Assembly: GCA_025999155.1 (NCBI GenBank) | Contig: AP026679.1 | Location: 227,996-291,995 of the forward strand | DNA: 64,000 nucleotides | Direction of reading: 5' to 3' | Origin: Candidatus Dojkabacteria bacterium | Lineage (GTDB): Bacteria > Patescibacteriota > Dojkabacteria > JAOAGR01 | In this document: in pieces, positions 1 through 64,000 of the stretch | Position numbering within the stretch: position 1 is the stretch's first letter | Layout: each line of letters starts with the position of its first letter | The notes under the pieces: generated by a model | What the model saw: the letters and a program-made list of their open reading frames with translations, nothing else | Told to the model about the DNA's origin: nothing | Database searches by the model: none | Program-made: the position numbers and the translations under genes

Positions 1-1028
1 GGACAACCGTTCGCCCAATTACTTTGGGAATGTCCTATTCTCACGAGTTCATAAACACCCCTCCCTGTATCTACAGCTTGCCGCAGTGCATATAAATAAG
101 GATGCTTTCGACTTGCCAGTATATGCTCTAACGAACCACATACACTATTCGTGCCTCCATGGTTTGAACCTGGCGGCCAAACATAAACATCTGAGCCCAA
201 ACCTCCATCTGGAAATAAGTAAGTTCCGTGACATAGATAATACACATTACCATTTCCTGGTTCGCGACTCGCTATCAGTCCACCACTTATCGACTTTGTA
301 TAGTCAAAGGCCAATAAAGCAGCACCGTGAATCAATATGAAAACTCTATTCACGGATACAGCTAATTGGAAACCTCGGGATGCACCATCGTTATTCTTCA
401 AATAAATCGTCTTAGCATCATAGGTGTACCCTCCACTAGTATCAAATTGAAACACCTGGAGTATTATAGCCCGATAACTTCCAAAACCCTCATTACATAT
501 TTTTACTTCAGCGTGGTCATCTCTTCGCCCTTGTCTAACTATGACTACTTTATCATACACGATTACAGCCTTAACGAATGCATTACTCCCCGGATAACAC
601 GAGTCATCTACATAACGAGCGACCTCCAGCCAGCTAAAACCGCCTGATGAATTCCGTCGATACTGTAGAATCCTACCGTATCCAACAGCAGTCACAACTC
701 CATGGATCTCTCCCATTTCCATAAATCCTTCCAGATGATCCGGAGCTCCATATCTAGGATAAGAGCTAGCGTCTAGGACTTGTGAAAAAGAGAGGCTGTG
801 CTCCGTTACCAACAAAGGTGCTATATGAGATCCCGACTGAGCATTGGCGATCTCAGGCATAAATGCCCCCTTGTTATTAAATTTCATACCGTTTGTTTTC
901 TCTTGATTATAAATTTCAAGATAATTATCAAGAGAGGTGTAGCCATGTATCTGGTTCAACACCAGGACGACTACCATCACCAGTAGCACACACACCTTGA
1001 AGAAATTGATTGGACCGACCGTACTCAT
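1..1028 (-). CDS. hypothetical secreted/membrane-anchored protein, C-terminal part (gene runs off the window start)
   Basis: The minus strand from the ATG at 1028 to position 1 is an uninterrupted frame (~342 codons) with an N-terminal hydrophobic segment (INFFKVCVLLVMVVVLVL). The ORF track missed it because it has no in-window stop. The short + strand ORFs 86-986 lie antisense to it. Confidence 0.45.
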   Translation of the reverse strand, partial: MSTVGPINFFKVCVLLVMVVVLVLNQIHGYTSLDNYLEIYNQEKTNGMKFNNKGAFMPEIANAQSGSHIAPLLVTEHSLSFSQVLDASSYPRYGAPDHLEGFMEMGEIHGVVTAVGYGRILQYRRNSSGGFSWLEVARYVDDSCYPGSNAFVKAVIVYDKVVIVRQGRRDDHAEVKICNEGFGSYRAIILQVFQFDTSGGYTYDAKTIYLKNNDGASRGFQLAVSVNRVFILIHGAALLAFDYTKSISGGLIASREPGNGNVYYLCHGTYLFPDGGLGSDVYVWPPGSNHGGTNSVCGSLEHILASRKHPYLYALRQAVDTGRGVYELVRIGHSQSNWANGC

Positions 1029-1096
1029 ATCGCTCGATGTTTTTATAATATAATGTCAGTATCCAAGTCACCAAAAACAGTACATATTTTGGTCAA

Positions 1097-1513
1097 CTAA
1101 TCACGAAAGCCCTTAAGATACCCTTTGACGTTCTTCACAAGCAATTCATTAGATAAAGACACCTTGACCAAATAGCCCTCTGCCCCGTAATACAAAGCAT
1201 CTTTGATATTATTTGCAATAGAAATATTCGTTAACATGACAACAATGGGATTGTGATACTTCTCTTTATCTGACTTGATCGTTTTTAGAACCTCAATACC
1301 ATCCGGCCCATCATTCATCATTATATCAAGTAGGATAAGATCATATTTACGCTCTGTAGCTTTCAACAAAGCTTCATTCCCATTGCTGGCAGTATCAACA
1401 TCAAAACCAGCATCACGCAGTACCTCCGAGAAAATCTCCAAAATCATTGGCTCATCATCAACTAACAAAATAACTTGTTGTACTGTTTCTTTTGTTTCTT
1501 TTTCGATTTCCAT
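1097..1513 (-). CDS. stand-alone response-regulator receiver domain protein (CheY-like)
   Basis: LLVDDEPMILEIF...DLILLDIMM...VVMLT matches the receiver fold with the phospho-accepting Asp. There is no output domain. It is the last gene of the minor-pilin operon. Confidence 0.8.
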   Translation of the reverse strand: MEIEKETKETVQQVILLVDDEPMILEIFSEVLRDAGFDVDTASNGNEALLKATERKYDLILLDIMMNDGPDGIEVLKTIKSDKEKYHNPIVVMLTNISIANNIKDALYYGAEGYLVKVSLSNELLVKNVKGYLKGFRD

Positions 1514-1595
1514 TTTCTTAATATGTTACAAATATGACACAAAATAACAAGATTAGCAAAAAAAGTAAACGGTTTTGCATATTAAATCGATCAAG

Positions 1596-2450
1596 CTATT
1601 GGTTAGTCTCCAAATAGGCATAGTCTAAAAGACTTGACATGCCTAGTATAGTTTGTCCAGCTCCACGCTCGAAAGCCACAATAGCATCACTACCCAAAAC
1701 ATTATCTTGCGTTAGACCACCAATTCCAGTCACTATAAATTCATACTTCTGAGTACTAGCTACTAATTGCCCTTGAGAACCATAGACCTGCAACCTAACA
1801 CCGACATTTCCGCTAGTTTGATTCAAAAGTCTAGCTCTCACATATAGAGTATTATTTCTTTGTTGGGTAGTACTACCGCCTACATTATTAGGAACCGCAG
1901 AAAAAGACACTAATTGCTCATTATTATTACAATTAGAAACCAAACCTTTTTCAACTTTTGCTTTGCCATCCTCTGTATAAACTCGCGTAACAAGAACTTG
2001 AACATTAGAAGAACATTGCACTCCTACGGACCGGGTCGGCACACCACTCATCAGATTTTGACTTAATTGCAGTACAACAGATGGATAATTTTCAGACAAA
2101 GTGACCGAAGGATCTCGGGACAACCTTGCAAAAACCCTTGTACTAGCAGCATCGATACCTAAACAACCTAGTTCAACAAAATCGCTATTAAGAGGCGATA
2201 ATGTGTTTAAACAATTCATAACATTTGTATTATTTGGATCCGTAACAATAGAGATTATCTGATTTGCTTTATTTTCTGCCTCTGCTACTGCCCTCTCAAA
2301 TTGTGCCATACGTTGGACATTTACCTGAGTCAATAAAATCCTGTCAGCCATACTAACCATAATCAATAAAGACAAAGTACTTATAACAACAACCATTAAT
2401 AAAGATTGGCCTCTTTTTTTGTTATTTAATTGTTCCAACAATTTACTCAT
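1596..2450 (-). CDS. PilX-like type IV pilus assembly protein / minor pilin
   Basis: The N-terminus KKRGQSLLMVVVISTLSLLIMVSMA...ERAVAEAENKA resembles the PilX N-terminal domain. It is co-oriented with the pilin-like genes. Confidence 0.5.
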   Translation of the reverse strand: MSKLLEQLNNKKRGQSLLMVVVISTLSLLIMVSMADRILLTQVNVQRMAQFERAVAEAENKANQIISIVTDPNNTNVMNCLNTLSPLNSDFVELGCLGIDAASTRVFARLSRDPSVTLSENYPSVVLQLSQNLMSGVPTRSVGVQCSSNVQVLVTRVYTEDGKAKVEKGLVSNCNNNEQLVSFSAVPNNVGGSTTQQRNNTLYVRARLLNQTSGNVGVRLQVYGSQGQLVASTQKYEFIVTGIGGLTQDNVLGSDAIVAFERGAGQTILGMSSLLDYAYLETNQ

Positions 2451-2458
2451 ATCTTATA

Positions 2459-3103
2459 TTAAATAGTACGAGTTGAAATAGCAAAAATGTATCTAAATGG
2501 CTTTGCTGGACTACCATTCGGACTGCTACATGTAAAAATCTTATTCACAACGTCATCAGCATCACAAGCTTCAAATAAAATATATATGACCGAGTTTTCT
2601 CCCTTTTGATCTTGTGATATACGTGCATCCAAATTTTGTACTTTTATATTTTGACTCACCAAGTACTGTGGATTAGAAGATGTATTGAGAACACACTGAT
2701 TTTGTGTTTGTTCTGGATTTCCTTGTAATCGAGCTAGTACTAACCTAGATTGGTTATCAATATGTATGGCAGAAGCTATAGGTGTCGGATTATTACCTCC
2801 ATCCCTTCTCACAATATATATACCCTGCGTAAGAATATTGGGACCCGAATAAGGATTGTTGTTTGAATTACATAAACCAACTTTTAGAGCATTACGTATA
2901 TCATTTCTGATTACACTAACAGCAGACTCTACTTCAACCAAGAAATCATTCCTTCTATCTAAAAAGTGAGCTAGACTAGCTAAGTTTACAACAGTACCAC
3001 TCATAACCACGGCTACAATACCAAACACCCCCAAAGATATAACTAATTCAATTAAAGACAAACCTTTTTTTGACTTTTTTCTACATTGATTTACTACACA
3101 CAT
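2459..3103 (-). CDS. prepilin-type N-terminal cleavage/methylation domain protein (minor pilin)
   Basis: KKG|LSLIELVISLGVFGIVAVV is the class III signal motif G-x-S-L-I-E followed by a hydrophobic helix. Confidence 0.6.
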   Translation of the reverse strand: MCVVNQCRKKSKKGLSLIELVISLGVFGIVAVVMSGTVVNLASLAHFLDRRNDFLVEVESAVSVIRNDIRNALKVGLCNSNNNPYSGPNILTQGIYIVRRDGGNNPTPIASAIHIDNQSRLVLARLQGNPEQTQNQCVLNTSSNPQYLVSQNIKVQNLDARISQDQKGENSVIYILFEACDADDVVNKIFTCSSPNGSPAKPFRYIFAISTRTI

Positions 3104-3831
3104 ACTGTACTTTTTACCATTTTTACGATTACTGGAGTCGAGTACTGTATTTCTGAAATATTTGGTACTCGATAACTTATTAATACGGTAAAGACCAAAA
3201 TATCTGCTCCCAATAGATTATTACGCTCGGCAGTCAACTGAATTGATAGCCCTAGGTCACTGTTTGTGTCGATAGCGAAGGCTCCCATACGATTCGCTTG
3301 AGGCACCGGATCAAAACGGAAATCTCCCCAAGGTGTATTACGAGGAGTCCCAGACGACGAAATAGATAAATTTATATTGAACGAAGGTGCATTATTGCTG
3401 CCAGAAGTAAATGTTGGTAATTGAGTTGATAAATAGACTGGGTTTGATGCCGATCCAGTAGGCACTACGCTGCAAATAGTATTCCAAACATCCCGACTCG
3501 CAAGAGTAGGAGGGTACGAATTTGGATCCCCACCTAGGACAATCCTTGATTTTGTAGTCTGTAAATCGATCTCTACTAATCGCAATTGTTCGACAATTAA
3601 ATTAGTCAATTGCATAGCGGAATCTGACATAAAATTTTTTTGAGATCTAGCAACTAGACGAGTTGTAAATACGGCAGATGTAGTTAAAGCAATAGCACTA
3701 ATTCCTATAGCTAGAACAACTTCAACGAGACTCAAGGCCTTTTTTTTAAGTAAACAGACCATTTGATTAAATAAAACTAATATACTAATTCGTAGACAAT
3801 TATCAAGTTTATCTTGGACAATATGTGCCAC
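3094..3831 (-). CDS. minor pilin-like protein (prepilin-type N-terminus)
   Basis: KKKALSLVEVVLAIGISAIALT is a hydrophobic N-terminal helix with E at +5. It overlaps the neighbouring genes by 10 and 23 nt, which suggests an operon. Confidence 0.5.
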   Translation of the reverse strand: MAHIVQDKLDNCLRISILVLFNQMVCLLKKKALSLVEVVLAIGISAIALTTSAVFTTRLVARSQKNFMSDSAMQLTNLIVEQLRLVEIDLQTTKSRIVLGGDPNSYPPTLASRDVWNTICSVVPTGSASNPVYLSTQLPTFTSGSNNAPSFNINLSISSSGTPRNTPWGDFRFDPVPQANRMGAFAIDTNSDLGLSIQLTAERNNLLGADILVFTVLISYRVPNISEIQYSTPVIVKMVKSTVCV

Positions 3832-4597
3832 ATATACTCACAGATCCGTTAATTCGTGATACCCTTAATGCACGGTATTGATTGACTACACCAACGCTCT
3901 GTATAATTAATTGACAGTCTTGATTTCGAGACAAAACAGGCTTTGCATAACCAGTGGCAAAGAAGATCGCACCTCCCGAAGAATTATAAAAACAAGATTC
4001 AGCAGGATTTGTTATACTAGCCTCAAGACCTGAAGGTTCTATAAACTGTATACTTTTGATATCGGTCACAAAATAGTCATTCGGCACAGTACTAGTTGCA
4101 CATAATACATCAACTCGTATATTCCCGCTAAGCAAAAAACCGTTTTGCCCCTGTAATGGTACATTACCTACCAAAAAAACATTGCTGTTACAATAAGGTA
4201 AAACTCCAGTGGAAACTGAATTCTGCAGCCGTGTCACGAATTGATCAATATCATGCCTTAGATTCTTGAGATCATATGAATTGGGACTCAGAAAATATAT
4301 CGATCTTCTAACAATTCTAATTGTACGTGGATCTTCATTTCTAAACTCAATTAACCAGCCTAAACTAATTTGATTATTATTTGCCATAGTATTAGACGAA
4401 CCTGCGAGAAAACTTGTTCTGGATGTAGTCTGTGTTGTCTGTATAAGTTTCTTTATATCTCGTATAGCATTATCAGTTTTCACTATCGCTTGTAAGTTTA
4501 ATATACCAGAACCTATGGCTACTGAGGTAAAAGCAACTATAGACATGACTACGATTAGCTCAATTAGTGTAAAACCTTTGTTTATAATCCTGTGCAT
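3809..4597 (-). CDS. prepilin-type N-terminal cleavage/methylation domain protein (minor pilin)
   Basis: NKG|FTLIELIVVMSIVAF is the canonical G-F-T-L-I-E prepilin motif. Confidence 0.6.
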   Translation of the reverse strand: MHRIINKGFTLIELIVVMSIVAFTSVAIGSGILNLQAIVKTDNAIRDIKKLIQTTQTTSRTSFLAGSSNTMANNNQISLGWLIEFRNEDPRTIRIVRRSIYFLSPNSYDLKNLRHDIDQFVTRLQNSVSTGVLPYCNSNVFLVGNVPLQGQNGFLLSGNIRVDVLCATSTVPNDYFVTDIKSIQFIEPSGLEASITNPAESCFYNSSGGAIFFATGYAKPVLSRNQDCQLIIQSVGVVNQYRALRVSRINGSVSICGTYCPR

Positions 4598-4609
4598 TGC
4601 TTTTATATA

Positions 4610-5053
4610 TTAGTAATCGTTTATATACTTTACACTAGTTATCTCCACGGTTTTTCTCGCATTCTCTATAATAGCATTAACCTCATTGCGAATATCATCC
4701 TGATTTTTATTTGTCTTAATATATACCACAATATCACCACTGACATAAGGAGTTGCAAATTCTATAGCAAAACGTCCGTCGGGATCTCGATACGGAATAC
4801 GCACCGAACTGTAGTTTTCGATTAAAGTGTTGTACTCTTCAATATCTTTTTGTCTTTGAATTTGAGGATCATATAATGGTCTACTTAATCTAGTCGTTGA
4901 AAAGGGAAACCAAACAAATGAGTTAAATAATGCAAAAAATGTGAAAATCATTAACAATACACCAAAACCAATACTAATCCACTTCAATTTACTGTCTGCT
5001 TTTTCACGAGCTCGAATAGCGAATTCATAATCAGGTCTCTGTATAGATTTCAC
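4610..5053 (-). CDS. membrane-anchored hypothetical protein, first gene of the minor-pilin operon
   Basis: A single N-terminal TM segment (ISIGFGVLLMIFTFFALF) is followed by a soluble domain. No recognisable motif. Confidence 0.4.
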   Translation of the reverse strand: MKSIQRPDYEFAIRAREKADSKLKWISIGFGVLLMIFTFFALFNSFVWFPFSTTRLSRPLYDPQIQRQKDIEEYNTLIENYSSVRIPYRDPDGRFAIEFATPYVSGDIVVYIKTNKNQDDIRNEVNAIIENARKTVEITSVKYINDY

Positions 5054-5377
5054 ATGACAGTATATTACAAAATTAAAAAAACTATAAACTGCGCTAATTA
5101 TAATCTCGCAAAGTTTTAAAGTAACGCTCCATCAATCAATAAATGTTCGTGATGGTGATCATGGACATTTTTAAAGTACTAGACAAAAATAGTATCACCC
5201 TTTTATCTGGTCGCACTAATGACAAAAAAGACAACATTCTTTGGTATGCTAATCTACAAAAATTTCAGTTAAAATATCTTTTGTAAATTTACAAAAAACA
5301 TTATCTAAAGAAATAAAAAACTATATCAAAAAATACGAGTAAAAATTATAGCGATCGTTTATAATAATAAATGTAGT

Positions 5378-5454
5378 CGGGGCATAGCTTAGTTGGCTAA
5401 AGCGCAAGTCTCGGGGTCTTGAGATCGGCAGTTCGAGTCTGCCTGCCCCGACCA
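5378..5454 (+). tRNA. tRNA-Pro (anticodon CGG)
   Basis: Cloverleaf read by hand: C1-G72 acceptor stem CGGGGCA/TGCCCCG, D arm GCTT..AAGC, anticodon loop CTCGGGG, T arm GGCAG-TTCGAGT-CTGCC, 3' CCA encoded. Confidence 0.8.
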
Positions 5455-5507
5455 TCATTACGAAAAATAGAAAAATAACTGTTTTAGCATTATAATGACA
5501 TACAAAT

Positions 5508-5584
5508 CGGGGTATAGCTTAGTTGGCTAAAGCGCAAGGCTGGGGGTCTTGAGATCGACAGTTCAAGTCTGTCTACCCCGACCA
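5508..5584 (+). tRNA. tRNA-Pro (anticodon GGG)
   Basis: Near-duplicate of the upstream tRNA with anticodon loop CTGGGGG, C1-G72, T loop TTCAAGT and encoded CCA. Confidence 0.8.
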
Positions 5585-5607
5585 TTTATAATTTTTTAAA
5601 ACACTAA

Positions 5608-5979
5608 ATGGAATTAGATACTAAAATAAAAGATTTTGCGTCATACATACTATCTCTTGCAGAATTCACACGTTACAAGAAAGCTCGAGAAGCTTTACAA
5701 AAAGATCCTGAGGCTTTGAATTTATTACAAGAATTTGACAATCTACAGCATCTCATAGCTCACTCTGAAGAAAAGGGTATCGAAATATCAGACAGTGAAA
5801 AAATTGAGATTGAAAATAAACTCAAGAAAATCTTAGATAATCAAACCTGCCTAGAATTCATTATGTCAGAAAATGCTGCTATAGCACTCACAAAACGTAT
5901 AGCAAAAAAACTTTCTGATTCAATCGGATTTACTTTGTCTACAGGGGGTTGTTGTGGTGGTGGATGTTGTAGTCATTAA
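5608..5979 (+). CDS. YlbF/YmcA-like (UPF0342) helical regulator with a Cys-rich C-terminal tail
   Basis: It is a 123-aa helical protein. IKDFASYILSLAEFTRYKKAREALQKDPEALNLLQEF fits the YlbF/YmcA family pattern. The C-terminus is STGGCCGGGCCSH. Confidence 0.4.
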   Translation: MELDTKIKDFASYILSLAEFTRYKKAREALQKDPEALNLLQEFDNLQHLIAHSEEKGIEISDSEKIEIENKLKKILDNQTCLEFIMSENAAIALTKRIAKKLSDSIGFTLSTGGCCGGGCCSH

Positions 5980-6037
5980 TACAGATATTTGTGAATACAA
6001 GCTTTTCTTACTTTTTAATAGATAAATTTAACTTTAA

Positions 6038-6892
6038 TTAAAAGTAATTAACTTTAGTGTTCCCACTCTCCATACATAAAGTGAGATATTTACTTTCTAT
6101 ATTATATTCCAAAGGAATAAGATAATCTTCAAAAACCACCTTATTACAAGCTTCTACACGAATAAACATATATGATTCGCTGCCAAGATTGATAGCCATA
6201 GCATTAGTTTTATTTTCAGTGCCATTGTAGAAGTAAATTACAGAGGATGGATCGTCTGATAACAAAGTCTCTGATTTATCAACGTAAATCTCAGGAAATT
6301 TATCGTAATAAAACTCATACTCTTCAATATTATCCACTAAAAGCTTAAATATAAGTTCACGATCCCGATCTCTACCTTCTACAGTCGATTTTGAAGTGAA
6401 TCTGATATTCAAGTTTTTATCTCTTTCAAGAGCATTGTTACTTTCAGCTTTGTTACTTTGAGCGGAATCATTTGATTTACTTGCCGTATCCTGGGTAGTA
6501 GTAGAAGTAGTAATGACGGGAGTAAGTGATGGTGTGACAGGAGTACTTGAAATTATTTCTTGCGAGAATCTTGACACAGTAGGAGTAGGAGAGAATGCGG
6601 CAATGTTACTACCAATACTCCTACTATTGTAGACTACATTTTCCGGTAAAAAATCATTATTTAAACGTACTTTATATTGATAAATCCCAAGCACATTGTT
6701 ATCAGAAATTTCATTTAAAAGTGACGAATCAACATGATTATGTCTAAACAAACCAATAAAATCAAAAACTAATAACAAACAACACATTGAAAACAACAGA
6801 ATTGTAGTTGCCTCACTATTAAGAATTCCATGTAAATATTTAAAAATATTGGCTTTTATTTTATTAAGCATGCTTAAGTTAAATTTACACAC
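6038..6892 (-). CDS. hypothetical membrane-anchored protein with Thr/Ser/Pro-rich linker
   Basis: An N-terminal TM helix is followed by TPVTPSLTPVITTSTTTQDTASKS and a C-terminal domain of unknown function. Confidence 0.4.
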   Translation of the reverse strand: MCKFNLSMLNKIKANIFKYLHGILNSEATTILLFSMCCLLLVFDFIGLFRHNHVDSSLLNEISDNNVLGIYQYKVRLNNDFLPENVVYNSRSIGSNIAAFSPTPTVSRFSQEIISSTPVTPSLTPVITTSTTTQDTASKSNDSAQSNKAESNNALERDKNLNIRFTSKSTVEGRDRDRELIFKLLVDNIEEYEFYYDKFPEIYVDKSETLLSDDPSSVIYFYNGTENKTNAMAINLGSESYMFIRVEACNKVVFEDYLIPLEYNIESKYLTLCMESGNTKVNYF

Positions 6893-6904
6893 AACTTGTA
6901 AATT

Positions 6905-9544
6905 TTAAAAAATCGTACAAGCCACAACTTTATCATCCTCATCTAATCTAAAAACAATCACACCACTCGTAACTCTGCTTGACATTCTAATATCTTCTAA
7001 AGCAACCCGAATAGATTGGCCTTTATATGACATTAGTAAAAGCTCTTTTTTAGGATGGTCTATTACTCGAGCAACAGCAATTTTCCCAGTTTTAGAAGCT
7101 ATTTTATACCCCAACATCCCTTTTGTACCACGACCTTTGAGGGGAAACTCAGTCAAAGAAGTCATCTTCCCAAAACCCCTCTCAGAAACCACAAGTATTC
7201 TATCCTCTTTCTCTCGTATAACATCCATCATTACCACATTATCATCCTTCTCAAGTTTAATCCCTCTTACACCTTTTGATGATCTTCCTGTAGGAGATAC
7301 CGAAGTTTCTTTAAATCTTACCGTACGTGCATTTTCTGTCATTATGACGATTTCAGCATCACCATGTGTTGTTCTAACAAATATTAACTCATCACCACTT
7401 TCTAAATTGATTGCGATAAGACCGTTTCGGCGTATGTCTTTAAACTCCTCAATAGGTACTTTTTTAACAAGACCTTTTTTCGTAGCCATAAATAGGTATT
7501 TACTTGCTACAAAATCTTGACCAACCACAACTTCTCCTTCTTGGATCTGATCTTCATCCGCAACCTCATAAACCTCTCCAAAAGACCTAGATAAGACAGA
7601 AGTAATAATTTCACCTGGTTCTATGGAAATTAAATTGACCAGAGGCACACCTTTAGATTTTTTTTGATGTTCGGGAATATCAAAAGCTCGTAAAGCATAG
7701 ACCTTTCCTTTGTTTGAAAATAAAAGCAGCTCAGAATGCGTATCGCAATATACAAGATGTTCGACATAATCACCTTCCTTTGTAACCGTAGCTAACGATC
7801 CTTTACCACCTCTTGATTGAGCACGAAATTCATTCTCCTTAAGACGTTTTACATAGCCATATCTGGAAATTAAAATTAATACATTTTCTTTTTCGACAAG
7901 ATCCTCCGCGCTAAATTCTCCTGGATTAGACTTAATAATACGAGTTCTTCTTGGATCACTAAACTTTTCTTTTACCTCTAATAAATCTTTAACTATTAAA
8001 TCTTCAATTTTTGCTTGAGAATCTAATAAAGTTTTGAGATCATCTATTTTCTGAGAAACATCCGCATACTCTTCTTCTACCTTATACCTCTCCAAAGCAG
8101 CCAGTTTTCGCAATTGCATATCAAGAATAGCTTGCGCTTGTACATCAGAAAATCCAAATCTTGTAATCAAAGATTGCTTAGCATCGTCAGCGCTCTTTGA
8201 TGATCGAATTATACTAATTATCTCATCAATATGATCTAAAGCTACTTTTAAACCCTCCAAAATATGTATTCTTTGGATATACTGGTTCAAATCAAAAATA
8301 GCAGTGCGAATGATAATTTCATAACGATGTCGAATGAATTGTTCTAGAATTTCTCTCAATGACAAAGTCCTGGGCTCCTGATCTACTATAGCGACCATAT
8401 TGTAATTAAATGCACTCTGCATTTCTGTGTATTTGTACAATTTATTTAGCACTACTTGGGGAACAACACCTTTTTTCAGTTCAACAACTAATCTAATACC
8501 TTCTTTTGATGTACTTTCATCTCTAATGTCAGCAATACCATCAATTTTCCCATCTTTATAAAGTCCAAAAATTCTCTCAGCTAATTTCGCTTTGTTTACT
8601 TGATAAGGTAATTCTGTGATGACTATTTGTGTACGTCCCTTACCTAAATCCTCAATTTCTGCAACACCACGCATTAAGACACGGCCTCGGCCAGTTTCAT
8701 ACGCCGTCTTCAAATCATTAACGTTGTATACTTCTGCCCCAGTAGGAAAATCCGGCCCTTTTATGAATCTCATTAATTCATCACTAGAAACATCAGATTC
8801 AAAGTTAGGATAATGTATGTCACGTGTTGTAATGTCATAATCTACTGCATCATAATAATCTTTTGCGGCATGCTGAGAGTAATTGAATTGTAGACCTTTA
8901 GCCTTATTTCCTGATTTGATCATATACACAATGGCATCTATGACCTCGGATAGATTATGGGGGGGAATTTTGGTAGCTAGACCAACAGCAATACCATCAG
9001 CACCATTGATTATTAAGTTTGGGACGGCTACAGGCAATACTGTAGGCTCTAAATATTCACCAGTATAGTTTGGCCGGTAATCAATAGACTTCTTTTCAAT
9101 GTTTTCTAAAAATTTTGTTGTAATCTTAGCAAGTCTACATTCTGTATACCTTGGCGCTGCAGGACTATCTCCGTCAATAGATCCAAAATTTCCTTGTCCA
9201 TCAATTAAAAGGTAACGCATGACCCAGTCTTGGCCCATACGTACCAAAGCATCATATACAGCAGCATCACCGTGCGGATGATATTTTTTGAGTACTTCAC
9301 CTACAACACCCATGCATTTGGAATATTTGCCATCTGGCAAAATACCCTCTTTATACATGGCATACAAAATTCTTCTTTGGACTGGTTTGAGACCATCACG
9401 TACATCTGGAAGCGCCCTAGCAACAACAACACTCATTGCATAGTCGATATATGAGCGCTTCATTTCTTCCTCAATAGAAACATTTTTAACGATGCCAGCT
9501 ATAACGTTTTTTGTAAGATTATTTGTATCAGTCGGATTCTGCAT
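6905..9544 (-). CDS. gyrA: DNA gyrase subunit A
   Basis: It carries the hallmark N-terminus [30 protein letters not shown]. The active-site Tyr region and C-terminal beta-pinwheel repeats are present. Length is 879 aa. Confidence 0.95.
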
Positions 9545-9614
9545 GAGATAATTGCTTTACTACAAAATCCCTACATTATAGACAAAAAACTATAAAAAGT
9601 GTATTTACAAAAGG

Positions 9615-10178
9615 CTAAACTTCAGGATATTTACCGCCATGTTTTAAAGCATACTCATCCAATTCTCTCGCTGTCATTATTAACTTAGGATCAATTACAC
9701 GATCTAGAAATATAATACCTTCGAAATGATCCAATTCGTGTAAAATAACATGACTCAAATATCCATTCGCATTTAATATCTGTTCATTACCAGCCAAGTC
9801 GTAGTATCGAATTTGGCAAGATTTTGATCGAGATACAGGACCAAATAAGCTATTTTCTCCCTTACCGACGGAAGCACAGCCTTCCCATTCAGTACTTAAC
9901 TCCTTTGATGCATAAACTAATTTTGGGTTAATTACTTCCATGTATTGCTTTTTACGCAAATCATAATAAACAAAAAGTCTAATATTTAGCCCTAATTGAG
10001 GAGCTGATAATCCAACTAAAGTAATGCCACCCTTCGAATGTTTCTTCGCAAGGTTTTTTAGAGAATCTATAATCAAGAGTAAATCCGGCTCATTTTTCCG
10101 CACATCTCTAGATTTTGCAGACAATTTCGGATCGGGGTATTGTAAAATTGTTAAGTATTTGAAATTTACATTCTTCAT
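9615..10178 (-). CDS. def: peptide deformylase
   Basis: Motifs GLSAPQLG, EGCAS and HELDH are all present. Confidence 0.9.
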   Translation of the reverse strand: MKNVNFKYLTILQYPDPKLSAKSRDVRKNEPDLLLIIDSLKNLAKKHSKGGITLVGLSAPQLGLNIRLFVYYDLRKKQYMEVINPKLVYASKELSTEWEGCASVGKGENSLFGPVSRSKSCQIRYYDLAGNEQILNANGYLSHVILHELDHFEGIIFLDRVIDPKLIMTARELDEYALKHGGKYPEV

Positions 10179-10395
10179 TGGATTTAGTTTACGTATAAAT
10201 TCAATGTTTGGGTGTTTTAAATTTATTTTGTTTTTTCTTTAATTAATTAATGATTCAAAAATACAGCAGCCATTACATTGAATAGATTGATTAATTTTAC
10301 ACTATACCGATCAAAGCCGTAAGGAACATTATACTATCCAGAAATCATTACCGCTGTATCTCTCCCAGACAAAAAAGGGCAAACCGTATACCATG

Positions 10396-10631
10396 ATAGA
10401 GGCAGAAACTCTGCTCCAAGAGCAACTCTCAGTACATCGAAATAATAACTAATTCGCATACTCGGCTGTCACACAAAGGTTATACCTACAGTCAAGGGAT
10501 GTTTTCGTCTTGGTGGGGAGTCTTACGATTCAGTTTACTCCTAAGTTAACCCAATCAAACGACTTATGAGAATGCCTCTACAAAAAACCAGAACATTCCT
10601 TAAACACAGCGCCTGGACGAATCTGTAGATT
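10396..10631. repeat. ~235-nt conserved non-coding element, copy 1 (candidate structured RNA or miniature mobile element)
   Basis: It is ~98% identical to 11653-11887. The surrounding intergenic DNA of the two modules is only ~70-80% identical. No ORF is conserved between the copies. It contains local hairpins (GCAG-aaact-CTGC) and a long-range TAGAGGC/GCCTCTA inverted pair. Confidence 0.7.
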
Positions 10632-10818
10632 AACATATACGGCCTCCAAACTATGATTATTATTTTATTGAAAAATCTTAGTCGTTAGAAATTTTGTGCA
10701 TAATTTAACCAATCTTTACAATATCATAAATTCAGCCGTATTCAGGCAATGAAACCTTCCAAAGCCATGCATGCTTGCATTATCATCTATTCTAAATATA
10801 TAATTAATTAGTCCTATA

Positions 10819-11565
10819 ATGAAACCAGAAAACGAACACATAAAAAGACAAGACGGAAGCACGAATAAACCATTAGAAAATCCACAAAACCGGAATCCAA
10901 ATCAGCCTTACGGAGTAGATACGGGAAGCCATCTAATAAGACCGCAAGGACCGGAAGAACAAGGTATACCAAAGAGTCAAGTAAGAATTATACAAAGCAT
11001 TATAGGATTGACACCATGGGGCAGATCCAGGTCACCAAAGAGACTACATCCATCAGCAGGAACAAACTCACAAATAGGTAACTCAGCAGAAAAAGCAGAG
11101 CCGGCTTGTTCACTGCAAGACACGTCTCTTTGGGAATGGGCAAAAGAGCCAAACAAGCACCCGTTACGGTTGTTAGGACTTTCTTTCATGGCGATGTTCA
11201 TGTCACCATTCAAACCCGGTATGAAAGTATTTGCCCTCGGATCACCAGAACCAAATCGTAGTGAATGGGGTGAATGGTTTAGAATAGAACTAGGAGGGGA
11301 AGTTCTAGACCGTCGGGGATGTTTTCCTGTGTCCAGATTCGTCACAGTTATGACAAAGCACGGAGAAACTCAGACTCTGTGGCCCGATATGTTGTTAATG
11401 CTAAATCTTGCAATGGCTAAACTTTATACACAAATTGGCGATCAGATAACTTTACCCGATGGAAACTATGGAAAAGTAGAAAGATTTGTATATGACCCTG
11501 ATTCGTACACCATCGCTGCTGTGGCCATCCAAGAAGACGGTGAGCTTGTATTAGTTCCTGTTTGA
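10819..11565 (+). CDS. tandem-paralog family protein 1: disordered N-terminal region plus PRC-barrel-like C-terminal domain
   Basis: The C-terminus LNLAMAKLYTQIGDQITLPDGNYGKVERFVYDPDSYTIAAVAIQEDGELVLVPV aligns with the C-termini of the 12198 and 13788 ORFs. The pattern G..V...DG..GkV.d...D...g.i..l.v...lvPv resembles a PRC barrel. GC content is higher than in the flanks. Confidence 0.55.
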   Translation: MKPENEHIKRQDGSTNKPLENPQNRNPNQPYGVDTGSHLIRPQGPEEQGIPKSQVRIIQSIIGLTPWGRSRSPKRLHPSAGTNSQIGNSAEKAEPACSLQDTSLWEWAKEPNKHPLRLLGLSFMAMFMSPFKPGMKVFALGSPEPNRSEWGEWFRIELGGEVLDRRGCFPVSRFVTVMTKHGETQTLWPDMLLMLNLAMAKLYTQIGDQITLPDGNYGKVERFVYDPDSYTIAAVAIQEDGELVLVPV

Positions 11566-11652
11566 AAGATTTAAAAGCGATTGTGTTATCAAGAACAAAG
11601 GCTATGTGATGTCGGAAGTTTTATACCTATTAGGGTCAACCTGTATGCTATT

Positions 11653-11887
11653 ATAGAGGCAGAAACTCTGCTCCAAGAGCAACTCTCAGTACATCGAAAT
11701 AATAACTAATTCGCATACTCGGCTGTCACACAAAGGTTATACCTACAGTCAAGGGATGTTTTCGTCTTGGTGGGGAGTCTTACGATTCAGTTTACTCCTA
11801 AGTTAACCCAATCAAACGACTTATGAGAATGCCTCTACAAAAACCAGAACATTCCTTAAACACAGCGCCAGGATGAATCCGTAGATT
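11653..11887. repeat. ~235-nt conserved non-coding element, copy 2
   Basis: It is a direct repeat of 10396-10631. Visible differences are one A deletion and three substitutions near the 3' end. It lies between paralog 1 and paralog 2. Confidence 0.7.
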
Positions 11888-12182
11888 GTTCAAGGATTGA
11901 TCGAATACTAAGCATATAATGCGACTCTTTTAAATCAGGGGTCTTATTGTTGACGCAACAAAAGTTAGCCAAGCTCAACAAGAAGCTCCAAAACAGACAC
12001 GGTGTACGGTCTCCAAACTATAATTATTATCTTATCGAAAAATCCTATTAATTAGAAATTTTGTGTATACGTGAACAAATTGTTACAAAATCATAAATTC
12101 TTCTGTATTGAGCCCGATAAACCTTCAAAAAACTTATAATAAATAACTAGAAATATTTGCTTGCATCACTCTGTTTTATAGT

Positions 12183-12200
12183 GTATAATCAGTCACTATG
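12183..12200 (+). promoter_or_regulatory. extended -10 (GTGTATAAT) 8 nt before the ATG; putative leaderless start of paralog 2
   Basis: gtgtataat-cagtcact-ATG has the same spacing as upstream of paralog 3 (13771-13790). No Shine-Dalgarno sequence is present. Confidence 0.4.
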
Positions 12201-13250
12201 GAAGGACCATACCAGCAGCCAATGGGGAATCCAAACGAAGGACCAGAAAGACCAGAAGGTCAAGAAGGGAAAACTCAAAACCCTACAAAAACACAAAAGG
12301 GTACAAGCAGTGCACTAAGGCGACAGCAACCAGATGCACAAAGAGGAATAAAAGGACAAAGAAGACCGAAACAAGGGACAGCCCCAGGACAAGGAATAGA
12401 AGTTCTACAAGGGCAGGCTCCAGACCCTATAGAAACGGGTACAAGCAGTGCACTAAGGCGACAGCAACCAGATGCACAAAGAGACATAGAAGGCCCAACT
12501 AACCCAACAGCACCCGAAGTACAAGAAACGGAGGTACAAGGGCCAAAAGGACGAGGCGGACCAAAAGGACAGAGACAAGAGGTACAAGGAATAGAAGGAC
12601 AAGGCGGAACAGAAGGATCCGGGTTATCGGTAGAACAAAGATCATCAGAAGAACCAAGGTCATCAGAAGGGCCGAGGCCATCAGAAGGAACAGGGGGATC
12701 AGAAGGAACAAACTTCCAAATAGGTCAGTCAGTACCTCCAGAAAGTGTTTGGGGAGCAAAACCTCCTCTGTCAGATCAGCCCAAACGATTGCGCCCGCTT
12801 TTTTATTGGGCAAATAGGTTCAGGGAGGGTAGCTTTTTGCAGCGACTGGAAGCTCAATTCAAAGCGTGGTTCGGGCAACCGTTTGTAAAAGGTTCTCGAA
12901 TCCTGGTACCACGATCAGGTAGTAAAAAAATAGAGGATTGGGAAGTGATAAGTTACAAAGGACTACGACTCTTCCCTTGGTCAAGAAGAGTCATACTTGC
13001 ACACCCAAATGGCCCAGAATACGGAACGAAGGAGATGCCTCTTGGCTCTTTGGTAAAATTTAATCTTGTGATGACTAAACTTTATGCTGAGCACATGAAT
13101 AAAGGGGTAACCTTACCAAATGGGGAAAAAGGGGTAGTAACCGGATATGTATATCGGCACGAGTCTGGAACCATCTATGCTTTGGTAAGGCGAGACCTTC
13201 GTTACCGTAGCGAAATCGTAGCAGTTGCTGTTCAAAGGGTTGAAATTTAA
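12198..13250 (+). CDS. tandem-paralog family protein 2: long Gly/Pro/Gln/Glu-rich low-complexity N-terminus plus PRC-barrel-like C-terminal domain
   Basis: The C-terminus KFNLVMTKLYAEHMNKGVTLPNGEKGVVTGYVYRHESGTIYALV is homologous to paralogs 1 and 3. The N-terminal ~200 aa are low complexity and include a perfect 47-nt internal direct repeat (12299-12345 and 12437-12483, encoding GTSSALRRQQPDAQR). Confidence 0.55.
   Translation: MEGPYQQPMGNPNEGPERPEGQEGKTQNPTKTQKGTSSALRRQQPDAQRGIKGQRRPKQGTAPGQGIEVLQGQAPDPIETGTSSALRRQQPDAQRDIEGPTNPTAPEVQETEVQGPKGRGGPKGQRQEVQGIEGQGGTEGSGLSVEQRSSEEPRSSEGPRPSEGTGGSEGTNFQIGQSVPPESVWGAKPPLSDQPKRLRPLFYWANRFREGSFLQRLEAQFKAWFGQPFVKGSRILVPRSGSKKIEDWEVISYKGLRLFPWSRRVILAHPNGPEYGTKEMPLGSLVKFNLVMTKLYAEHMNKGVTLPNGEKGVVTGYVYRHESGTIYALVRRDLRYRSEIVAVAVQRVEI
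12299..12483 (+). repeat. two perfect 47-nt direct repeats (12299-12345, 12437-12483) inside the paralog-2 coding region
   Basis: gggtacaagcagtgcactaaggcgacagcaaccagatgcacaaagag occurs twice, 138 nt apart and in frame. Confidence 0.85.
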
Positions 13251-13309
13251 AAACGCTTGTATTATTCAAAATAAAGGCTGTATAATGCTGGAAGTTCTAT
13301 ACCTACTTC

Positions 13310-13317
13310 GGGGGGGG
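13310..13317. repeat. homopolymeric G8 tract (intergenic, between paralog 2 and 3)
   Basis: cttcggggggggcttttg is read directly. Such a run is rare at this GC content. Confidence 0.9.
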
Positions 13318-13360
13318 CTTTTGTCTACCTCCCGCCGTTTTATTTATTAAAAAGTAATCC

Positions 13361-13432
13361 GCCCCTTCGAATATTTCTACGCAGGGTTTGCCAGAGAATC
13401 TATAATCAAGGGTAAATCCAGTTCATTCTGGG
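13361..13432 (-). pseudogene. duplicated fragment of the def 5' coding region (non-functional relic)
   Basis: aaagtaatccgccccttcgaatatttctacgcagggtttgccagagaatctataatcaagggtaaatcc is ~80% identical to 10016-10090, inside def residues ~25-55. Orientation is the same as the original. No ORF is intact. Confidence 0.5.
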
Positions 13433-13770
13433 GTCAACCCATATGCCATGATAAAAGCTAAACCTATTCTCAAAAAATAAGTCGCAGCACATCGAAATAA
13501 GGACTAAAGTCCACGCTTTTAAATCGAGGTATTATTGAAGCAGCAAAAGCAAACCAGGCTAAACAAGAAACTCCAGAACAAAAACTGTATACGTGGACAT
13601 CACACTACAATCATTATTTTATGCAAAAATCTTATTAATCAGGATTTTAGTGCATATCAGTTTACTGATTTTTCCAATATCATAAATCAGCTGTTTTGTC
13701 CAATTAAAGCTGAAGAGAAGATTCATAACGTGGTGACAACTAGGCATAGTTGCGTGGAATGATATCGATA

Positions 13771-13790
13771 GTGTATAATTAAATACTATG
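13771..13790 (+). promoter_or_regulatory. extended -10 (GTGTATAAT) 8 nt before the ATG; putative leaderless start of paralog 3
   Basis: agtgtataat-taaatact-ATG repeats the geometry seen at paralog 2. Confidence 0.4.
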
Positions 13791-14669
13791 TTAAATCCAG
13801 AAGGACAGCACCAATGGAGTGCCCGAAAAGAAGAAGGCAACCTTTCACGAGAAGATGGTGAACTAGGACGGGGCATCCAACAAAGTGGACCAGAGCAAAA
13901 TCAGAATTCACAGCCACACGGGGGCTTTCAGAGATGGGCAGAGAATATAATGAATGGGCTGCAAGGTGTTTGGGGTGAGTTGTTTGGCCAGCAACCACGG
14001 CGCCTGATAGAATTTTCACTCCCACCAGAATACAAAGAACTTTTATCTCTTTTATCTCTTTCTCGGCAGGACTACGCAAACCTTGCTCTATGGGCGCAGG
14101 AAAGGCGTAAAACAGAACAAAATCCGGTTAGTTTATTAAAATGTTTTGTGATGGAGAACATCTTAAATCAGCCGCCATTCCCCCGTGGTATGGTAGTAGT
14201 TTATCCGGCATCGCAATTGCCAGGTACTACTCATACTGGTGCTGAGATTGGTCCTTGGTTTGTATTAGGAACGGGGAAAGTTACAGGTAGGGGAGGAATT
14301 TTTCCTGGAATTTTTCCTGGTTTCGGACAAGTCAAAATTGAAAACTCAGGAAAGATCAAAATTATTGAAAGATTCTTAGGAATATTCTCAACTGGAATCT
14401 TAAACGAAAGCTTACAAATAGTGGTAACAAGACCGGAGCCTTATTCCTGGGAGTTGGTAAGGTTAAATCGAGAAATTCTTCATCTGTACGGTCAAATCGG
14501 CAATAAGGTAACGTTACTCGGTGGAATACGAATAACAGGTGAAGTGGTCGGATTTGCATATAATGATAGTACTAGAATCATCGCTGCTATAGTGGCCCTA
14601 GTTGGTGAAGGAAGAAGACCAGAAGAACAAAGGAGTATGGTATTAGTTCCTGTTAAAAGGCTAGGGTGA
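13788..14669 (+). CDS. tandem-paralog family protein 3: disordered N-terminus plus PRC-barrel-like C-terminal domain
   Basis: The C-terminus LNREILHLYGQIGNKVTLLGGIRITGEVVGFAYNDSTRIIAAIVALV...MVLVPVKRLG aligns with paralog 1, including the terminal LVLVPV. Confidence 0.55.
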   Translation: MLNPEGQHQWSARKEEGNLSREDGELGRGIQQSGPEQNQNSQPHGGFQRWAENIMNGLQGVWGELFGQQPRRLIEFSLPPEYKELLSLLSLSRQDYANLALWAQERRKTEQNPVSLLKCFVMENILNQPPFPRGMVVVYPASQLPGTTHTGAEIGPWFVLGTGKVTGRGGIFPGIFPGFGQVKIENSGKIKIIERFLGIFSTGILNESLQIVVTRPEPYSWELVRLNREILHLYGQIGNKVTLLGGIRITGEVVGFAYNDSTRIIAAIVALVGEGRRPEEQRSMVLVPVKRLG

Positions 14670-14759
14670 AAGAGTTTTAATGCATAATTTTCAAGGAATT
14701 GGAGCGCTTCAATGTTTCTTGTATTAAGATATACTACGATTGAGTTGTGTGGTGTAACT

Positions 14760-15359
14760 TTAGCTTCCGAGTTTGTCTTTTAGCTCCAAAAGAGCAGCTT
14801 CTACCTTACAATTACTTTGCAGTAGTTTTATAGCTCTTTCTAGTGCTAAAATAGACAAGTAGTTACTATCATGCATACTTAACAAATACTGATACTCTAA
14901 TAATCTATTGATCACTTGCTCTCTATCCAGATTCACAAGTTCATCAAACTCAATATTCACCACTTCTGGAGAAGATATAAAAGACAAAGCTCTGCCTTGA
15001 GAATCTCTACAAAATATTTCAACACAACGCGACCTTATAGTCGGCAATATTGCATTAATATTGCTAACAGTCATAAAGATTGTTTTGTTGGTATCTTCCA
15101 GGACTTTGAGCAAGATGTTTTGAGACACGGGTGAGATTAAATCAGCCTGGACAATCAGGTATATATTTAGAACTTCTGTCTGTACACTAGTAAGATTAAC
15201 TTTCCGGATGAAATCACGTATGGCATCAATCGAATATTTCCCATCATTAGGAGTCATAGTATGAAAGACAAGCTTTTTATCCTGATAATTTAATAATTTC
15301 TCAATCTCTGAACTCAAAAAAGCAATTTCATGCAATTGTGTAATCAGTAAATACTTCAT
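14760..15359 (-). CDS. DNA polymerase III delta-prime-like clamp-loader subunit, short form lacking the P-loop
   Basis: It has the ILPTIRSRC sensor-1/SRC motif typical of HolB and gamma/tau subunits. It is only 199 aa and has no Walker A. Confidence 0.5.
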   Translation of the reverse strand: MKYLLITQLHEIAFLSSEIEKLLNYQDKKLVFHTMTPNDGKYSIDAIRDFIRKVNLTSVQTEVLNIYLIVQADLISPVSQNILLKVLEDTNKTIFMTVSNINAILPTIRSRCVEIFCRDSQGRALSFISSPEVVNIEFDELVNLDREQVINRLLEYQYLLSMHDSNYLSILALERAIKLLQSNCKVEAALLELKDKLGS

Positions 15360-15417
15360 AATATGATTCTACTAGATTTTTGACATTCTAATATTTTTTG
15401 CATAGACTGATCCAGAT

Positions 15418-17205
15418 ATGCCCCAATCAACTCCAAAAAGCACGTTGGATGTCTTAATAAACCAAGGTGTTATTGACCTAGCAAAGGCCAACCAAGCTAA
15501 GCAGGAAAGTGTTTATCGTCACATCTCTCCCGAACAAATACTGATAGATAAAGGATGGGCAACCCCCGTAGATATAGCTAAAGCTCAATCCGTACTTTAC
15601 GGGATCCCATATATAAATATAACAGATCTAATTATTAGTAACGAACTAACTAATTTATACTCTGAATCAGAGGCATTACAGGCCAAAATATTACTGTTTG
15701 AAAAAAACGAAGATGTTTATAAGGCTGCAATGGTCAATCCTCTTGATATACAGACCATTCGCCTATTTGAAAGAAAAATCAATGGAAGATTACAAGTCTA
15801 TATAACTACGGAATCCGATCTGATCAATAAAATTAAAGCTGTATTCTCAAGTAATATCGGAAATCAAATCACAAATGTTGTCGAAAAAGCTATTTCAGAA
15901 TCCGAATATATAGACTTAACTTCCGTCAAAAGTGAAAAACTCGAAAACATAGAAAATATAGATATCAACAATACTCCTATTGCAAAAGTCATAAACATAA
16001 TTCTGGATACGGCTATCCAAGAAAAAGCATCCGATATACACATCGAACCATTCGAAAAACGCATGAGAGTGCGGTTTAGAATTCATGGTATATTAACTGA
16101 AAAATTAAGATTACCCATACAGATAGGACCGTCTCTCGTATCAAGAATAAAAATCCTTGGGAAGATGCCGATCGATGAGAAACGCAAACCTTTAGATGGA
16201 AGATTTCAAGTAAAATCAGGGGACCAAGAAATCGATTTACGTATATCATCTCTTCCGACTGTATTAGGTGAAAAGATGGTCATTCGTCTTTTACGTAAAG
16301 ATCTAGGTATCCATAGTCTTGAGGACACAGGAATGAGGGGGCAAGCACTTAAAACCTTTAAAGAAGGATTAAAATCTACATCTGGAATCATATTAGTGAC
16401 TGGTCCAACTGGATCAGGGAAAACTGTAACTATGGCAACTGCGATGTCATTATTAAACAAACCAGAAGTCAACATTGTTTCTGTTGAAGATCCAGTCGAA
16501 ATTCGAATTCCTGGCGTCAATCAAGTACAAGTCAATGTCGAAGCAGGGCTCACATTTGCCAATGCATTAAGATCCTTTTTACGACAGGACCCTGATATTA
16601 TCAGTGTTGGAGAAATACGTGATGCCGAAACTGCTGAGCTTGCGGCTCAGGCATCTCTAACAGGACATTTGGTTATTTCAACATTACACACAAATAGTGC
16701 AGCAGGGGCCTTGCCTCGGCTCTTAGATATGGGCATTGAACCGTATATCATAGCTTCATCTGTACACATATGTGCAGCGCAAAGGTTATGCCGTCGTATA
16801 TGTCCTCACTGTAAAGAAGTATACAATCCTAGTGAGGCAGAATTGATGGAACTCAGAAGAGTACTCAGCGAAACAAAAGAATTTAATGAACAAAAGGCTA
16901 TAGAGTTTCAGCAAAAATACATTTTAAAAAACGAAAATGTATCTCCAGCAGCACAACTTGTACTATTTCGGGGGAAAGGCTGTCCTAAATGTAATAATAC
17001 AGGATATTCTGGAAGAGTCGGTATATTTGAGGTTTTGAAAGTCACTGAGAAAATTTCGGCTCTCGTTATGCAACACGCATCCTCCGATGTCATCGAACGA
17101 GCAGCCACCGAAGATGGGATGATAAAAATGATACAAGACGGTTACTTTAAATGTATCGAGGGTATAACAACTATCGAGGAAGTTCAAAGGGTAATTCATT
17201 CTTAA
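15418..17205 (+). CDS. pilB: type IV pilus assembly ATPase PilB (GspE family)
   Basis: It has an N-terminal GSPII_E_N-like domain, Walker A GPTGSGKT, Asp and His boxes, and a tetracysteine CPHC...CPKC zinc motif. Confidence 0.9.
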   Translation: MPQSTPKSTLDVLINQGVIDLAKANQAKQESVYRHISPEQILIDKGWATPVDIAKAQSVLYGIPYINITDLIISNELTNLYSESEALQAKILLFEKNEDVYKAAMVNPLDIQTIRLFERKINGRLQVYITTESDLINKIKAVFSSNIGNQITNVVEKAISESEYIDLTSVKSEKLENIENIDINNTPIAKVINIILDTAIQEKASDIHIEPFEKRMRVRFRIHGILTEKLRLPIQIGPSLVSRIKILGKMPIDEKRKPLDGRFQVKSGDQEIDLRISSLPTVLGEKMVIRLLRKDLGIHSLEDTGMRGQALKTFKEGLKSTSGIILVTGPTGSGKTVTMATAMSLLNKPEVNIVSVEDPVEIRIPGVNQVQVNVEAGLTFANALRSFLRQDPDIISVGEIRDAETAELAAQASLTGHLVISTLHTNSAAGALPRLLDMGIEPYIIASSVHICAAQRLCRRICPHCKEVYNPSEAELMELRRVLSETKEFNEQKAIEFQQKYILKNENVSPAAQLVLFRGKGCPKCNNTGYSGRVGIFEVLKVTEKISALVMQHASSDVIERAATEDGMIKMIQDGYFKCIEGITTIEEVQRVIHS

Positions 17206-17229
17206 AAAGGTTAATTTTTATTTTGATAT

Positions 17230-19209
17230 TTGTTGCAAAATGTACTAAATTGTTTTTGTACGCTTTATATTAAACATACTGCTATGTCTGATCAGCAAAA
17301 TAACCAACAAAATATGAGTCAATACAATAATGATGAACGACAATTATCAAGTACACCGAACGTCAATGGCTACATGTCTCCATATGCCAACCAAGTCCCC
17401 CAGTATACAGTATTGGATCAAAGTAATCCAATATCCTCAAACAATCAATTTGTTCAGACTCAACAACAATCACCGCAGTCCCAACAATCAGGATCTCCTG
17501 AACCGCCAACGACTAATATCCAGGATTTAATGTCTTACATCAACACACCAAATCGCAACGTGACAAATACAACCAATGTCAATAATCCATACGTACAAAA
17601 CCTACAAAATATTGATATTCCAAAGAATTTGGAGGAAGTCTTGCAAGACTCTGCTTATAAACCAAGCCTACAAACTACCAGTGAAGCCTTGTCAGAGAAC
17701 TCAGCTCTATACAGAAATGAACAACCAGCTATACACGATCAAAATAAGCAATCTTACGCTCAAGAAAATTCATCACATGCAGATGCTAAAATAAAACACC
17801 CAGAATCGCATTTGGACCAAAAACCACATAGTGAAATTCTCGGTTTAGGTCCAAACTTTTCTCCAAGCTTAGTTAACCAAAATCTGAATACTGTAAATAC
17901 TGTGAGTGTGGAACAAACTAACTCTCCATTTGTCGGTAATGATAATAACAAAACAAATCCCACAGCAGATGTAATGCAAAATTCAGAAATTCCTTCAGTA
18001 CATAATGTAGTTGCCTCCGAACCTCTACAAACAAATCAAAATGTCACAAACACCGTCGTCAGTAATTCTGGAAATGACACTCTTGTTTCCAACAGAACTA
18101 GGGATTTCAATCCAGAAGTTGATTTAGTAATCAAAAATCAACCTCAAAAACACACCGACATAAAAGAATTACTTCAATTGACTCTAGATAAAGATGCATC
18201 TGATCTGCATATTGCGTCAAATTATCCTCCTTTTATAAGAATTGATGATAAATTAGTCCCTGTCGGGGAAATATTAGAACCAAATGACGTAAAAAACTTA
18301 GTGTATCAAGTTTTGTCTACGAATCATCGGGAGTTATTTGAAGTCAATAAAGAAATCGATTTATCATATCAATTTGAAAATAAGGCGCGTTTTAGAATCA
18401 ATGCATATTATGAAAAAGGCAATATCGCTGCAGCCTTTAGACCTATACCGACAAAGATTAGGTCTATAAAGGATCTTGGTCTACCCGCAATTCTGCTAGA
18501 TATAGCAAATGCACCACAAGGTTTATTTCTCGTTACAGGTCCGACAGGCTCCGGGAAATCGACCACTCTTGCGGCCATGATTCAGCATATCAATGAGACA
18601 TCTCCCAAACATGTTGTCACTATTGAAGATCCTATCGAATATGTATATCCCAGAGGTACGGCGATCATTAATCAGAGAGAGCTTGGTACAGATACTCATG
18701 ATTGGAATATTGCTATGAAAAGTGCGTTACGCCAAGATCCTGACGTAATTCTAATCGGAGAGTTACGAGACTTTGAAACCATACAATTAGCAATAACGCT
18801 AGCAGAGACTGGGCATTTAGTATTTTCCACTTTACACACATACAGTACGAGTCAAGCAGTAGATCGTATTTTAGATGTCTTTCCTCCTCATCAACAACAG
18901 CAAATACGTACTCAGCTTGGAGGCACTCTGAAAGGCGTATTGAGCCAGAGACTCGTACCAATGATAGGAGGCGGTAGATGTGCTGCAATAGAGCTCTTAA
19001 TTGTGACTTCAGCTGTTCAAACTTTAATTCGCGAAGGTAAGACTTATCAAATAGATAATGTCATAGAAACCAGTGCAGAATCGGGCATGGTTCTGCTCGA
19101 AAAATCTTTGGTAAAACTCGTACGACAAGGCAAAATTTCCGCAGCAACAGCACAAAATTATGCAATCAGACCAGAGAGAATCATCAAAATGCTTAAAGCA
19201 CAAAATTAA
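17230..19209 (+). CDS. pilT: PilT-family twitching-motility/retraction ATPase with ~300-aa Q/N/S/T-rich N-terminal extension
   Basis: The C-terminal ~350 aa read ...FLVTGPTGSGKSTTLAAMIQHIN...GELRDFETIQLAITLAETGHLVFSTLHT, a PilT signature. The N-terminal 300 aa are low-complexity Gln/Asn-rich. Confidence 0.85.
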   Translation: MLQNVLNCFCTLYIKHTAMSDQQNNQQNMSQYNNDERQLSSTPNVNGYMSPYANQVPQYTVLDQSNPISSNNQFVQTQQQSPQSQQSGSPEPPTTNIQDLMSYINTPNRNVTNTTNVNNPYVQNLQNIDIPKNLEEVLQDSAYKPSLQTTSEALSENSALYRNEQPAIHDQNKQSYAQENSSHADAKIKHPESHLDQKPHSEILGLGPNFSPSLVNQNLNTVNTVSVEQTNSPFVGNDNNKTNPTADVMQNSEIPSVHNVVASEPLQTNQNVTNTVVSNSGNDTLVSNRTRDFNPEVDLVIKNQPQKHTDIKELLQLTLDKDASDLHIASNYPPFIRIDDKLVPVGEILEPNDVKNLVYQVLSTNHRELFEVNKEIDLSYQFENKARFRINAYYEKGNIAAAFRPIPTKIRSIKDLGLPAILLDIANAPQGLFLVTGPTGSGKSTTLAAMIQHINETSPKHVVTIEDPIEYVYPRGTAIINQRELGTDTHDWNIAMKSALRQDPDVILIGELRDFETIQLAITLAETGHLVFSTLHTYSTSQAVDRILDVFPPHQQQQIRTQLGGTLKGVLSQRLVPMIGGGRCAAIELLIVTSAVQTLIREGKTYQIDNVIETSAESGMVLLEKSLVKLVRQGKISAATAQNYAIRPERIIKMLKAQN

Positions 19210-19259
19210 CAAGACTATGAATTACTGTTATTATAATATTATCAATAACTACAACAAAG

Positions 19260-20477
19260 ATGGCTCAATTCAAATATAAAATTGTAGATAAAACGAATTT
19301 AATCAGAACAGGAGTCATTGAGGGTAATCATTTAGATGAAGTAGCGGAAGTATTACTTGAACAAGGGTTCACTATTGTAGAACTTAAACCAGCTGGCATG
19401 TTCTTAGATGAACTAAAAAGAATCAATATAGGAGGAATACCGTTTGCAGAAAAAGTTATCTTTATAAGACAAATGTCATTTATGCTTAATGCAGGTTTAC
19501 CATTGACTGATGCTTTAAGTATAGCTTTAAATCAGATCAAAAATTTAGAATTTCGTAACAAAGTCGAAGCGCTCAGAAGAGATGTGGAGTCCGGAATACC
19601 TCTATCACAATCGATAGAAAAACAGGGGAAATTATTTGATACTGTGACAAAGAATTTGATAAAAGCGGGAGAGGAATCAGGAAAACTAGATATCATTATG
19701 GAGAGAATCGCGGACAACTTTGAGAAAAAACAAGACTTCAAGAACAGGGTTCAGGGGGCGCTTATTTATCCGATAATTATAATTCTTGCTATTATTGGCG
19801 TAGTTGTAGCTCTTCTGGTTTTTATGGTTCCAGAAATGAGTAAACTGTATGCTGATCAAGGTGCTGAACTACCACTTGCTACTCAGATTATTATTAATAC
19901 AAGTAATTTCTTGACTTCCGGTCCCGGGGGAATACTGCTATTATTAATATTCATGACATTGATAGGAAGCTTAATTTATTACCGTCGAACTCCCTCAGGA
20001 CGGTTAGTCACAGATAAACTAATTCTAAAAATTCCAATTTTTGGTGAACTTGCTCGTAAGTCGCAAGTAACAGAATTTGCTATGACACTGTCTATGTTAA
20101 TTAGTGCAGGTATTCCTATCCTTGACGCACTTAAACTAGTAGCCGACTCAATGACAAATGTATTGTTCCAGATAGAGATTCTAGAAGCGAGAAAAAAAGT
20201 TGAAAAAGGCATTCCATTATCCTTGCCTCTACTCGCGAGTGAAGCCTTCCCTGAACTATTAGGTCATATGGTAAAAGTAGGTGAAGAAACAGGAAAACTA
20301 GATGAGGTAATTTTAAAAGTAGGCACTCAATACATGAAGGAAGTAGATTACATGGTGAGTAATCTGACTAAATTAATGGAACCTGTAATTCTGATTTTGA
20401 TGGGAGTGGTAGTAGGAGGCTTAGCAATAGCCGTTTATTTGCCAATCATAAGTTTAGGTAACGTAATCACACAATAA
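19260..20477 (+). CDS. pilC: type IV pilus platform protein PilC (GspF family)
   Basis: Two T2SS_F repeats with three TM segments. Length is 405 aa. Confidence 0.9.
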   Translation: MAQFKYKIVDKTNLIRTGVIEGNHLDEVAEVLLEQGFTIVELKPAGMFLDELKRINIGGIPFAEKVIFIRQMSFMLNAGLPLTDALSIALNQIKNLEFRNKVEALRRDVESGIPLSQSIEKQGKLFDTVTKNLIKAGEESGKLDIIMERIADNFEKKQDFKNRVQGALIYPIIIILAIIGVVVALLVFMVPEMSKLYADQGAELPLATQIIINTSNFLTSGPGGILLLLIFMTLIGSLIYYRRTPSGRLVTDKLILKIPIFGELARKSQVTEFAMTLSMLISAGIPILDALKLVADSMTNVLFQIEILEARKKVEKGIPLSLPLLASEAFPELLGHMVKVGEETGKLDEVILKVGTQYMKEVDYMVSNLTKLMEPVILILMGVVVGGLAIAVYLPIISLGNVITQ

Positions 20478-20491
20478 ATACTTTTGGGTAC

Positions 20492-20519
20492 TTGCAAAGC
20501 TTCACACAAGTGTTATATT
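20492..20519 (+). promoter_or_regulatory. sigma70-like promoter of the pilin gene (-35 TTGCAA, 16-nt spacer, TGn-TATATT extended -10)
   Basis: ttgcaa-agcttcacacaagtgt-tatatt is read directly, 20 nt upstream of the pilA ATG. Confidence 0.5.
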
Positions 20520-20538
20520 GGAATCGTCATTAACAGCT

Positions 20539-21063
20539 ATGGAAAATATAAAACAACGAAATAATAAATATGTTACAAAAGGTTTTTCGTTAGTCGAGCT
20601 GATGGTGGTACTTGCCATAATAGGAGTGCTCGCGTCCATATCGATACCGATCATATTAAATGTACAAAGAGACTCAAGAGATTCACAAAGACTCAAGCAG
20701 CTGGACTCGATCAGAATTGCAGCGAGTAAGTATTATACAGAATACAACGAAGATATTAACATATACACAACATTAAGTGGCAACACCTGTACCACTCCTG
20801 TAGGAAACGTCAGCACTCCGCCAACAAGTAGCACTATTACTTATTACATATGTGGAGCAAACAACCCTTCTGCGTCGCGTATGGTACCCGTGCAACTTAC
20901 TTCTGGCTTTTATCTCTCACGTCCATCAAATAGTGCTTGTACGACAGAAAGCACAGGTAAAAGTATAGTATTCTACATAGATAGTCAAACTAATGGTCCC
21001 GGTAGAATTGTTATGTGTAATGAAGGGGGGGGGACCAGAGTACTAGAATATAAACAAGGCTAA
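20539..21063 (+). CDS. pilA: type IV pilin, prepilin-type N-terminus (major pilin candidate)
   Basis: MENIKQRNNKYVTKG|FSLVELMVVLAIIGVLASI carries the class III leader G-F-S-L-V-E motif. The track's start at 20518 is a TTG inside the -10 box, so the ATG at 20539 is preferred. The coding region contains a G9 tract at 21025-21033. Confidence 0.7.
   Translation: MENIKQRNNKYVTKGFSLVELMVVLAIIGVLASISIPIILNVQRDSRDSQRLKQLDSIRIAASKYYTEYNEDINIYTTLSGNTCTTPVGNVSTPPTSSTITYYICGANNPSASRMVPVQLTSGFYLSRPSNSACTTESTGKSIVFYIDSQTNGPGRIVMCNEGGGTRVLEYKQG
21025..21033 (+). repeat. homopolymeric G9 tract inside the pilin coding region
   Basis: aatgaa-ggggggggg-acc encodes N-E-G-G-G-T, 10 codons before the stop. Confidence 0.9.
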
Positions 21064-21084
21064 AAACGCAGTATTAAAATAAAC

Positions 21085-21114
21085 AAAAAGGAAGGCATCG
21101 GTGCTTTCCTTTTT
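21085..21114. terminator. bidirectional rho-independent terminator between convergent pilA and dprA
   Basis: GGAAGGCA-tcgg-TGCTTTCC is an 8-bp stem with one G-U pair. It is flanked by an A-run upstream and a T-run downstream. Confidence 0.6.
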
Positions 21115-21153
21115 ACTATTCATCATAATTAGAGTCCTTCATGTTCATAGAAG

Positions 21154-22257
21154 TTAGCGTATAACCGGACTCCAAGAATCATACTCGTTTTGCCGGATCA
21201 ATCCTTTTAGTTCTAGTGTAGTAATAATCGGCATAAGTTGAGATGGCTCAAATGATAAAAGTTCTATAAGTTCGTCTGTAGAATAGGGTCCTTTACAGAT
21301 AAGATCATAAACTGCGCTTTCGTTTTCATTTAAATCATCTTCACATTTTACAAGTCCAGATTGTAAATTATTCTTTTGTCTTGCAAACCCATAATCCTTC
21401 AAAATATCCTCCACATCAGTCACTAAAGATGCAATATTATTTTTAATTAAATCATTACAGCCCTGACTACTTACTCGAATAATATCTGCTGGAATCGCAT
21501 AAACAAATTTGCCTTGTTCAAATGCAAAATTAGCTGTAATAAGCGAACCACTTTTAGACGCTGCTTCTACGATTAAAGTGCCACGTGATAATCCTGCAAT
21601 TAGACGGTTGCGTGCCGGAAAAAATCTTTTATCAGGAGCCTGATACGGTAAATACTCCGTGATTAAACATCCGCCCTTTGCAATAATAGTCTCATATAGT
21701 CTTGCATTTGTACTAGGATATACGTAATCAAAACCAGAACCTAATACACCGATGCATTTTGCATTATTATCTAAAGCTGTCTGATGGGCAATTGAGTCAA
21801 TTCCCGAAGCTAGGCCGGAAATAATGGTAAATCCGTGTCGGGCAAGATCTGTACAAAACTTCAAGCATTGATCATGACCGTATTTCGTGTACTTGCGAGT
21901 CCCAACTACAGCTATCGACATATTATATTCATATTGACTCTCACCTTTGATAAACAATACAACAGGAGGATCAAATATACTTTTTAAACTCTCAGGATAA
22001 CGTGTATCAAAAAAAGTAATAACATTTATGTGATTACGATCTAAGTGATTAATTAAATCATCCAGTCTATCTTCAATTTGGCTCCGTTGATTTCTCAGGG
22101 TTTCCCGTTGTTTATGGGTGACAGAATTTTCTATATCCTTCCAATCTATGTCAGAACTTTTCAGTTGCGGTAATTGTTCGATCAGGCGAAAAATAGTCTT
22201 GTTACCAAAGTAGGGGACTAGTTTCAGTTTTAGAATATTTAATGTGAATATATCCAT
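21154..22257 (-). CDS. dprA: DNA processing protein A (Smf)
   Basis: It has the Rossmann-like DprA core VGTRKYTKYGHDQCLKF...ISGLASGIDSIAHQ and a C-terminal winged-helix extension. Confidence 0.9.
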   Translation of the reverse strand: MDIFTLNILKLKLVPYFGNKTIFRLIEQLPQLKSSDIDWKDIENSVTHKQRETLRNQRSQIEDRLDDLINHLDRNHINVITFFDTRYPESLKSIFDPPVVLFIKGESQYEYNMSIAVVGTRKYTKYGHDQCLKFCTDLARHGFTIISGLASGIDSIAHQTALDNNAKCIGVLGSGFDYVYPSTNARLYETIIAKGGCLITEYLPYQAPDKRFFPARNRLIAGLSRGTLIVEAASKSGSLITANFAFEQGKFVYAIPADIIRVSSQGCNDLIKNNIASLVTDVEDILKDYGFARQKNNLQSGLVKCEDDLNENESAVYDLICKGPYSTDELIELLSFEPSQLMPIITTLELKGLIRQNEYDSWSPVIR

Positions 22258-22328
22258 GCGAGTACTCTAAAGTCTAAAACAAATTTTAAGAATCTTATCT
22301 TTAATCTTAAAAGTATATAATTTTTAAA

Positions 22329-23186
22329 TTACAACAATATTAATGCGGACCCAATAAATGTTAATAGAGATCCTAATAATTTATTTTTTAAAAAACGCTT
22401 TTCGTGTAAACAGACAATAGCAAACAACACACTCAAAGGTGTTGCTAATTGTAATAAAGGAGCAGTTATTACTAACCAAGTACCTAAAGATACTATCAAA
22501 AATACAAAAAACACATGTCCTAAGAAGAACACTGTCATGAAGATAATCTGTAGCCAATCAATCAGGTTCACATGGATTAATAATTGCTTGGATTCATGAT
22601 AAAAAAACACAATGGATACAAGAGTAGAGATTAAAAAAATCAAAAATATATAAGTGATAATATCACGACCACTATACATAACATAAGCATCATTAGTGAA
22701 ATTCAATCCATATATGATAGCCGCACATAAACCTAAGAGGACGCCCGTAGACAATTGCCAATGTTTTTTACCTTCAAGGGAAATTATTACCACGCCAATA
22801 AGTAAAATTGTAATACCTACTATCTGTTTTAAGGACAAACTCTGACCTAGAAAGAACCAGGAAGCAACTACAGTAAACAAAGGTGACGTCCCGAGCATCA
22901 CAACAACATTAGACATGTCGTCTTTTTTATACGCATACGTTAATAGAAGACTGACCAACACATGAGAAAAACCAGCAATTAACACATTTACAATAACATC
23001 AGAGAATTGACTAAAATGAAAACCTCGTATTAACCCTAATATCAGAAGAATGAATAAACCGGTCCCATAAAACAAAAACACGATACCGCCAGGAGTCAAA
23101 CTTTTATTATTTAATAAATTCTTAGTGAAGTAACGATGTAAAACCAAAAATAAAATCGCTAGTAATAAATAAGTGAACCACGTCAT
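22329..23186 (-). CDS. EamA/DMT-superfamily transporter
   Basis: About 10 TM helices arranged as two 5-TM repeats. Confidence 0.7.
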   Translation of the reverse strand: MTWFTYLLLAILFLVLHRYFTKNLLNNKSLTPGGIVFLFYGTGLFILLILGLIRGFHFSQFSDVIVNVLIAGFSHVLVSLLLTYAYKKDDMSNVVVMLGTSPLFTVVASWFFLGQSLSLKQIVGITILLIGVVIISLEGKKHWQLSTGVLLGLCAAIIYGLNFTNDAYVMYSGRDIITYIFLIFLISTLVSIVFFYHESKQLLIHVNLIDWLQIIFMTVFFLGHVFFVFLIVSLGTWLVITAPLLQLATPLSVLFAIVCLHEKRFLKNKLLGSLLTFIGSALILL

Positions 23187-23508
23187 AAAGCATCTACGAG
23201 TATTATAGTAAAGTCATAACCCCAACTAAATACTTAGTTATCAACAATCTTTTATATCTTATAGAGAGAATAACATTAGTAACCGATAATGAATACAATA
23301 TATATACAAAGAGTCAAAAACACTCTGATCATAATACTGAAAGCGACCCCTAAAACAATGAGTTTACATGACAATTAATATTACAATGTACGATTAGATT
23401 GCAAATGACAAAACATAGATTTCTGTGAGATAAACGTGATAGAATTCATTCTCAGATTGAAATCTAATAGATATATATAAATAGCATTTCTAAAACTTAT
23501 AGGATATT

Positions 23509-25422
23509 ATGAAAAAACATGAAATAGTTAAAAAAAATCTACTGGAAATCTTAATCCCATACCCATCTTCAGAACAAATACTAAAAGCTCTTGAGCATGC
23601 AGAACGATTACATGCAAACCAAGTACGAAAATCAGGCGATCCATATATTATACATCCATTTACGGTAGGATACGAAATCGCTAATCTACGCTTGGATACA
23701 AATACCGTAATTGCAGCACTACTACACGATACAATAGAAGACTGTAATATATCTTATGATGAACTTAATCAAGAGTATGGCGACGAGGTAGCTAAATTAG
23801 TAGATGGCGTTACAAAAGTTGCCTCACTGACACATAATTCGCTACAGAGATATTCAGAAATAGAGAATCTTAAGAAGTTTATTATCGCATTATCAAAAGA
23901 TATTCGCGTCCTACTTATCAAACTGGCAGACAGACTTCATAATATGCGAACAATCGAAGCATTACCGCCAGATAAACAAATCACCTATGCCAGAGAAACA
24001 CTGGAACTGTATGTCCCGCTTGCTGAATATATCCGAATCGGTAAATTTAAAAGAGAGTTAGAAGATTTAGCTTTTAAAGTACTAGAACCCGAACGATACA
24101 AAACTATTGAGATGCTAGTGAAAAGATATACCGATTTTGCCTCTACTATAACTAACGATTTAATAGACACAGTAGAAAAACTTTTAATCAACAATAAATT
24201 TAATGATGTCAAAGTATTTGGTCGTACGAAATCATACTATTCTATTTACAAAAAAATCTTACGCAAACTCAAAGAAGGAGAAAAACTAGAAGAATTCGAT
24301 GTGACTAAGATAAAAGACTATATCGCTGTATCGATAGTCCTAAACTCTAATAATAAAATCGATTGTTATCAAGTATTAGGATTAGTTCATGGTAATTTTA
24401 GTTATTCAGAAAAAGACTTTGCTGATTACATCGCAAAACCTAAACCTAATAATTACCAGTCAATTCATACTGTGGTGAAATTTAAAAAGCAATATTGCGA
24501 AATCCAAATAAAAACTCAACAAATGCATGAATATAACGAATTTGGCCCAGCGTCACATATAGCTTATAAACTCAGTGGTAGTAAATATGCCAAACCATCG
24601 AATGAATACGCCTGGGTTAAAAATCTTGCTAAATGGACAGAAGATACTAAAGATTATCGTCTAAACCTTTTTGACAATAGAGTTTTTGTAATAACTCCAA
24701 AAGGTAAAATTGTTGATTTACCAAAGGGCTCAAAACCATTAGATTTTGCATATGCCATACACAGTCAAATAGGTAACAGATATATAGGAGCAAAAATCAA
24801 TGGGAAAATTGTCGATATCAATGCTGAACTACACAATGGTGATGTCGTTGAAATAATCGCATCTAAAAAGAATAAAAGACCTCCGATTGAATGGATTCAT
24901 CATGCGTATCTAGCGAGGACAAAAAGTAAAATTCGTAAATATGCAGCAAAATTCGATACTGAATCGCATATAAGACAAGGGAAAGAAGCACTATCCACAT
25001 ATTTTCTTAAAAAAATCAAGATTGATTGGTTAAATTTAGATTCGACCGTAATTAACTATGTTTTAAATGAGCTTAATATCAAAGAAATTGATAATTTATA
25101 TATCAAGCTAGCACAAAACCAATTAGACAAGAAAACCATTCTGAAACTGACCCTCAAGCGCCTCCACTTACAACAACATAGGACCATTATCCATCAAACA
25201 AGCGGGCAAATAGAGGAAACGACTAAAACAATAAAAAAAGTTAAAATTGAAGGAGTGACCGGCCTGGATTTTACTATAGCAAAATGCTGTAATCCAACTA
25301 TTGATGATACTATTGTCGGTATCGTCACATTAAGAGATGGCCTCAAAATCCATAGGACTAATTGTAAGAATTTACAAGAATTTGATCCGAAAAGAATTCT
25401 TAGAGCAGAGTGGGGTGACTGA
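23509..25422 (+). CDS. rel: bifunctional (p)ppGpp synthetase/hydrolase (RelA/SpoT family)
   Basis: HD hydrolase motif HPFTVGYEIANL...LLHDTIEDC, a RelA_SpoT synthetase domain, and TGS and ACT-like C-terminal domains. Confidence 0.9.
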   Translation: MKKHEIVKKNLLEILIPYPSSEQILKALEHAERLHANQVRKSGDPYIIHPFTVGYEIANLRLDTNTVIAALLHDTIEDCNISYDELNQEYGDEVAKLVDGVTKVASLTHNSLQRYSEIENLKKFIIALSKDIRVLLIKLADRLHNMRTIEALPPDKQITYARETLELYVPLAEYIRIGKFKRELEDLAFKVLEPERYKTIEMLVKRYTDFASTITNDLIDTVEKLLINNKFNDVKVFGRTKSYYSIYKKILRKLKEGEKLEEFDVTKIKDYIAVSIVLNSNNKIDCYQVLGLVHGNFSYSEKDFADYIAKPKPNNYQSIHTVVKFKKQYCEIQIKTQQMHEYNEFGPASHIAYKLSGSKYAKPSNEYAWVKNLAKWTEDTKDYRLNLFDNRVFVITPKGKIVDLPKGSKPLDFAYAIHSQIGNRYIGAKINGKIVDINAELHNGDVVEIIASKKNKRPPIEWIHHAYLARTKSKIRKYAAKFDTESHIRQGKEALSTYFLKKIKIDWLNLDSTVINYVLNELNIKEIDNLYIKLAQNQLDKKTILKLTLKRLHLQQHRTIIHQTSGQIEETTKTIKKVKIEGVTGLDFTIAKCCNPTIDDTIVGIVTLRDGLKIHRTNCKNLQEFDPKRILRAEWGD

Positions 25423-25488
25423 CGGGATTCGAACCCGCGACATCAGCTTCCACAGAGCTGCGCTCTAACCAGCTGAGCTACAGTCACC
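25411..25488 (-). tRNA. tRNA-His (anticodon GTG) with genome-encoded G-1 and CCA
   Basis: The minus strand reads G-1 GTGACTG...CAGCT-CTGTGGA-AGCTG...GCGGG-TTCGAAT-CCCGT-CAGTCAC-C-CCA. Its 3' end overlaps the last 12 nt of rel antisense. Confidence 0.8.
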
Positions 25489-25587
25489 ATCGGGTACAAT
25501 AATATCATGAACACAATATAAAATTAAGCTTTATTGCAAATTGTTTTTCTATAAAGAGTTTTGTAATATTCTTACATAATTGCAGTC

Positions 25588-27072
25588 ATGTCAATTCATA
25601 AACGTATAACCAAAAAATCAGAGGATTATTCTGAGTGGTATTTAGATGTTGTAGAAGCTGCAGATCTTGCCGAAAATTCCTCTGTAAGGGGCTGTATGAT
25701 TATCAAGCCATGGGGTTATGCAATTTGGGAAAATATCCAAAAACACCTTGATGCAATGATCAAAGCTACTGGTCATATTAACGCTTATTTTCCTATTTTT
25801 ATTCCAAAATCTTTTTTCGATAAGGAAGCCGAACATGTTGAAGGATTTGCAAAAGAATCTGCAGTAGTAAGTTATCACCGTCTTAAGTTTAACCCCACTA
25901 GCCGTAAGTTGGAAGTCGATCCGGAAGCAAAACTAGAGGAGGAATTGCTTATTAGACCAACCTCGGAAACGATAATTTATGACTCTTATTCTCGATGGAT
26001 CAAGTCATATAGAGATTTACCTTTACTGATTAATCAATGGGCAAATGTGGTGCGCTGGGAACTACGTACAAGACCTTTTTTGCGTACAGCTGAATTTTTA
26101 TGGCAAGAAGGACATACAGCTCATGCGACAATGGAAGAAGCTGACCAGCATGCAATAAAAATGTTGAACGTCTATAAAACCCTAATAGAAGAATTTCTTG
26201 CAATCGCTACAATACCAGGTAAAAAATCAGAATCCGAAAAATTTGCAGGGGCTCATACGACGTACACATTAGAAGCTATGATGCAAGATGGTAAAGCATT
26301 ACAAGCATGTACTTCACATCATCTTGGTGATAATTTTGCAAAAGCATTCAATATTCAGTTTCAGGATAAGGATGGTAAATTAAAATACGTATGGCAAACT
26401 AGCTGGGGACTATCAACAAGAATTATAGGAGCTCTAATTATGGTGCATAGTGACGATAATGGTTTGGTATTACCACCGAAAATTGCACCTCTGCAGGTAG
26501 TCATTGTACCTATATGGAAAAACGATTCAGAACAAACTTTAGTACTCAATAAAGCCGAAGAAATTTATCAAATGCTATCAAGAACAGATATTACGACAAA
26601 AATCGATATAAGAGATTACTTAACGATCGGGGAAAAATTTTTCGAATGGGAGAAAAAAGGTGTTCCTATTCGTATAGAAGTGGGACCAAAAGATGTACAA
26701 GCAGGCCACACAGTAGTAGTAAGACGTGATACTCTTGAAAAAAGTCATGTCAAGTTTGAAGATATCCGAAATGCTATTCCTGCTACATTAAACTCCATAC
26801 AACAAAATTTATTTGAGAAATCAAGACAGTTTTTATACAGCAATATTCACGAAGTGCATAGCTACGAGGAATTAAAAGATGTAGTTGAAAATCGTAACGG
26901 CTTTGCTTTAGCTTTATGGGATGGGGAAGAAGCGTCAGAAGCCAAAGTCAAAGAAGAAACCAAAGCGACAATTCGATGTATACCCTTCGATATGCAGTCC
27001 AATATTACAGGCAACTGCGTGATAAGTGGTAAACCTGCCAAATATCGAGCTATTTTCGCTAAATCATACTAA
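25588..27072 (+). CDS. proS: prolyl-tRNA synthetase, archaeal/eukaryote-like type
   Basis: It has class II motifs and an N-terminal catalytic domain. It has no bacterial-type INS editing insertion. Length is 494 aa. Confidence 0.9.
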   Translation: MSIHKRITKKSEDYSEWYLDVVEAADLAENSSVRGCMIIKPWGYAIWENIQKHLDAMIKATGHINAYFPIFIPKSFFDKEAEHVEGFAKESAVVSYHRLKFNPTSRKLEVDPEAKLEEELLIRPTSETIIYDSYSRWIKSYRDLPLLINQWANVVRWELRTRPFLRTAEFLWQEGHTAHATMEEADQHAIKMLNVYKTLIEEFLAIATIPGKKSESEKFAGAHTTYTLEAMMQDGKALQACTSHHLGDNFAKAFNIQFQDKDGKLKYVWQTSWGLSTRIIGALIMVHSDDNGLVLPPKIAPLQVVIVPIWKNDSEQTLVLNKAEEIYQMLSRTDITTKIDIRDYLTIGEKFFEWEKKGVPIRIEVGPKDVQAGHTVVVRRDTLEKSHVKFEDIRNAIPATLNSIQQNLFEKSRQFLYSNIHEVHSYEELKDVVENRNGFALALWDGEEASEAKVKEETKATIRCIPFDMQSNITGNCVISGKPAKYRAIFAKSY

Positions 27073-27076
27073 AAAG

Positions 27077-28144
27077 TCATTTTGATTTTTCTGATGGGTC
27101 ATGATCTGGTACATAAAGGGGGTGATATTTTTTATGAGTTTCCTCAGCAAATTTATCACTGGCGTGTACATATTTATCTGTAGTATGTAGACTCTCGTGT
27201 CCTAACAATATCTGAATAGCAGCCGGACTAGCACCACGTTCTACAAGGTAGGTAGCAAAGCCATGTCTAAATGAGTGAGCCGTTGTAGGTACTACAATAC
27301 CAAGCAACTTACGATAATGAGCAATTTTATCTTGAATATAATTAGTAGAAATACGTTTACCTTTAGTCCCATTTCTACCACCTCTTGTTGGTACAAATAA
27401 AGCCTCATTATTATCATCACCACGAGCTTTTAAATATTCTTTGATGTAATACATTGCTCTGGGAGTAATGTAGATAAAACGTTGTTTTTTGCCTTTACCC
27501 TGAATATAGATTTTTCCTTCATCATTAAGATCATGACGATTCAGCTTTACTAACTCTGAAATACGCAATCCACTTGAAAATAAGAGCTCTAAAATTGCCC
27601 GATTTCTCTTTGCGACAATAGGATTTTTTTCATATTCACTGGGGAACTCCATGATGCTTATCAAATCATCTAAATCAGCTACTTGAGATTTTTTTCTTTC
27701 CAGTTTTATTAATTTAACGCTATCTGATGTGATTGGCATTTTTTCAATAAGATCAAAGTCAACCAAATATTTCAAGTATGTTCTTAACGCAGAAAGCATA
27801 CGATTTACACTTTTTGAAGCCAAACTCTCATTTTTCTCACGGGACGAATGATGAACAGAAAATGATTCATAAATTGGCTCCAACAATCCTCGATCGTAAT
27901 CATCTAATTTATGCTTATTAGCATGCCACCATTTTACTATTCTTTCTAAATAATCAGGCGAACGTAAAAAACCCTTATAATAAGTAATCCATCGTTTTGA
28001 CAGTCCATTAAAATCGACATTATAAAGATTCATAAAAGCCTCAAATACAGTTAAATCACGACGATAATTATATACAGTCTCAAAGCTATAATTATTATTT
28101 TGTAGCTCTAACAAAAAATCTTCTTTATAAGGAAGCTGATACAT
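27077..28144 (-). CDS. tyrosine site-specific recombinase, XerC/XerD-like
   Basis: The N-terminus has a core-binding motif YNYRRDLTVF. The C-terminus ...HSFRHGFATYLVERGASPAAIQILLGHESLHTTDKYVH matches the R-H-R-Y catalytic box. Confidence 0.75.
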   Translation of the reverse strand: MYQLPYKEDFLLELQNNNYSFETVYNYRRDLTVFEAFMNLYNVDFNGLSKRWITYYKGFLRSPDYLERIVKWWHANKHKLDDYDRGLLEPIYESFSVHHSSREKNESLASKSVNRMLSALRTYLKYLVDFDLIEKMPITSDSVKLIKLERKKSQVADLDDLISIMEFPSEYEKNPIVAKRNRAILELLFSSGLRISELVKLNRHDLNDEGKIYIQGKGKKQRFIYITPRAMYYIKEYLKARGDDNNEALFVPTRGGRNGTKGKRISTNYIQDKIAHYRKLLGIVVPTTAHSFRHGFATYLVERGASPAAIQILLGHESLHTTDKYVHASDKFAEETHKKYHPLYVPDHDPSEKSK

Positions 28145-29510
28145 ATGAGTTTACCGCTTTTACTAATATAATAAATTTTGTTGTGTTAGACAAAGGAAAG
28201 GTTGAACAAGATACTAACAAACTCCATGGCAGCCCATGTCGATGCATGAGCAATATCTATCAGCGTTTGACTATATATATAATACTTGTCTACATATGCT
28301 TCGATTGTCAGGTAAAGTTGGAAGTCTACCGCAGGAGAAGGTATTACAAGGTATGGCAAATTTAGTGCATGACTATCTGTCGCAGAATCCACATGTATGG
28401 TATCAGCCACTTCCACGACAGAATCCTAATCCATGGGATCAACCCGATCAAGGATCTCATCCTAGTCAAGAATAGAACATGGAGAAGGTGAGGTGGGGTG
28501 GACATGACATTAAGTAGCAGAGAACTAAAAATAGTAGAGAGGGGATTATCGCTAGGTTTGTTTTGGCTCAGAGTGCGACTCTCGCTTAGTTCTGGATAGA
28601 CCATACCAATCTATAAAGCTATAGAGAAGATTTAAAAATTCTAGTTACGAATAAGTCGCAGAACTATATTGACTTGATTGGGGGAGGGAGCCTTCTGGGG
28701 TCTTCCTCGAAAAACCTCAAAATACATGTTATCACCAACCACTCACGCAGCTTTTCTAACCAAGAAAGACGCTCTTCTCTAGAGCACTCTATTTTCGGTT
28801 GTTTATCCATGCGCTATTATATTCCATGCAGACTTTTTTGTAAAGCACTCCTACTATCTATAATGCCAATACAGACAACATACATATGGATCCATACTCT
28901 AGGAAGGTGCCGAACTGATTTTTCTTTTTGTCATGTTTATTTATATCGTCTTTTGAGAGTTAATACTTCTCGTCAATTGTGTTTTTCCTACTGCTAGATA
29001 GTCATGTGAGAAATGTTGATCAAAACTACCACATTAGATTGTTCGTCAAAAACCAAACGGTAAAAATACCATTTTGGTATTACTCTGCTGGTAACTGAAT
29101 TTTGCAAGGTTTTAAGTTTGTTTAATTAGTTTGCATAATCCTACCAAAGTTTTGCTTGTTAGTTGTAATAATAGGGATTAATAAAAAATCGTTATGTTAT
29201 GTTCTATTTTCGTAAAAAACATTAATAATCAATCTTCATGTGAATTTTTAATATAAAACACTACAAGCAATTAATTATCAAATTTCACATTTCGTAGCAA
29301 AAGTATAATTTAATATGGTCATGCGTAAATGTAGAACCTATAATTCTGTTATGACAATATTGTAAACCTTACAGATATAAAAGTTGAAATATAATTTAGA
29401 TTCTAATATAAATATATATGTGTTAAGTACATATAGACCACAAAGGTTAAAAGTTTTTCTTATAGAAGTATATTCTTGACATATATAAATTATCAGTATA
29501 ATTAATTACT

Positions 29511-31049
29511 ATGTCAGCGACAGGAATACCTCATACAGTTCAAACACTAGAGACGACAACTGGATCTCCGGATCGATCCAATGGTGCGACCCCTGCAGGA
29601 AGCGCTTTGCGTCGTCCAGAAAGTCAGCTTATGTTAGGGATTTTAAACGATAGCAGAAAGCAGGCTGAAGAAGTATTAAGTGCGTTAAGTCTGGACAACC
29701 CGATAGTCAATCGTCTATTGAATGTATTGGAATCAGGATATATATCTTTACGACCACTACAGACTATTATGGAAAGACATTTGGAAGGTGGAAACTTGAT
29801 TGGGAAAGGACCACAGGTCATACGAACTGTCCTTGCAGGTATAACTGGGGATGTAATTCTGTACTCTGGTGCGAAGGAACTTCTGATTACAGAGGTAAAC
29901 AGAATAGGATCTATAGCTCAAACAACTTCGGAATTACAAAATCAAGTTGATGCCTTATTGCTAGAAGCTGGGTTACAAGTTCCAACAACAAAAGAAAAGA
30001 ATTTAGGCATACCAAAACTAGATGTTTATCGATATAACTTACTCGAATTGGTAGCCGAAAGATTAAGAGGCGTAGAGACGATGACGTATGGGGAAGTCCT
30101 TCTGAACAAAACAGAAGCAATTGCAGCCGCGGTTGGATCTGTCAAGGATGTGTACAGTAAGGGAATAGGACGTGTTGTAGAAGTTTATGAAAATGTTGCA
30201 AGTTCTATGCAGAATCTATATGGACACGTACCGCGAAAAAACTCTTTCTTTAGAGAATTATTAAGCAGGATAAGAAGTGTGTTTAAATCTAGGGAGGAAT
30301 TGATGCTTAACGCAATGCTTTACACTGTAGAGGGTGATATCAAGTCAATTCTGGATACAAATATCGGAGATGTTATTAGCAGCGGGATTCCGGAAAGTTT
30401 GTATGAACTTCATAGAAGAATTAAAGATATGGAAATAAGTGATATGACTCCAACTGAGGAAGAAATATATGGCAAAATGCTCATGGTACCGGGACCGAGT
30501 CGTCGGCTACCGATACCAAAGGTACTTCAGGATCTAGCTGAAAGTTTTGGCAAGTCCGTTGATAAGCCTGATCATAATCCTCTGCCTCTTCGTGACGGTT
30601 ACGGTATAATGCATAGGATAAGTCAACATTTTGATCACTTGAATCAATACGTGGAAGTATTGCGGAATGATGAGGATTTTGCTAATTCTACTAGAACATT
30701 TATCGAAAAATTTGTTCAAGCTTTATCATCAGATAACCAGAAAATTCAGAATATTATCGAGAAACTTGAATCAAGGATCTCACAATTAGAAGACGTTATA
30801 ACACTAGCCTCTAATAAAAAGAATGAAAAAGTGTTACAAAGAGCACAGGCGATGCATGCAAATTATTCGAGGCTTGTCGAAACACTTAGACAAGGAGTGA
30901 CATCACAAGACCAAAGCGAATCAAATATTAATATTGGAGATACTTTAGTAAACATACAAAAGAACATAGGACAAGTAAATAAAGAGCTTGGTAACTATGA
31001 CATGCATACGCAAGCAATATTACAAATAGAGGGTGTACGTGGAAGATAA
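29511..31049 (+). CDS. hypothetical alpha-helical protein (orphan, GC-richer than surroundings)
   Basis: It is a 512-aa ORF with no recognisable motif. An extremely AT-rich promoter region precedes it and a strong terminator follows. Confidence 0.5.
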   Translation: MSATGIPHTVQTLETTTGSPDRSNGATPAGSALRRPESQLMLGILNDSRKQAEEVLSALSLDNPIVNRLLNVLESGYISLRPLQTIMERHLEGGNLIGKGPQVIRTVLAGITGDVILYSGAKELLITEVNRIGSIAQTTSELQNQVDALLLEAGLQVPTTKEKNLGIPKLDVYRYNLLELVAERLRGVETMTYGEVLLNKTEAIAAAVGSVKDVYSKGIGRVVEVYENVASSMQNLYGHVPRKNSFFRELLSRIRSVFKSREELMLNAMLYTVEGDIKSILDTNIGDVISSGIPESLYELHRRIKDMEISDMTPTEEEIYGKMLMVPGPSRRLPIPKVLQDLAESFGKSVDKPDHNPLPLRDGYGIMHRISQHFDHLNQYVEVLRNDEDFANSTRTFIEKFVQALSSDNQKIQNIIEKLESRISQLEDVITLASNKKNEKVLQRAQAMHANYSRLVETLRQGVTSQDQSESNINIGDTLVNIQKNIGQVNKELGNYDMHTQAILQIEGVRGR

Positions 31050-31131
31050 TCGAAATCAAGATTATATCAAGATTATTATGTATAACCATAACTCATACAT
31101 GTAAATACTTCCAACAGTCCAATTAAAAAAA

Positions 31132-31168
31132 AGACGAGATTGTGCCATATCATGATCTCGTCTTTTTG
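31132..31168 (+). terminator. rho-independent terminator
   Basis: AGACGAGAT-(14-nt loop)-ATCTCGTCT followed by TTTTTGTTTTT. Confidence 0.7.
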
Positions 31169-31368
31169 TTTTTATATTGTTCTATTTCAATTAAGACCTG
31201 TTTATATATATAAATACTAGGGGAAATTATAAGTATAAGATGTAAAAATTCTAAGTATTCTATGAATTAGCTCTCACATCATTTCACTCTCAGTTTCGTA
31301 ACAAATATATGTTGTGAGTATTGCCCAGTCATCCACAAAACCGTTCTACTCTCTTTTTCACATACCTA

Positions 31369-31402
31369 AACTGAGTATAAGGGATATTATACTCAGTTTT
31401 TA
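31369..31402 (+). terminator. orphan rho-independent terminator (no upstream CDS); possible 3' end of a small RNA
   Basis: CTGAGTATA-agggatatt-TATACTCAG followed by TTTTT. It lies in a 470-nt gene-free stretch. Confidence 0.4.
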
Positions 31403-31641
31403 TATATCTTTATACACAGAGATCCACAACAGTGTTAATTAAAACCGTCAACAAAGATTCTCTACTTCTATGTAAAATAAAGAATTTTTCGGGCACTTAG
31501 TGAATACACTTGTAATGTAACAAGGAACGCGTATAAAAATAGGGATGCATCCAAAGAAAGATAAAAACTAGATAATGTAAAATAAAAAAGAGAAAATTAG
31601 GCATCACTCCCTACTCTGGAAAATCTATTTACTAAAACTTA

Positions 31642-32421
31642 TTAAAAAGAGGAAAAATATAGTAACGCGCCAACCAGAATTGCTTCCAAGATAGTCATGA
31701 AAAAATCAGGTAGGGATACAACTTTCCGAAAAGAATATAGGGAAATCACACTAAAATTATGAAAAAGTATACCTAATATCATAGCAACTAGAATTTGATT
31801 ATACGGCTTGATCAAGCCACTCATAAATAATAGACATAATATCAGAATAACGAACACATAGAGCAATACAGTATAAACAATACGTCCATTATCAAGTTCA
31901 TTAATCAAAGCAAAAATTATATATAAAAGTATAAAAACAGGAACAGTAAGTAATAATTTCACTACTAAAGATAATTCTCCTACTAAAAAGAACGCTAATA
32001 CAGCAAGAAAAAATATAACTACAGTATAAAAATGGTTTACCGTAAGAGCTGCTTTGGATAATCCAATATTTTTAAAATGCGATAGATTTAATATATTTTG
32101 TGTCAGAACAATGTAATACTGAGCAAGAATAAAAGCAAGCGTAAAAAGTAATCTGTATAAAAAACTAAATTCTTTCAAGAGATTATAATAAATCAACAAA
32201 TACACACCTAAATGAAAAGCTGGCAACAAGAGAATTGTCAGAAAGCCTTTTGGATGTAAATCAAAGTCAAATAACCAATAATTAATAAAGTAATTCATAA
32301 TCACCATAAAAAATATTGTCCCATACAGTACAAAACCTTCTAATCGGGAATTCTCCAAAAAGAAAATACACACAAAGACAAAAAAAAGAACACTCAAAAT
32401 ACTTTTAAGGCGAAAACTCAT
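31642..32421 (-). CDS. polytopic membrane protein, hypothetical
   Basis: About 8 hydrophobic helices. No motif. Confidence 0.5.
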   Translation of the reverse strand: MSFRLKSILSVLFFVFVCIFFLENSRLEGFVLYGTIFFMVIMNYFINYWLFDFDLHPKGFLTILLLPAFHLGVYLLIYYNLLKEFSFLYRLLFTLAFILAQYYIVLTQNILNLSHFKNIGLSKAALTVNHFYTVVIFFLAVLAFFLVGELSLVVKLLLTVPVFILLYIIFALINELDNGRIVYTVLLYVFVILILCLLFMSGLIKPYNQILVAMILGILFHNFSVISLYSFRKVVSLPDFFMTILEAILVGALLYFSSF

Positions 32422-32493
32422 ATAGACTCATTTCAACAAAATTAAAAACATACTTCACAAGCCTAAAACGATTATATAACATTTTCCTGAGTA

Positions 32494-33561
32494 TTACATA
32501 AGACCATACAAAGAAGACAAATTTGAAATGTACTCCCTACCCTTTTCTGTTAATACCCTACCTTTTACAGTTCTTTTCAGAAAACCAATCTTTATTAAAT
32601 AAGGTTCATATATATCTTCGATTGTTCTTACATCTTCATAGAGAGCAGAAGAAATATTTGATATACCAACAGGACCTCCGCCAAAATGCTTTTCAAGAAC
32701 ATATAAATATTTACGCATTACCAACTCTAAACCGTATTCATCGATATCCAAATTATTAAAAGTATGTAAGACTACTTCATACGAAATACAATCTCTGCGT
32801 AATTCTAATGCATAATCTCGTGCTCTTTTCAGATTACGAATAGCAAGTCTTGCCGTACCTCTAGACCGCCTTGCAATTTCAGTGGCAGCCTCTTCATCAA
32901 TTTTTATATTAAGATCTTTCGCGTATTTTGTGACAATCAATGATAAATCATGAACATCAAAAAAATCCACTTTAAACGTCATCCCAAACCTATCACGCAA
33001 AGGAGCACTAACTAAGCCAATTTGAGTGGTAGCACCAATTAGGGTAAATTTTGGTACTTTAACTTGAACTATTTGCGTCATAGAACCCTTACCTATGGCA
33101 ATATCCATTTTGAAGTCTTCTAAAATCGGGTACAAAAATTCTTCTAACACCTTACTTAATCGATGAATTTCATCAATAAAAAGCACATCTCCCTCTTTCA
33201 AATTCGTAATAATAGAAGCCATTTCTGCTTTTGATGTCAAAGTAGGTCCAGAAGTTAAAATAAAATGAGTACCGATTTCATTTGCTATTGCATAACCAAA
33301 AGTCGTCTTACCTAAACCAGGAGGTCCATAAAAAAGTAAATGTTCAAGTACATCCCCCCTACTTTTGGATGAATTAATCAAGGTTTTCAGTTTTGCCTTA
33401 ATATCATGACGCCCAACAATTTCGTCAATCTTATGAACCCGAATAATATCTTGATTACGATTACTTGAATTTATATCTTTGTTGCCCCCCCAATTATCGT
33501 GATCCGTGTCGTTAGTTTGTTTCTGATTTTTATACACATCCTTGCCAAATACTATAGCCAT
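32494..33561 (-). CDS. ruvB: Holliday junction branch-migration ATPase RuvB
   Basis: Walker A GPPGLGKTT, the AAA+ RuvB core and a C-terminal winged helix. It has a ~50-aa N-terminal extension. Confidence 0.9.
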   Translation of the reverse strand: MAIVFGKDVYKNQKQTNDTDHDNWGGNKDINSSNRNQDIIRVHKIDEIVGRHDIKAKLKTLINSSKSRGDVLEHLLFYGPPGLGKTTFGYAIANEIGTHFILTSGPTLTSKAEMASIITNLKEGDVLFIDEIHRLSKVLEEFLYPILEDFKMDIAIGKGSMTQIVQVKVPKFTLIGATTQIGLVSAPLRDRFGMTFKVDFFDVHDLSLIVTKYAKDLNIKIDEEAATEIARRSRGTARLAIRNLKRARDYALELRRDCISYEVVLHTFNNLDIDEYGLELVMRKYLYVLEKHFGGGPVGISNISSALYEDVRTIEDIYEPYLIKIGFLKRTVKGRVLTEKGREYISNLSSLYGLM

Positions 33562-33572
33562 ACCTTTTACCT

Positions 33573-34169
33573 TTACTTTGTTGTACTAATATTTTTCAAT
33601 ACATATTCTATTACTTCTTTTGTATCAAGAGAACACAAATATTCGTAATTTTTTAAAATAAAATCTTCTAATTCATACTGACTAAAACCAAACTCTTTTA
33701 ATGCTGAGATTATCAGACGAAACTTATTTTTGATGTCAATAGGAGCTGACTGCATCATTTGCTCAAATCCTCCTTCATCTTTAGTTATTATTGAAAGACC
33801 AAACATAAATTTTTGAGCAGTCTTTTTACCTACTCCACTTACTTGCATTAATTTATCTAAAGTAATATTTGATAAATCTGATATATTTTTGATAGATAAT
33901 TGATGCATAATCTGGAAAATCTGTTTAGCTCCTACACCTTTTATATTGATTAGTTTATCAAAAAGCAGCTTTTCTTCGATGCTAGCAAAGCCATACAACT
34001 CTTCGCTAAATTCGCTTCTTTTTACTGTTATAAAAAGATTTATTTGTTTTTTTACATCTTCGCTAGCGAATGTGTTTTTAAAATTAATAGCGTATCCAAT
34101 ACCCGATATCTCAACAATCACCTTATCCGAACAAAACCAAATTATTCTTCCTCTAATATAAGCTATCAT
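33573..34169 (-). CDS. ruvA: Holliday junction DNA-binding protein RuvA
   Basis: An N-terminal OB domain IAYIRGRI...GIGYAI and HhH motifs IKGVGAKQ. Confidence 0.85.
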   Translation of the reverse strand: MIAYIRGRIIWFCSDKVIVEISGIGYAINFKNTFASEDVKKQINLFITVKRSEFSEELYGFASIEEKLLFDKLINIKGVGAKQIFQIMHQLSIKNISDLSNITLDKLMQVSGVGKKTAQKFMFGLSIITKDEGGFEQMMQSAPIDIKNKFRLIISALKEFGFSQYELEDFILKNYEYLCSLDTKEVIEYVLKNISTTK

Positions 34170-34173
34170 CGAT

Positions 34174-34653
34174 TTAAATATGCAAAAAATTACTTAATCG
34201 TGTGTTTTGAGCTCCATATAATGCTAATGAAATAGCATCTAGCTCATCGTCAATATAATCTTCCAAATTCACTCCTAACCGAAGAGAAAGAGCTTTCTTG
34301 ATATCCTCTTTAGTAGCTTTACCAAATCCTGTTATATCTTTTTTCATTTTTGAAGGTTCAATCTCATATATAACAGTGTCAGCAAAAATCTCTAAAACAA
34401 CACCTTTTGACATGCATATTTTTTCAAACACTTTATTTCTACGATAAAAAAATAATTTTTCAATACAAACCCCAACAGGAAAATATTTATTCTGAATATA
34501 CAACATATCTTCTCTTAAAACACGCAAGCGTTTTATAAACGATAACTCTCTATCAGTTAAAATAACTCCAGAATCCATTACATTCATAGTATTGACATCT
34601 ACTACTGCAAAACCGCAACGATCATAACCTACATCTATACCTAAAATGGTCAT
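34174..34653 (-). CDS. ruvC: crossover junction endodeoxyribonuclease RuvC
   Basis: ILGIDVGYDRCGFAV carries the RNase H-like catalytic Asp. Confidence 0.85.
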   Translation of the reverse strand: MTILGIDVGYDRCGFAVVDVNTMNVMDSGVILTDRELSFIKRLRVLREDMLYIQNKYFPVGVCIEKLFFYRRNKVFEKICMSKGVVLEIFADTVIYEIEPSKMKKDITGFGKATKEDIKKALSLRLGVNLEDYIDDELDAISLALYGAQNTRLSNFLHI

Positions 34654-34669
34654 AAGACATTATATACCC

Positions 34670-36190
34670 TTATTTAGAAAGATTCATTGATTGTCTAATT
34701 TTTTGATATTGCAGAAAATTGATTACGAACCAGGCTGAAAATAAACCAAGCAGCACAAATACTATTGTATTATTATTAAATAGATCTGTTTTTATGATAA
34801 AACTTTTCCCCAGTAAATTATTAAAATACACTAACAGTTCATACAGCATATCTGTCATAAATAACAGTATTTTTGAGAGAAAAAAGACTATTCCTTCTAA
34901 CATAGTTAGACCAAAAATTTCAACAAATAGCATCACAATACTGATAGTAAAGCCGCAAACAACTATGATTTCAAGAATTGGGAAAAAAAGAATATTTGAT
35001 ATGACTCCTGTCAAATTAACCGATTTGAAAAAATAGCCTGACACAACACCTGTTAGTCCTACTACTAAAACAGCAGAAAGCAAATTAGATAACAAAGACT
35101 CTTCAGAAATATCCAACAATTGAATCAAATCTGAATACATCATTAGTGCCCAAACTGCTGTAATAGATAATATAAAACTAAACGAAAATACTAAAGACGG
35201 TGACGCAAAAAGCATACACAAAGCTACCAAAGACATTTTACCCAAAGGATGTAACTTTCTCCCGACGATTGATTCCAAATTAAAAAATATCCAAAAAACA
35301 AAGGCCCGTGTTAAAGAGCCCTCCAAACCTACAACCAATAAATAAGTAGTAATGGTAATTAGATAAAATCCATTACGTATAAATTTGTTCTTCAGAATAG
35401 ATATCAGACCTTTTTCAAAAATGTACTTTATTACAAGCAAAACCATTACTATATTTGCCCCGCTAGCTACCAAAACATGTCCTAATCCTAATTGATTAAA
35501 CAATTTTTTATCTTCCGGAGATATTTGATCCCTTACCCCAAACAACATAGCACTTAAAATACTAGACCTGCCAGCATAATATTTTTCCATCGTTTCGTTA
35601 ATTAAACTTCTGATTTTATACACCGCTAACGAAATAAAATTCTCTTGTGAAGTAGTTTCATATTTATCCTGAAAACTAATAGCGTAAGAAAAACCCGTAG
35701 AGCGAGTTACATGGTCTAGATTTTTAAAGCAAATATACTCAAAAGAATGCAACTTCAGTAATCGAGTATCAACGTTTCGGATTACAACCGTACGAGTAAA
35801 ATGTTTATTATCAAAATTAACAAAAATTAAATTTATATCATTTTTATCAATATTTTGCACGACACCACATAATTCTGCGAGAGAAATATGTTGTCGTGTT
35901 TGTGGACCAATATAAAATGAAGTTATAAAAATAATAAGTAATATCCATACTATAATAACGAATATTTTAAAAACTGGGTTATCATTAAGAAAAAAAGAAA
36001 TATAGCCTAATAAAAAACTGAAGATTAACCATAAATAATTCCCAGAATCAGTGAAAATAAAAAAAGCCAACAGACTCCCAAAAAAATATATTCCGGGCGT
36101 AGTAAAATAACTCTTCTTCAAACACCAGTCAAAAAAATCTGCAAATACTTGCAATTTAGATTTGAGATTTTGTGAAATAATGTATTCCAA
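34670..36190 (-). CDS. comEC: DNA internalisation channel ComEC/Rec2 (competence domain only, no MBL domain)
   Basis: A polytopic membrane protein with LGLGHVLVASGANIVMV, the core motif of the Competence domain. Confidence 0.75.
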   Translation of the reverse strand: MEYIISQNLKSKLQVFADFFDWCLKKSYFTTPGIYFFGSLLAFFIFTDSGNYLWLIFSFLLGYISFFLNDNPVFKIFVIIVWILLIIFITSFYIGPQTRQHISLAELCGVVQNIDKNDINLIFVNFDNKHFTRTVVIRNVDTRLLKLHSFEYICFKNLDHVTRSTGFSYAISFQDKYETTSQENFISLAVYKIRSLINETMEKYYAGRSSILSAMLFGVRDQISPEDKKLFNQLGLGHVLVASGANIVMVLLVIKYIFEKGLISILKNKFIRNGFYLITITTYLLVVGLEGSLTRAFVFWIFFNLESIVGRKLHPLGKMSLVALCMLFASPSLVFSFSFILSITAVWALMMYSDLIQLLDISEESLLSNLLSAVLVVGLTGVVSGYFFKSVNLTGVISNILFFPILEIIVVCGFTISIVMLFVEIFGLTMLEGIVFFLSKILLFMTDMLYELLVYFNNLLGKSFIIKTDLFNNNTIVFVLLGLFSAWFVINFLQYQKIRQSMNLSK

Positions 36191-36244
36191 AGCTAATTAA
36201 ATTTCACGTAGAGAACAATTTATTATCTGCTTACAGAACACTTA

Positions 36245-36910
36245 TCAAGTGGTAATTTTATCCTTTATCTTGTCAAATTGCGACTTCGTAACAACTTTCT
36301 TAGTTAAAAGTTCGTCAATAGAATTATAAGGACGGCTAGATATAATTTTATCTGCCGTTACTTCCCCTACACCAGGTAAATCGATTAACTCTTTACGAGA
36401 AGCTGTATTAATGTTTATCAATCCTGATTGCGTATATACACCAAGTACTCCACCAGAGTCCTGAGGAGTATCACCTTGCGATGAATTAGTGTTAGGAGAT
36501 ACAGCAGCCATCAAATCCTCCACAGTAGGAATATATATTTTCATACCATCTGATATTTTTTGAGCCTTATTAATATTCTTGTCAAAATATTTTGCATCAA
36601 CACTCTCAGTAAGGCCCCCAGCTTTTTCTATCACTTCAATTACTCTTGCATTCTCTTGCATCTCATATACTCCAGGGTTTCTAACTGCACCACCTATATC
36701 TACTATTACAGTCTTTGCTACGTCTGAAAAAGCATTAGTTTCATCAGAAGATGCTATATTTGATTTTAAATCAGGCTTCTGATTCTGATTTAGGTTCGAA
36801 TTTTTTGATACCAAATAGAACCCGAAAGCCAGCAGTGCAATTATAAGCACTATATTTATTATCTTTATAAGTGATCGCTTCTGATCACTCGAAGTATTTA
36901 CAATGTCCAT
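36245..36910 (-). CDS. comEA: competence protein ComEA (membrane-anchored DNA receptor)
   Basis: N-terminal TM, an SLBB-like domain, and a C-terminal tandem HhH ININTASRKELIDLPGVGEVTADKII. Confidence 0.85.
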   Translation of the reverse strand: MDIVNTSSDQKRSLIKIINIVLIIALLAFGFYLVSKNSNLNQNQKPDLKSNIASSDETNAFSDVAKTVIVDIGGAVRNPGVYEMQENARVIEVIEKAGGLTESVDAKYFDKNINKAQKISDGMKIYIPTVEDLMAAVSPNTNSSQGDTPQDSGGVLGVYTQSGLININTASRKELIDLPGVGEVTADKIISSRPYNSIDELLTKKVVTKSQFDKIKDKITT

Positions 36911-36925
36911 GTGATAATTATTATA

Positions 36926-38008
36926 CTAAGTCACATCGACATTTTCATCAGCATAAAATTTCTTAATTCTATCTTCTGTAAAACCTTTCATGTGCACTTC
37001 AACCGTTAACCTGATACCAATTTTATCAGCTTCTGTCCAGATTTTATCTACGACTGCATAGTAATCTTCTGCAGTACCGTTACCAACATTCATTATGATG
37101 TTTTTATTGATTTGAACCTGTCCAGGCGGAGTTTTTTCTGGTACCATAATATCCCCTACTCTATAACCGGACAAGTTAAGTACATGTTCGATCAAATATG
37201 CTACTGAATTGGTGGGTAATCCTAATTTTTCCTGCTGAGCTTTTGTAAGATTTAAAAAAACTGAACCTAACGAATTTTTTGGTTGAGAAGCTTTTTTTTG
37301 TGCCCACATAGTTGCTGCCCTTTGAGCACGATTTTTATCACCTAATCGTAAAAGAAAATTCACGGTTATAACGACAGATTTTGAATGTTGAAGTTTGCTA
37401 TAACCATAATGAAAATCAAGTTCGTCATGATAAACAAGTCTAATATCGCCATTTTGATCTAATATTTCGACAGAATGTACATAATCAGAAAAATTTTTAG
37501 GACCTCCATGAATATTATTCACTACAGACGCGCCAACTGTACCGGGAATCCCTGCAAAATAATGTAAACCCACAATCCCCCTGTCATTTAGAAAATTAAT
37601 AATATATGGTAAAGGCACACCGGCATCGGCTTTCACAAGTATTTCCTCTCCTTCCGTTTCATCATATTCTATGTCAGAAATATCATAACCTGAAGATATT
37701 GTACTTGTACGAAATACTTGATGTCTCGTTTCGACTCGTTTTAATTTTACATCCCGATACAGAGATCTATCTAGACCTACCTGGATATTTTTTGATTTAA
37801 CTTGTATCAGATCACAATCAACGCCATTATCTGCAAAAAGGGTATTCGCAGACCATCCTATAATATCAAATGCTTTCCCATTTAATACATAATCTCTCAG
37901 TGTATTAACAAGCTCATCAGAAGATTCACTCACAATAAATTTTTTACATGGCCCACCTATTTTTATCCAAGAACAATCCTTTAGTAGGATGTTTTCGTAT
38001 ATTTGCAT
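36926..38008 (-). CDS. murB: UDP-N-acetylenolpyruvoylglucosamine reductase
   Basis: An FAD-binding N-terminus IGGPCKKF and a GIPGTVGASVVNNIHG motif. Confidence 0.75.
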   Translation of the reverse strand: MQIYENILLKDCSWIKIGGPCKKFIVSESSDELVNTLRDYVLNGKAFDIIGWSANTLFADNGVDCDLIQVKSKNIQVGLDRSLYRDVKLKRVETRHQVFRTSTISSGYDISDIEYDETEGEEILVKADAGVPLPYIINFLNDRGIVGLHYFAGIPGTVGASVVNNIHGGPKNFSDYVHSVEILDQNGDIRLVYHDELDFHYGYSKLQHSKSVVITVNFLLRLGDKNRAQRAATMWAQKKASQPKNSLGSVFLNLTKAQQEKLGLPTNSVAYLIEHVLNLSGYRVGDIMVPEKTPPGQVQINKNIIMNVGNGTAEDYYAVVDKIWTEADKIGIRLTVEVHMKGFTEDRIKKFYADENVDVT

Positions 38009-38101
38009 AAACTATCTTAACACAGCGATTACAAAAATAATATTATTATCACAAGTTTAACATCTGATTGAGTTTCGAATCTAATTTTCATATTCTATAT
38101 T

Positions 38102-39901
38102 GTGATAAATCTGTTTAAAACTCTAAGGACAAAGAGCATTCCAGATTTTAACCTTTCGGGACATTCTTTATGTCGTACAATCCTAATTGGAGGCGAAGCG
38201 GGTCAAGGTATCAAATCTGCAGGTCTAATTGTCTCCCACGCATTATTATTGGCAGGCTTCAACGTCAAGCTTTATGACGAATATCCATCACTTATCAGAG
38301 GCGGACATACCGATGTATTAATAACCTTTTCTGAATTCCCAGTATACGCTCCAAATAGCGAGGTTGATGTAATGGTCTGTATAGACCATAAAACGTTTAT
38401 TAATCGTAAACAAGATTTAAATTTAAATTCGATTATTTTGTATGACGAGAACGAATTTCGTTTAGATAACAACGAAACCAATGTTTATCCTTGCGAGATT
38501 TTCACCATACCTGTCAATAAGATTATCAAGACTTATAAATTACCGGCATATACAAAAAATACAATTTACCTATGTGCTTGTTTGATGACTCTCGGTATAG
38601 ATATTGACACAACAAAACAAGCCATTACAAAGGTACTCCAGAAAAAACCTGATAAGCTTAATTTAAATATCCAAGCATGTGAGCTCACTTATCAAAATCT
38701 CAATGACATTTTTGGTATAAGACAAATAAAAGTTACTAACCAAAATAATCTTAAGAAGAAAAGATTTTTCTTAAGTGGAAACGAATGTGCCGGTAGCGGT
38801 GCTATCGAGGCTCGTATGGGATTTTATGCCGCTTATCCCATGACTCCTGCATCAAGTCTTTTAGATTTTATGTTTAAGCATTACCGTACGTACAATTTTA
38901 TCGTAAAACAGACAGAAGATGAAATAGCAGCTATCAACATGGCAATTGGAGCTGCATTTGCTGGAGCAAGATCAATGGTTGGTACATCTGGAGGTGGGTT
39001 TAGTCTTATGGTGGAAGGACTTGGACTCGCAGCAATGACCGAAACCCCTCTTGTTATTTTTCTAGCTCAAAGACCAGGGCCATCCACAGGTATGCCGACT
39101 TGGACAGCTCAATCGGATTTGTTATTCGTACTCAATGCATCGCAAGATGAGTTTCCCCGTGTTGTGCTCACTCCAACAGATCATGAAGAGCTACGAGAAA
39201 TGACTTTTCTTGCTTTTAATATTGCAGAGAAATATCAAATACCGGTCTTTATACTAAGTGATAAATATCTATCTGAATCATACACAACAATTACATATCA
39301 AGATCCAAATCCTAGTAAAAAAATAGATCGAGGTTTACTACTAAACGCGTCTGCCCTTGCTAGAATTGAAAATTTTAAAAGATACGAATTTACAAATTCA
39401 GGTATATCCGCTAGATCTCTACCTGGTCAAATAAATGGTATACATCTTGCCAACAGTGACGAAAGTGATGAATACGGTTATTCCAACGAAACTTCTGAAA
39501 TACGTCGATTAAAGATGCAGAAAAGATTTAAAAAAGTAGAAAATGTCTCATCTGATTTGCCTGGTCTTAACGTGTATGGCGCTCATAAAACAAAATATTG
39601 TATTGTAACATGGGGTAGTTCCAAAGGAAGTGCTTTAGAAGCAATAAGACGTTTACAAATGATGAATAAATACATCAAATTAGTTGCATTGAATTATGTA
39701 GAGCCTCTACCAGAAAAAGATTTAATCAGTATACTCAAACCAATGAAAAAAATTTTTTTAATCGAAAATAACTACACGGGCCAATTATACAATATACTAA
39801 GGCATTTGATAGATACTAGCCTAGTAGTTAGATTTAATAAATACGATGGCAGACCAATCTTCCCCAAAGAAATAGTAGATTTTATATTAACCAGCATTTA
39901 G
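38102..39901 (+). CDS. korA: 2-oxoacid:ferredoxin oxidoreductase, fused gamma-alpha subunit
   Basis: The N-terminal ~190 aa are gamma-like (ILIGGEAGQGIKSAG). The alpha core reads GNECAGSGAIEARMGFYAAYPMTPAS. Confidence 0.8.
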   Translation: MINLFKTLRTKSIPDFNLSGHSLCRTILIGGEAGQGIKSAGLIVSHALLLAGFNVKLYDEYPSLIRGGHTDVLITFSEFPVYAPNSEVDVMVCIDHKTFINRKQDLNLNSIILYDENEFRLDNNETNVYPCEIFTIPVNKIIKTYKLPAYTKNTIYLCACLMTLGIDIDTTKQAITKVLQKKPDKLNLNIQACELTYQNLNDIFGIRQIKVTNQNNLKKKRFFLSGNECAGSGAIEARMGFYAAYPMTPASSLLDFMFKHYRTYNFIVKQTEDEIAAINMAIGAAFAGARSMVGTSGGGFSLMVEGLGLAAMTETPLVIFLAQRPGPSTGMPTWTAQSDLLFVLNASQDEFPRVVLTPTDHEELREMTFLAFNIAEKYQIPVFILSDKYLSESYTTITYQDPNPSKKIDRGLLLNASALARIENFKRYEFTNSGISARSLPGQINGIHLANSDESDEYGYSNETSEIRRLKMQKRFKKVENVSSDLPGLNVYGAHKTKYCIVTWGSSKGSALEAIRRLQMMNKYIKLVALNYVEPLPEKDLISILKPMKKIFLIENNYTGQLYNILRHLIDTSLVVRFNKYDGRPIFPKEIVDFILTSI

Positions 39902-39912
39902 AGCTAATTATT

Positions 39913-40782
39913 ATGAAAAAAATTTATCAAAGAGACGACTACAACACTAATCAAAAATGTACATGGTGTCCTGGATGCGGAAATTTTGCAATTTGGTACA
40001 TGTTAAAACAAGCTTTGTTTGAGTTAAAAATAAATCCACACAATGTAGTCATCGTGTACGGCGTAGGCTGTTCTGGTAACGGTGCTAATTTTACAGATGT
40101 GTATTCCTTCCATGGACTTCATGGTCGAGCACTTCCTGTGGCACAAGGTATCAAATTAGTTAATAAAAATCTTAAAGTTATAGTCATGGCAGGAGATGGG
40201 GATAGTATGGGTATTGGAATTGGTCACTTTATACACGCATGTCGAAGAAATATGGATATTACTTTAATAATGCATGATAATCAAATTTACGGTCTAACTA
40301 CAGGACAATTATCACCTCGATCAGATCTAGGCATGATTACAAAAACTAGTCCTACCGGGAACTTTGAAACTCCAGTCAATCCAATATCTCTAGCAATATC
40401 ATCAGGTGCAACTTTTGTAGCAAGAGGTTTTAGTGGTCATCCACGACCACTGAAAGAAATATTTAAAGCAGCATTGATACATAAAGGTTTTTCCTTTGTT
40501 GATGTACTACAACCATGTGTAACGTTTAACAAACTTAATACTTATGCTTGGTATAATGCACGAGCATATTATTTACAAGATGATAGTACCTATGATGTAC
40601 ATGACTTTAATAAGGCTTTATCTGTGTCCTTTATTTGGGGGCAAAGAATACCACTAGGAATATTCTACAAAAATTACGCTCCTACATATGAAGACTCTCT
40701 AAATATCGATATTAATGTTTTACAGACGATGGATTCTTCACCTCAAGACATTAGTGAAATTTTAAAAGAGTATGAAGTATAA
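39913..40782 (+). CDS. korB: 2-oxoacid:ferredoxin oxidoreductase beta subunit (TPP-binding)
   Basis: CPGCGNFAI and the TPP motif GDGDSMGIGIGHFIHACRRNMDITLIMHDNQIYGLTTGQ. Confidence 0.85.
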   Translation: MKKIYQRDDYNTNQKCTWCPGCGNFAIWYMLKQALFELKINPHNVVIVYGVGCSGNGANFTDVYSFHGLHGRALPVAQGIKLVNKNLKVIVMAGDGDSMGIGIGHFIHACRRNMDITLIMHDNQIYGLTTGQLSPRSDLGMITKTSPTGNFETPVNPISLAISSGATFVARGFSGHPRPLKEIFKAALIHKGFSFVDVLQPCVTFNKLNTYAWYNARAYYLQDDSTYDVHDFNKALSVSFIWGQRIPLGIFYKNYAPTYEDSLNIDINVLQTMDSSPQDISEILKEYEV

Positions 40783-40787
40783 CTTAG

Positions 40788-41822
40788 TTACTTTAAGGAG
40801 TCTCGCCCTAAAGTAATTAGTACATCAGCAAAAATACTTTTGTCTGTAATTACGTACTGAGCTTCCCTATCTTTAAAAATCAAATAATTTATCTGCTGTA
40901 AAGTATGAGTTTTCAGTAAATCTTGTCTATCTATAGCCACGGTTGTTTGTTGGGCTATTTCAGGGTCAAAATCAACCTTTACTACATTTAAACCATAAGA
41001 ACTTAATAATTCAGCAACAAAATTTTCCCGATTTTCGACACCTGTTGCGTTCACTATATGTATACGTACCTGTTCTTTTTTAATATCATCTAAGTCTAAA
41101 ATATCAGACATTAAAAAATCTTTGTAATATTTGATTTGTTTTTCTGGTGTATTATGAAGTATAAAATATTCTGTAATTACATCATAAAAGGAATCTAAAC
41201 ACATGTCGGTCTCGATTTGAATATTATTGTCTATTTCATTTATTTTACGCCATTTATCAATCCAATTATAAGAATATAATTCGACATACCGAATTAACTT
41301 GGAAATATCATCAATTATGATTACGCTATCTACTTTGAGTCTTAATTTTTCGTACAACCATAACTTTAAATTCTGTATAGTCTTAGTTTTATCTATAAAA
41401 TATCTATTTAGATAGACTAAATCAGCAATTCTCCCTTTTTTGCCTTGTGCTAAGTCAAATTCATAATCTGACAAGTCAATGCTAAACTTCTTACCTTCAG
41501 CAAGAACATGCACATAAACATTATGAACAACATCGTTTGTATAGGACATTACTACGAAACTATAAACATAACCTTTTTTATAAACAACGCAAGGGTTCAC
41601 TTCTAATGAATCAACTTTGCTGGCAAGATTACTATTAAATTCTTGATTACTTGTATAAATGACGTACATGTAGTAAAAACACCAACCTAGGAATAACAAC
41701 AAAATAACTAAAACGAAAAATCTCCTTACTAATAAAGTAATTTTTTTTCTATCGTTTCTGCGATTTTTTTTAAATACATTAGAACGTAACTTAAATGATG
41801 TGTTAGATAATAACTTTTTCAT
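40788..41822 (-). CDS. membrane-anchored protein with LytR_C-like C-terminal domain (possible LCP-family relative)
   Basis: An N-terminal TM helix. The C-terminus VRIHIVNATGVENRENFVAELLSSYGLNVVKVDF fits the LytR_C pattern. Confidence 0.4.
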   Translation of the reverse strand: MKKLLSNTSFKLRSNVFKKNRRNDRKKITLLVRRFFVLVILLLFLGWCFYYMYVIYTSNQEFNSNLASKVDSLEVNPCVVYKKGYVYSFVVMSYTNDVVHNVYVHVLAEGKKFSIDLSDYEFDLAQGKKGRIADLVYLNRYFIDKTKTIQNLKLWLYEKLRLKVDSVIIIDDISKLIRYVELYSYNWIDKWRKINEIDNNIQIETDMCLDSFYDVITEYFILHNTPEKQIKYYKDFLMSDILDLDDIKKEQVRIHIVNATGVENRENFVAELLSSYGLNVVKVDFDPEIAQQTTVAIDRQDLLKTHTLQQINYLIFKDREAQYVITDKSIFADVLITLGRDSLK

Positions 41823-42799
41823 TTCGGACTTAACAACCTAATCTTACGAAAAGCCTCCGGTAAAGGAGCTTCTACAGCATAAAACTTACCATTATAACTT
41901 TCAAATTCTAACTTAGATGCGTGTAGATATAAACGATTCTCTAATTTTAGAGTATTAAAAAACTCTACCACTTTATTTTTTTGTTTCGGTGATAAATACA
42001 AATTATCGCCTAAAATGGGTAATCCTATACTTTTTTGATGTACCCGAATTTGATGCGTACGCCCTGTCTGTGGTTTTGCAAGTAATACCGTAAGATATAA
42101 ATCATTAATTTGTTTCATTTCTAGAATCTGAAAAATTGTTCGAGAGTATTTTGCTTTATCACTATTTTCTAATCTAAGTATAAATTTTTTCCTATTCAGA
42201 GGGTTTCTTTGTATAAAACCCTCCACTATAAATTCATTTGTTAAGTTTGTATCATTGACTTTCAGACCAATAGATATGTACTCTTTATATACTTTTCGTT
42301 CCGCAAATATTTTTGATCCCCACCACAAAGAATAGGGATTCTTTGCTACTACCATGACACCAGAAGTTTCTTTATCTAAACGATGCAGAATTCCTGGTCT
42401 TTTAAAATCATTAAATGGTAAATCTTTATACCTTCCAAGAAGTTTATGTACTATTGTAATCTCACGATTATTCGAGTCTGTAGGATGACAACTTATTCCC
42501 GCAGGTTTATTTATAAACAGGAAATCATCATCTTCATACAAAATGGGTAAATCAAATTCCGCAGGTATAAGATTTGAAGAGTTTGTTTGATATTGTAAAG
42601 CTGGGAATTTTATGATATCACCCACTTTAACCTTATATCCAGCTTTATAATTAACTATACCGTTTACAAATACTTTATTTGACTCGATTGTCTTCTTGAT
42701 AAAAGATCGGGAATACTGAGGAAGCTTCAAAGCTAAAAAAAGATCAAGTCTCTTGTTTGCGTCATACGAACTATCGACATATATAGAAATATATCGCAT
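41819..42799 (-). CDS. rluD: RluA-family 23S rRNA pseudouridine synthase (RluD-like) with S4 domain
   Basis: The catalytic motif HRLDKETSGVMVVAKN and an N-terminal S4 fold. Confidence 0.85.
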   Translation of the reverse strand: MRYISIYVDSSYDANKRLDLFLALKLPQYSRSFIKKTIESNKVFVNGIVNYKAGYKVKVGDIIKFPALQYQTNSSNLIPAEFDLPILYEDDDFLFINKPAGISCHPTDSNNREITIVHKLLGRYKDLPFNDFKRPGILHRLDKETSGVMVVAKNPYSLWWGSKIFAERKVYKEYISIGLKVNDTNLTNEFIVEGFIQRNPLNRKKFILRLENSDKAKYSRTIFQILEMKQINDLYLTVLLAKPQTGRTHQIRVHQKSIGLPILGDNLYLSPKQKNKVVEFFNTLKLENRLYLHASKLEFESYNGKFYAVEAPLPEAFRKIRLLSPK

Positions 42800-42938
42800 A
42801 AAACATATAAATTAATAAAACACTTATAAAGATTTCTGCTGTGAGTTATTGTGCGAACTCGGAGACTCCGCAGAAACCTCTTGAGATTCTTGTTGTGATT
42901 TGTGTTGAGATCCCTGTTGAGATTTGACGGTATGGGGT

Positions 42939-43637
42939 TTACTTTTTTTTATCTTCTGAAACATCGGTATTACTTAACTTCTTGCTGCTCGTATCCAATT
43001 TGGCAACTACAGCCTTTTTCAAAATATCAATTTTTTGAATCAACTTATTAATGTTGAAATTATCAATGTGCTTCTTAGTCTTTTTTACTTGCCTTACGGC
43101 TGACTTTTCACTTGATTTTTTCTTCTGAATGGATTGTACAAGTTTTTGATATCTATCTCCAAAATCATATCCACACTTCCAACAGTATTGATCATCGGAA
43201 TCAGTTAATGCACTACATTTAGGGCATTTGTACCTATTTTGAGCACCACATCGTGTACAGAATACATGGCTTTCGAGTACATATGAGTCACAATTTAAAC
43301 ATTGCAATACTTTTGATGCCTCATTATAAAAAAATCTATGTTCTAAATGTATAAAAGCCTTATCTTCTAAGGTTTGTCTAGGCCTCGCTATTAAATACAA
43401 AACAAGAGCAAATGGCCCAAATAAAAGACCTGTTACAAACAAGAGAAATACCCATGGGGACTTACCAAATCTTTTGATTGAATCGTAAAATATAAAGAAG
43501 CCACAATACATCCATAAAACAAAGAAAAAGAAAGCTAAAATCGTTATTAAACTAGCTAACCATATCTCAGAATTATTCAAAATATCAGGAAGCGTTTCTT
43601 CTAGGAGTTTTATGATTTGACGACTATATTCATCCAT
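42939..43637 (-). CDS. membrane protein with double zinc-ribbon domain
   Basis: Two TM helices followed by CLNCDSY...CTRCGAQNRYKCPKCSAL...CWKCGY, four CxxC pairs, and a Lys-rich tail. Confidence 0.45.
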   Translation of the reverse strand: MDEYSRQIIKLLEETLPDILNNSEIWLASLITILAFFFFVLWMYCGFFIFYDSIKRFGKSPWVFLLFVTGLLFGPFALVLYLIARPRQTLEDKAFIHLEHRFFYNEASKVLQCLNCDSYVLESHVFCTRCGAQNRYKCPKCSALTDSDDQYCWKCGYDFGDRYQKLVQSIQKKKSSEKSAVRQVKKTKKHIDNFNINKLIQKIDILKKAVVAKLDTSSKKLSNTDVSEDKKK

Positions 43638-43639
43638 TT

Positions 43640-44203
43640 TTATTCTTTAACCCTTTCTGTATATTCTCCTGTATCGGTATTTACTTTGATTGTGTCACCG
43701 ATATTAACGAATAAAGGGACATTTATCTCTACTCCAGTTTCTAGCTTAGCTTTTTTCATAGGATTGTTAGATGTATCTCCCTTTACGGCAGGCTCTGTAT
43801 ATACAATTTTCAAATGGACAGATTTAGGTATTTCTATAGTAATTGGGTTGCCATCAAGATACACTACAATTACTTTACTACCTTCAACTACATATTGCAG
43901 CATATCCTTCACAGTTTCATAGTCTAAACTTATCTGTTCAAATGACTGATTATCCATAAAGTAAGCAAGCTCATCGTCATGATAGAGATATTGAGCACTT
44001 CTTTTCTCTACACTAGCTTCTTCAAATTTCATTTGTTGACTAAAGCCCTTCTCCACAATGGAACCAGAAACTATATCCTTCGCCTTAATTTTAACTGTGC
44101 CGCTTCCTCGCCCCATCTTTACAAATTCATATTTCAGGACGACCCAAGTCTTACCTTCGTATTTGAAAACTACTCCGTTTCTTAAATCAGTCGAAAATAG
44201 CAT
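43640..44203 (-). CDS. efp: translation elongation factor P
   Basis: FKYEGKTWVVLKYEFVKMGRGSGTVKIKAKDIVSG is the canonical KOW/OB EF-P N-terminus. Length is 187 aa. Confidence 0.9.
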   Translation of the reverse strand: MLFSTDLRNGVVFKYEGKTWVVLKYEFVKMGRGSGTVKIKAKDIVSGSIVEKGFSQQMKFEEASVEKRSAQYLYHDDELAYFMDNQSFEQISLDYETVKDMLQYVVEGSKVIVVYLDGNPITIEIPKSVHLKIVYTEPAVKGDTSNNPMKKAKLETGVEINVPLFVNIGDTIKVNTDTGEYTERVKE

Positions 44204-44373
44204 AGAAAAATGTTAACACAGAATCATAACTATTCAAAGATAGGTCTTTTAAATCACAAAAAACTAGTACATATCTTTTTGATAGACAAGCCAAGTATGC
44301 TATTGAAATAAAAAGTATTTTTAATCTAACCGACCACTATCAGCACTCAAGAAAACTACAATTAAAAACAAAA

Positions 44374-44460
44374 TGGTGCCGAAAGGGGGAATCGAACCCC
44401 CACTCTATTGCTAGAATCGGATTTTGAGTCCGACGCGTCTACCAATTCCGCCATCTCGGC
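44374..44460 (-). tRNA. tRNA-Leu (anticodon CAA), long variable arm, CCA encoded
   Basis: The minus strand reads GCCGAGA-TG-GCGGAATTGGTAGACGC-GTCGGA-CTCAAAA-TCCGAT-(variable arm)-GGGGG-TTCGATT-CCCCT-TTCGGCA-CCA. Confidence 0.8.
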
Positions 44461-44518
44461 ATCACTGCATAAATTATACAGAAAATAAACGATTACCTAC
44501 AAATCTATCGAAAAATTA

Positions 44519-45844
44519 CTAATTATCATCAATAAATTTTGCACAGTAATCTACAAATCTTAAAGTGGCAATGCCTGTGGCACCATTTCGATTTTTTGCG
44601 ACAATTGCTTCTGCTTTATTTTTTTCAGTCTCATCTAATTCTCTATTGTAATAAGCTTCTCGATGCAGAAAAACAACAATATCGGCGTCTTGCTCTATAG
44701 CACCTGATTCTCTTAAGTCCGATAACTGCGGGCGTCTATCATTACGTGACTCGACTGACCGATTTAATTGAGATAAAGCTATTACAGGTAATTTTAATTC
44801 TCTAGCAATGTTTTTTAATCCTTGGGATATTTCTGACACTTCTAAGGCCCTATTATCTTTATTTCTACCTTGTAGTAGTTGTAAATAATCAACAAAAATT
44901 GCATCTAAGCCTACTTCTAAGTGCCATTTACGAGCCTTCGTGCGTAGTTCGGAAATATGTAACCCCGGAGTATCATCAATAAAAATATCTGCCTCATACA
45001 ACTCCTCCATAGCTTCTTTACATCTATCCCAATTTTTCCCTTCTAAATTACCAATCCTTATATCCATTAAACTAACTTCGCTTTGTAGTGATAAAAGCCT
45101 ATCTGCTACTTGATCTTTTGACATTTCTAACGAAAAAATCAAAACCTTTTTTTTGATATATACTGCTAATTTTCTAACCATCTCTAACATAAATGCTGTT
45201 TTCCCTACAGAAGGTCTTGCTGCAATAATAATTAAATCACCCTTATGTAATCCCCCAATCAGATTATCAATAGATGTAAAACCGCTTGATATCCCTCGTA
45301 AAGTCTCGACATCTTTTATATGACCTTCAAATTTTTCCGATATTTGAAGTATTAGATCGCGAATGTGCGTAAAATCTTTAGGTTGTGTATTCTGAAAAAT
45401 AGTAAAAATACGTTTTTCAACTTCATCGATGATATCTGGTACTTTACGCGACTCATCAAGTCCGAGTCTAACTAAATCGGACGACAGTGAAATGAGCTTA
45501 CGTCTTAAGGAGGCTTCTTTAATTATATTACAGTAGAATTCGACATTAGTAGTTATAGGTAAAATCGAAACGATCTCTGTCAAAAAATCCGGTTTTGGGA
45601 GTTTATCAATTTTTTTATGCTTGACTAAAAAATCTCTTACTGTAACTATATCTACCGCAATTGAAGTATGAAAAAGACTTAGGGCAGCATCAAATATTAT
45701 TTGGTGTACTGGGTCATAAAAATCTTCAGAAGTTAATATATCTGCAACTTTGATCAAGGCTTCTTTATCAAGTAAAATTGACGCCAACACATACTTCTCT
45801 GCACCCAAATCGGAAGGGGGTTTTGGTGATATATTTTTCATCAC
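44519..45844 (-). CDS. dnaB: replicative DNA helicase DnaB
   Basis: DnaB N-terminal domain, Walker A ARPSVGKTAF and a RecA-like core. Confidence 0.95.
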   Translation of the reverse strand: MMKNISPKPPSDLGAEKYVLASILLDKEALIKVADILTSEDFYDPVHQIIFDAALSLFHTSIAVDIVTVRDFLVKHKKIDKLPKPDFLTEIVSILPITTNVEFYCNIIKEASLRRKLISLSSDLVRLGLDESRKVPDIIDEVEKRIFTIFQNTQPKDFTHIRDLILQISEKFEGHIKDVETLRGISSGFTSIDNLIGGLHKGDLIIIAARPSVGKTAFMLEMVRKLAVYIKKKVLIFSLEMSKDQVADRLLSLQSEVSLMDIRIGNLEGKNWDRCKEAMEELYEADIFIDDTPGLHISELRTKARKWHLEVGLDAIFVDYLQLLQGRNKDNRALEVSEISQGLKNIARELKLPVIALSQLNRSVESRNDRRPQLSDLRESGAIEQDADIVVFLHREAYYNRELDETEKNKAEAIVAKNRNGATGIATLRFVDYCAKFIDDN

Positions 45845-46434
45845 AGATCAAAATAACAACAAATCGTATCTTCAATGGTATCCAGATTAGATCGATCTAA
45901 TTGCAAAGGTTTATGATAGATATTGACTCCCGAAATCTCTTTTTTTACTTCTTCTATACTATCTAAGGCAAATTTAATATCTGATCTTGCTTGCTCTCTC
46001 AAACCGAAACATACAGCTATTGCAGGTGAAAACTTATTAATTACTTGATTAGCGTCCCTAGCAGCCAAAAATGGTCCTGCACCAACTCCGATTAAAAGCA
46101 CATCAATATTTTCAAATAACTCTTCCGGAATATGATCAATAGAATTAATAAAACTAATAATTCCTATTGCTACATCTTCGATATATATGTTGTACGAATA
46201 AGTATCTTCATGCTTATTTTTTCTGCCATTAACAAACACTTCTTTGATTTCGAATTCTCCTGCTCCAGTAATAACAAAGGAATCTGAATTGCGCTGTTTA
46301 TACTCCATATACGGAGAATTTCGAACTGAATAAATAGACACATCTCCATCCAATACAGTAGTCGGATTAATAAGTATTTTCGCTAAACGTGTTTCTATTA
46401 AAAACGTACAAAAAGAAATCTGCTTTATAACCAT
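45841..46434 (-). CDS. small MBL-fold metal-dependent hydrolase-like protein, translationally coupled to dnaB
   Basis: IKQISFCTFLIETRLAKILINP resembles the start of ~200-aa Zn-hydrolase beta-lactamase-fold proteins. It overlaps dnaB by 4 nt. Confidence 0.45.
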   Translation of the reverse strand: MVIKQISFCTFLIETRLAKILINPTTVLDGDVSIYSVRNSPYMEYKQRNSDSFVITGAGEFEIKEVFVNGRKNKHEDTYSYNIYIEDVAIGIISFINSIDHIPEELFENIDVLLIGVGAGPFLAARDANQVINKFSPAIAVCFGLREQARSDIKFALDSIEEVKKEISGVNIYHKPLQLDRSNLDTIEDTICCYFDL

Positions 46435-46551
46435 TGCTAAGTATTTTAATGTAAATCAATATAACTTTAAAGTAGAATCATAAGATGACAAATCGGGACG
46501 ATAATTATAGGATATTCTAAAGTTTTCCACATTATCGTAGAATCACAGAGT

Positions 46552-47904
46552 ATGCAAACAAAAGAACTACTCAATACCATCCTAGAAAACATACAAACCA
46601 AGGTCTCTCCGCAAGTGTATGATGCATACTTTGCTAGTTTACATATAGTAAATATACAAGATGAATCTATAGTCTTAGGCTGTAAAAATAGTTTCACGAA
46701 ACAAGTTATAGAAACAAGATATTTTCAAACGTTACTTTACTCTGTAAAAAAAGTAACTGATGAGAAAATTAGACACATAGAACTAGTAGTCAAAAGCACA
46801 AACCATACAGGAACAAAAGCAGAAAATTTATTCACTACTGCTTTTAATTCTTTTCAAAAACATACTCTTCAGGATATTACACAGAAGGTATTATCGACCG
46901 GATTGAATCCAAAATATACTTTCGACACCTTTGTCGTAGGATCAGGAAACCAGTTAGCGCATGCAGCAGCGATCGCTATAGTAGATAATCCCGGCAGTGC
47001 ATATAACCCATTTTTTATTTATGGAGGTGTAGGTCTTGGTAAGACTCATTTAATGCAAGCCGTAGGTAACGCAATCCTGATAAAAAACCCAAACGCAAAA
47101 ATATTATACTGCTCCACCGAAAGTTTCCTTAATGAAATGATTCAAAGCATTATGAAAAAGACAAGCAATACATTCCGCGAGAAATATAGAGCTCTGGATG
47201 TATTGTTACTGGACGATATACAATTTATCTCCCAAAAGGAAGCTTTACAAGAAGAATTTTTTAACACCTTTAATACCTTATATCAAGCAGGCAAACAAAT
47301 AATTCTTGCATCAGACAGGCCACCAAGTGAAATATCACATCTTGAAGAACGCATTCGATCGAGATTTGAAGGGGGTCTTGTCGCAGACATACAAAAACCT
47401 AATTTGGAAACACGTATCGCAATTATTCAAAATAAATTAAAAGACAGAAATGAGTTCCTCCCAGAAGGTATTATTTACACTATTGCAGAGCTTGTTGATA
47501 CAAACATCAGAGAGTTAGAAGGAGCTTTATTGAAAATATCGATATTTGCTAAAACTAACGGTAATGTAACAGTGACAGATGTACGCAGTTTACTTGGTGA
47601 TAAAATATTTGCCGTTAAGAAAAAAATTAACCCACTAGATATCATCAAAATCGTATCTGAAGAACTCAATATAGAAATTAAGGATATTCGAAGTGCAAAA
47701 AGAAATTACGACATCACTTACGCTAGACAAATAAGTATGTACTTATTAAAAGATGTTTTAAAATTACCACTAGTGAAAATTGCTAAACATGTGGGACGTA
47801 AGGATCACACCACAGTAATGCATGGTATTTCTAAAATTGAAAAACTTCTACAATCAGATCCTAATACATCTAGATTAATTCAACAGATTAAATCAAAACT
47901 ATAA
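46552..47904 (+). CDS. dnaA: chromosomal replication initiator DnaA
   Basis: The AAA+ Walker A GGVGLGKTHLMQAVGN and a C-terminal helix-turn-helix DNA-binding domain. Confidence 0.95.
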   Translation: MQTKELLNTILENIQTKVSPQVYDAYFASLHIVNIQDESIVLGCKNSFTKQVIETRYFQTLLYSVKKVTDEKIRHIELVVKSTNHTGTKAENLFTTAFNSFQKHTLQDITQKVLSTGLNPKYTFDTFVVGSGNQLAHAAAIAIVDNPGSAYNPFFIYGGVGLGKTHLMQAVGNAILIKNPNAKILYCSTESFLNEMIQSIMKKTSNTFREKYRALDVLLLDDIQFISQKEALQEEFFNTFNTLYQAGKQIILASDRPPSEISHLEERIRSRFEGGLVADIQKPNLETRIAIIQNKLKDRNEFLPEGIIYTIAELVDTNIRELEGALLKISIFAKTNGNVTVTDVRSLLGDKIFAVKKKINPLDIIKIVSEELNIEIKDIRSAKRNYDITYARQISMYLLKDVLKLPLVKIAKHVGRKDHTTVMHGISKIEKLLQSDPNTSRLIQQIKSKL

Positions 47905-47910
47905 TTGATT

Positions 47911-48669
47911 CTATTTAGCTCTAACTTCAAATATCCGTATTGTATTCAAAGGTTTAGATTGTTCAGTTGCATAGACATAGTTCTTATTGATCTCTACTTT
48001 ATTCAATGACTCTAATACATCGGATCCTTCAACTAATCGACCTAAATTTGTAAATTTACCGTTCAAGTTTTTTATCTGATCAGAATTAGAGTCTTTACCC
48101 GTAACAATGAAAATTTCTGTACTATTGCTATTTGGGTCGCTATCCCCTTTATTAGCAAACGCTAAGCTTCCGTACTCAAACGCACGTGTATTCAAGTTTG
48201 GGTTTGTACGAACGCCTATTTGACTTAAATATTTTTTCTCATCTTCAGTCAGTTCTAATTTATCGAAATTAACTTCAACATCTATTTTTTCGTTGTAATA
48301 CAAATCTAATTTACTCTGCATGCTAGTTTCTTCAAGATTTGCACCACCTTTCTGGACTATATAATCCTGTATACCAGCTTGTACAACAAAATCCTTTACG
48401 ACTCGATAAAACTCCAAACCATCATAAAACTTCTTATCATTTGCAAGCATTTTAATGTGATTAACACTCTTAGGAGCAGCATCAGGAAAAAGCTCAAAAA
48501 CCATCACGCCATGATTTGTTGCAATACATAAGTGATTATCTCCATATCGACCCAATACCGTGTCACAAGTTTCATAGCTACGGACACGATAGTAAATTAC
48601 AGTCGCTACAATAGCCACTATAACAACAGCCGTAACAACAATTGGCAGATACTTAAGATATTTTTTCAT
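47911..48669 (-). CDS. cyclophilin-type peptidyl-prolyl cis-trans isomerase, membrane-anchored
   Basis: N-terminal TM. FYRVVKDFVVQAGIQD matches the cyclophilin core. Confidence 0.75.
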   Translation of the reverse strand: MKKYLKYLPIVVTAVVIVAIVATVIYYRVRSYETCDTVLGRYGDNHLCIATNHGVMVFELFPDAAPKSVNHIKMLANDKKFYDGLEFYRVVKDFVVQAGIQDYIVQKGGANLEETSMQSKLDLYYNEKIDVEVNFDKLELTEDEKKYLSQIGVRTNPNLNTRAFEYGSLAFANKGDSDPNSNSTEIFIVTGKDSNSDQIKNLNGKFTNLGRLVEGSDVLESLNKVEINKNYVYATEQSKPLNTIRIFEVRAK

Positions 48670-48690
48670 AACAAAATTATACTGTAATTC

Positions 48691-50433
48691 TTAATTTTTA
48701 GCATTCAAATATTTTGCTAGTTTCAATAACAGGTCTAATAATTGCTTATTCTCTATATTTGATTTCAGTTGCTGTGAAACTTCCTGATATTTTACGCGAA
48801 CTAACAAAGGGATACTTTTACGGACATGCTCTTCAATATTGGTATTTGAATCAAAATTAACTTCTTTCAGCAAAATATGCTCAAATTTGACTTTATTTTT
48901 TTCATCTAAAGCATGGTAAACGGATGTGACATCATCTGCATCTGCAAGCAATAACATACAGTCAAAAATCTCGATGTATTCATCAATAATCAAATCACGA
49001 TCTATCAAGCTAAGTAAGTGCTTGGATTTTGACCAATTGTGTAAAATTATGCCAAATATATAATCATATATCTTATTAGCGTGTTCAGTCGATAAATTCT
49101 TATGATTAACTGAATAATATTGCTGGTCTTGATTGAAATCATGTCCGGAATATGACTCAAGAGACTCTACTCTAATGTTAAATTCAGAAGCTATTTTCTT
49201 TAAGTATTCATGCCTTATAAACTCGCTGTGATGTTTATGAACCAGCGGCACAATAATTTTCAGAATAGAATTTTTTTGATTAATTGTAGGATTTGGAAAT
49301 TTCTTGAAAAAATTAGAAAGAAAGTATTCTATTGGATCGTAAGGGTTGTTTAGTGCCTCTATCCATTTCTCCGGATTTGCCATGATCAATTCATCCGGAT
49401 CTTTACCTAGTTGATTATCCCAACTAATAATTTTCACTGTCATTTCTTCCGGATAAGAAAAAATTAAATCTAATGCGCGAATTGTCGCTTTTTTCCCCGC
49501 GCTATCTTTATCAAAAGCTAGATAAATAGTATCTGTGTATCTTTTTAAAATAGCTACATGCTCACGTGTAAAACTTGTACCTAATGAAGCCACAATATTT
49601 CTCACTCCTACTCTATGAGAAGATAAAACATTCATTTGTCCCTCACATAGAATTACAAATTGATATTTACGTATGCTCTCAACAGCTTGGAAGAGACCAA
49701 ATATTAGACGGCTTTTATTAAAGATTATACTTTGTGGTGAATTCAAATATTTAGGAGGGTTAAATGTAGAAGAAGATTGCCCTATAAATCGACCAGAAAA
49801 TCCTACAATATTTCCTTTCTCATCAAATATGGAAAATATAATACGATTACGAAACTTACTTAATAATTTGCCGTCTTTATTGACTATAATCCCAGCCTCG
49901 ATCAATAATTCATTCGAAATCGATTTATTCTTAAAATATTCTGATATTTCATCGTTATTTTCTGGAGCATAACCTAAATGAAAAGTCTGAATTAAATCTT
50001 CAGTTAATCCCCGCTTTAAGATATATTGGTAGCCGGGGTTATTTTTATTTTGCGCAAGCTTTTCCGAATAAAAATTCGCTGCCAACTTGACTACTTCTAG
50101 TAGCTTATTTTTCTTTTCTATATATTGCTTATCCTTAGAATGATTTGGATCACTTTTCAACTTATACCCTACTCGATCAGCTAATTCTTTTAAGGCTTCA
50201 TAAAAAGTCAAATTATCTATACGCATCAGAAACGTAAAAACATCGCCTCCCACACCACAACCAAAACACTTAAAGATTTGTAATTTTTCGTTGACACCAA
50301 ATGAAGGAGTTTTTTCGTTATGAAACGGACATAAACCAAAATAATTCGACCCAGTCTTTTTTAATCTAACTCGCTCACCTATTACATCAACAATATTGAC
50401 TCGTGCTTTTACTTCATCAATATCGTTCGACAT
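48691..50433 (-). CDS. dnaG: DNA primase DnaG
   Basis: The zinc-binding motif CPFHNEKTPSF...CFGC and a TOPRIM domain. Confidence 0.9.
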   Translation of the reverse strand: MSNDIDEVKARVNIVDVIGERVRLKKTGSNYFGLCPFHNEKTPSFGVNEKLQIFKCFGCGVGGDVFTFLMRIDNLTFYEALKELADRVGYKLKSDPNHSKDKQYIEKKNKLLEVVKLAANFYSEKLAQNKNNPGYQYILKRGLTEDLIQTFHLGYAPENNDEISEYFKNKSISNELLIEAGIIVNKDGKLLSKFRNRIIFSIFDEKGNIVGFSGRFIGQSSSTFNPPKYLNSPQSIIFNKSRLIFGLFQAVESIRKYQFVILCEGQMNVLSSHRVGVRNIVASLGTSFTREHVAILKRYTDTIYLAFDKDSAGKKATIRALDLIFSYPEEMTVKIISWDNQLGKDPDELIMANPEKWIEALNNPYDPIEYFLSNFFKKFPNPTINQKNSILKIIVPLVHKHHSEFIRHEYLKKIASEFNIRVESLESYSGHDFNQDQQYYSVNHKNLSTEHANKIYDYIFGIILHNWSKSKHLLSLIDRDLIIDEYIEIFDCMLLLADADDVTSVYHALDEKNKVKFEHILLKEVNFDSNTNIEEHVRKSIPLLVRVKYQEVSQQLKSNIENKQLLDLLLKLAKYLNAKN

Positions 50434-50454
50434 AATTTAAATCCTAAAAGCAAT

Positions 50455-50797
50455 GATTGACTACCACATAAGCCGGATTCTGTTTATGTGGTCATTTATC
50501 TACTCTCCCCACCAAAACTTGGGATTTCTTCGAATGGAGGTTGCCTGTATCTAACCATTACTGGCCAGATATGTGTGCTCTTACCACACATTTTCACCCT
50601 CACCACACATACCGTGTGGCAATATGTCTCTGTGGCCCTATTCGTAAAGTCACATCTACCCGACTTAATCTAGCAGAATTAGATCTACTAGACACCATCG
50701 GCATTCTTCCCCACTTAAGGGGCGAAGTCCGGACTTTCCTCCCATTTGTCTATTGTTTTAGATAATAGATTAATGGGCGACCACTTGTGGTAGTCTC
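50455..50797 (-). ncRNA. rnpB: RNase P RNA (bacterial type A)
   Basis: The minus strand carries GGGAGGAAAGUCCGGACUUCGCC (P4 5' strand), AGGGUGAAAAUGUGUGGUAAGAGCACACA (P10/11-12 region), ACAGAAUCCGGCUUA (P4 3' strand) and a P1 stem GACUACCACA/UGUGGUAGUC. The track ORFs 50488-50673 and 50541-50765 lie on top of it and are spurious. Confidence 0.85.
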
Positions 50798-50867
50798 AAT
50801 AATTATAAGCTCTTATGAAAAGATGTAAATATCATTACCTCAAAACAATTTACAAGACTATGAGTGT

Positions 50868-51560
50868 TTGTTAGAATGTTTCATGCAGTTCAAGGTAATA
50901 GGAGATAATATGCAGGCTCTGCTTTTCTCCTTATCTCAAGGAGATCAATTATACGCGCAATCCGGTACTCTTCTGTATTATCGAGGAGACATCACACTCA
51001 ATGCAAAGACACACGGAGGTATTTTGAAATCAATAGGCCGGTCATTTTTTACCGGTGAACGTCTATTAATGTCACTCTTCACCTGTCATTCAGCCGGTGA
51101 AGTAGCACTAGCGGCACCCTATCCGGGCAAAATTATCCATATACCGTTACAGGGGCAAGAATTTATCGCAAGCAAAGGATCTTATTTGTGTTCCATTGGT
51201 CAAATAGATATAGGTATAACTTTTCTTAAAAAACTGGGTTTCGGACTATTTGGTGGACAAGGTTTTATATTACAAAAAATCAGCGGCTATGGAGATGTAT
51301 TTTTACACTCAGGCGGAAATTTCGTAGAGGTTAATCTAATACCTGGTGAAGTACTGATGCTAGATACCGGATCTCTCGTAATGATGGAAACTAGTATAGA
51401 CTACAATATTCAGTTTGTAGGAAGTATTAAAAATGCCATTTTCGGAGGAGAAGGACTTTTCTTAGCCAGACTTACCGGGCCCGGTAAAGTTATCGTACAA
51501 ACTTTATCATTCCAGCATTTGGCACAGCAAATCGCCCTTAAGACATATCTTCGTACCTAA
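50868..51560 (+). CDS. AIM24/TIGR00266-family protein
   Basis: 230 aa with repeated Gly-rich beta motifs (GGQGFILQKISGYGDVFLHSGGNFVEV...). The exact start is uncertain. Confidence 0.55.
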   Translation: MLECFMQFKVIGDNMQALLFSLSQGDQLYAQSGTLLYYRGDITLNAKTHGGILKSIGRSFFTGERLLMSLFTCHSAGEVALAAPYPGKIIHIPLQGQEFIASKGSYLCSIGQIDIGITFLKKLGFGLFGGQGFILQKISGYGDVFLHSGGNFVEVNLIPGEVLMLDTGSLVMMETSIDYNIQFVGSIKNAIFGGEGLFLARLTGPGKVIVQTLSFQHLAQQIALKTYLRT

Positions 51561-51990
51561 CGTCGTAATAGAAATTTGGCAATCCTATACCCAGCTAATG
51601 AAGTAAAGTAAAATTGAAGATCTCTAGAGTCAGGTAGTTATCACCCTATGTCTGGCTCGGTATATGTATTAATACAACAGCTAGCTGGATTTGGAAATAC
51701 TCGCTTTTCCGGCTTTTTGATTCTTGATATACGAGTTATACAGTCTGCAAGTATCACCTGTCCATTGAAATTACTCATTCACTTCCACACTATTTAAAGC
51801 TATATTTTTTCATACAAAGATAAATATCAGAATAATAAAGATTCACACATCACTGACATGAATAAATCACTCAAATGATTTCAAGAACGCTTTAAATATC
51901 TACATTAATCAAATTAGAAACTTCACTAGAATTTTTGTAAAGTCATATTGACAAATATAGAATCTATATGTAGAGTATGCGGTCGAGCTT

Positions 51991-52509
51991 ATGATACTAA
52001 CAGCCTCAGCCATAAAAGATGCTATTCAGAAAGGTGAGATTATTATCGACCCTTTCGATGAAATTCGTCTAAACCCTAATTCATACAATCTTAGACTACA
52101 TAATGAACTGTATATTGTCCAAGACGACTGTCTTGATCTTAAAAAACCTTGTGAATATTCCGTTCTAACTATTCCCGAAGAAGGTTTGATATTGAATCCA
52201 GGGCGTCTTTACCTCGGTCGTACGGTAGAACATACCACAATAAAAACCTATGTGCCTATCATAACGGGACGCTCAAGTATAGGAAGACTTGGTATATTTA
52301 TTCATGCAACAGCTGGATTCGGAGATGTGGGTTTTTCGGGCTTCTGGACACTTGAGATATCCGTTATACAACCAGTACGTATCTATCCGTTCATAGAAAT
52401 TGCTCAGATTTATTTTCATACTGTTCAAGGTGAAATAATACCATACAAAGGCAAGTATCAGAACAATAAAGGAATACAAATCAGTAAAATTTCTCAAGAA
52501 TTAAAATAA
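51991..52509 (+). CDS. dcd: dCTP deaminase (dUTPase superfamily)
   Basis: MILTASAIKDAIQKGEIIIDPF...GRSSIGRLGIFIH has the Dcd signature. Length is 172 aa. Confidence 0.8.
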   Translation: MILTASAIKDAIQKGEIIIDPFDEIRLNPNSYNLRLHNELYIVQDDCLDLKKPCEYSVLTIPEEGLILNPGRLYLGRTVEHTTIKTYVPIITGRSSIGRLGIFIHATAGFGDVGFSGFWTLEISVIQPVRIYPFIEIAQIYFHTVQGEIIPYKGKYQNNKGIQISKISQELK

Positions 52510-52661
52510 TTTAGATAGTGTTCTAGTACCGATACTAGGCAGAGAGATATTCGTAATTGGCTGGCACGTAATATTGTTGGTATTTTAATACTCCGGTTGC
52601 ACCTAGGCAATTGTAAAGACCAGCACATAGAAACTATATAGAATCTCATTCTCGAATGCTC

Positions 52662-53234
52662 TTATAGTTGACCAGGATATGCTTTTTTGATGAACACTTC
52701 AGTTATAAATAACAATACAAAAAATATAATAATATAAAATATAAACGGAATAGGTTCTGGAAACGTGTCGACCCCGTATCGAGCCCATGCATAACCATAT
52801 TCGTTCAACAAAATTAAGGGGATTTGCCAAATACAACCACCTGCAATTTGCCCTAGCGCTCCAATCAAAGTCACAATTAATATCAAAATATTAATATCCA
52901 ACACAAACCTTGGATACCTAGATAAATTTAAAATTGTCGGTAATTTGTCCTCAGAAAATACAATATTCAAAGTCCCAATAATAAGCAGGACAGGTACATA
53001 ATACCAGAACATCGGTATCAAAACCGACTCGTGAAAAAACTCATACGAAAATAGCCAGGAATAATTAGTCTTAAACTTAATAAATAATATTGAACCCGTA
53101 GTGAAAGCGAGAAGAGTAAGGAAATAGAATCGAAAACGTTTTCGAATTAATTTGACAAGAAGCACGATTACCAAACTCAAATACAAAGACAAAAAGCGAA
53201 TGCGTGCAATCATGCTTTTTCTTTTGTTATTCAC
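52662..53234 (-). CDS. polytopic membrane protein, hypothetical
   Basis: 5-6 TM helices. No motif. Confidence 0.45.
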   Translation of the reverse strand: MNNKRKSMIARIRFLSLYLSLVIVLLVKLIRKRFRFYFLTLLAFTTGSILFIKFKTNYSWLFSYEFFHESVLIPMFWYYVPVLLIIGTLNIVFSEDKLPTILNLSRYPRFVLDINILILIVTLIGALGQIAGGCIWQIPLILLNEYGYAWARYGVDTFPEPIPFIFYIIIFFVLLFITEVFIKKAYPGQL

Positions 53235-54486
53235 CTTCCCCTGAAGATTTAACGTTTGCTTTTGCTAATACACTAGTAATATCAAGTGAAACCCTAGGCT
53301 TTCGGACTTTGGGTTTTTTACTCTTCAGTGACGATTTCTTGTATTTAGCTTTAGGTTCTTGAAGTCTTTTTATACTTAATCCTATTTTTCTTTCGTTTGG
53401 TGAAATTGTTAATATCACAGCATCTATTTCATCGCCCACTTTGTAATAATCTCTTGGATCACCTATTTTCGGATCACTGAACTCACTTTTATGTACAAGA
53501 CCTGTTATCCCCTCACCTATCTTTACAATCAGACCGTAATCCTCTACCTCCGTTATAACACCTTTAACCCTGTTACCTACTTTCAATTCTGAAGACCTCT
53601 CAAGCCAGGGATCTTCTGTTAGCTGCTTCATACTATAAGCGACTCTCTTGCCATCGTCGCTGATATCGATTAGTTTAACTTTAACTTGATCCCCAACGAC
53701 TGCATAATCTGCAGGATTTTCAACTTTGTCCCATGAGATTTCTGAGACATGAACCAAACCATCTAATCCATTAGCATTGACAAAAATACCGTAAGTTGTA
53801 ACTGCCGTTACAGTACCCTCTAACACATCTCCTACTTTGACACTCTTCAGTATTTGTTGCCTTTGTTCTGCACCTTGATCAGTTAAAGCCAACCTTTCAG
53901 AAAAAATGATCTTAGACTTCTCTCTATCAATCTCCATTATTTTTACTTTTATCCTTGTACCAACTAGATCAGTTAATCGACGAGTTACCTCCCTTTGAAC
54001 TTCGTCTTTTGGTGCTGATTTATCCACATCCAATTTGTATACTCTATTAGGATCCAAAAGGGATGTGGGTATAAATCCCAAGACGCCGTCAATGCCAACG
54101 ATAAGACCCCCACTATTGACTTCAATTACATTTACTACAACGGACTGATCAGTTTTATAAGCCTCTTCAAGCAACTCCCACCTTTGTGCAGAAGTAGTAC
54201 GCTTTTGAGAAGCTATCATCAATCCATACTCATCTTCCTGTTTTACGACAAAAACTCTTATTTTATCCCCTACCCTCAATTCTTTTACTTCAGTCTCCAT
54301 CTCCGACTTAGGTACAACGGCATCAAATACTCCGTCTATTTTTACAATAATGTACGAAGGGGTGATTTTTAGTATTTCTCCTTCCGCTACACTACCTTTT
54401 TGATAACTTTTAACATGTGTATTTGCAAGACTTGTATCTATAAGTTTATATAAATTTGATTTAGTTTGGCCTACCATATGAAACAA
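53227..54486 (-). CDS. rpsA: 30S ribosomal protein S1 (four S1 domains, Lys-rich tail)
   Basis: Four consecutive OB-fold S1 repeats of the form GxV.G.V..i...G.FV.i. Confidence 0.7.
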   Translation of the reverse strand: MFHMVGQTKSNLYKLIDTSLANTHVKSYQKGSVAEGEILKITPSYIIVKIDGVFDAVVPKSEMETEVKELRVGDKIRVFVVKQEDEYGLMIASQKRTTSAQRWELLEEAYKTDQSVVVNVIEVNSGGLIVGIDGVLGFIPTSLLDPNRVYKLDVDKSAPKDEVQREVTRRLTDLVGTRIKVKIMEIDREKSKIIFSERLALTDQGAEQRQQILKSVKVGDVLEGTVTAVTTYGIFVNANGLDGLVHVSEISWDKVENPADYAVVGDQVKVKLIDISDDGKRVAYSMKQLTEDPWLERSSELKVGNRVKGVITEVEDYGLIVKIGEGITGLVHKSEFSDPKIGDPRDYYKVGDEIDAVILTISPNERKIGLSIKRLQEPKAKYKKSSLKSKKPKVRKPRVSLDITSVLAKANVKSSGEGE

Positions 54487-54582
54487 ATTTCCTTTCCTCT
54501 TTATTATTATGCCAGAAAAAAAGTTTCATGTCATGTACATGTCATGTATAGGAATTAACACGAATATAAAAATAGATAGTCT

Positions 54583-55095
54583 TTAAGATAGAAAGTACCG
54601 AATGAGAAATAGCAAACCGATCATTTCAAAATATGCCAAAACAAAAAAATGAAAAAAAGACATCTGCAGAAGATGGGATAAACGCCTACACGCTCTCAAA
54701 TTAAGAAGGATTGTAGACAAAGCGATGAAAATATGCAAAATAGTAGGTAGATAAAGCCACTCTTTTGATATGAGCATGTCATAGTTTTCATCCATATCGA
54801 CATTGAGCCCGATTGTTTTGGGTAAATGTACAAAGTAAACCGAGACTATGCTGTAAAGGACAAAGGCAATAAATGTATGTAGAAATATCAAGTTCCACAT
54901 AGAAACATCTTTATAAAAACCAGTGACTTTTAGCTCTTCCAAGAAAAAGAAAAGCTTCTTTTTTAAGTTCCTAGAAACTATACTCAGTGTTGACTCCACT
55001 TGAAACCCTATTTGTAGGGGATAGACAACATCATCCTTTTTATGTACAAATTTACGCACAGAAGCTTTGTTTTTAATATCATTAAGCCTGATCAA
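54583..55095 (-). CDS. membrane protein, hypothetical
   Basis: 4 TM helices. An upstream heptanucleotide microsatellite lies in its putative promoter region. Confidence 0.45.
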   Translation of the reverse strand: MIRLNDIKNKASVRKFVHKKDDVVYPLQIGFQVESTLSIVSRNLKKKLFFFLEELKVTGFYKDVSMWNLIFLHTFIAFVLYSIVSVYFVHLPKTIGLNVDMDENYDMLISKEWLYLPTILHIFIALSTILLNLRACRRLSHLLQMSFFHFFVLAYFEMIGLLFLIRYFLS

Positions 55096-55147
55096 CGGAG
55101 TCCTTGTAATAAAGTATATGAAAGTTCATAACAATTACGAAGTCTAA

Positions 55148-55180
55148 TACTTAGTACTTAGTACTTAGTACTTAGTACTA
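55148..55180. repeat. (TACTTAG)4 heptanucleotide microsatellite plus partial unit
   Basis: tacttag is read four times in tandem followed by tacta. It lies between the htrA stop (55194) and the start of the 54583..55095 gene. Confidence 0.9.
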
Positions 55181-55193
55181 ATTACTCACACTT

Positions 55194-56513
55194 CTAATTA
55201 TCCTTCTTTCCTACGGTAATCTCTAGCGTCAAATATCTACCGTCTTCTAATTTACCATTCTCCGGAATTCTATACACCTCGACCGTAGTTTTCTGACCCG
55301 GTTCAAAATACAAGGTCAACGTAGAAGCAAGCGAAAAATCTATTTTATAACCACCAAGTTTCGTAATTATATCCCCTGGCCTAATATCTGCCTTAGCAGC
55401 AGGACTACTAGGCATCACTCTTACTACGTAAGCCCCAACAGGAAGACCGTAGGCAGAAGCAACAGAAGAATCTATCATACGATGGACGATTCCTAAGTAG
55501 GGTGAAATAATCTTATTATTATTCTTCAAATATCTATCCAAAATACGTAGTACTGTGGTATGAGGTATAGCATAACCGATATTATTAGCTACTAATATTC
55601 CCGCTGAGTTAACACCGATCACTTCACCATTCATATTTAACAAAGGACCCCCAGAATTACCACTATTTATCGCAGCATCAGTTTGAATCAAGCCTTCATA
55701 AGAATATCTTATTAATTGACCGTCTGTACCACACCTGCTTCCAGCTACGATATCTCTACCGATACCCGATATAATTCCGCGAGTGACCGACCCAGGATTA
55801 GCACCGAAAGGATTACCTATCGCAATTACTTCCTGACCAACGACAACACGAGCATCAGGATGAGCAAATTTCAAATAGGGAAATTTATTACCATTATTAT
55901 TTACACGTAAAATAGCAATATCCTGAGATGGCTCAACCTCGACTGAAGATACAGAATAAGTCTTATCCTCGTTAGTCAAGACAATTATATCTCTTGCTGA
56001 GGCACCACAAACTACATGCTGATTGGTAATTAATAAACCATCTTCAGAAATAAAAAAACCTGTCCCGCCACTTACGGTCTCCCGAGATTCTGGGTTAGTA
56101 TATTCACCTAAAGAAACATCAGGATCTTTAACAACTATAGTAACCACAGCAGGAGAAGAATTGCGTATCAGATCAAGAATCCTTCCTTCCGGTTGATATA
56201 TAGAAGAGGAACAAAACCTATTATCATTAATAACGACTTTGCCTGCGCTATCTTTTAAATTATCTTGATTCTGAGTTGAATTGGACGAAGAACTCTGTTG
56301 GGATCGATAATAATTGAAATACAGTACTGACCCCCCCACCAACAGCGACACAATAACTAATGTTACACATGAAACAAACAAAAGAAAGAATAATTTTCTT
56401 CCTTTTAATGAATGATACTGCCCATGAGGCGATGGGTACACAGATCCAACAACGCCTTGAACATTCAACTGTTGTTGATTATTTGAATCGGTATTAGGTC
56501 CCACGGAATGCAT
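55194..56513 (-). CDS. htrA: HtrA/DegP-family serine protease with PDZ domain, membrane-anchored
   Basis: The catalytic triad context includes GNSGGPLLNMNGEVIGVNSA. It has one C-terminal PDZ domain and an N-terminal TM helix. Confidence 0.85.
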   Translation of the reverse strand: MHSVGPNTDSNNQQQLNVQGVVGSVYPSPHGQYHSLKGRKLFFLLFVSCVTLVIVSLLVGGSVLYFNYYRSQQSSSSNSTQNQDNLKDSAGKVVINDNRFCSSSIYQPEGRILDLIRNSSPAVVTIVVKDPDVSLGEYTNPESRETVSGGTGFFISEDGLLITNQHVVCGASARDIIVLTNEDKTYSVSSVEVEPSQDIAILRVNNNGNKFPYLKFAHPDARVVVGQEVIAIGNPFGANPGSVTRGIISGIGRDIVAGSRCGTDGQLIRYSYEGLIQTDAAINSGNSGGPLLNMNGEVIGVNSAGILVANNIGYAIPHTTVLRILDRYLKNNNKIISPYLGIVHRMIDSSVASAYGLPVGAYVVRVMPSSPAAKADIRPGDIITKLGGYKIDFSLASTLTLYFEPGQKTTVEVYRIPENGKLEDGRYLTLEITVGKKDN

Positions 56514-56574
56514 AAATATATATTAGACACAAGCAAGATAAGTTGTCAATCTCTTCGCATCATACTTTATTCAA

Positions 56575-57924
56575 CTATTGATTTTGCAATTCTTGTATGG
56601 CTGCCTCGATCTGATTATCAATGCCCTCTCTATAACTCTGCGGATCAAACTCGATGACCTTATCTGGCTGAATCGGGTTATCTCTTTCTAATCTCTTACC
56701 ATCCGGAAGCAACCAATATTCAATGGTAAGCTTTAAAGCTCCTAAGTTATTTGGTATTTCATAGACTGATTGTACAGTACCCTTCCCGTATGTTTTGACT
56801 CCTAAAAGTTTGTATCCTTTGTGAAATCTTAATGCGCCAGCTAAAATCTCGGAAGCAGACGCAGTACCTCCATTAATTAAAATCACAACATTTTTATCTT
56901 TTAACCGTGGATATCTCTGCTTTGTAGTAACCTTAATCTGACCATTATCTCTTGTCCGTGCCATTAAAACTAACTGTCCTGGCTCTATGAAATCGCCTGC
57001 AGCATGTATGGCAGCATCTAAATAACCCCCCCCATTACCACGTAAGTCTATTATTATATTTCTATAACCTTTACTATTAATTTCCTGTACTATTAAATCC
57101 CACTTTCTAGTCCATGTCTGCAGATCAGAATCTGTAAAACGATATATTTGAAGAACAACTGTATCTTGACCACGTTCCTCCAACCTTAAACTTTCTACTT
57201 TGATAGCAGACCTGACAATTTCTTTATCAATAGTCATTCTCGATACTGGATCAAAAAATTTGATTTTAACAGTAGTCCCAGCTGGTCCTCTTACTCTCGT
57301 AACTAAATCTTCAAGAGTATCTGATTCGACACTGACACCATCTACCTCTAAAAATACATAACCGTTCCTAACTCCGGCTTTGCTTGCTGGCGAATCAGGC
57401 AACACATCATTGACTACTATACGGTTCTCATAATAAGCCAATCGAACACCAATACCTTCAAAGCGGCCTTCCATACCTTCTTTATATCTCCGATAGTCCT
57501 CAGATGTCATATATACAGAATTTTGATCGCCAAGACCTGCTACTAGACCTTTTAGAGAATGTTCGAATAATTTCTTTTCATCGATGCTTTCAGGATCAAC
57601 ATACTTACTTTTAATATTAGCTACAATCTGCTTATATAAATCGAAGTCATAATATCGCAAATCAATTAGACTCTTTAACTGATCATCAGTATAAATTTCA
57701 AAAGCCGATGGATAATCTGAACTCGTTTGTCGGTTTGACACAAAATCGACGATACGATCTCCAAACTGAGACCGACCAACTACAAATCCAGAAGTGACTG
57801 ATATACATATAACTAAAATAATAGAAATGATGAAATTTAATCTATTGGGAATTGATTCGGACTTGAATAGATCCGGATAAGATATAGCATCTGATAAATT
57901 GTCATGATCTGTTCGGACACGCAT
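56575..57924 (-). CDS. ctpA: C-terminal processing (S41) peptidase with PDZ domain
   Basis: IIIDLRGNGGGYLDAAIHAAGDFI is the S41 Ser/Lys dyad region. N-terminal TM helix. Confidence 0.85.
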   Translation of the reverse strand: MRVRTDHDNLSDAISYPDLFKSESIPNRLNFIISIILVICISVTSGFVVGRSQFGDRIVDFVSNRQTSSDYPSAFEIYTDDQLKSLIDLRYYDFDLYKQIVANIKSKYVDPESIDEKKLFEHSLKGLVAGLGDQNSVYMTSEDYRRYKEGMEGRFEGIGVRLAYYENRIVVNDVLPDSPASKAGVRNGYVFLEVDGVSVESDTLEDLVTRVRGPAGTTVKIKFFDPVSRMTIDKEIVRSAIKVESLRLEERGQDTVVLQIYRFTDSDLQTWTRKWDLIVQEINSKGYRNIIIDLRGNGGGYLDAAIHAAGDFIEPGQLVLMARTRDNGQIKVTTKQRYPRLKDKNVVILINGGTASASEILAGALRFHKGYKLLGVKTYGKGTVQSVYEIPNNLGALKLTIEYWLLPDGKRLERDNPIQPDKVIEFDPQSYREGIDNQIEAAIQELQNQ

Positions 57925-58009
57925 ATGAGCTAATGATATTATAATTCTGAATCGATATCAATCAAAAATAATGTGAATATTTAGTAAAAATAATGAGAAT
58001 ATTGAATCA

Positions 58010-58915
58010 TCAATCTAGTTCTACATTTTTTTTATACACATTCATCTCTTCACCGTTTTTTCTGAAAAGCATGCGCACGTGATCTTTTTCATCTAGTTCT
58101 CCATTAAGACCCCAAAAAGGATGCTCAAAGACACAGCCTGACAATCGCTTAATGTTATCGGAAAAATACAATCGCTTCTTTCCCCAAAACACATCATAAT
58201 AATTCTCACTTAGAAATACGATTTTCTTAGCTAATATCTCGCCAAAGCCAGATAAAACCGCAAAACCATCTAATTTATTCAGTTCAGCAATGAAGGCATT
58301 GAAATCGTTAATAAAAATTCCATTTACAATAATTCTACGCGCACCAAAAGCTACCATTTTTGCTAAATCATCAACATAAACATTATCATCTACAAAATAG
58401 GTATTATCTAAAGCAGGAAAAGTGAATTTCTCTTGCTTTATCTCTTCTTTATCCTTTAAATAAACATTAGTACTTAATACATTACGACGGCTAAAATAAA
58501 CAGCCGGAATCAATGAGGTTGCATAAGTTCTTATAAAAATACTCTCTTTAGGTATATATTGCACTACACGACCATTAATATTTATTTTGCGCCGCACAAC
58601 ACGTTTATGACCAAGTATCCTACAGTGGTTATCAGTAATATCGACGATCCCTGCAAAATCAGCAATCATCATTTTTTGTCCTAATAATCCTTCCGTGAAA
58701 ACAATATCACCACGATTTACATATTGACCATTTACAACATGAAAACGTAGCTTTCGGGACTTATCAATTTCTATGTCTTCCAGGACTTCGGCTTCTTCTA
58801 ATTCATAAATCGTATAATTTTTCGTTATATCACCAATCCTACCAAAGAATTGGGCGTTTTTTGGGAGCGGAATACGAATTGTTAACTTTACTTTGCCTTT
58901 CATTTTATAAACCAA
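58010..58915 (-). CDS. hypothetical protein, 301 aa (paralog of the adjacent gene?)
   Basis: An N-terminal beta-rich, barrel-like segment. A short shared block QEKFTF is also in the neighbouring gene. No known motif. Confidence 0.45.
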   Translation of the reverse strand: MVYKMKGKVKLTIRIPLPKNAQFFGRIGDITKNYTIYELEEAEVLEDIEIDKSRKLRFHVVNGQYVNRGDIVFTEGLLGQKMMIADFAGIVDITDNHCRILGHKRVVRRKININGRVVQYIPKESIFIRTYATSLIPAVYFSRRNVLSTNVYLKDKEEIKQEKFTFPALDNTYFVDDNVYVDDLAKMVAFGARRIIVNGIFINDFNAFIAELNKLDGFAVLSGFGEILAKKIVFLSENYYDVFWGKKRLYFSDNIKRLSGCVFEHPFWGLNGELDEKDHVRMLFRKNGEEMNVYKKNVELD

Positions 58916-59805
58916 TCTTGTATATCGCCGTTGTATATATACACGTTACCAGTGACCATTTTGCTGATCGAGCCTCCCTTAAAATACATCTCATAGTTAC
59001 TCTCCCCCAGTTCAAACATATAATTACTCACTGGAGGGATATCATATTGTACGTTGTTCGATGCATTTCTAAATATAATATTAAATCTCTTATTATAATC
59101 AGAGGTGTTGATGACTAGGTTATTATTCTTGAAGGTAAATTTTTCTTGAATGATATTTTCATGCTCAAGAAGTACTAGTATTTTGGCTAAATTATCCACT
59201 TTCGTCGTATATACAAACTGCCTTTCTGAAAAATGCAATGCGAGTGCAATATCCTCAATCTCTACATCTCCTAAAACACTTTCATCCCAAATTAGCCGTT
59301 TAATATCGAAATCTAGAAAATTTCGGATAAAACCGCTTAATATCCCGACTTTAGCGTACTTGATATGTTTATTATAGTCACTATATGAATAATCATTTCT
59401 GATAAAATCTGATAACAAAGCATTTAAAAAAAGATCTTGATCATCATTCACATAGGGTAAAATTTCATTGAGAACATTATGTTGAGAGATGTAACTAATA
59501 ATCTGTGAAGCACTCACATTACACCAGTACACCTGATCGGCAGAACAATACTCAAATATGATGTTATTGCGATCTTGTATAATGAGAATATCTCCGACAT
59601 CTAAGGGGAAAACCTTATAACCCGACCGAATATTTGATAGATCAAGAATATAATGAGTCTGGAAAGACGATCGTACTGATGGTAATATATTCTTCAACTC
59701 AATATTAACCCGTCCTTTTAAGATATCTACATCAAATACCTCGATGAAATCCTTATACTTAATTTGCACTGTATACTTCATCAGATTCAGTATATAAAAA
59801 TTCAA
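58900..59805 (-). CDS. hypothetical protein, 301 aa
   Basis: Same length as the downstream neighbour and overlaps it by 16 nt. No known motif. Confidence 0.45.
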   Translation of the reverse strand: MNFYILNLMKYTVQIKYKDFIEVFDVDILKGRVNIELKNILPSVRSSFQTHYILDLSNIRSGYKVFPLDVGDILIIQDRNNIIFEYCSADQVYWCNVSASQIISYISQHNVLNEILPYVNDDQDLFLNALLSDFIRNDYSYSDYNKHIKYAKVGILSGFIRNFLDFDIKRLIWDESVLGDVEIEDIALALHFSERQFVYTTKVDNLAKILVLLEHENIIQEKFTFKNNNLVINTSDYNKRFNIIFRNASNNVQYDIPPVSNYMFELGESNYEMYFKGGSISKMVTGNVYIYNGDIQDWFIK

Positions 59806-59921
59806 TGCAAATTACACCAACACACCCAAGGCAAAGTCAAGTGCGATAATGACAATTACTGCTGATCAAAATGGTACAGTAGGTAAGTAAAAGAGTACAT
59901 AACGCAAATAAGATAAACCTG

Positions 59922-60104
59922 TCAACGAGAAACGAAAGGCAAAAGAGCGAGAATTCTTGCCCTTTTCACAGCTTTGGTGAGCTTTCTTTGTAACTTAGCA
60001 CTGAAACCAGTCTTCGATCTAGGTAAAATCTTAGATCGTCTAGAAATGTAATTTTTGAGCAATTCCACGTTTTTATAATCAATATTCATCACGCTCATTC
60101 TCAA
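59922..60104 (-). CDS. rpsR: 30S ribosomal protein S18
   Basis: [39 protein letters not shown]. Confidence 0.9.
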
Positions 60105-60529
60105 ATACCTAACTCATTAGCTACAGCTTGTACAGCACCATCTGTGTCTTCATCCATAGCAGCACCGTCATGTTTGAAATCTTTCTGCCCTGCCTTACTA
60201 TCTATTACGAACACATTAGACACCCTGACCTCAGTCTTGCGCTTGACTTGTCCATCTTCATCTTGCCAAGTCCTCGTCCTTAATTCTCCTTCAACATAAA
60301 CCTTCATCCCTTTTTTCAATTTTTTTGCACAGAACTCCGCCAATTTTGACCACGCGACAAGACTATGAAAATTTGTTAGCTCCGCATATGTACCATCCGG
60401 TTTTTTATAACGACTGTTAGTAGCCAGACCAAAAGTACATATATGTGAACCCGAAGGCGTTGTACGAATCTCCGGATCTCTCGTTAGATTTCCTATTAGC
60501 AATACTTTATTAAGTGATTTAGAAGACAT
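60101..60529 (-). CDS. ssb: single-stranded DNA-binding protein
   Basis: OB fold [30 protein letters not shown]...[13 protein letters not shown] and an acidic tail. Confidence 0.9.
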
Positions 60530-60533
60530 AGTT

Positions 60534-60830
60534 TTATTCTGACTGTTTAATTAATAAAAACCTTAAAATATGTGAATTTGCTTTCAGCGACTTCTCGATG
60601 ATCTTTTTGATTATATCAGGAGTATTATCAAATTGATAGATCACATAGTAACCCTCTTTATGTCCTTTTATACTATATGCAAGTTGTCTTCTTCCCCACA
60701 CATCAATATTTGTAACTTTACCTTCATTAGTTTCTAGTATTTCAACTATTTTTGACTCCACCCCAAGCCGAACGTTATCAGGCAAGAGAGGCTTAATGAT
60801 TACCACTAGTTCATATCTTCGTTTTTGCAT
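60534..60830 (-). CDS. rpsF: 30S ribosomal protein S6
   Basis: RRYELVVIIKPLLPD...DVWGRRQLAYSIKGHKEGYYV. Confidence 0.9.
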   Translation of the reverse strand: MQKRRYELVVIIKPLLPDNVRLGVESKIVEILETNEGKVTNIDVWGRRQLAYSIKGHKEGYYVIYQFDNTPDIIKKIIEKSLKANSHILRFLLIKQSE

Positions 60831-60963
60831 ACGTACATATTATAAATTTAACTAAGCAATGTTGATAACAGCCTTTCTACTCAAATTCAATATTTAGACA
60901 ATCGTTTTATATCACACAATATCTATTTTCGCAAGTACAAGAGATGCACGTCCGTAAGTAGTA

Positions 60964-61560
60964 CTAAAAATGGTATCGATTTTCAAAGCTTTGCATCAGT
61001 GTCAGAGGATCTGCATAATCAATATTTGCGCCAACAGGCAACCCAATAGCCACTCTTGTTAACTTAATATTAGTACTATATTGATGGATTTTTTCTTTGA
61101 TTATTAGAAAAGTAGTATCGGCTTCTAGACTAGCAGGAAGAGCAAATATCACTTCTCTCACATTATCTAATCTCATAATCAACTGACGAATACGAATTTT
61201 ATCCTCTGTCACATCATCCAGAGGTGAAATAACTCCACCAAGAACGTGATATAACCCGTCGAAAAAATTCGCACGCTCTATCGCTAACATATCAATAATA
61301 TTTTCAACCACGCATATCTTCGTCTTATCTCTATCACTAGAACTACAAATCTCACAAACTTCATTATCACTCAAAGCCCCGCAATATTTACAATACTGGA
61401 GATTATCTTTTGCACGAACCAAAGCAGATGCAAGTGCATACGGATTTGCATCTTGAGTGTCTACCAGATACAGAGCCAAACGTAAAGCGGATTTTTGCCC
61501 AATTCCGGGTAATTTCTCGATTTCGTTGACCAGGTTTTTGAAGTCTTTTGGTAATTTCAT
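60964..61560 (-). CDS. recR: recombination protein RecR
   Basis: HhH IEKLPGIGQKSALRLALYL, the C4 zinc finger CKYCGALSDNEVCEIC and a Toprim domain. Confidence 0.9.
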   Translation of the reverse strand: MKLPKDFKNLVNEIEKLPGIGQKSALRLALYLVDTQDANPYALASALVRAKDNLQYCKYCGALSDNEVCEICSSSDRDKTKICVVENIIDMLAIERANFFDGLYHVLGGVISPLDDVTEDKIRIRQLIMRLDNVREVIFALPASLEADTTFLIIKEKIHQYSTNIKLTRVAIGLPVGANIDYADPLTLMQSFENRYHF

Positions 61561-61688
61561 ATGAATAAAATCCTAGCATACATTAACAAAATTTAAATCT
61601 ACTTTTAAATCATGTGGTCCGATCACAGGTATTTAACATAAAGAATTAATACGTATGAGAAAATTTTGGGCGTATCAACCAGGACTGC

Positions 61689-61997
61689 TTACTTCAACAG
61701 ATCTTGCAACATGCCTAATGTCTGATCCTTATCCACAAACTTATATGCCTGTTTATCAAATTCTTTTCCAGCGTTATTGAACGCTTCCTTTATATGCTTC
61801 ACCAACTCCGCTTTGTCACCAATCAAAACATCATCAATTCTAATATCCACGACTTCCTTCAATCCATTGATCGTCACTTTCACAAGACCCTTTTTAGATT
61901 CACCAGAAACAAGGACCTCACGCATCTTTTTCTGTAGATTGTCCGCTTGCTTTTTGAGGTTCCAGAGATTTTGTCCGGCCTTTATTGGATTAATCAT
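61689..61997 (-). CDS. ybaB: nucleoid-associated protein YbaB/EbfC
   Basis: A ~100-aa helical protein, conserved directly downstream of dnaX. Confidence 0.85.
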   Translation of the reverse strand: MINPIKAGQNLWNLKKQADNLQKKMREVLVSGESKKGLVKVTINGLKEVVDIRIDDVLIGDKAELVKHIKEAFNNAGKEFDKQAYKFVDKDQTLGMLQDLLK

Positions 61998-62059
61998 AGC
62001 TTCTTATTATAAATTAAATCTATTAAAAATACATAGCACACAGATGTATTTCTAAATCG

Positions 62060-63664
62060 TCATCTGAGTTTAAAGATATTTGTAATTTCTGCATCAGACA
62101 AATCTTCAACTTTTCTCTGATTATCCGACATTGTTACATCAGTAGACGATGTCTCAGGTATTGACACAAGCTCCACCACCAAAGAGACATTATACCCTAC
62201 AATGGAAGAAAATTCATCCATGATATCTTTTATTTTTTGAGATCTTAAAAGATCCTGCTCGAATTTTTTTTCCACCTTTACAATTATTTGTGAGTCTTTA
62301 ATCTGAAAACCTCTACCGACTAACAACTTATACATGAAAGTATTTCTTGATTTTACAAAATTCAAGAAATCTTTTTCCGAAATAGGTGAGATTAATAAGT
62401 CTTTTCGTCTAGTCGGCGATTTAGTCTTTTTGTCTCGTTGCGATGTATTCTTTCTCTTGTTATGTAATATCACTACGGGATTTATATTGACAGCTTCTGC
62501 TTCCCTTTTCCGGATGGCATTATTTGGTGCAGTATTGGACTCCGCATCGCAAGCGTCCGTTGGATTCTGTATTGCACAGATCTGATTTTTACTGTTGTTC
62601 TTTATCTTATTTTGATCTATCAACTCAGCATCATCAATTTTATTTGCAATAAAATACATAATTTTCGCAGCATATAGAATTTTTTGATTGAGAATACCTT
62701 TTAACTCTTTTTCAAGACCACATAAGAAATCAAGGAGAGCCATTTTATAATTATCTACTGTATGGCTTTTTAAATCATTCACTATATCGTCATAAATCAT
62801 CTCACAAACCTGATAGTTGAAATTCACTATATTCCCTTCATCAATCTTAGTTTCTATAAAGATCTGTATCTCAGACAAAGCCCTAGTATACAATAAATCT
62901 TTAAATGCAATGACAATAGGAAACTGAGAAAAACCTAAAATCTGTGTAATATCTGCAAAACTTATTCTAGTCAAATGGGAGAATTGTAGCACGTTTTCTA
63001 GTATACTTTCTGTATCACGAAAACTCCCCTTCCCTAATTTCGCAATAAACCTCTTACCTTCTTCGTCAATTTCATAACCTTCATTTTCCAATATGAGGTC
63101 GATCTTGGAAATAATCTCTTCAATTGACGCAAACTTTAGCTCTAAAACCTGAGTTCGCGAGGTTATAGTAGAGGGCAACTTATGTATCTCTGTTGTACAA
63201 AAAATAAACACAACATGCTTCGGAGGTTCCTCTAATGTCTTCAATAGCGCATTAAAGGCCTCTTTTGTCATCATATGGACCTCGTCTATGATATACACTT
63301 TCTTTTTTCCGAGTGATGGTAGAAATTCTATTGACTCTTTCAACAGCCGAATCTCTTCTATCCCACGGTTAGATGCTGCGTCCATTTCAATAATATCAGG
63401 ATGACTGCCAGAGAGCGCAAGTAGACAGCTCTTACACTGATTACACGGTTCTCCATAGTGACGGATAAAATCATCATTTTCACAGTTTAGAGATCGGGCA
63501 AAAATTCGTGCGATAGAAGTTTTACCTGATCCCCTGGTCCCCACAAGAAGGTATGCATGTCCGTAAGATTGTTGTTTCAATGCATTTTGTAAGATCTGAG
63601 TTACATGTTTTTGAGTAAATACCTCATTGAAAGTTTTTGCACGGTATTTTTGATATAAAGACAT
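62060..63664 (-). CDS. dnaX: DNA polymerase III subunits gamma/tau
   Basis: Walker A GTRGSGKTS, the zinc module CENDDFIRHYGEPCNQCKSC and the SRC motif. Confidence 0.9.
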   Translation of the reverse strand: MSLYQKYRAKTFNEVFTQKHVTQILQNALKQQSYGHAYLLVGTRGSGKTSIARIFARSLNCENDDFIRHYGEPCNQCKSCLLALSGSHPDIIEMDAASNRGIEEIRLLKESIEFLPSLGKKKVYIIDEVHMMTKEAFNALLKTLEEPPKHVVFIFCTTEIHKLPSTITSRTQVLELKFASIEEIISKIDLILENEGYEIDEEGKRFIAKLGKGSFRDTESILENVLQFSHLTRISFADITQILGFSQFPIVIAFKDLLYTRALSEIQIFIETKIDEGNIVNFNYQVCEMIYDDIVNDLKSHTVDNYKMALLDFLCGLEKELKGILNQKILYAAKIMYFIANKIDDAELIDQNKIKNNSKNQICAIQNPTDACDAESNTAPNNAIRKREAEAVNINPVVILHNKRKNTSQRDKKTKSPTRRKDLLISPISEKDFLNFVKSRNTFMYKLLVGRGFQIKDSQIIVKVEKKFEQDLLRSQKIKDIMDEFSSIVGYNVSLVVELVSIPETSSTDVTMSDNQRKVEDLSDAEITNIFKLR

Positions 63665-63741
63665 GGGTCTTCCTAACTAGTATAAAAATAGAAATGTTAA
63701 TAAACAATAACTCATCTTAAAACCACTTTACAATAGAAATT

Positions 63742-63773
63742 AAAAAAGCCAGGCAAAAACACTAATGCCTGGC
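63742..63773 (-). terminator. rho-independent terminator downstream of rpsU (minus strand)
   Basis: GCCAGGC-(loop)-GCCTGGC followed by TTTTTT on the minus strand. Confidence 0.6.
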
Positions 63774-63797
63774 ATTCTACTATGAAAGTATAACTAT

Positions 63798-64000
63798 TTA
63801 AACCTGCTTGCCTCTTAATTTTCTACGTGCTCTAGCTCTTTTCCTTTTAGTCTTATATATTTTTCTTCTTTTTGCTCTTTCGATTTCTCCCTTACTTACA
63901 TAATATCGTGCTCGTTCTAACTCCCAAAATGTACCATGAGCCATCATATCCCGAATAAATCTTCTGTAAGCAGAATCAATTGAATCGCCTGGCGCTACAC
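63798..64000 (-). CDS. rpsU: 30S ribosomal protein S21, C-terminal part (gene runs off the window end)
   Basis: Minus-strand frame ...GDSIDSAYRRFIRDMMAHGTFWELERARYYVSKGEIERAKRRKIYKTKRKRARARRKLRGKQV* with stop at 63798. Confidence 0.7.
   Translation of the reverse strand, partial: VAPGDSIDSAYRRFIRDMMAHGTFWELERARYYVSKGEIERAKRRKIYKTKRKRARARRKLRGKQV

Follow-up and report, generated by a model that had tools for sequence, protein, structure and literature searches.

Three tandem genes in a Candidatus Dojkabacteria MAG from a hot spring (738-kb genome) encode proteins whose amino acids change far faster than the silent sites of the genes and the surrounding DNA. This rate of change is the main point of the analysis and was missing from the sequence-only reading that had singled out the array. 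The best reading of the three genes (g1, g2, and g3), held with slightly better than even confidence, is that they encode a small repertoire of putative binding proteins under diversifying selection.

The array consists of three intact paralogous genes

The window, the whole 64-kb stretch of DNA that was analyzed, contains g1 (10819–11565, 248 aa), g2 (12198–13250, 350 aa), and g3 (13788–14669, 293 aa) as intact ORFs on the + strand. The slot that holds them is bounded on the left by def (peptide deformylase, 9615–10178) and on the right by a holB-like gene (DNA polymerase III delta′, 14760–15359), both on the − strand. Both flanking genes were identified through the Pfam assignments of L002, a syntenic locus whose def ortholog is Pep_deformylase; orthologs of the holB-like gene are DNA_pol3_delta2. 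The sequence-only reading had placed the three same-strand genes exactly, and the paralogy it proposed was substantiated by alignments of g1 with g2 (31% identity over 188 aa, E = 3e-12) and g1 with g3 (27.5% identity over 189 aa, E = 3e-9). The relationship between g2 and g3 is detectable solely via g1 or a profile. The closest mobile-element-type gene is a tyrosine recombinase (27077–28144) ~12 kb off, in line with the earlier statement that none lies nearby.

No other ORF of the window is as GC-rich as these three (0.43–0.47 versus 0.344 ± 0.029 for 47 other ORFs). Their GC3 is 0.31–0.33 versus 0.27 ± 0.04, merely 1.0–1.7 sd over the mean; the GC excess is at codon positions 1 and 2 and therefore reflects a Gly/Pro/Glu/Gln/Arg-rich composition. 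The enrichment described earlier is real, but amino-acid composition accounts for most of what was read as GC-richer codon usage. The ORFs are intact across four independent assemblies and 248–350 codons stay open at 20–40% divergence, 13 of 14 indels relative to orthologs are multiples of 3, and all three genes have GC1 > GC2 > GC3. Judged from these sequence features and from the promoter ahead of each ATG, g1, g2, and g3 are real protein-coding genes and are probably expressed. The L002 copy of g2 has a 1-nt frameshift that may be early pseudogenization or an assembly error. This frameshift, a g3 dN/dS near 1, and the failure to find homologs outside the clade would fit decaying or spurious ORFs drifting neutrally in a GC-rich noncoding or pseudogene island. 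Such an island is nevertheless very unlikely given the open frames, the in-frame indels, the order of codon-position GC, and, as described below, the conserved hydrophobic core, the predicted fold, and the significant synonymous deficit in g1. The sequence-only reading had tied spurious ORFs to the joint lack of a fold and of homologs; the trio does not belong to that class because a fold and orthologs exist.

Duplicated modules and scars record how the array grew

Each gene is preceded by a ~180-nt promoter-proximal block (module B). The three copies share 73–79% identity, bearing out the duplicated upstream module of the earlier reading, and their 34-nt core pattern occurs three times in the window versus 0 expected. 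All modules and repeats described here are on the + strand. Copy 1 (10638–10818) has a −35 box TTGCAT (10775–10780), an 18-nt spacer, and a −10 box TATAAT (10799–10804) that ends 14 nt upstream of the g1 ATG; a Shine-Dalgarno (SD) motif is absent from this copy upstream of g1. Copy 2 (12005–12197) has TTGCAT (12161–12166), a 17-nt spacer, and TATAAT (12184–12189), and copy 3 (13601–13787) has TTGCGT (13750–13755), an 18-nt spacer, and TATAAT (13774–13779); the −10 box ends 8 nt upstream of the ATG in both g2 and g3. The promoter consensus common to the trio is TTGCRT, a 17–18-nt spacer, and TATAAT. A leaderless mRNA is predicted for g2 because of the 8-nt spacing. The genome is mostly SD-less, and many of its start codons have a −10-like box 6–9 nt upstream.

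The 1257-bp g1 unit is bracketed by direct repeats (repeat A) at 10377–10631 (255 nt) and 11634–11887 that are 96% identical overall and 97% identical across the first 210 nt, so homologous recombination could lead to loss or gain of g1. L002 has one hybrid repeat A copy and is missing g1. Repeat A has no Rfam match, and neither strand of copy 1 gave a significant RNA fold (z = −0.87 and −0.05). A partial third copy (13431–13507) consists of the first 77 nt at 74% identity, and the wider stretch 13432–13780 matches the upstream region of the sole family member in locus L007 at 84% identity. A stranded copy of the def 5′ end upstream of g3 (13351–13427, 84% identity with 10018–10094) is the scar of the duplication that gave the g3 unit. 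It is found in L002 too. The first ~160 nt of def were part of an old duplication. A 51-nt pilB-like fragment (13520–13570, 78% identity with the 5′ coding region 15458–15508) is a further duplication scar. The array grew by tandem duplication of a unit composed of the def-proximal intergenic region, the promoter, and the gene.

The family is limited to one narrow lineage

Six family members came out of searches spanning ~15 billion predicted proteins, run by word index against 5.8 billion clusters and exhaustively with HMMER against 1.84 billion representatives; a seventh was recovered through synteny. No homologs outside the clade were found in these protein searches, and every known member sits in the single slot between def and the holB-like gene. 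Copy number in this slot ranges from three (window) through two (L002) and one (L007) to zero (L005 and L006), and the family is missing from a relative with a 79% identical holB-like protein. These results identify an orphan family limited to one narrow Dojkabacteria lineage, and the earlier proposal of a lineage-specific family expanding by duplication of a promoter-plus-gene unit holds.

The proteins are predicted to have two small β-barrels behind a hydrophilic tail

The sequence-only reading aligned the C-terminal ~60 aa of the proteins. These residues are alignable, but the conserved part is ~150–200 aa long and begins at g1 residue 98. The N-terminal parts of 97 (g1), 191 (g2), and 91 aa (g3) are hydrophilic, Gly/Pro/Gln/Glu-rich, and poorly modeled, as had been described; they are shorter than the 150–250 aa given and are not unrelated, having in common an MxxPEG start and a GTNxQIG motif whose region is 86% identical over 35 nt. 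The g1 protein has a basic hydrophilic tail (residues 1–97) followed by barrels 1 and 2, each preceded by a helix (98–248; acidic, pI 5.0). The g2 protein has a Gly/Gln/Pro/Glu-rich tail (1–191) with internal repeats (12295–12360 and 12433–12498, 91% identity) and a basic folded domain (192–350; pI 10.2). The g3 protein has a segment of low model confidence (1–54), a helical region (46–125), barrel 1 (136–194), a helix (219–234), and barrel 2 (240–291). The folded domain has a net charge of −5 in g1, +13 in g2, and +7 in g3. There is no hydrophobic N terminus or transmembrane segment in the three proteins (maximum 19-residue Kyte-Doolittle hydropathy of 1.33) and no signal peptide, lipobox, or prepilin motif, which upholds the earlier call of no signal peptide. 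A cytoplasmic location is assumed because there is no export signal.

AlphaFold2 was run on very shallow input alignments (5–6 sequences) and gave models of moderate confidence. The C-terminal part of g1 has a pLDDT of 72 overall and 83–87 in the second barrel. The top-ranked model of full-length g3 (mean pLDDT 58.9; 32–38 in the remaining four) repeats the helix-barrel-helix-barrel order of g1, with pLDDT 29–40 across residues 1–54. Hydrophobic core positions of the folded part are conserved. At the model level, these results establish the fold class as two small SH3/Tudor-like β-barrels predicted behind a hydrophilic low-confidence tail. The earlier assignment to a PRC-barrel-like domain survives as far as the small β-barrels. 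The PRC-barrel (PF05239) is of the same broad class, and its strand-turn-strand pattern presumably resembles the G..V.LP.G..G.V of the array family, but neither sequence nor structure comparisons yielded a PRC-barrel match. Pfam has no family for g1 or g2 at E ≤ 1 and gives GP52 alone for g3 (E = 0.11).

Foldseek ranked the 53BP1 tandem Tudor domain highest (E = 2.4e-3), and further structural neighbors include CarD and the C-terminal Tudor domains of UvrD/PcrA, which bind RNA polymerase. The array proteins resemble tandem Tudor/SH3-like proteins (53BP1, CarD, UvrD/PcrA C termini, KOW, PWWP) in having two consecutive ~50–60-residue barrels that are linked by a helix and each consist of a bent antiparallel sheet. 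The TM-score is just ~0.3 because the inter-domain orientation differs, and the array family has no sequence similarity to any of these families. These neighbors, the low-confidence tails, and the basic folded domains of g2 and g3 would suit a housekeeping nucleoid, condensate, or scaffold protein with a disordered tail and a Tudor-like nucleic-acid- or RNA polymerase-binding domain; the sequence-only reading had suggested an IDR-scaffold, nucleoid, or condensate-type protein. We disfavor this role as improbable. The g1 folded domain is acidic, sequence searches matched no nucleic-acid-binding family, and the family is missing from the close relative noted above. The Tudor/SH3-like families named above consist of conserved proteins with housekeeping or chromatin roles, unlike the array family, an orphan with a dN/dS above 1. 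A dN/dS of 1.1–4.4, the 57–83% amino acid identity described next, the copy number of 0–3, and the flip in charge all fit a housekeeping role poorly.

Amino acids change faster than silent sites and flanking DNA

The selection signal was measured on one allele pair per gene. The g1 allele on the Logan contig L003 (covering 10588–11682) differs from the window by 43 nonsynonymous and 3 synonymous substitutions (25/18/3 by codon position; dN/dS = 4.4). The neutral benchmark for this pair consists of 348 flanking nt and 246 third positions because L003 is a 1.1-kb contig. The dN of 0.08 compares with a dS of 0.018 and a flank divergence of 1.7%, and 5 of the 6 flank differences cluster within 41 nt of repeat A. 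Simulation with the observed mutation spectrum gave 12.4 ± 2.9 expected synonymous changes versus the 3 seen (P = 2.5e-4), and a comparison of positions 1 and 2 with position 3 plus the flanks gave a Fisher P of 3e-8. The g1 substitutions are not enriched in predicted loops (13/58 versus 20/93 elsewhere, P = 1), so no discrete binding surface stands out.

L002 was used for the comparison of g2 and g3. The 5′ part of g2 has 4 synonymous and 38 nonsynonymous changes (dN/dS = 3.15), the 3′ part has a dN/dS of 1.5, and the in-frame indels are 138, 48, 18, and 6 nt. The g3 alleles share 57% amino acid identity (dN = 0.33, dS = 0.29; 75/75/43 substitutions by codon position), with 8 of 8 indels in frame. 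Since dS is raised in g3, recent adaptive substitution may have been accompanied by saturation or by the import of an old divergent allele. The g2 and g3 dN of 0.11–0.33 contrasts with 0.001–0.018 in 16 of 17 other gene pairs (the exception is ORF 6038–6892, dN = 0.122), and their dN/dS of 1.1–3.2 with 0.03–0.29 in 16 of 17 pairs, the outlier being based on just 5 substitutions. Array proteins are 57–83% identical between genomes, whereas other proteins are 96–99.8% identical. Drift could not produce these values, as the dN of g2 and g3 exceeds the dS of 16 of 17 neighbors (0.006–0.17) and the dN of g1 exceeds its own dS and the flank divergence. The best reading is that the coding sequences, unlike the promoters and flanks, are under positive diversifying selection, which carries the same marginally favorable confidence as the explanation as a whole.

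Diversity-generating retroelements (DGRs) are common in CPR bacteria, and their variable proteins likewise combine near-purely nonsynonymous variation in a coding segment with a conserved scaffold and flanks. Programmed hypermutation, DGR-like or transcription-coupled, would fit changes that fall nearly all at codon positions 1 and 2 and lie largely within the gene body, which is the transcribed region if the mRNA is leaderless. Against it, 22.9 third-position changes would be expected from a base-specific process blind to codons, versus 3 observed (P = 3e-7), and the changes extend across the entire 747-nt gene and not a short variable repeat. The spectrum is not adenine-specific (0 of 109 third-position adenines changed), and the fold is neither C-type lectin nor Ig-like. 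The window ORFs of 150 aa or more for which a scan or an L002 table entry was available include no reverse transcriptase, and the 64-kb window has no template-like second copy. DGR-type mutagenesis is therefore unlikely, and programmed hypermutation as a whole is extremely improbable as the source of the variation.

Discussion

A single extremely variable locus in a near-clonal CPR genome, at which assemblies break, is known from the Gracilibacterium PTD-repeat gene (Sieber et al. 2019, PMC6851277). That gene has 17 synonymous and 0 nonsynonymous changes inside a 9-mer repeat, and its protein has a predicted N-terminal transmembrane domain and an extracellular placement (PMC6851277). Logan contigs similarly break off: L003 terminates within repeat A, and another contig ends 33 nt past the holB-like gene. 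The array differs in its nonsynonymous, gene-wide variation and in proteins without an export signal.

Exposed proteins typically show diversifying selection, and the slot lies in a pilus/competence neighborhood, with T2SSE, MshEN, T2SSF, N_methyl (weak), and DprA in the L002 gene table and, toward gyrA, further pilin-like genes (N_methyl, weak) in the L007 table. The tails contain Pro/Gly/Glu/Ser repeats, such as seven copies of EGPRSP in the L007 member. The array genes could thus encode surface or host-contact proteins linked to the type IV pilus/competence genes and exported non-classically, the repeat-rich tail being an envelope spacer. We regard this as unlikely: the proteins lack all of the export and membrane signals listed above, the opposite-strand holB-like gene separates the array from the pilus operon, and each array gene carries a promoter of its own.

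Tandem poly-immunity loci of polymorphic toxin systems consist of fast-evolving paralogs that lack export signals and vary in copy number between strains. The array shares each of these properties, with a dN/dS above 1, presence/absence variation, and paralogs that differ in electrostatics, and its products could be cytoplasmic immunity or neutralizer proteins against polymorphic toxins of competitors or against phage proteins. No known immunity domain was detected, however; nothing in Pfam, NCBIfam, or PADLOC rises above chance, the sole entries (E = 0.11 and 0.18) being far below curated cut-offs. The slot contains no toxin gene or toxin remnant, and tails of 90–190 aa are uncommon among immunity proteins. 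An immunity function is a doubtful but tenable candidate. It is a specific version of the binding-repertoire explanation.

In the binding-repertoire explanation, the N-terminal tail of each protein would be flexible and Gly/Pro/Gln/Glu-rich, and a helical linker would lead on to two SH3/Tudor-like barrels that act as a binding scaffold. The three paralogs would form a small set of variants recognizing a rapidly changing partner, candidates for which are phage proteins, toxins of competitors, and components of the host cell. The different folded-domain charges count as support for this explanation, pointing to different specificities of the paralogs. A quickly changing partner would make these proteins part of a conflict interface and not of housekeeping, and divergence biased toward amino acids is the mark of a molecular arms race.

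Three tandem paralogs lie between def and a holB-like gene

The interval between def (9615-10178, - strand) and a holB-like gene (DNA_pol3_delta2; 14760-15359, - strand), referred to here as the slot, contains three + strand genes: g1 (10819-11565, 248 aa), g2 (12198-13250, 350 aa), and g3 (13788-14669, 293 aa). Their proteins carry the locus names KatS3mg084_0210 to _0212, on a 738-kb contig of a Candidatus Dojkabacteria MAG, and the genes are preceded by 640, 632, and 537 nt of non-coding DNA, respectively. The g1 and g2 proteins share 31% identity over 188 aa (E = 3e-12), and g1 and g3 share 27.5% over 189 aa (E = 3e-9); the g2-g3 relationship is visible only via profiles. The ORFs and alignments agree with the sequence-only reading of three tandem, same-strand paralogs running from def to the holB-like gene. 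That reading had limited the C-terminal similarity to ~60 aa; the similarity is real, but the alignable region of the family is the C-terminal 150-200 aa. The N-terminal parts are Gly/Pro/Gln/Glu-rich as had been described and strongly hydrophilic (GRAVY -0.96 to -1.38), but they measure 97, 191, and 91 aa in g1, g2, and g3 rather than 150-250 aa and are not unrelated, since an MxxPEG start and a GTNxQIG motif are common to all three. The g2 N-terminal part also has internal repeats. The net charge of the folded domains is -5 in g1, +13 in g2, and +7 in g3.

The three genes have the highest GC content among the ORFs of the window (0.43-0.47 versus 0.344 ± 0.029 for the 47 others). The excess is located in codon positions 1 and 2, and GC3 is 0.31-0.33 versus 0.27 ± 0.04 in the other ORFs. 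The composition of the genes therefore reflects the amino acids encoded and not the GC-rich codon choice that had been proposed. GC1>GC2>GC3 is the order expected for a genuine gene of an AT-rich genome, and it is seen in g1-g3.

Kyte-Doolittle profiles with a 19-residue window detected no N-terminal hydrophobic signal or transmembrane segment in g1-g3, in line with the earlier call of no signal peptide. The profile maximum is 0.65-1.33, and the peak falls within the C-terminal barrel. The hydrophilic N termini and the lack of a transmembrane segment led to rejection of a Sec-, lipoprotein-, or prepilin-exported surface protein, and a cytoplasmic location is assumed because no export signal was found. 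Elsewhere in the window, two adjoining, slightly overlapping 301-aa ORFs on the - strand (58010-58915 and 58900-59805) have no Pfam match and may be another local paralog pair.

The family has a predicted tandem small-barrel fold

AF2 modeling of the C-terminal 151 aa of g1 (pLDDT 72, pTM 0.65, alignment of 5 sequences) gave two barrels, the first four-stranded, with a helix ahead of the first and a long helix between them. The best-ranked model of full-length g3 has the same layout following 54 residues with pLDDT <50; its mean pLDDT is 58.9 and the remaining four models score 32-38. Each modeled protein contains two ~50-60-residue units of bent antiparallel strands, the arrangement of SH3-like small β-barrels. 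At the level of these models, which were built on alignments of 5-6 sequences, the fold belongs to the known SH3/Tudor-like class.

Pfam, NCBIfam, and PDB profile searches linked the sequences to none of the named Tudor, SH3, KOW, or CarD families; the best PDB match by sequence profile had E = 1.3. Tudor domains proper have an aromatic cage for methylated Lys or Arg, and the 12-21 invariant columns of the alignment contain no evident cluster of aromatic residues. The domain had been read as a PRC-barrel (PF05239). A Pfam-A hmmscan at E≤1 was empty for g1 and g2 and returned only GP52 for g3 at chance level (E = 0.11), and PRC-barrel proteins (such as the RimM C terminus or the reaction-center H subunit) are absent from both lists of structural neighbors, so this assignment is not supported. 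Scans of g1-g3 against Pfam, PHROGs, NCBIfam, and PADLOC yielded nothing beyond chance, and the PADLOC-DB 2.0 defense-protein HMMs gave no family at E≤1. A phage origin found no support either: no BFVD structure matched at E≤0.001, and tblastn gave nothing across 50,697 phage records. Membership in any named family, PRC-barrel included, fails at the level of sequence comparison. These results identify g1-g3 as an orphan family with a predicted tandem small-barrel fold.

Each gene has its own promoter within a duplicated module

Self-comparison of the window identified module B, a block of ~180 nt ahead of each ATG in three copies that are 73-79% identical. The 34-nt core pattern of the module occurs three times in the window versus zero expected. 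The promoter in the module consists of TTGCRT, a 17-18-nt spacer, and TATAAT; the distance from the end of TATAAT to the start codon is 8 nt in g2 and g3 and 14 nt in g1. An extended -10 promoter was rejected, the TG abutting TATAAT directly, one base off the canonical position. These data establish g1-g3 as real genes with their own promoters.

No Shine-Dalgarno (SD) motif precedes g1-g3, and the motif is missing from most of the window's ORFs of ≥150 aa. Several ORFs (for example, 36245-36910, 47911-48669, and 6038-6892) have a -10-like hexamer 6-9 nt ahead of the start codon. The scarcity of SD motifs and the -10-like boxes near starts make leaderless expression look like the norm of this genome, and the pattern suggests that leaderless or SD-independent initiation is widespread. 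Inverted repeats surround the -10 hexamers of g2 (12178-12199, ATAGTG...CACTAT) and g3 (13768-13789, ATAGT...ACTAT) and extend into the start codons. The repeats are kept in L002, a JGI contig with g2-like and g3-like genes, and partly in the related locus L007 (ATAGTG...GCTAT). They could be operator sites.

A similar promoter context occurs downstream in the window. A tyrosine recombinase gene (27077-28144) is followed by 1.36 kb without any ORF >107 aa and then by an orphan 512-aa ORF (29511-31049) that has no Pfam match and an N terminus that is polar by eye. Its promoter context, TTGACA-17-TATAAT-TAATTACT-ATG, is near-identical to those of g2 and g3. Module B itself recurs as a weak, incomplete copy at 28073-28176, and the short ORF at 28236-28475 ends in a Gln/Asn/Pro-rich stretch similar to the g1 tail. 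At 44519-50796 the window holds a cluster of dnaB, dnaA, dnaG, and RNase P RNA (50454-50796), and thus may be near the replication origin.

The 1257-bp g1 unit is bracketed by repeat A, a 255-nt direct repeat (10377-10631 and 11634-11887) with 96% identity between the copies. Upstream of g3 are copies of the 5' ends of def (13351-13427; 77 nt, 84% identical) and of a pilB-like gene (13520-13570; 51 nt, 78% identical), which mark segmental duplication. The threefold module B and repeat A around g1 corroborate the duplicated promoter-plus-gene module noted from the sequence. A structured non-coding RNA in repeat A or the modules was considered and rejected. Rfam scans of the window and the region gave no match at the gathering score (mir-84 only, E = 8.5), folding z-scores for repeat A were -0.87 and -0.05 with no RNA signal on either strand, and RNAalifold on the upstream modules (382 columns) gave -17 and -16 kcal/mol and an unfavorable covariation term.

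The family is lineage-specific and its copy number varies

Searches of 5.8 billion clusters with a profile and of 1.84 billion representatives with exhaustive HMMER found six family members: g1, g2, g3, the g1 allele P0004 on L003 (a 1.1-kb Logan contig), and the g2-like and g3-like genes of L002. A seventh was located only by synteny of the slot, through the holB-like gene. The family is hard to detect by sequence search and synteny was needed for this member; the lineage-specific distribution anticipated by the sequence-only reading is borne out by both approaches. Three large repeat proteins (Flg_new, WD40/nSTAND; E ~1e-5) returned by the exhaustive search were repeat-driven artifacts according to a Pfam scan. 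Two promoter-module patterns had no matches in metagenome contigs; L002 fits the first pattern, yet the scan did not return it, and its metagenome apparently lies outside that collection. Genome contigs were searched with one promoter-module pattern and, separately, with the holB-like protein, and neither gave a match.

The contents of the slot differ across loci, making it a variable hotspot with 0-3 copies. The gyrA-def region of L002 is 96% identical to the window at the nucleotide level, and its slot lacks g1 and contains g2, g3, and one hybrid repeat A. This state fits loss of g1, or else its gain, via recombination between the A repeats. In L007 (holB-like protein 71% identical) the slot has a single member, which shares 35% identity with g2 and whose tail carries EGPRSP seven times. 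In L005 and L006 (holB-like protein 79% identical) it holds unrelated, fragmented PP2C-type genes, and six-frame translations of the slot gave no HMM match to the family. These PP2C-type phosphatase ORFs (L005:1025-4685 and L006:3581-6256) are 142, 123, 168, and 288 aa long; three overlap in a row, and ~975 nt are non-coding. The 288-aa protein was rejected as a hidden family member (hhalign probability 0.07, no HMM match). Contig L004 stops 33 nt past the holB-like gene. The repeats and the slot comparison show that the array arose, as judged from its sequence, by tandem duplication and that its copy number varies.

The upstream region is 84% identical to L007, and purifying selection on it was considered and then withdrawn, gyrA and def being unusually L007-like as well. 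In the comparison of gyrA (6905-9544) and def (9615-10178) with L007:12344-15617, the gyrA protein is 97% identical with dS 0.156, and def is intermediate with dS 0.395, versus dS 0.4-1.9 and 67-91% aa identity for most other genes. The upstream similarity may thus reflect a recent recombination tract, and gyrA, def, and the adjacent intergenic region together look like a tract of recent recombination or transfer.

Amino acid changes predominate in all three genes

The 747-nt g1 ORF differs from its L003 allele by 46 substitutions distributed 25/18/3 over codon positions 1, 2, and 3, and by a single 9-nt in-frame indel. Forty-three substitutions are nonsynonymous and three synonymous (dN 0.080, dS 0.018, dN/dS 4.4). 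Simulation under the observed mutation spectrum predicted 12.4 ± 2.9 synonymous changes (P = 2.5e-4 for the three observed). The flanks on the short L003 contig have six differences in 348 nt, five of them within 41 nt of repeat A, and codon positions 1 and 2 differ from position 3 plus flanks at P = 3e-8. The allele differences show no concentration in predicted loops.

g2 and g3 were compared between the window and L002. The 5' part of g2 is 81% identical in aa sequence with 4 synonymous and 38 nonsynonymous changes (dN 0.111, dS 0.035, dN/dS 3.15), and the 3' part is 66% identical with 12.2 and 56.8 (dN 0.22, dS 0.14, dN/dS 1.5). The g3 proteins are 57% identical with 44.7 and 162.3 changes (dN 0.33, dS 0.29, dN/dS 1.13), and substitutions fall 75/75/43 by codon position. 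The raised g3 dS may stem from an imported old allele or from saturation. Background was taken from 17 other orthologous pairs, 16 of which have 96-99.8% aa identity and dN of 0.001-0.018. Background dN/dS is 0.03-0.29 in 16 of 17 pairs; the lone value above 1 (1.28, ORF 3094-3831) derives from just 5 substitutions. The dN of g2 and g3 is higher than the dS of 16 of the 17 neighboring genes (0.006-0.17), and relaxed constraint alone is therefore insufficient as an explanation. The only other fast-diverging gene in this comparison is ORF 6038-6892 (- strand, 284 aa, no Pfam domain), which adjoins gyrA. This exception among the 17 pairs has 78% aa identity, dN 0.122, dS 0.45, and dN/dS 0.27; it may represent a divergent allele or have been imported by recombination.

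All eight g3 indels are in frame, as are those of 138, 48, 18, and 6 nt in g2. Only one indel breaks the frame: g2 of L002 (L002:9546-10399) has a deletion of 1 nt at the equivalent of window position 12882, which yields ORFs of 161 and 132 aa. The downstream frame is fully open, which points to a recent frameshift or an assembly error. In the g2 tail (window 12295-12498) strains differ in length by whole repeat units; the 138-, 48-, and 18-nt deletions of L002 lie here, and in the L007 member the EGPRSP units stand in place of g2's SSEEPRSSEGPRPSEG. This pattern indicates repeat slippage. Within the 20 kb open to comparison, no other genes evolve nearly as fast as g1-g3, and the substitution patterns, drawn from one allele pair per gene, show positive selection for amino acid change.

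The array compared with known variable systems

Targets of diversity-generating retroelements (DGRs) resemble the array in their nonsynonymous-only variation. Pfam scans of 30 ORFs of ≥150 aa and the L002 gene table revealed no reverse transcriptase in the window, and blastn (word size 7) found no second copy of g1, g2, or g3 in the whole window that could be a template repeat. Adenine restriction is likewise absent in g1 versus L003: 18 of 46 changes involve adenine in neither allele, and none of the 109 third-position adenines differs. Under a codon-blind model 22.9 third-position changes would be expected, and 3 were observed (P = 3e-7). The array thus differs from a DGR variable protein in every feature tested. 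The lack of a reverse transcriptase and template in the window, the spectrum, and the third-position deficit also count against hypermutation, and programmed mutagenesis of the array is unlikely. The hypervariable locus of a Candidate Phyla Radiation (CPR) Gracilibacterium encodes a predicted extracellular protein, and its variation lies in a PTD repeat and is synonymous-only (PMC6851277), a pattern opposite to that of g1-g3.

Polymorphic-toxin immunity arrays are similar in that their paralogs stand in tandem, lack export signals, evolve fast, and vary in copy number among strains, traits that are not specific to such arrays. No known immunity domain was found in g1-g3 and no toxin gene or fragment neighbors them, the flanks being def and the holB-like gene.

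Discussion

The array is a rapidly diversifying, lineage-specific tandem gene family. A housekeeping role as a nucleoid, condensate, or scaffold protein had been suggested; it is at odds with how fast the genes change, how their copy number varies, their absence from a close relative, and the shifts in net charge between paralogs. A whole-gene dN/dS >3 is rare among bacteria, and such a value points to direct molecular conflict. The barrels would serve as a binding scaffold and the paralogs as a small repertoire against a fast-changing antagonist, the candidates being the host, a phage, or a toxin of a competitor. In its full form, this proposal makes the array an unrecognized variable recognition repertoire in which selection rapidly re-surfaces a conserved tandem Tudor/SH3-like scaffold (whole-gene dN/dS of 3-4) and flanking repeats multiply or delete copies, acting in an innate-immunity-like role or in host or phage recognition. 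We regard this extended form as a speculative and rather unlikely account. It would place such a repertoire in an ultra-small episymbiont with a 0.74-Mb genome, in proteins that match no known defense family.

CPR genomes are streamlined, and the three paralogs with their long upstream modules take up ~4.5 kb (0.6%) of a ~738-kb genome. If the partner of these proteins is identified, the family would provide a handle on the dealings of an uncultivated episymbiont with its phages, competitors, or host.

Follow-up and report, generated by a model that had tools for sequence, protein, structure and literature searches.

A non-coding repeat (E) that occurs twice in a tandem gene array of the Dojkabacteria MAG KatS3mg084 (738,054 bp) is best read as a gene-conversion or unequal-crossover tract within a recombining array rather than as a free-standing regulatory RNA, and we put the probability of this reading at about 0.65. 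It builds on an abrupt step in identity between two array modules, on the concerted evolution of four sites in the repeat tail, on a hybrid single-copy variant in a second strain, and on the expansion of the array in place. The window below refers to the whole 64,000-nt stretch of this genome that was analysed.

E1 (10396–10631, 236 nt) is located between the divergent genes def and P1, and E2 (11653–11887, 235 nt) begins 87 nt past the P1 stop codon, upstream of P2; neither copy is assigned a strand. The original prediction of two near-identical non-coding copies was borne out: the alignment contains one indel and three mismatches, all of them after the first 191 nt, within the last ~45 nt. 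The E1 core (10396–10586) is 100% identical to 11653–11843 and to the E of a second strain (positions 8066–8256 of the contig L006), while the tail (10587–10631) carries an A-run indel (A6 versus A5 at 10582–10587), the mismatches 10614 T/A, 10618 C/T and 10624 T/C, and four strain-specific substitutions. Where the spacer next to E can be aligned it is ~79% identical, and at that rate the probability of 191 consecutive identities is ~3e-20, so the identity of E1 and E2 is not a matter of chance. The original prediction set E1 upstream of def and E2 downstream of the first paralog; the picture that emerged differs in that the copies are direct repeats, 1,257 nt apart, bracketing P1 as the first of three paralogous genes.

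The predicted lack of an open reading frame common to the copies was likewise confirmed. The start codon of a 19-codon ORF in copy 1 (ATG, 10393–10395) reads ATT in copy 2, and six-frame translation of E gave stops in all six frames. E shows no similarity to the P genes, and a tblastn search of its frames against the E-masked window and all fetched loci returned a degraded module 3 copy as the sole match. Thus, E is not a recognizable gene fragment, unlike a piece of def found elsewhere in the array. Its GC content is 41.5%, as compared to 28–30% in the spacers directly beside E1, 32–36% in the other array spacers, 43–47% in the P genes, and 35% in the genome.

Comparison of modules 1 and 2 revealed how sharply the identical tract is set into older homology. 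Identity in the upstream flank is 44–56%, climbing over the 20 nt beside E; it is 100% for 191 nt within E, falls to 92–76% in the tail, and continues at 72–88% in the promoter block and ~45–60% in the coding part. The 5′ edge of E is sharp, and the ~20 nt beyond it are still homologous at about 70% (GGGCAAACCGTATACCATG versus GGGTCAACCTGTATGCTATT). On the other side, homology ends at the 3′ edge of E because module 1 lacks ~105–117 nt present in modules 2 and 3. The module 1 promoter-proximal block (10638–10763, plus strand) is 79% identical to 12005–12130, with sub-blocks 77–86% identical to 13601–13687. The rest of the duplicated module had been described as 70–80% identical; this holds approximately for the promoter-proximal blocks (72–88%) and the 3′ flanks (72–76%), but not for the coding sequences (~45–60% at the DNA level, 34–37% in amino acids).

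The degraded third copy was found where expected, in module 3, as a relic (13431–13507) that comprises the 20-nt upstream flank and nucleotides 1–57 of E at 74% identity. The remainder of E is absent from module 3; in module 2, the missing stretch lies between ATCGAAATAATAACTAA and ATCGAATACTAA, two short direct repeats. All three modules have homologous versions of the E head and of the 20 nt just upstream, which makes E a component of the ancestral repeat unit. Searches with blastn and nhmmer found no other copy of E within the 64-kb window.

We then placed the repeat in its gene neighbourhood. The genes gyrA (6905–9544), def (9615–10178) and holB (14760–15359) all lie on the minus strand, and the array occupies the 4.6 kb between def and holB (10179–14759). 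It contains three ORFan paralogs on the plus strand: P1 (10819–11565, 248 aa, KatS3mg084_0210), P2 (12198–13250, 350 aa, with internal repeats) and P3 (13788–14669, 293 aa). The order is gyrA, def, E1, promoter block, P1, 3′ flank, E2, extra spacer, promoter block and P2, followed by a def fragment, the relic, promoter block, P3 and holB. In three related species, whose def genes are 66–74% identical, holB, def and gyrA are adjacent and co-directional, with a holB–def gap of 29–138 nt, and neither the array nor E was detected by nhmmer or blastn in these holB–def–gyrA loci. The contiguity of the three genes in the relatives identifies 10179–14759 as a lineage-specific 4.6-kb insertion. The 77-nt internal def fragment (13351–13427), which is 84% identical to 10018–10094 and lies upstream of the module 3 relic, indicates that the array expanded in place beside def.

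Promoter-like signals were located outside the repeat. An exact TAGTGTATAAT box ends 8 nt before the ATG of both P2 and P3, and the same motif is present upstream of def as an exact TAGTGTAAAAT box on the minus strand (10294–10304). As all of these boxes fall outside E, the promoters likely do so too, and a role of E as the def promoter is unlikely. A consensus scan revealed no promoter or terminator signal common to both E copies.

The P genes themselves diverge rapidly. P1, P2 and P3 share 34–37% amino acid identity, and no match to the family was obtained in Pfam, PHROGs, PADLOC or NCBIfam, nor was it found in viral contigs. When 1.84 billion representatives (a search space of ~15 billion proteins) were searched exhaustively with a HMMER profile, the family turned up in this MAG and a single sister strain and nowhere else. 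An apparent match to a WD40 blade proved spurious (hhalign probability 26%), and the AlphaFold2 model of P1, built from a four-sequence alignment, reached a mean pLDDT of 40. Between the window and the second strain, P1 has a dN/dS of 4.39 (43 nonsynonymous versus 3 synonymous substitutions; binomial P = 0.003), the P2 C-terminus 1.8, and P3 1.13 at a dS of 0.29, as compared to 0.13 for def, 0.06 for gyrA and 0.16 for holB. Inter-strain identity drops to 71–74% in P3 and 80–85% in the P2 C-terminus, against a background of 98.5–99%. Nearly all P1 substitutions between the strains are at codon positions 1 and 2 and they involve all four bases, which excludes adenine-directed retroelement mutagenesis; differences between E1 and E2 (T/A, C/T, T/C and the indel) are not confined to adenine either, and a diversity-generating retroelement was rejected.

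The second strain is represented by L006, a 213,770-nt JGI contig that is syntenic with the window at a background identity of ~98.5–99% per 200 nt, and by L007 from sample SRR12784215, which is 99.9% identical to L006. L006 has one E (8066–8301), and this copy is a hybrid: its left flank and head are copy-1-like, while its last bases and right flank are copy-2-like. The contig joins the def flank directly to module 2, and the missing segment is exactly 10632–11887, that is, the 1256-nt repeat unit made up of the P1 promoter, P1, the 3′ flank and E2. A further contig from SRR12784215, L002, carries a P1 orthologue with an E tail at its 5′ end and an E head at its 3′ end, from which it follows that the E–P1–E arrangement also exists in that population. 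The single E of L006 reflects either genuine loss of the unit by recombination or the collapse of two copies during assembly.

Four tail sites distinguish the strains. At 10593, 10595 and 10599 both window copies carry A, A and C, respectively, and both tails of the second strain (the P1-side tail of L002 and the module-2-side tail of L006) carry G; at 10608 the window copies have A and both second-strain tails have T. Sites alike within a strain and different between strains demonstrate concerted evolution, with the qualification that the two second-strain tails were taken from separate data sets on the same population (99.9% identical) rather than from a single closed genome. Where the identical tract ends likewise depends on the strain: the second-strain tails remain the same up to GAATC (10623), while the window copies show a difference as early as 10614. 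The tail as a whole accumulated 5 inter-strain differences in 48 nt against a background of 1–1.5% (P ~9e-4), a clustering that fits a patch imported by recombination rather than constraint. The 191-nt core shows no inter-strain difference; at a 1.5% background this has P = 0.06 and is therefore not evidence of constraint.

These observations are consistent with the following scheme. The array unit consists of a spacer, then a promoter, then a fast-evolving ORFan gene, and one E would have been copied over the other by homologous recombination between units. The route could be non-reciprocal gene conversion, or unequal crossing-over or loop-out with re-integration of the 1.26-kb E+P1 unit. Such copying would have left ~190 nt of 100% identity, sharply bounded on the 5′ side, within an older spacer homology of ~70–79%, and at least one homogenizing event would have occurred since the two strains separated. 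The 236-bp direct repeats around P1 may in turn serve as substrates for deletion, re-insertion and exchange of the 1.26-kb E+P1 unit, and recombination between them would also keep E1 and E2 identical; L006 would then represent, or mimic, the state after loss of the P1 unit. Recombination alone would account for the identity, and E would need no function of its own.

The case for recombination draws on the contrast between the identity step and proteins that are only 34–37% identical, on the E head and flank common to all three modules, on the within-strain sharing and excess divergence of the tail, on the hybrid E of L006, and on the character of the region as a hot spot of recombination and diversification, as judged from the divergence of P3 and of the P2 C-terminus and from dN/dS; E itself bears no sign of an RNA family or of coding. 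Of the interpretations offered originally, gene conversion is thus the one favoured by the shared tail sites and the hybrid L006 copy, while purifying selection on an RNA or protein-binding element, the option that the original prediction inclined to, gained little support. Several points nevertheless sit uneasily with recombination. Conversion between copies that were previously only ~75–80% identical would be inefficient, and the GC content of E is unlike that of an ordinary spacer. In addition, the core limits nearly match an 8-bp inverted repeat and the core folds comparatively well. The GC content and the core fold with its terminal stem are left unexplained by recombination, and a functional element stays alive at low probability.

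The reality of the tandem itself deserves scrutiny, since the ~190-nt identical core is longer than a 150-nt short read (an assumed read length). One could suppose that the chromosome has a single E and that the E+P1 unit belongs either to another strain variant in the same community or to a circle that was excised, so that E1 and E2 would be one copy counted twice. Three independent Logan contigs, L013 (def side) and L001 (with P1) from the same run and L002 from the second sample, all break off after precisely 30 nt of E, at ...CCAAGAGCAA. A k=31 graph is expected to do this where it meets a genuine repeat, and the repeat is hence not an invention of the assembler. The graph, with two entries to E and two exits, fits a tandem as well as a single E with a 1.26-kb loop, and L006 follows the single-E path. 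Against such a duplication on paper, the two tails differ (A6/A5 and three mismatches), each tied to a different downstream flank, and the two heads have different upstream flanks. The distinct heads and tails imply two distinct junction pairs in the reads of two samples, and the 738-kb MAG resolves the copies in tandem. We consider it very unlikely that the tandem is partly a matter of assembly interpretation, although it counts against the recombination reading that the single E of L006 could be a collapse and not a real deletion.

The idea that purifying selection preserves E (or its ~185-nt core) as a functional part of the array, be it a structured RNA or a protein-binding cis element, possibly with gene conversion in addition, was assessed by folding and by family searches, and we regard it as unlikely. 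Its starting points are the GC content of E in a 35% GC genome, the 640-nt intergenic region, which is long for a 738-kb genome, and the stem. The TAGAGGC...GCCTCTA pair noted in the original prediction is indeed present and extends to a perfect 8-bp inverted repeat, with the 5′ arm TAGAGGCA at 10397–10404 and the 3′ arm TGCCTCTA at 10573–10580, both on the plus strand (11654–11661 and 11830–11837 in E2). In the predicted fold this pair forms the closing stem of the 100%-identical core, and the identical tract extends outward past the 5′ arm by 1 nt and past the 3′ arm by 6 nt, so that the terminal stem coincides with its limits. When the core was cut at 10396–10583, the plus strand gave z −2.66, with 0 of 200 shuffles as stable (z −2.0 to −2.4 in separate shuffles). 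These boundaries were picked after the fact, however, and among background 188-nt windows of this sequence 2.5% reach z −2.66 and 4% reach −2; the whole element was no more stable than its shuffles, at z −1.16 and −0.83 for the plus strand and +0.07 for the minus strand. With the three available sequences as input, RNAalifold predicted 66 pairs, none of them (0/66) with a compensatory change and one tail pair broken in E2. The lack of compensatory changes reflects how little the copies vary, the three sequences being identical in the core, which leaves the comparison no power to reveal covariation. A scan of the whole window against Rfam 15 at the gathering score returned only RNase P and three tRNAs, with nothing in E, and at E ≤ 10 over 10200–12200 only a chance snoRNA match outside E; ARAGORN returned nothing. 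The biology of the locus also speaks against an RNA. The copies share no transcription signals, and their contexts differ, E1 having no co-directional upstream gene and E2 following P1. In module 3, P3 is intact and all that is left of E is a decayed head with a disrupted hairpin; divergence in the tail exceeds the background, and the syntenic loci of three related species do not contain E. On the present evidence the candidacy of E as a regulatory RNA fails, and E should be kept off an RNA-discovery list. A bolder version, in which the core (10396–10583) is a new structured RNA or recombination-guiding element, a handle for swapping or regulating the variable P cassettes, seems quite unlikely to us; if true, it would be an element specific to a lineage-restricted ORFan array under strong diversifying selection.

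Mobility had been raised as well: E might be a small non-autonomous element, MITE-like or of a site-specific homing type, that inserted recently in modules 1 and 2, the relic being an older, decayed insertion. The 8-bp inverted repeat near the core ends, the sharp 5′ boundary, the ATCGAAATAATAACTAA and ATCGAATACTAA repeats flanking, in module 2, ~200 nt absent from module 3, and a GC content unlike the surrounding spacer could all be taken in this sense. The distribution and borders of E point the other way and make the proposal highly improbable. Only two copies exist in 64 kb, both in the array at homologous positions, and the search for dispersed copies (blastn and nhmmer, in the 64-kb window and the fetched related loci) found none outside the array; none is present in the 20.8 kb of L006 outside the array. 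The sequences around E (CCATG|E|AACATA and CTATT|E|GTTCAA) contain no target-site duplication, whether the 236-nt unit or the core delimited by the inverted repeat is taken as the element. The arms of the inverted repeat measure just 8 bp, the 3′ one falling ~50 nt short of the end of the repeated unit (10631), and nucleotides 1–57 of E with the upstream flank belong to the ancestral module, a positional homology across three modules. Phage, plasmid and viral collections yielded no match, blastn giving a chance 31-nt hit among phages and none among plasmids, and two 20/21-mers of E finding none in IMG/VR. Scans of GTDB species genomes and of JGI metagenomes for an exact 20-mer of the E head each returned a single chance match with unlike flanks; these scans were incomplete, having missed the JGI contig L006, a known carrier of the 20-mer. 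An integron attC or dif-like site was dismissed as well: nothing resembling a core site was apparent by eye, and the cassettes come with individual promoter-like boxes.

Recombination within the array, the reading we prefer, has precedents. In bacteria, concerted evolution by gene conversion or unequal crossing-over has been described for duplicated tuf genes and rRNA operons. E resembles these cases in that copies within a genome are more alike than the same sites between strains, in the abrupt identity step within older homology, and in direct repeats that permit loss or gain of a unit. It differs in that the homogenized tract is non-coding and the adjacent P genes diverge fast, whereas the classic cases homogenize coding sequence. 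A second parallel is the Sma/Cla repeat downstream of Neisseria pil loci, a conserved non-coding repeat beside variable cassettes involved in antigenic variation. Like it, E is a conserved non-coding block next to hypervariable genes in a recombining array and by analogy might act as a homology anchor. Unlike the pil system, the array does not follow an expression-locus/silent-cassette organization, as the P genes have their own promoter-like TAGTGTATAAT box; E also has neither sequence similarity to Sma/Cla nor an identified recombination factor, and its role in exchange is putative.

The other two classes of element fit less well. MITEs such as the Correia elements of Neisseria are non-coding, ~100–250 nt long, and occur as near-identical copies with an inverted repeat. 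E shares the size range, the non-coding nature, the inverted repeat and the near-identity of copies, but not the target-site duplication; its 8-bp inverted repeat is not at both ends of the unit, and the two copies are confined to one array. Candidate structured non-coding RNAs have been recognized in AT-rich genomes by their long intergenic regions of high GC content. E likewise lies in a long intergenic region, with a GC content ~12 points over the neighbouring spacers and a terminal-stem fold, but it differs from them in having no Rfam match, no covariation and no conservation past one species-level lineage, and the stability of its fold is not exceptional for this genome.

Overall, these results make E a new case of concerted evolution between tandem units, in itself an ordinary evolutionary process but found in an unusual place: a non-coding repeat is homogenized beside very fast-diverging genes in a 738-kb Patescibacteria genome with scarce spare DNA. 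E may serve as a homology block for the gain, loss or exchange of array cassettes. The array is more notable than the repeat, being a 4.6-kb insertion that splits the conserved holB–def–gyrA cluster and carries three ORFan paralogs, and its divergence is the signature of an arms-race locus, be it in surface, phage or host interaction.

The entire array of E repeats (236-nt, near-identical, non-coding) and ORFan P paralogs, at 10179-14759, constitutes a 4.6-kb lineage-specific insertion. It splits the holB-def-gyrA cluster, whose genes are adjacent and co-directional in related Dojkabacteria (loci L008, L009 and L011), and its GC content reaches 51%, well above the 35% of the genome. The array also carries a 77-nt internal fragment of def at 13351-13427, located upstream of the module 3 relic (the decayed head of E), which matches 10018-10094 at 84% identity in the same orientation. 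A hairpin with a G-run and a C-rich arm, followed by a T-run (~13307-13345), precedes this fragment.

Exact copies of an extended -10-like box, TAGTGTAWAAT, precede P2 (box at 12179-12189, +) and P3 (13769-13779, +), in each case with 8 nt between the box and the ATG, a spacing that suggests leaderless mRNAs for these two genes. A further exact box lies on the minus strand at 10294-10304, ~116 nt upstream of def. Across the whole window, the motif with at most one mismatch occurs 14 times vs. 7 expected.

Rfam searches of the window at gathering score recovered a class A RNase P RNA (50454-50796, -; 152 bits) and three tRNAs (5508-5581, +; 25414-25487, -; 44377-44460, -), with no other matches. 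In a background scan of 188-nt windows, the strongest folding z-scores belonged to 36801-36988 (-; -5.4) and 63201-63388 (-; -4.6). Both share sequence with long ORFs or with a gene junction (36245-36910/36926-38008 and 62060-63664, respectively), and neither matches an Rfam family. The metagenome_contigs scan, run with a 20-mer from E, missed the JGI contig Ga0401068_000059 (L006, the second-strain contig), yet this contig carries the 20-mer within its E at 8066-8301, so the absence of hits in the collection scans is not an exhaustive negative.

Downstream of gyrA, a hypothetical membrane/Thr-Ser-Pro-rich protein (6038-6892, -) forms a further divergence hot spot, with 78-85% DNA and 74% amino acid identity to L006 and with indels; its C-terminal third is almost invariant.

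The P1-P3 family (10819-11565, 12198-13250 and 13788-14669) was found in just two strains among 1.84 billion representatives. The low-complexity N-terminal half of P2 holds a 66-nt direct repeat (12295-12360/12433-12498; 91% identity, spacing 138 nt) and four tandem copies of an 18-nt unit (12632-12705). Gene calling in L006 splits P2 into two overlapping ORFs of 161 and 132 aa, so that in this strain the gene is frameshifted or pseudogenised. Comparison of the strains gives P1 a dN/dS of 4.4 (43 nonsynonymous and 3 synonymous changes); the P2 C-terminus has a ratio of 1.8 and P3 one of 1.1 (dS 0.29), and P3 DNA identity is only 71-74% against a background of 98.5-99%. These ratios and the low P3 identity indicate either strong diversifying selection or import of alleles.
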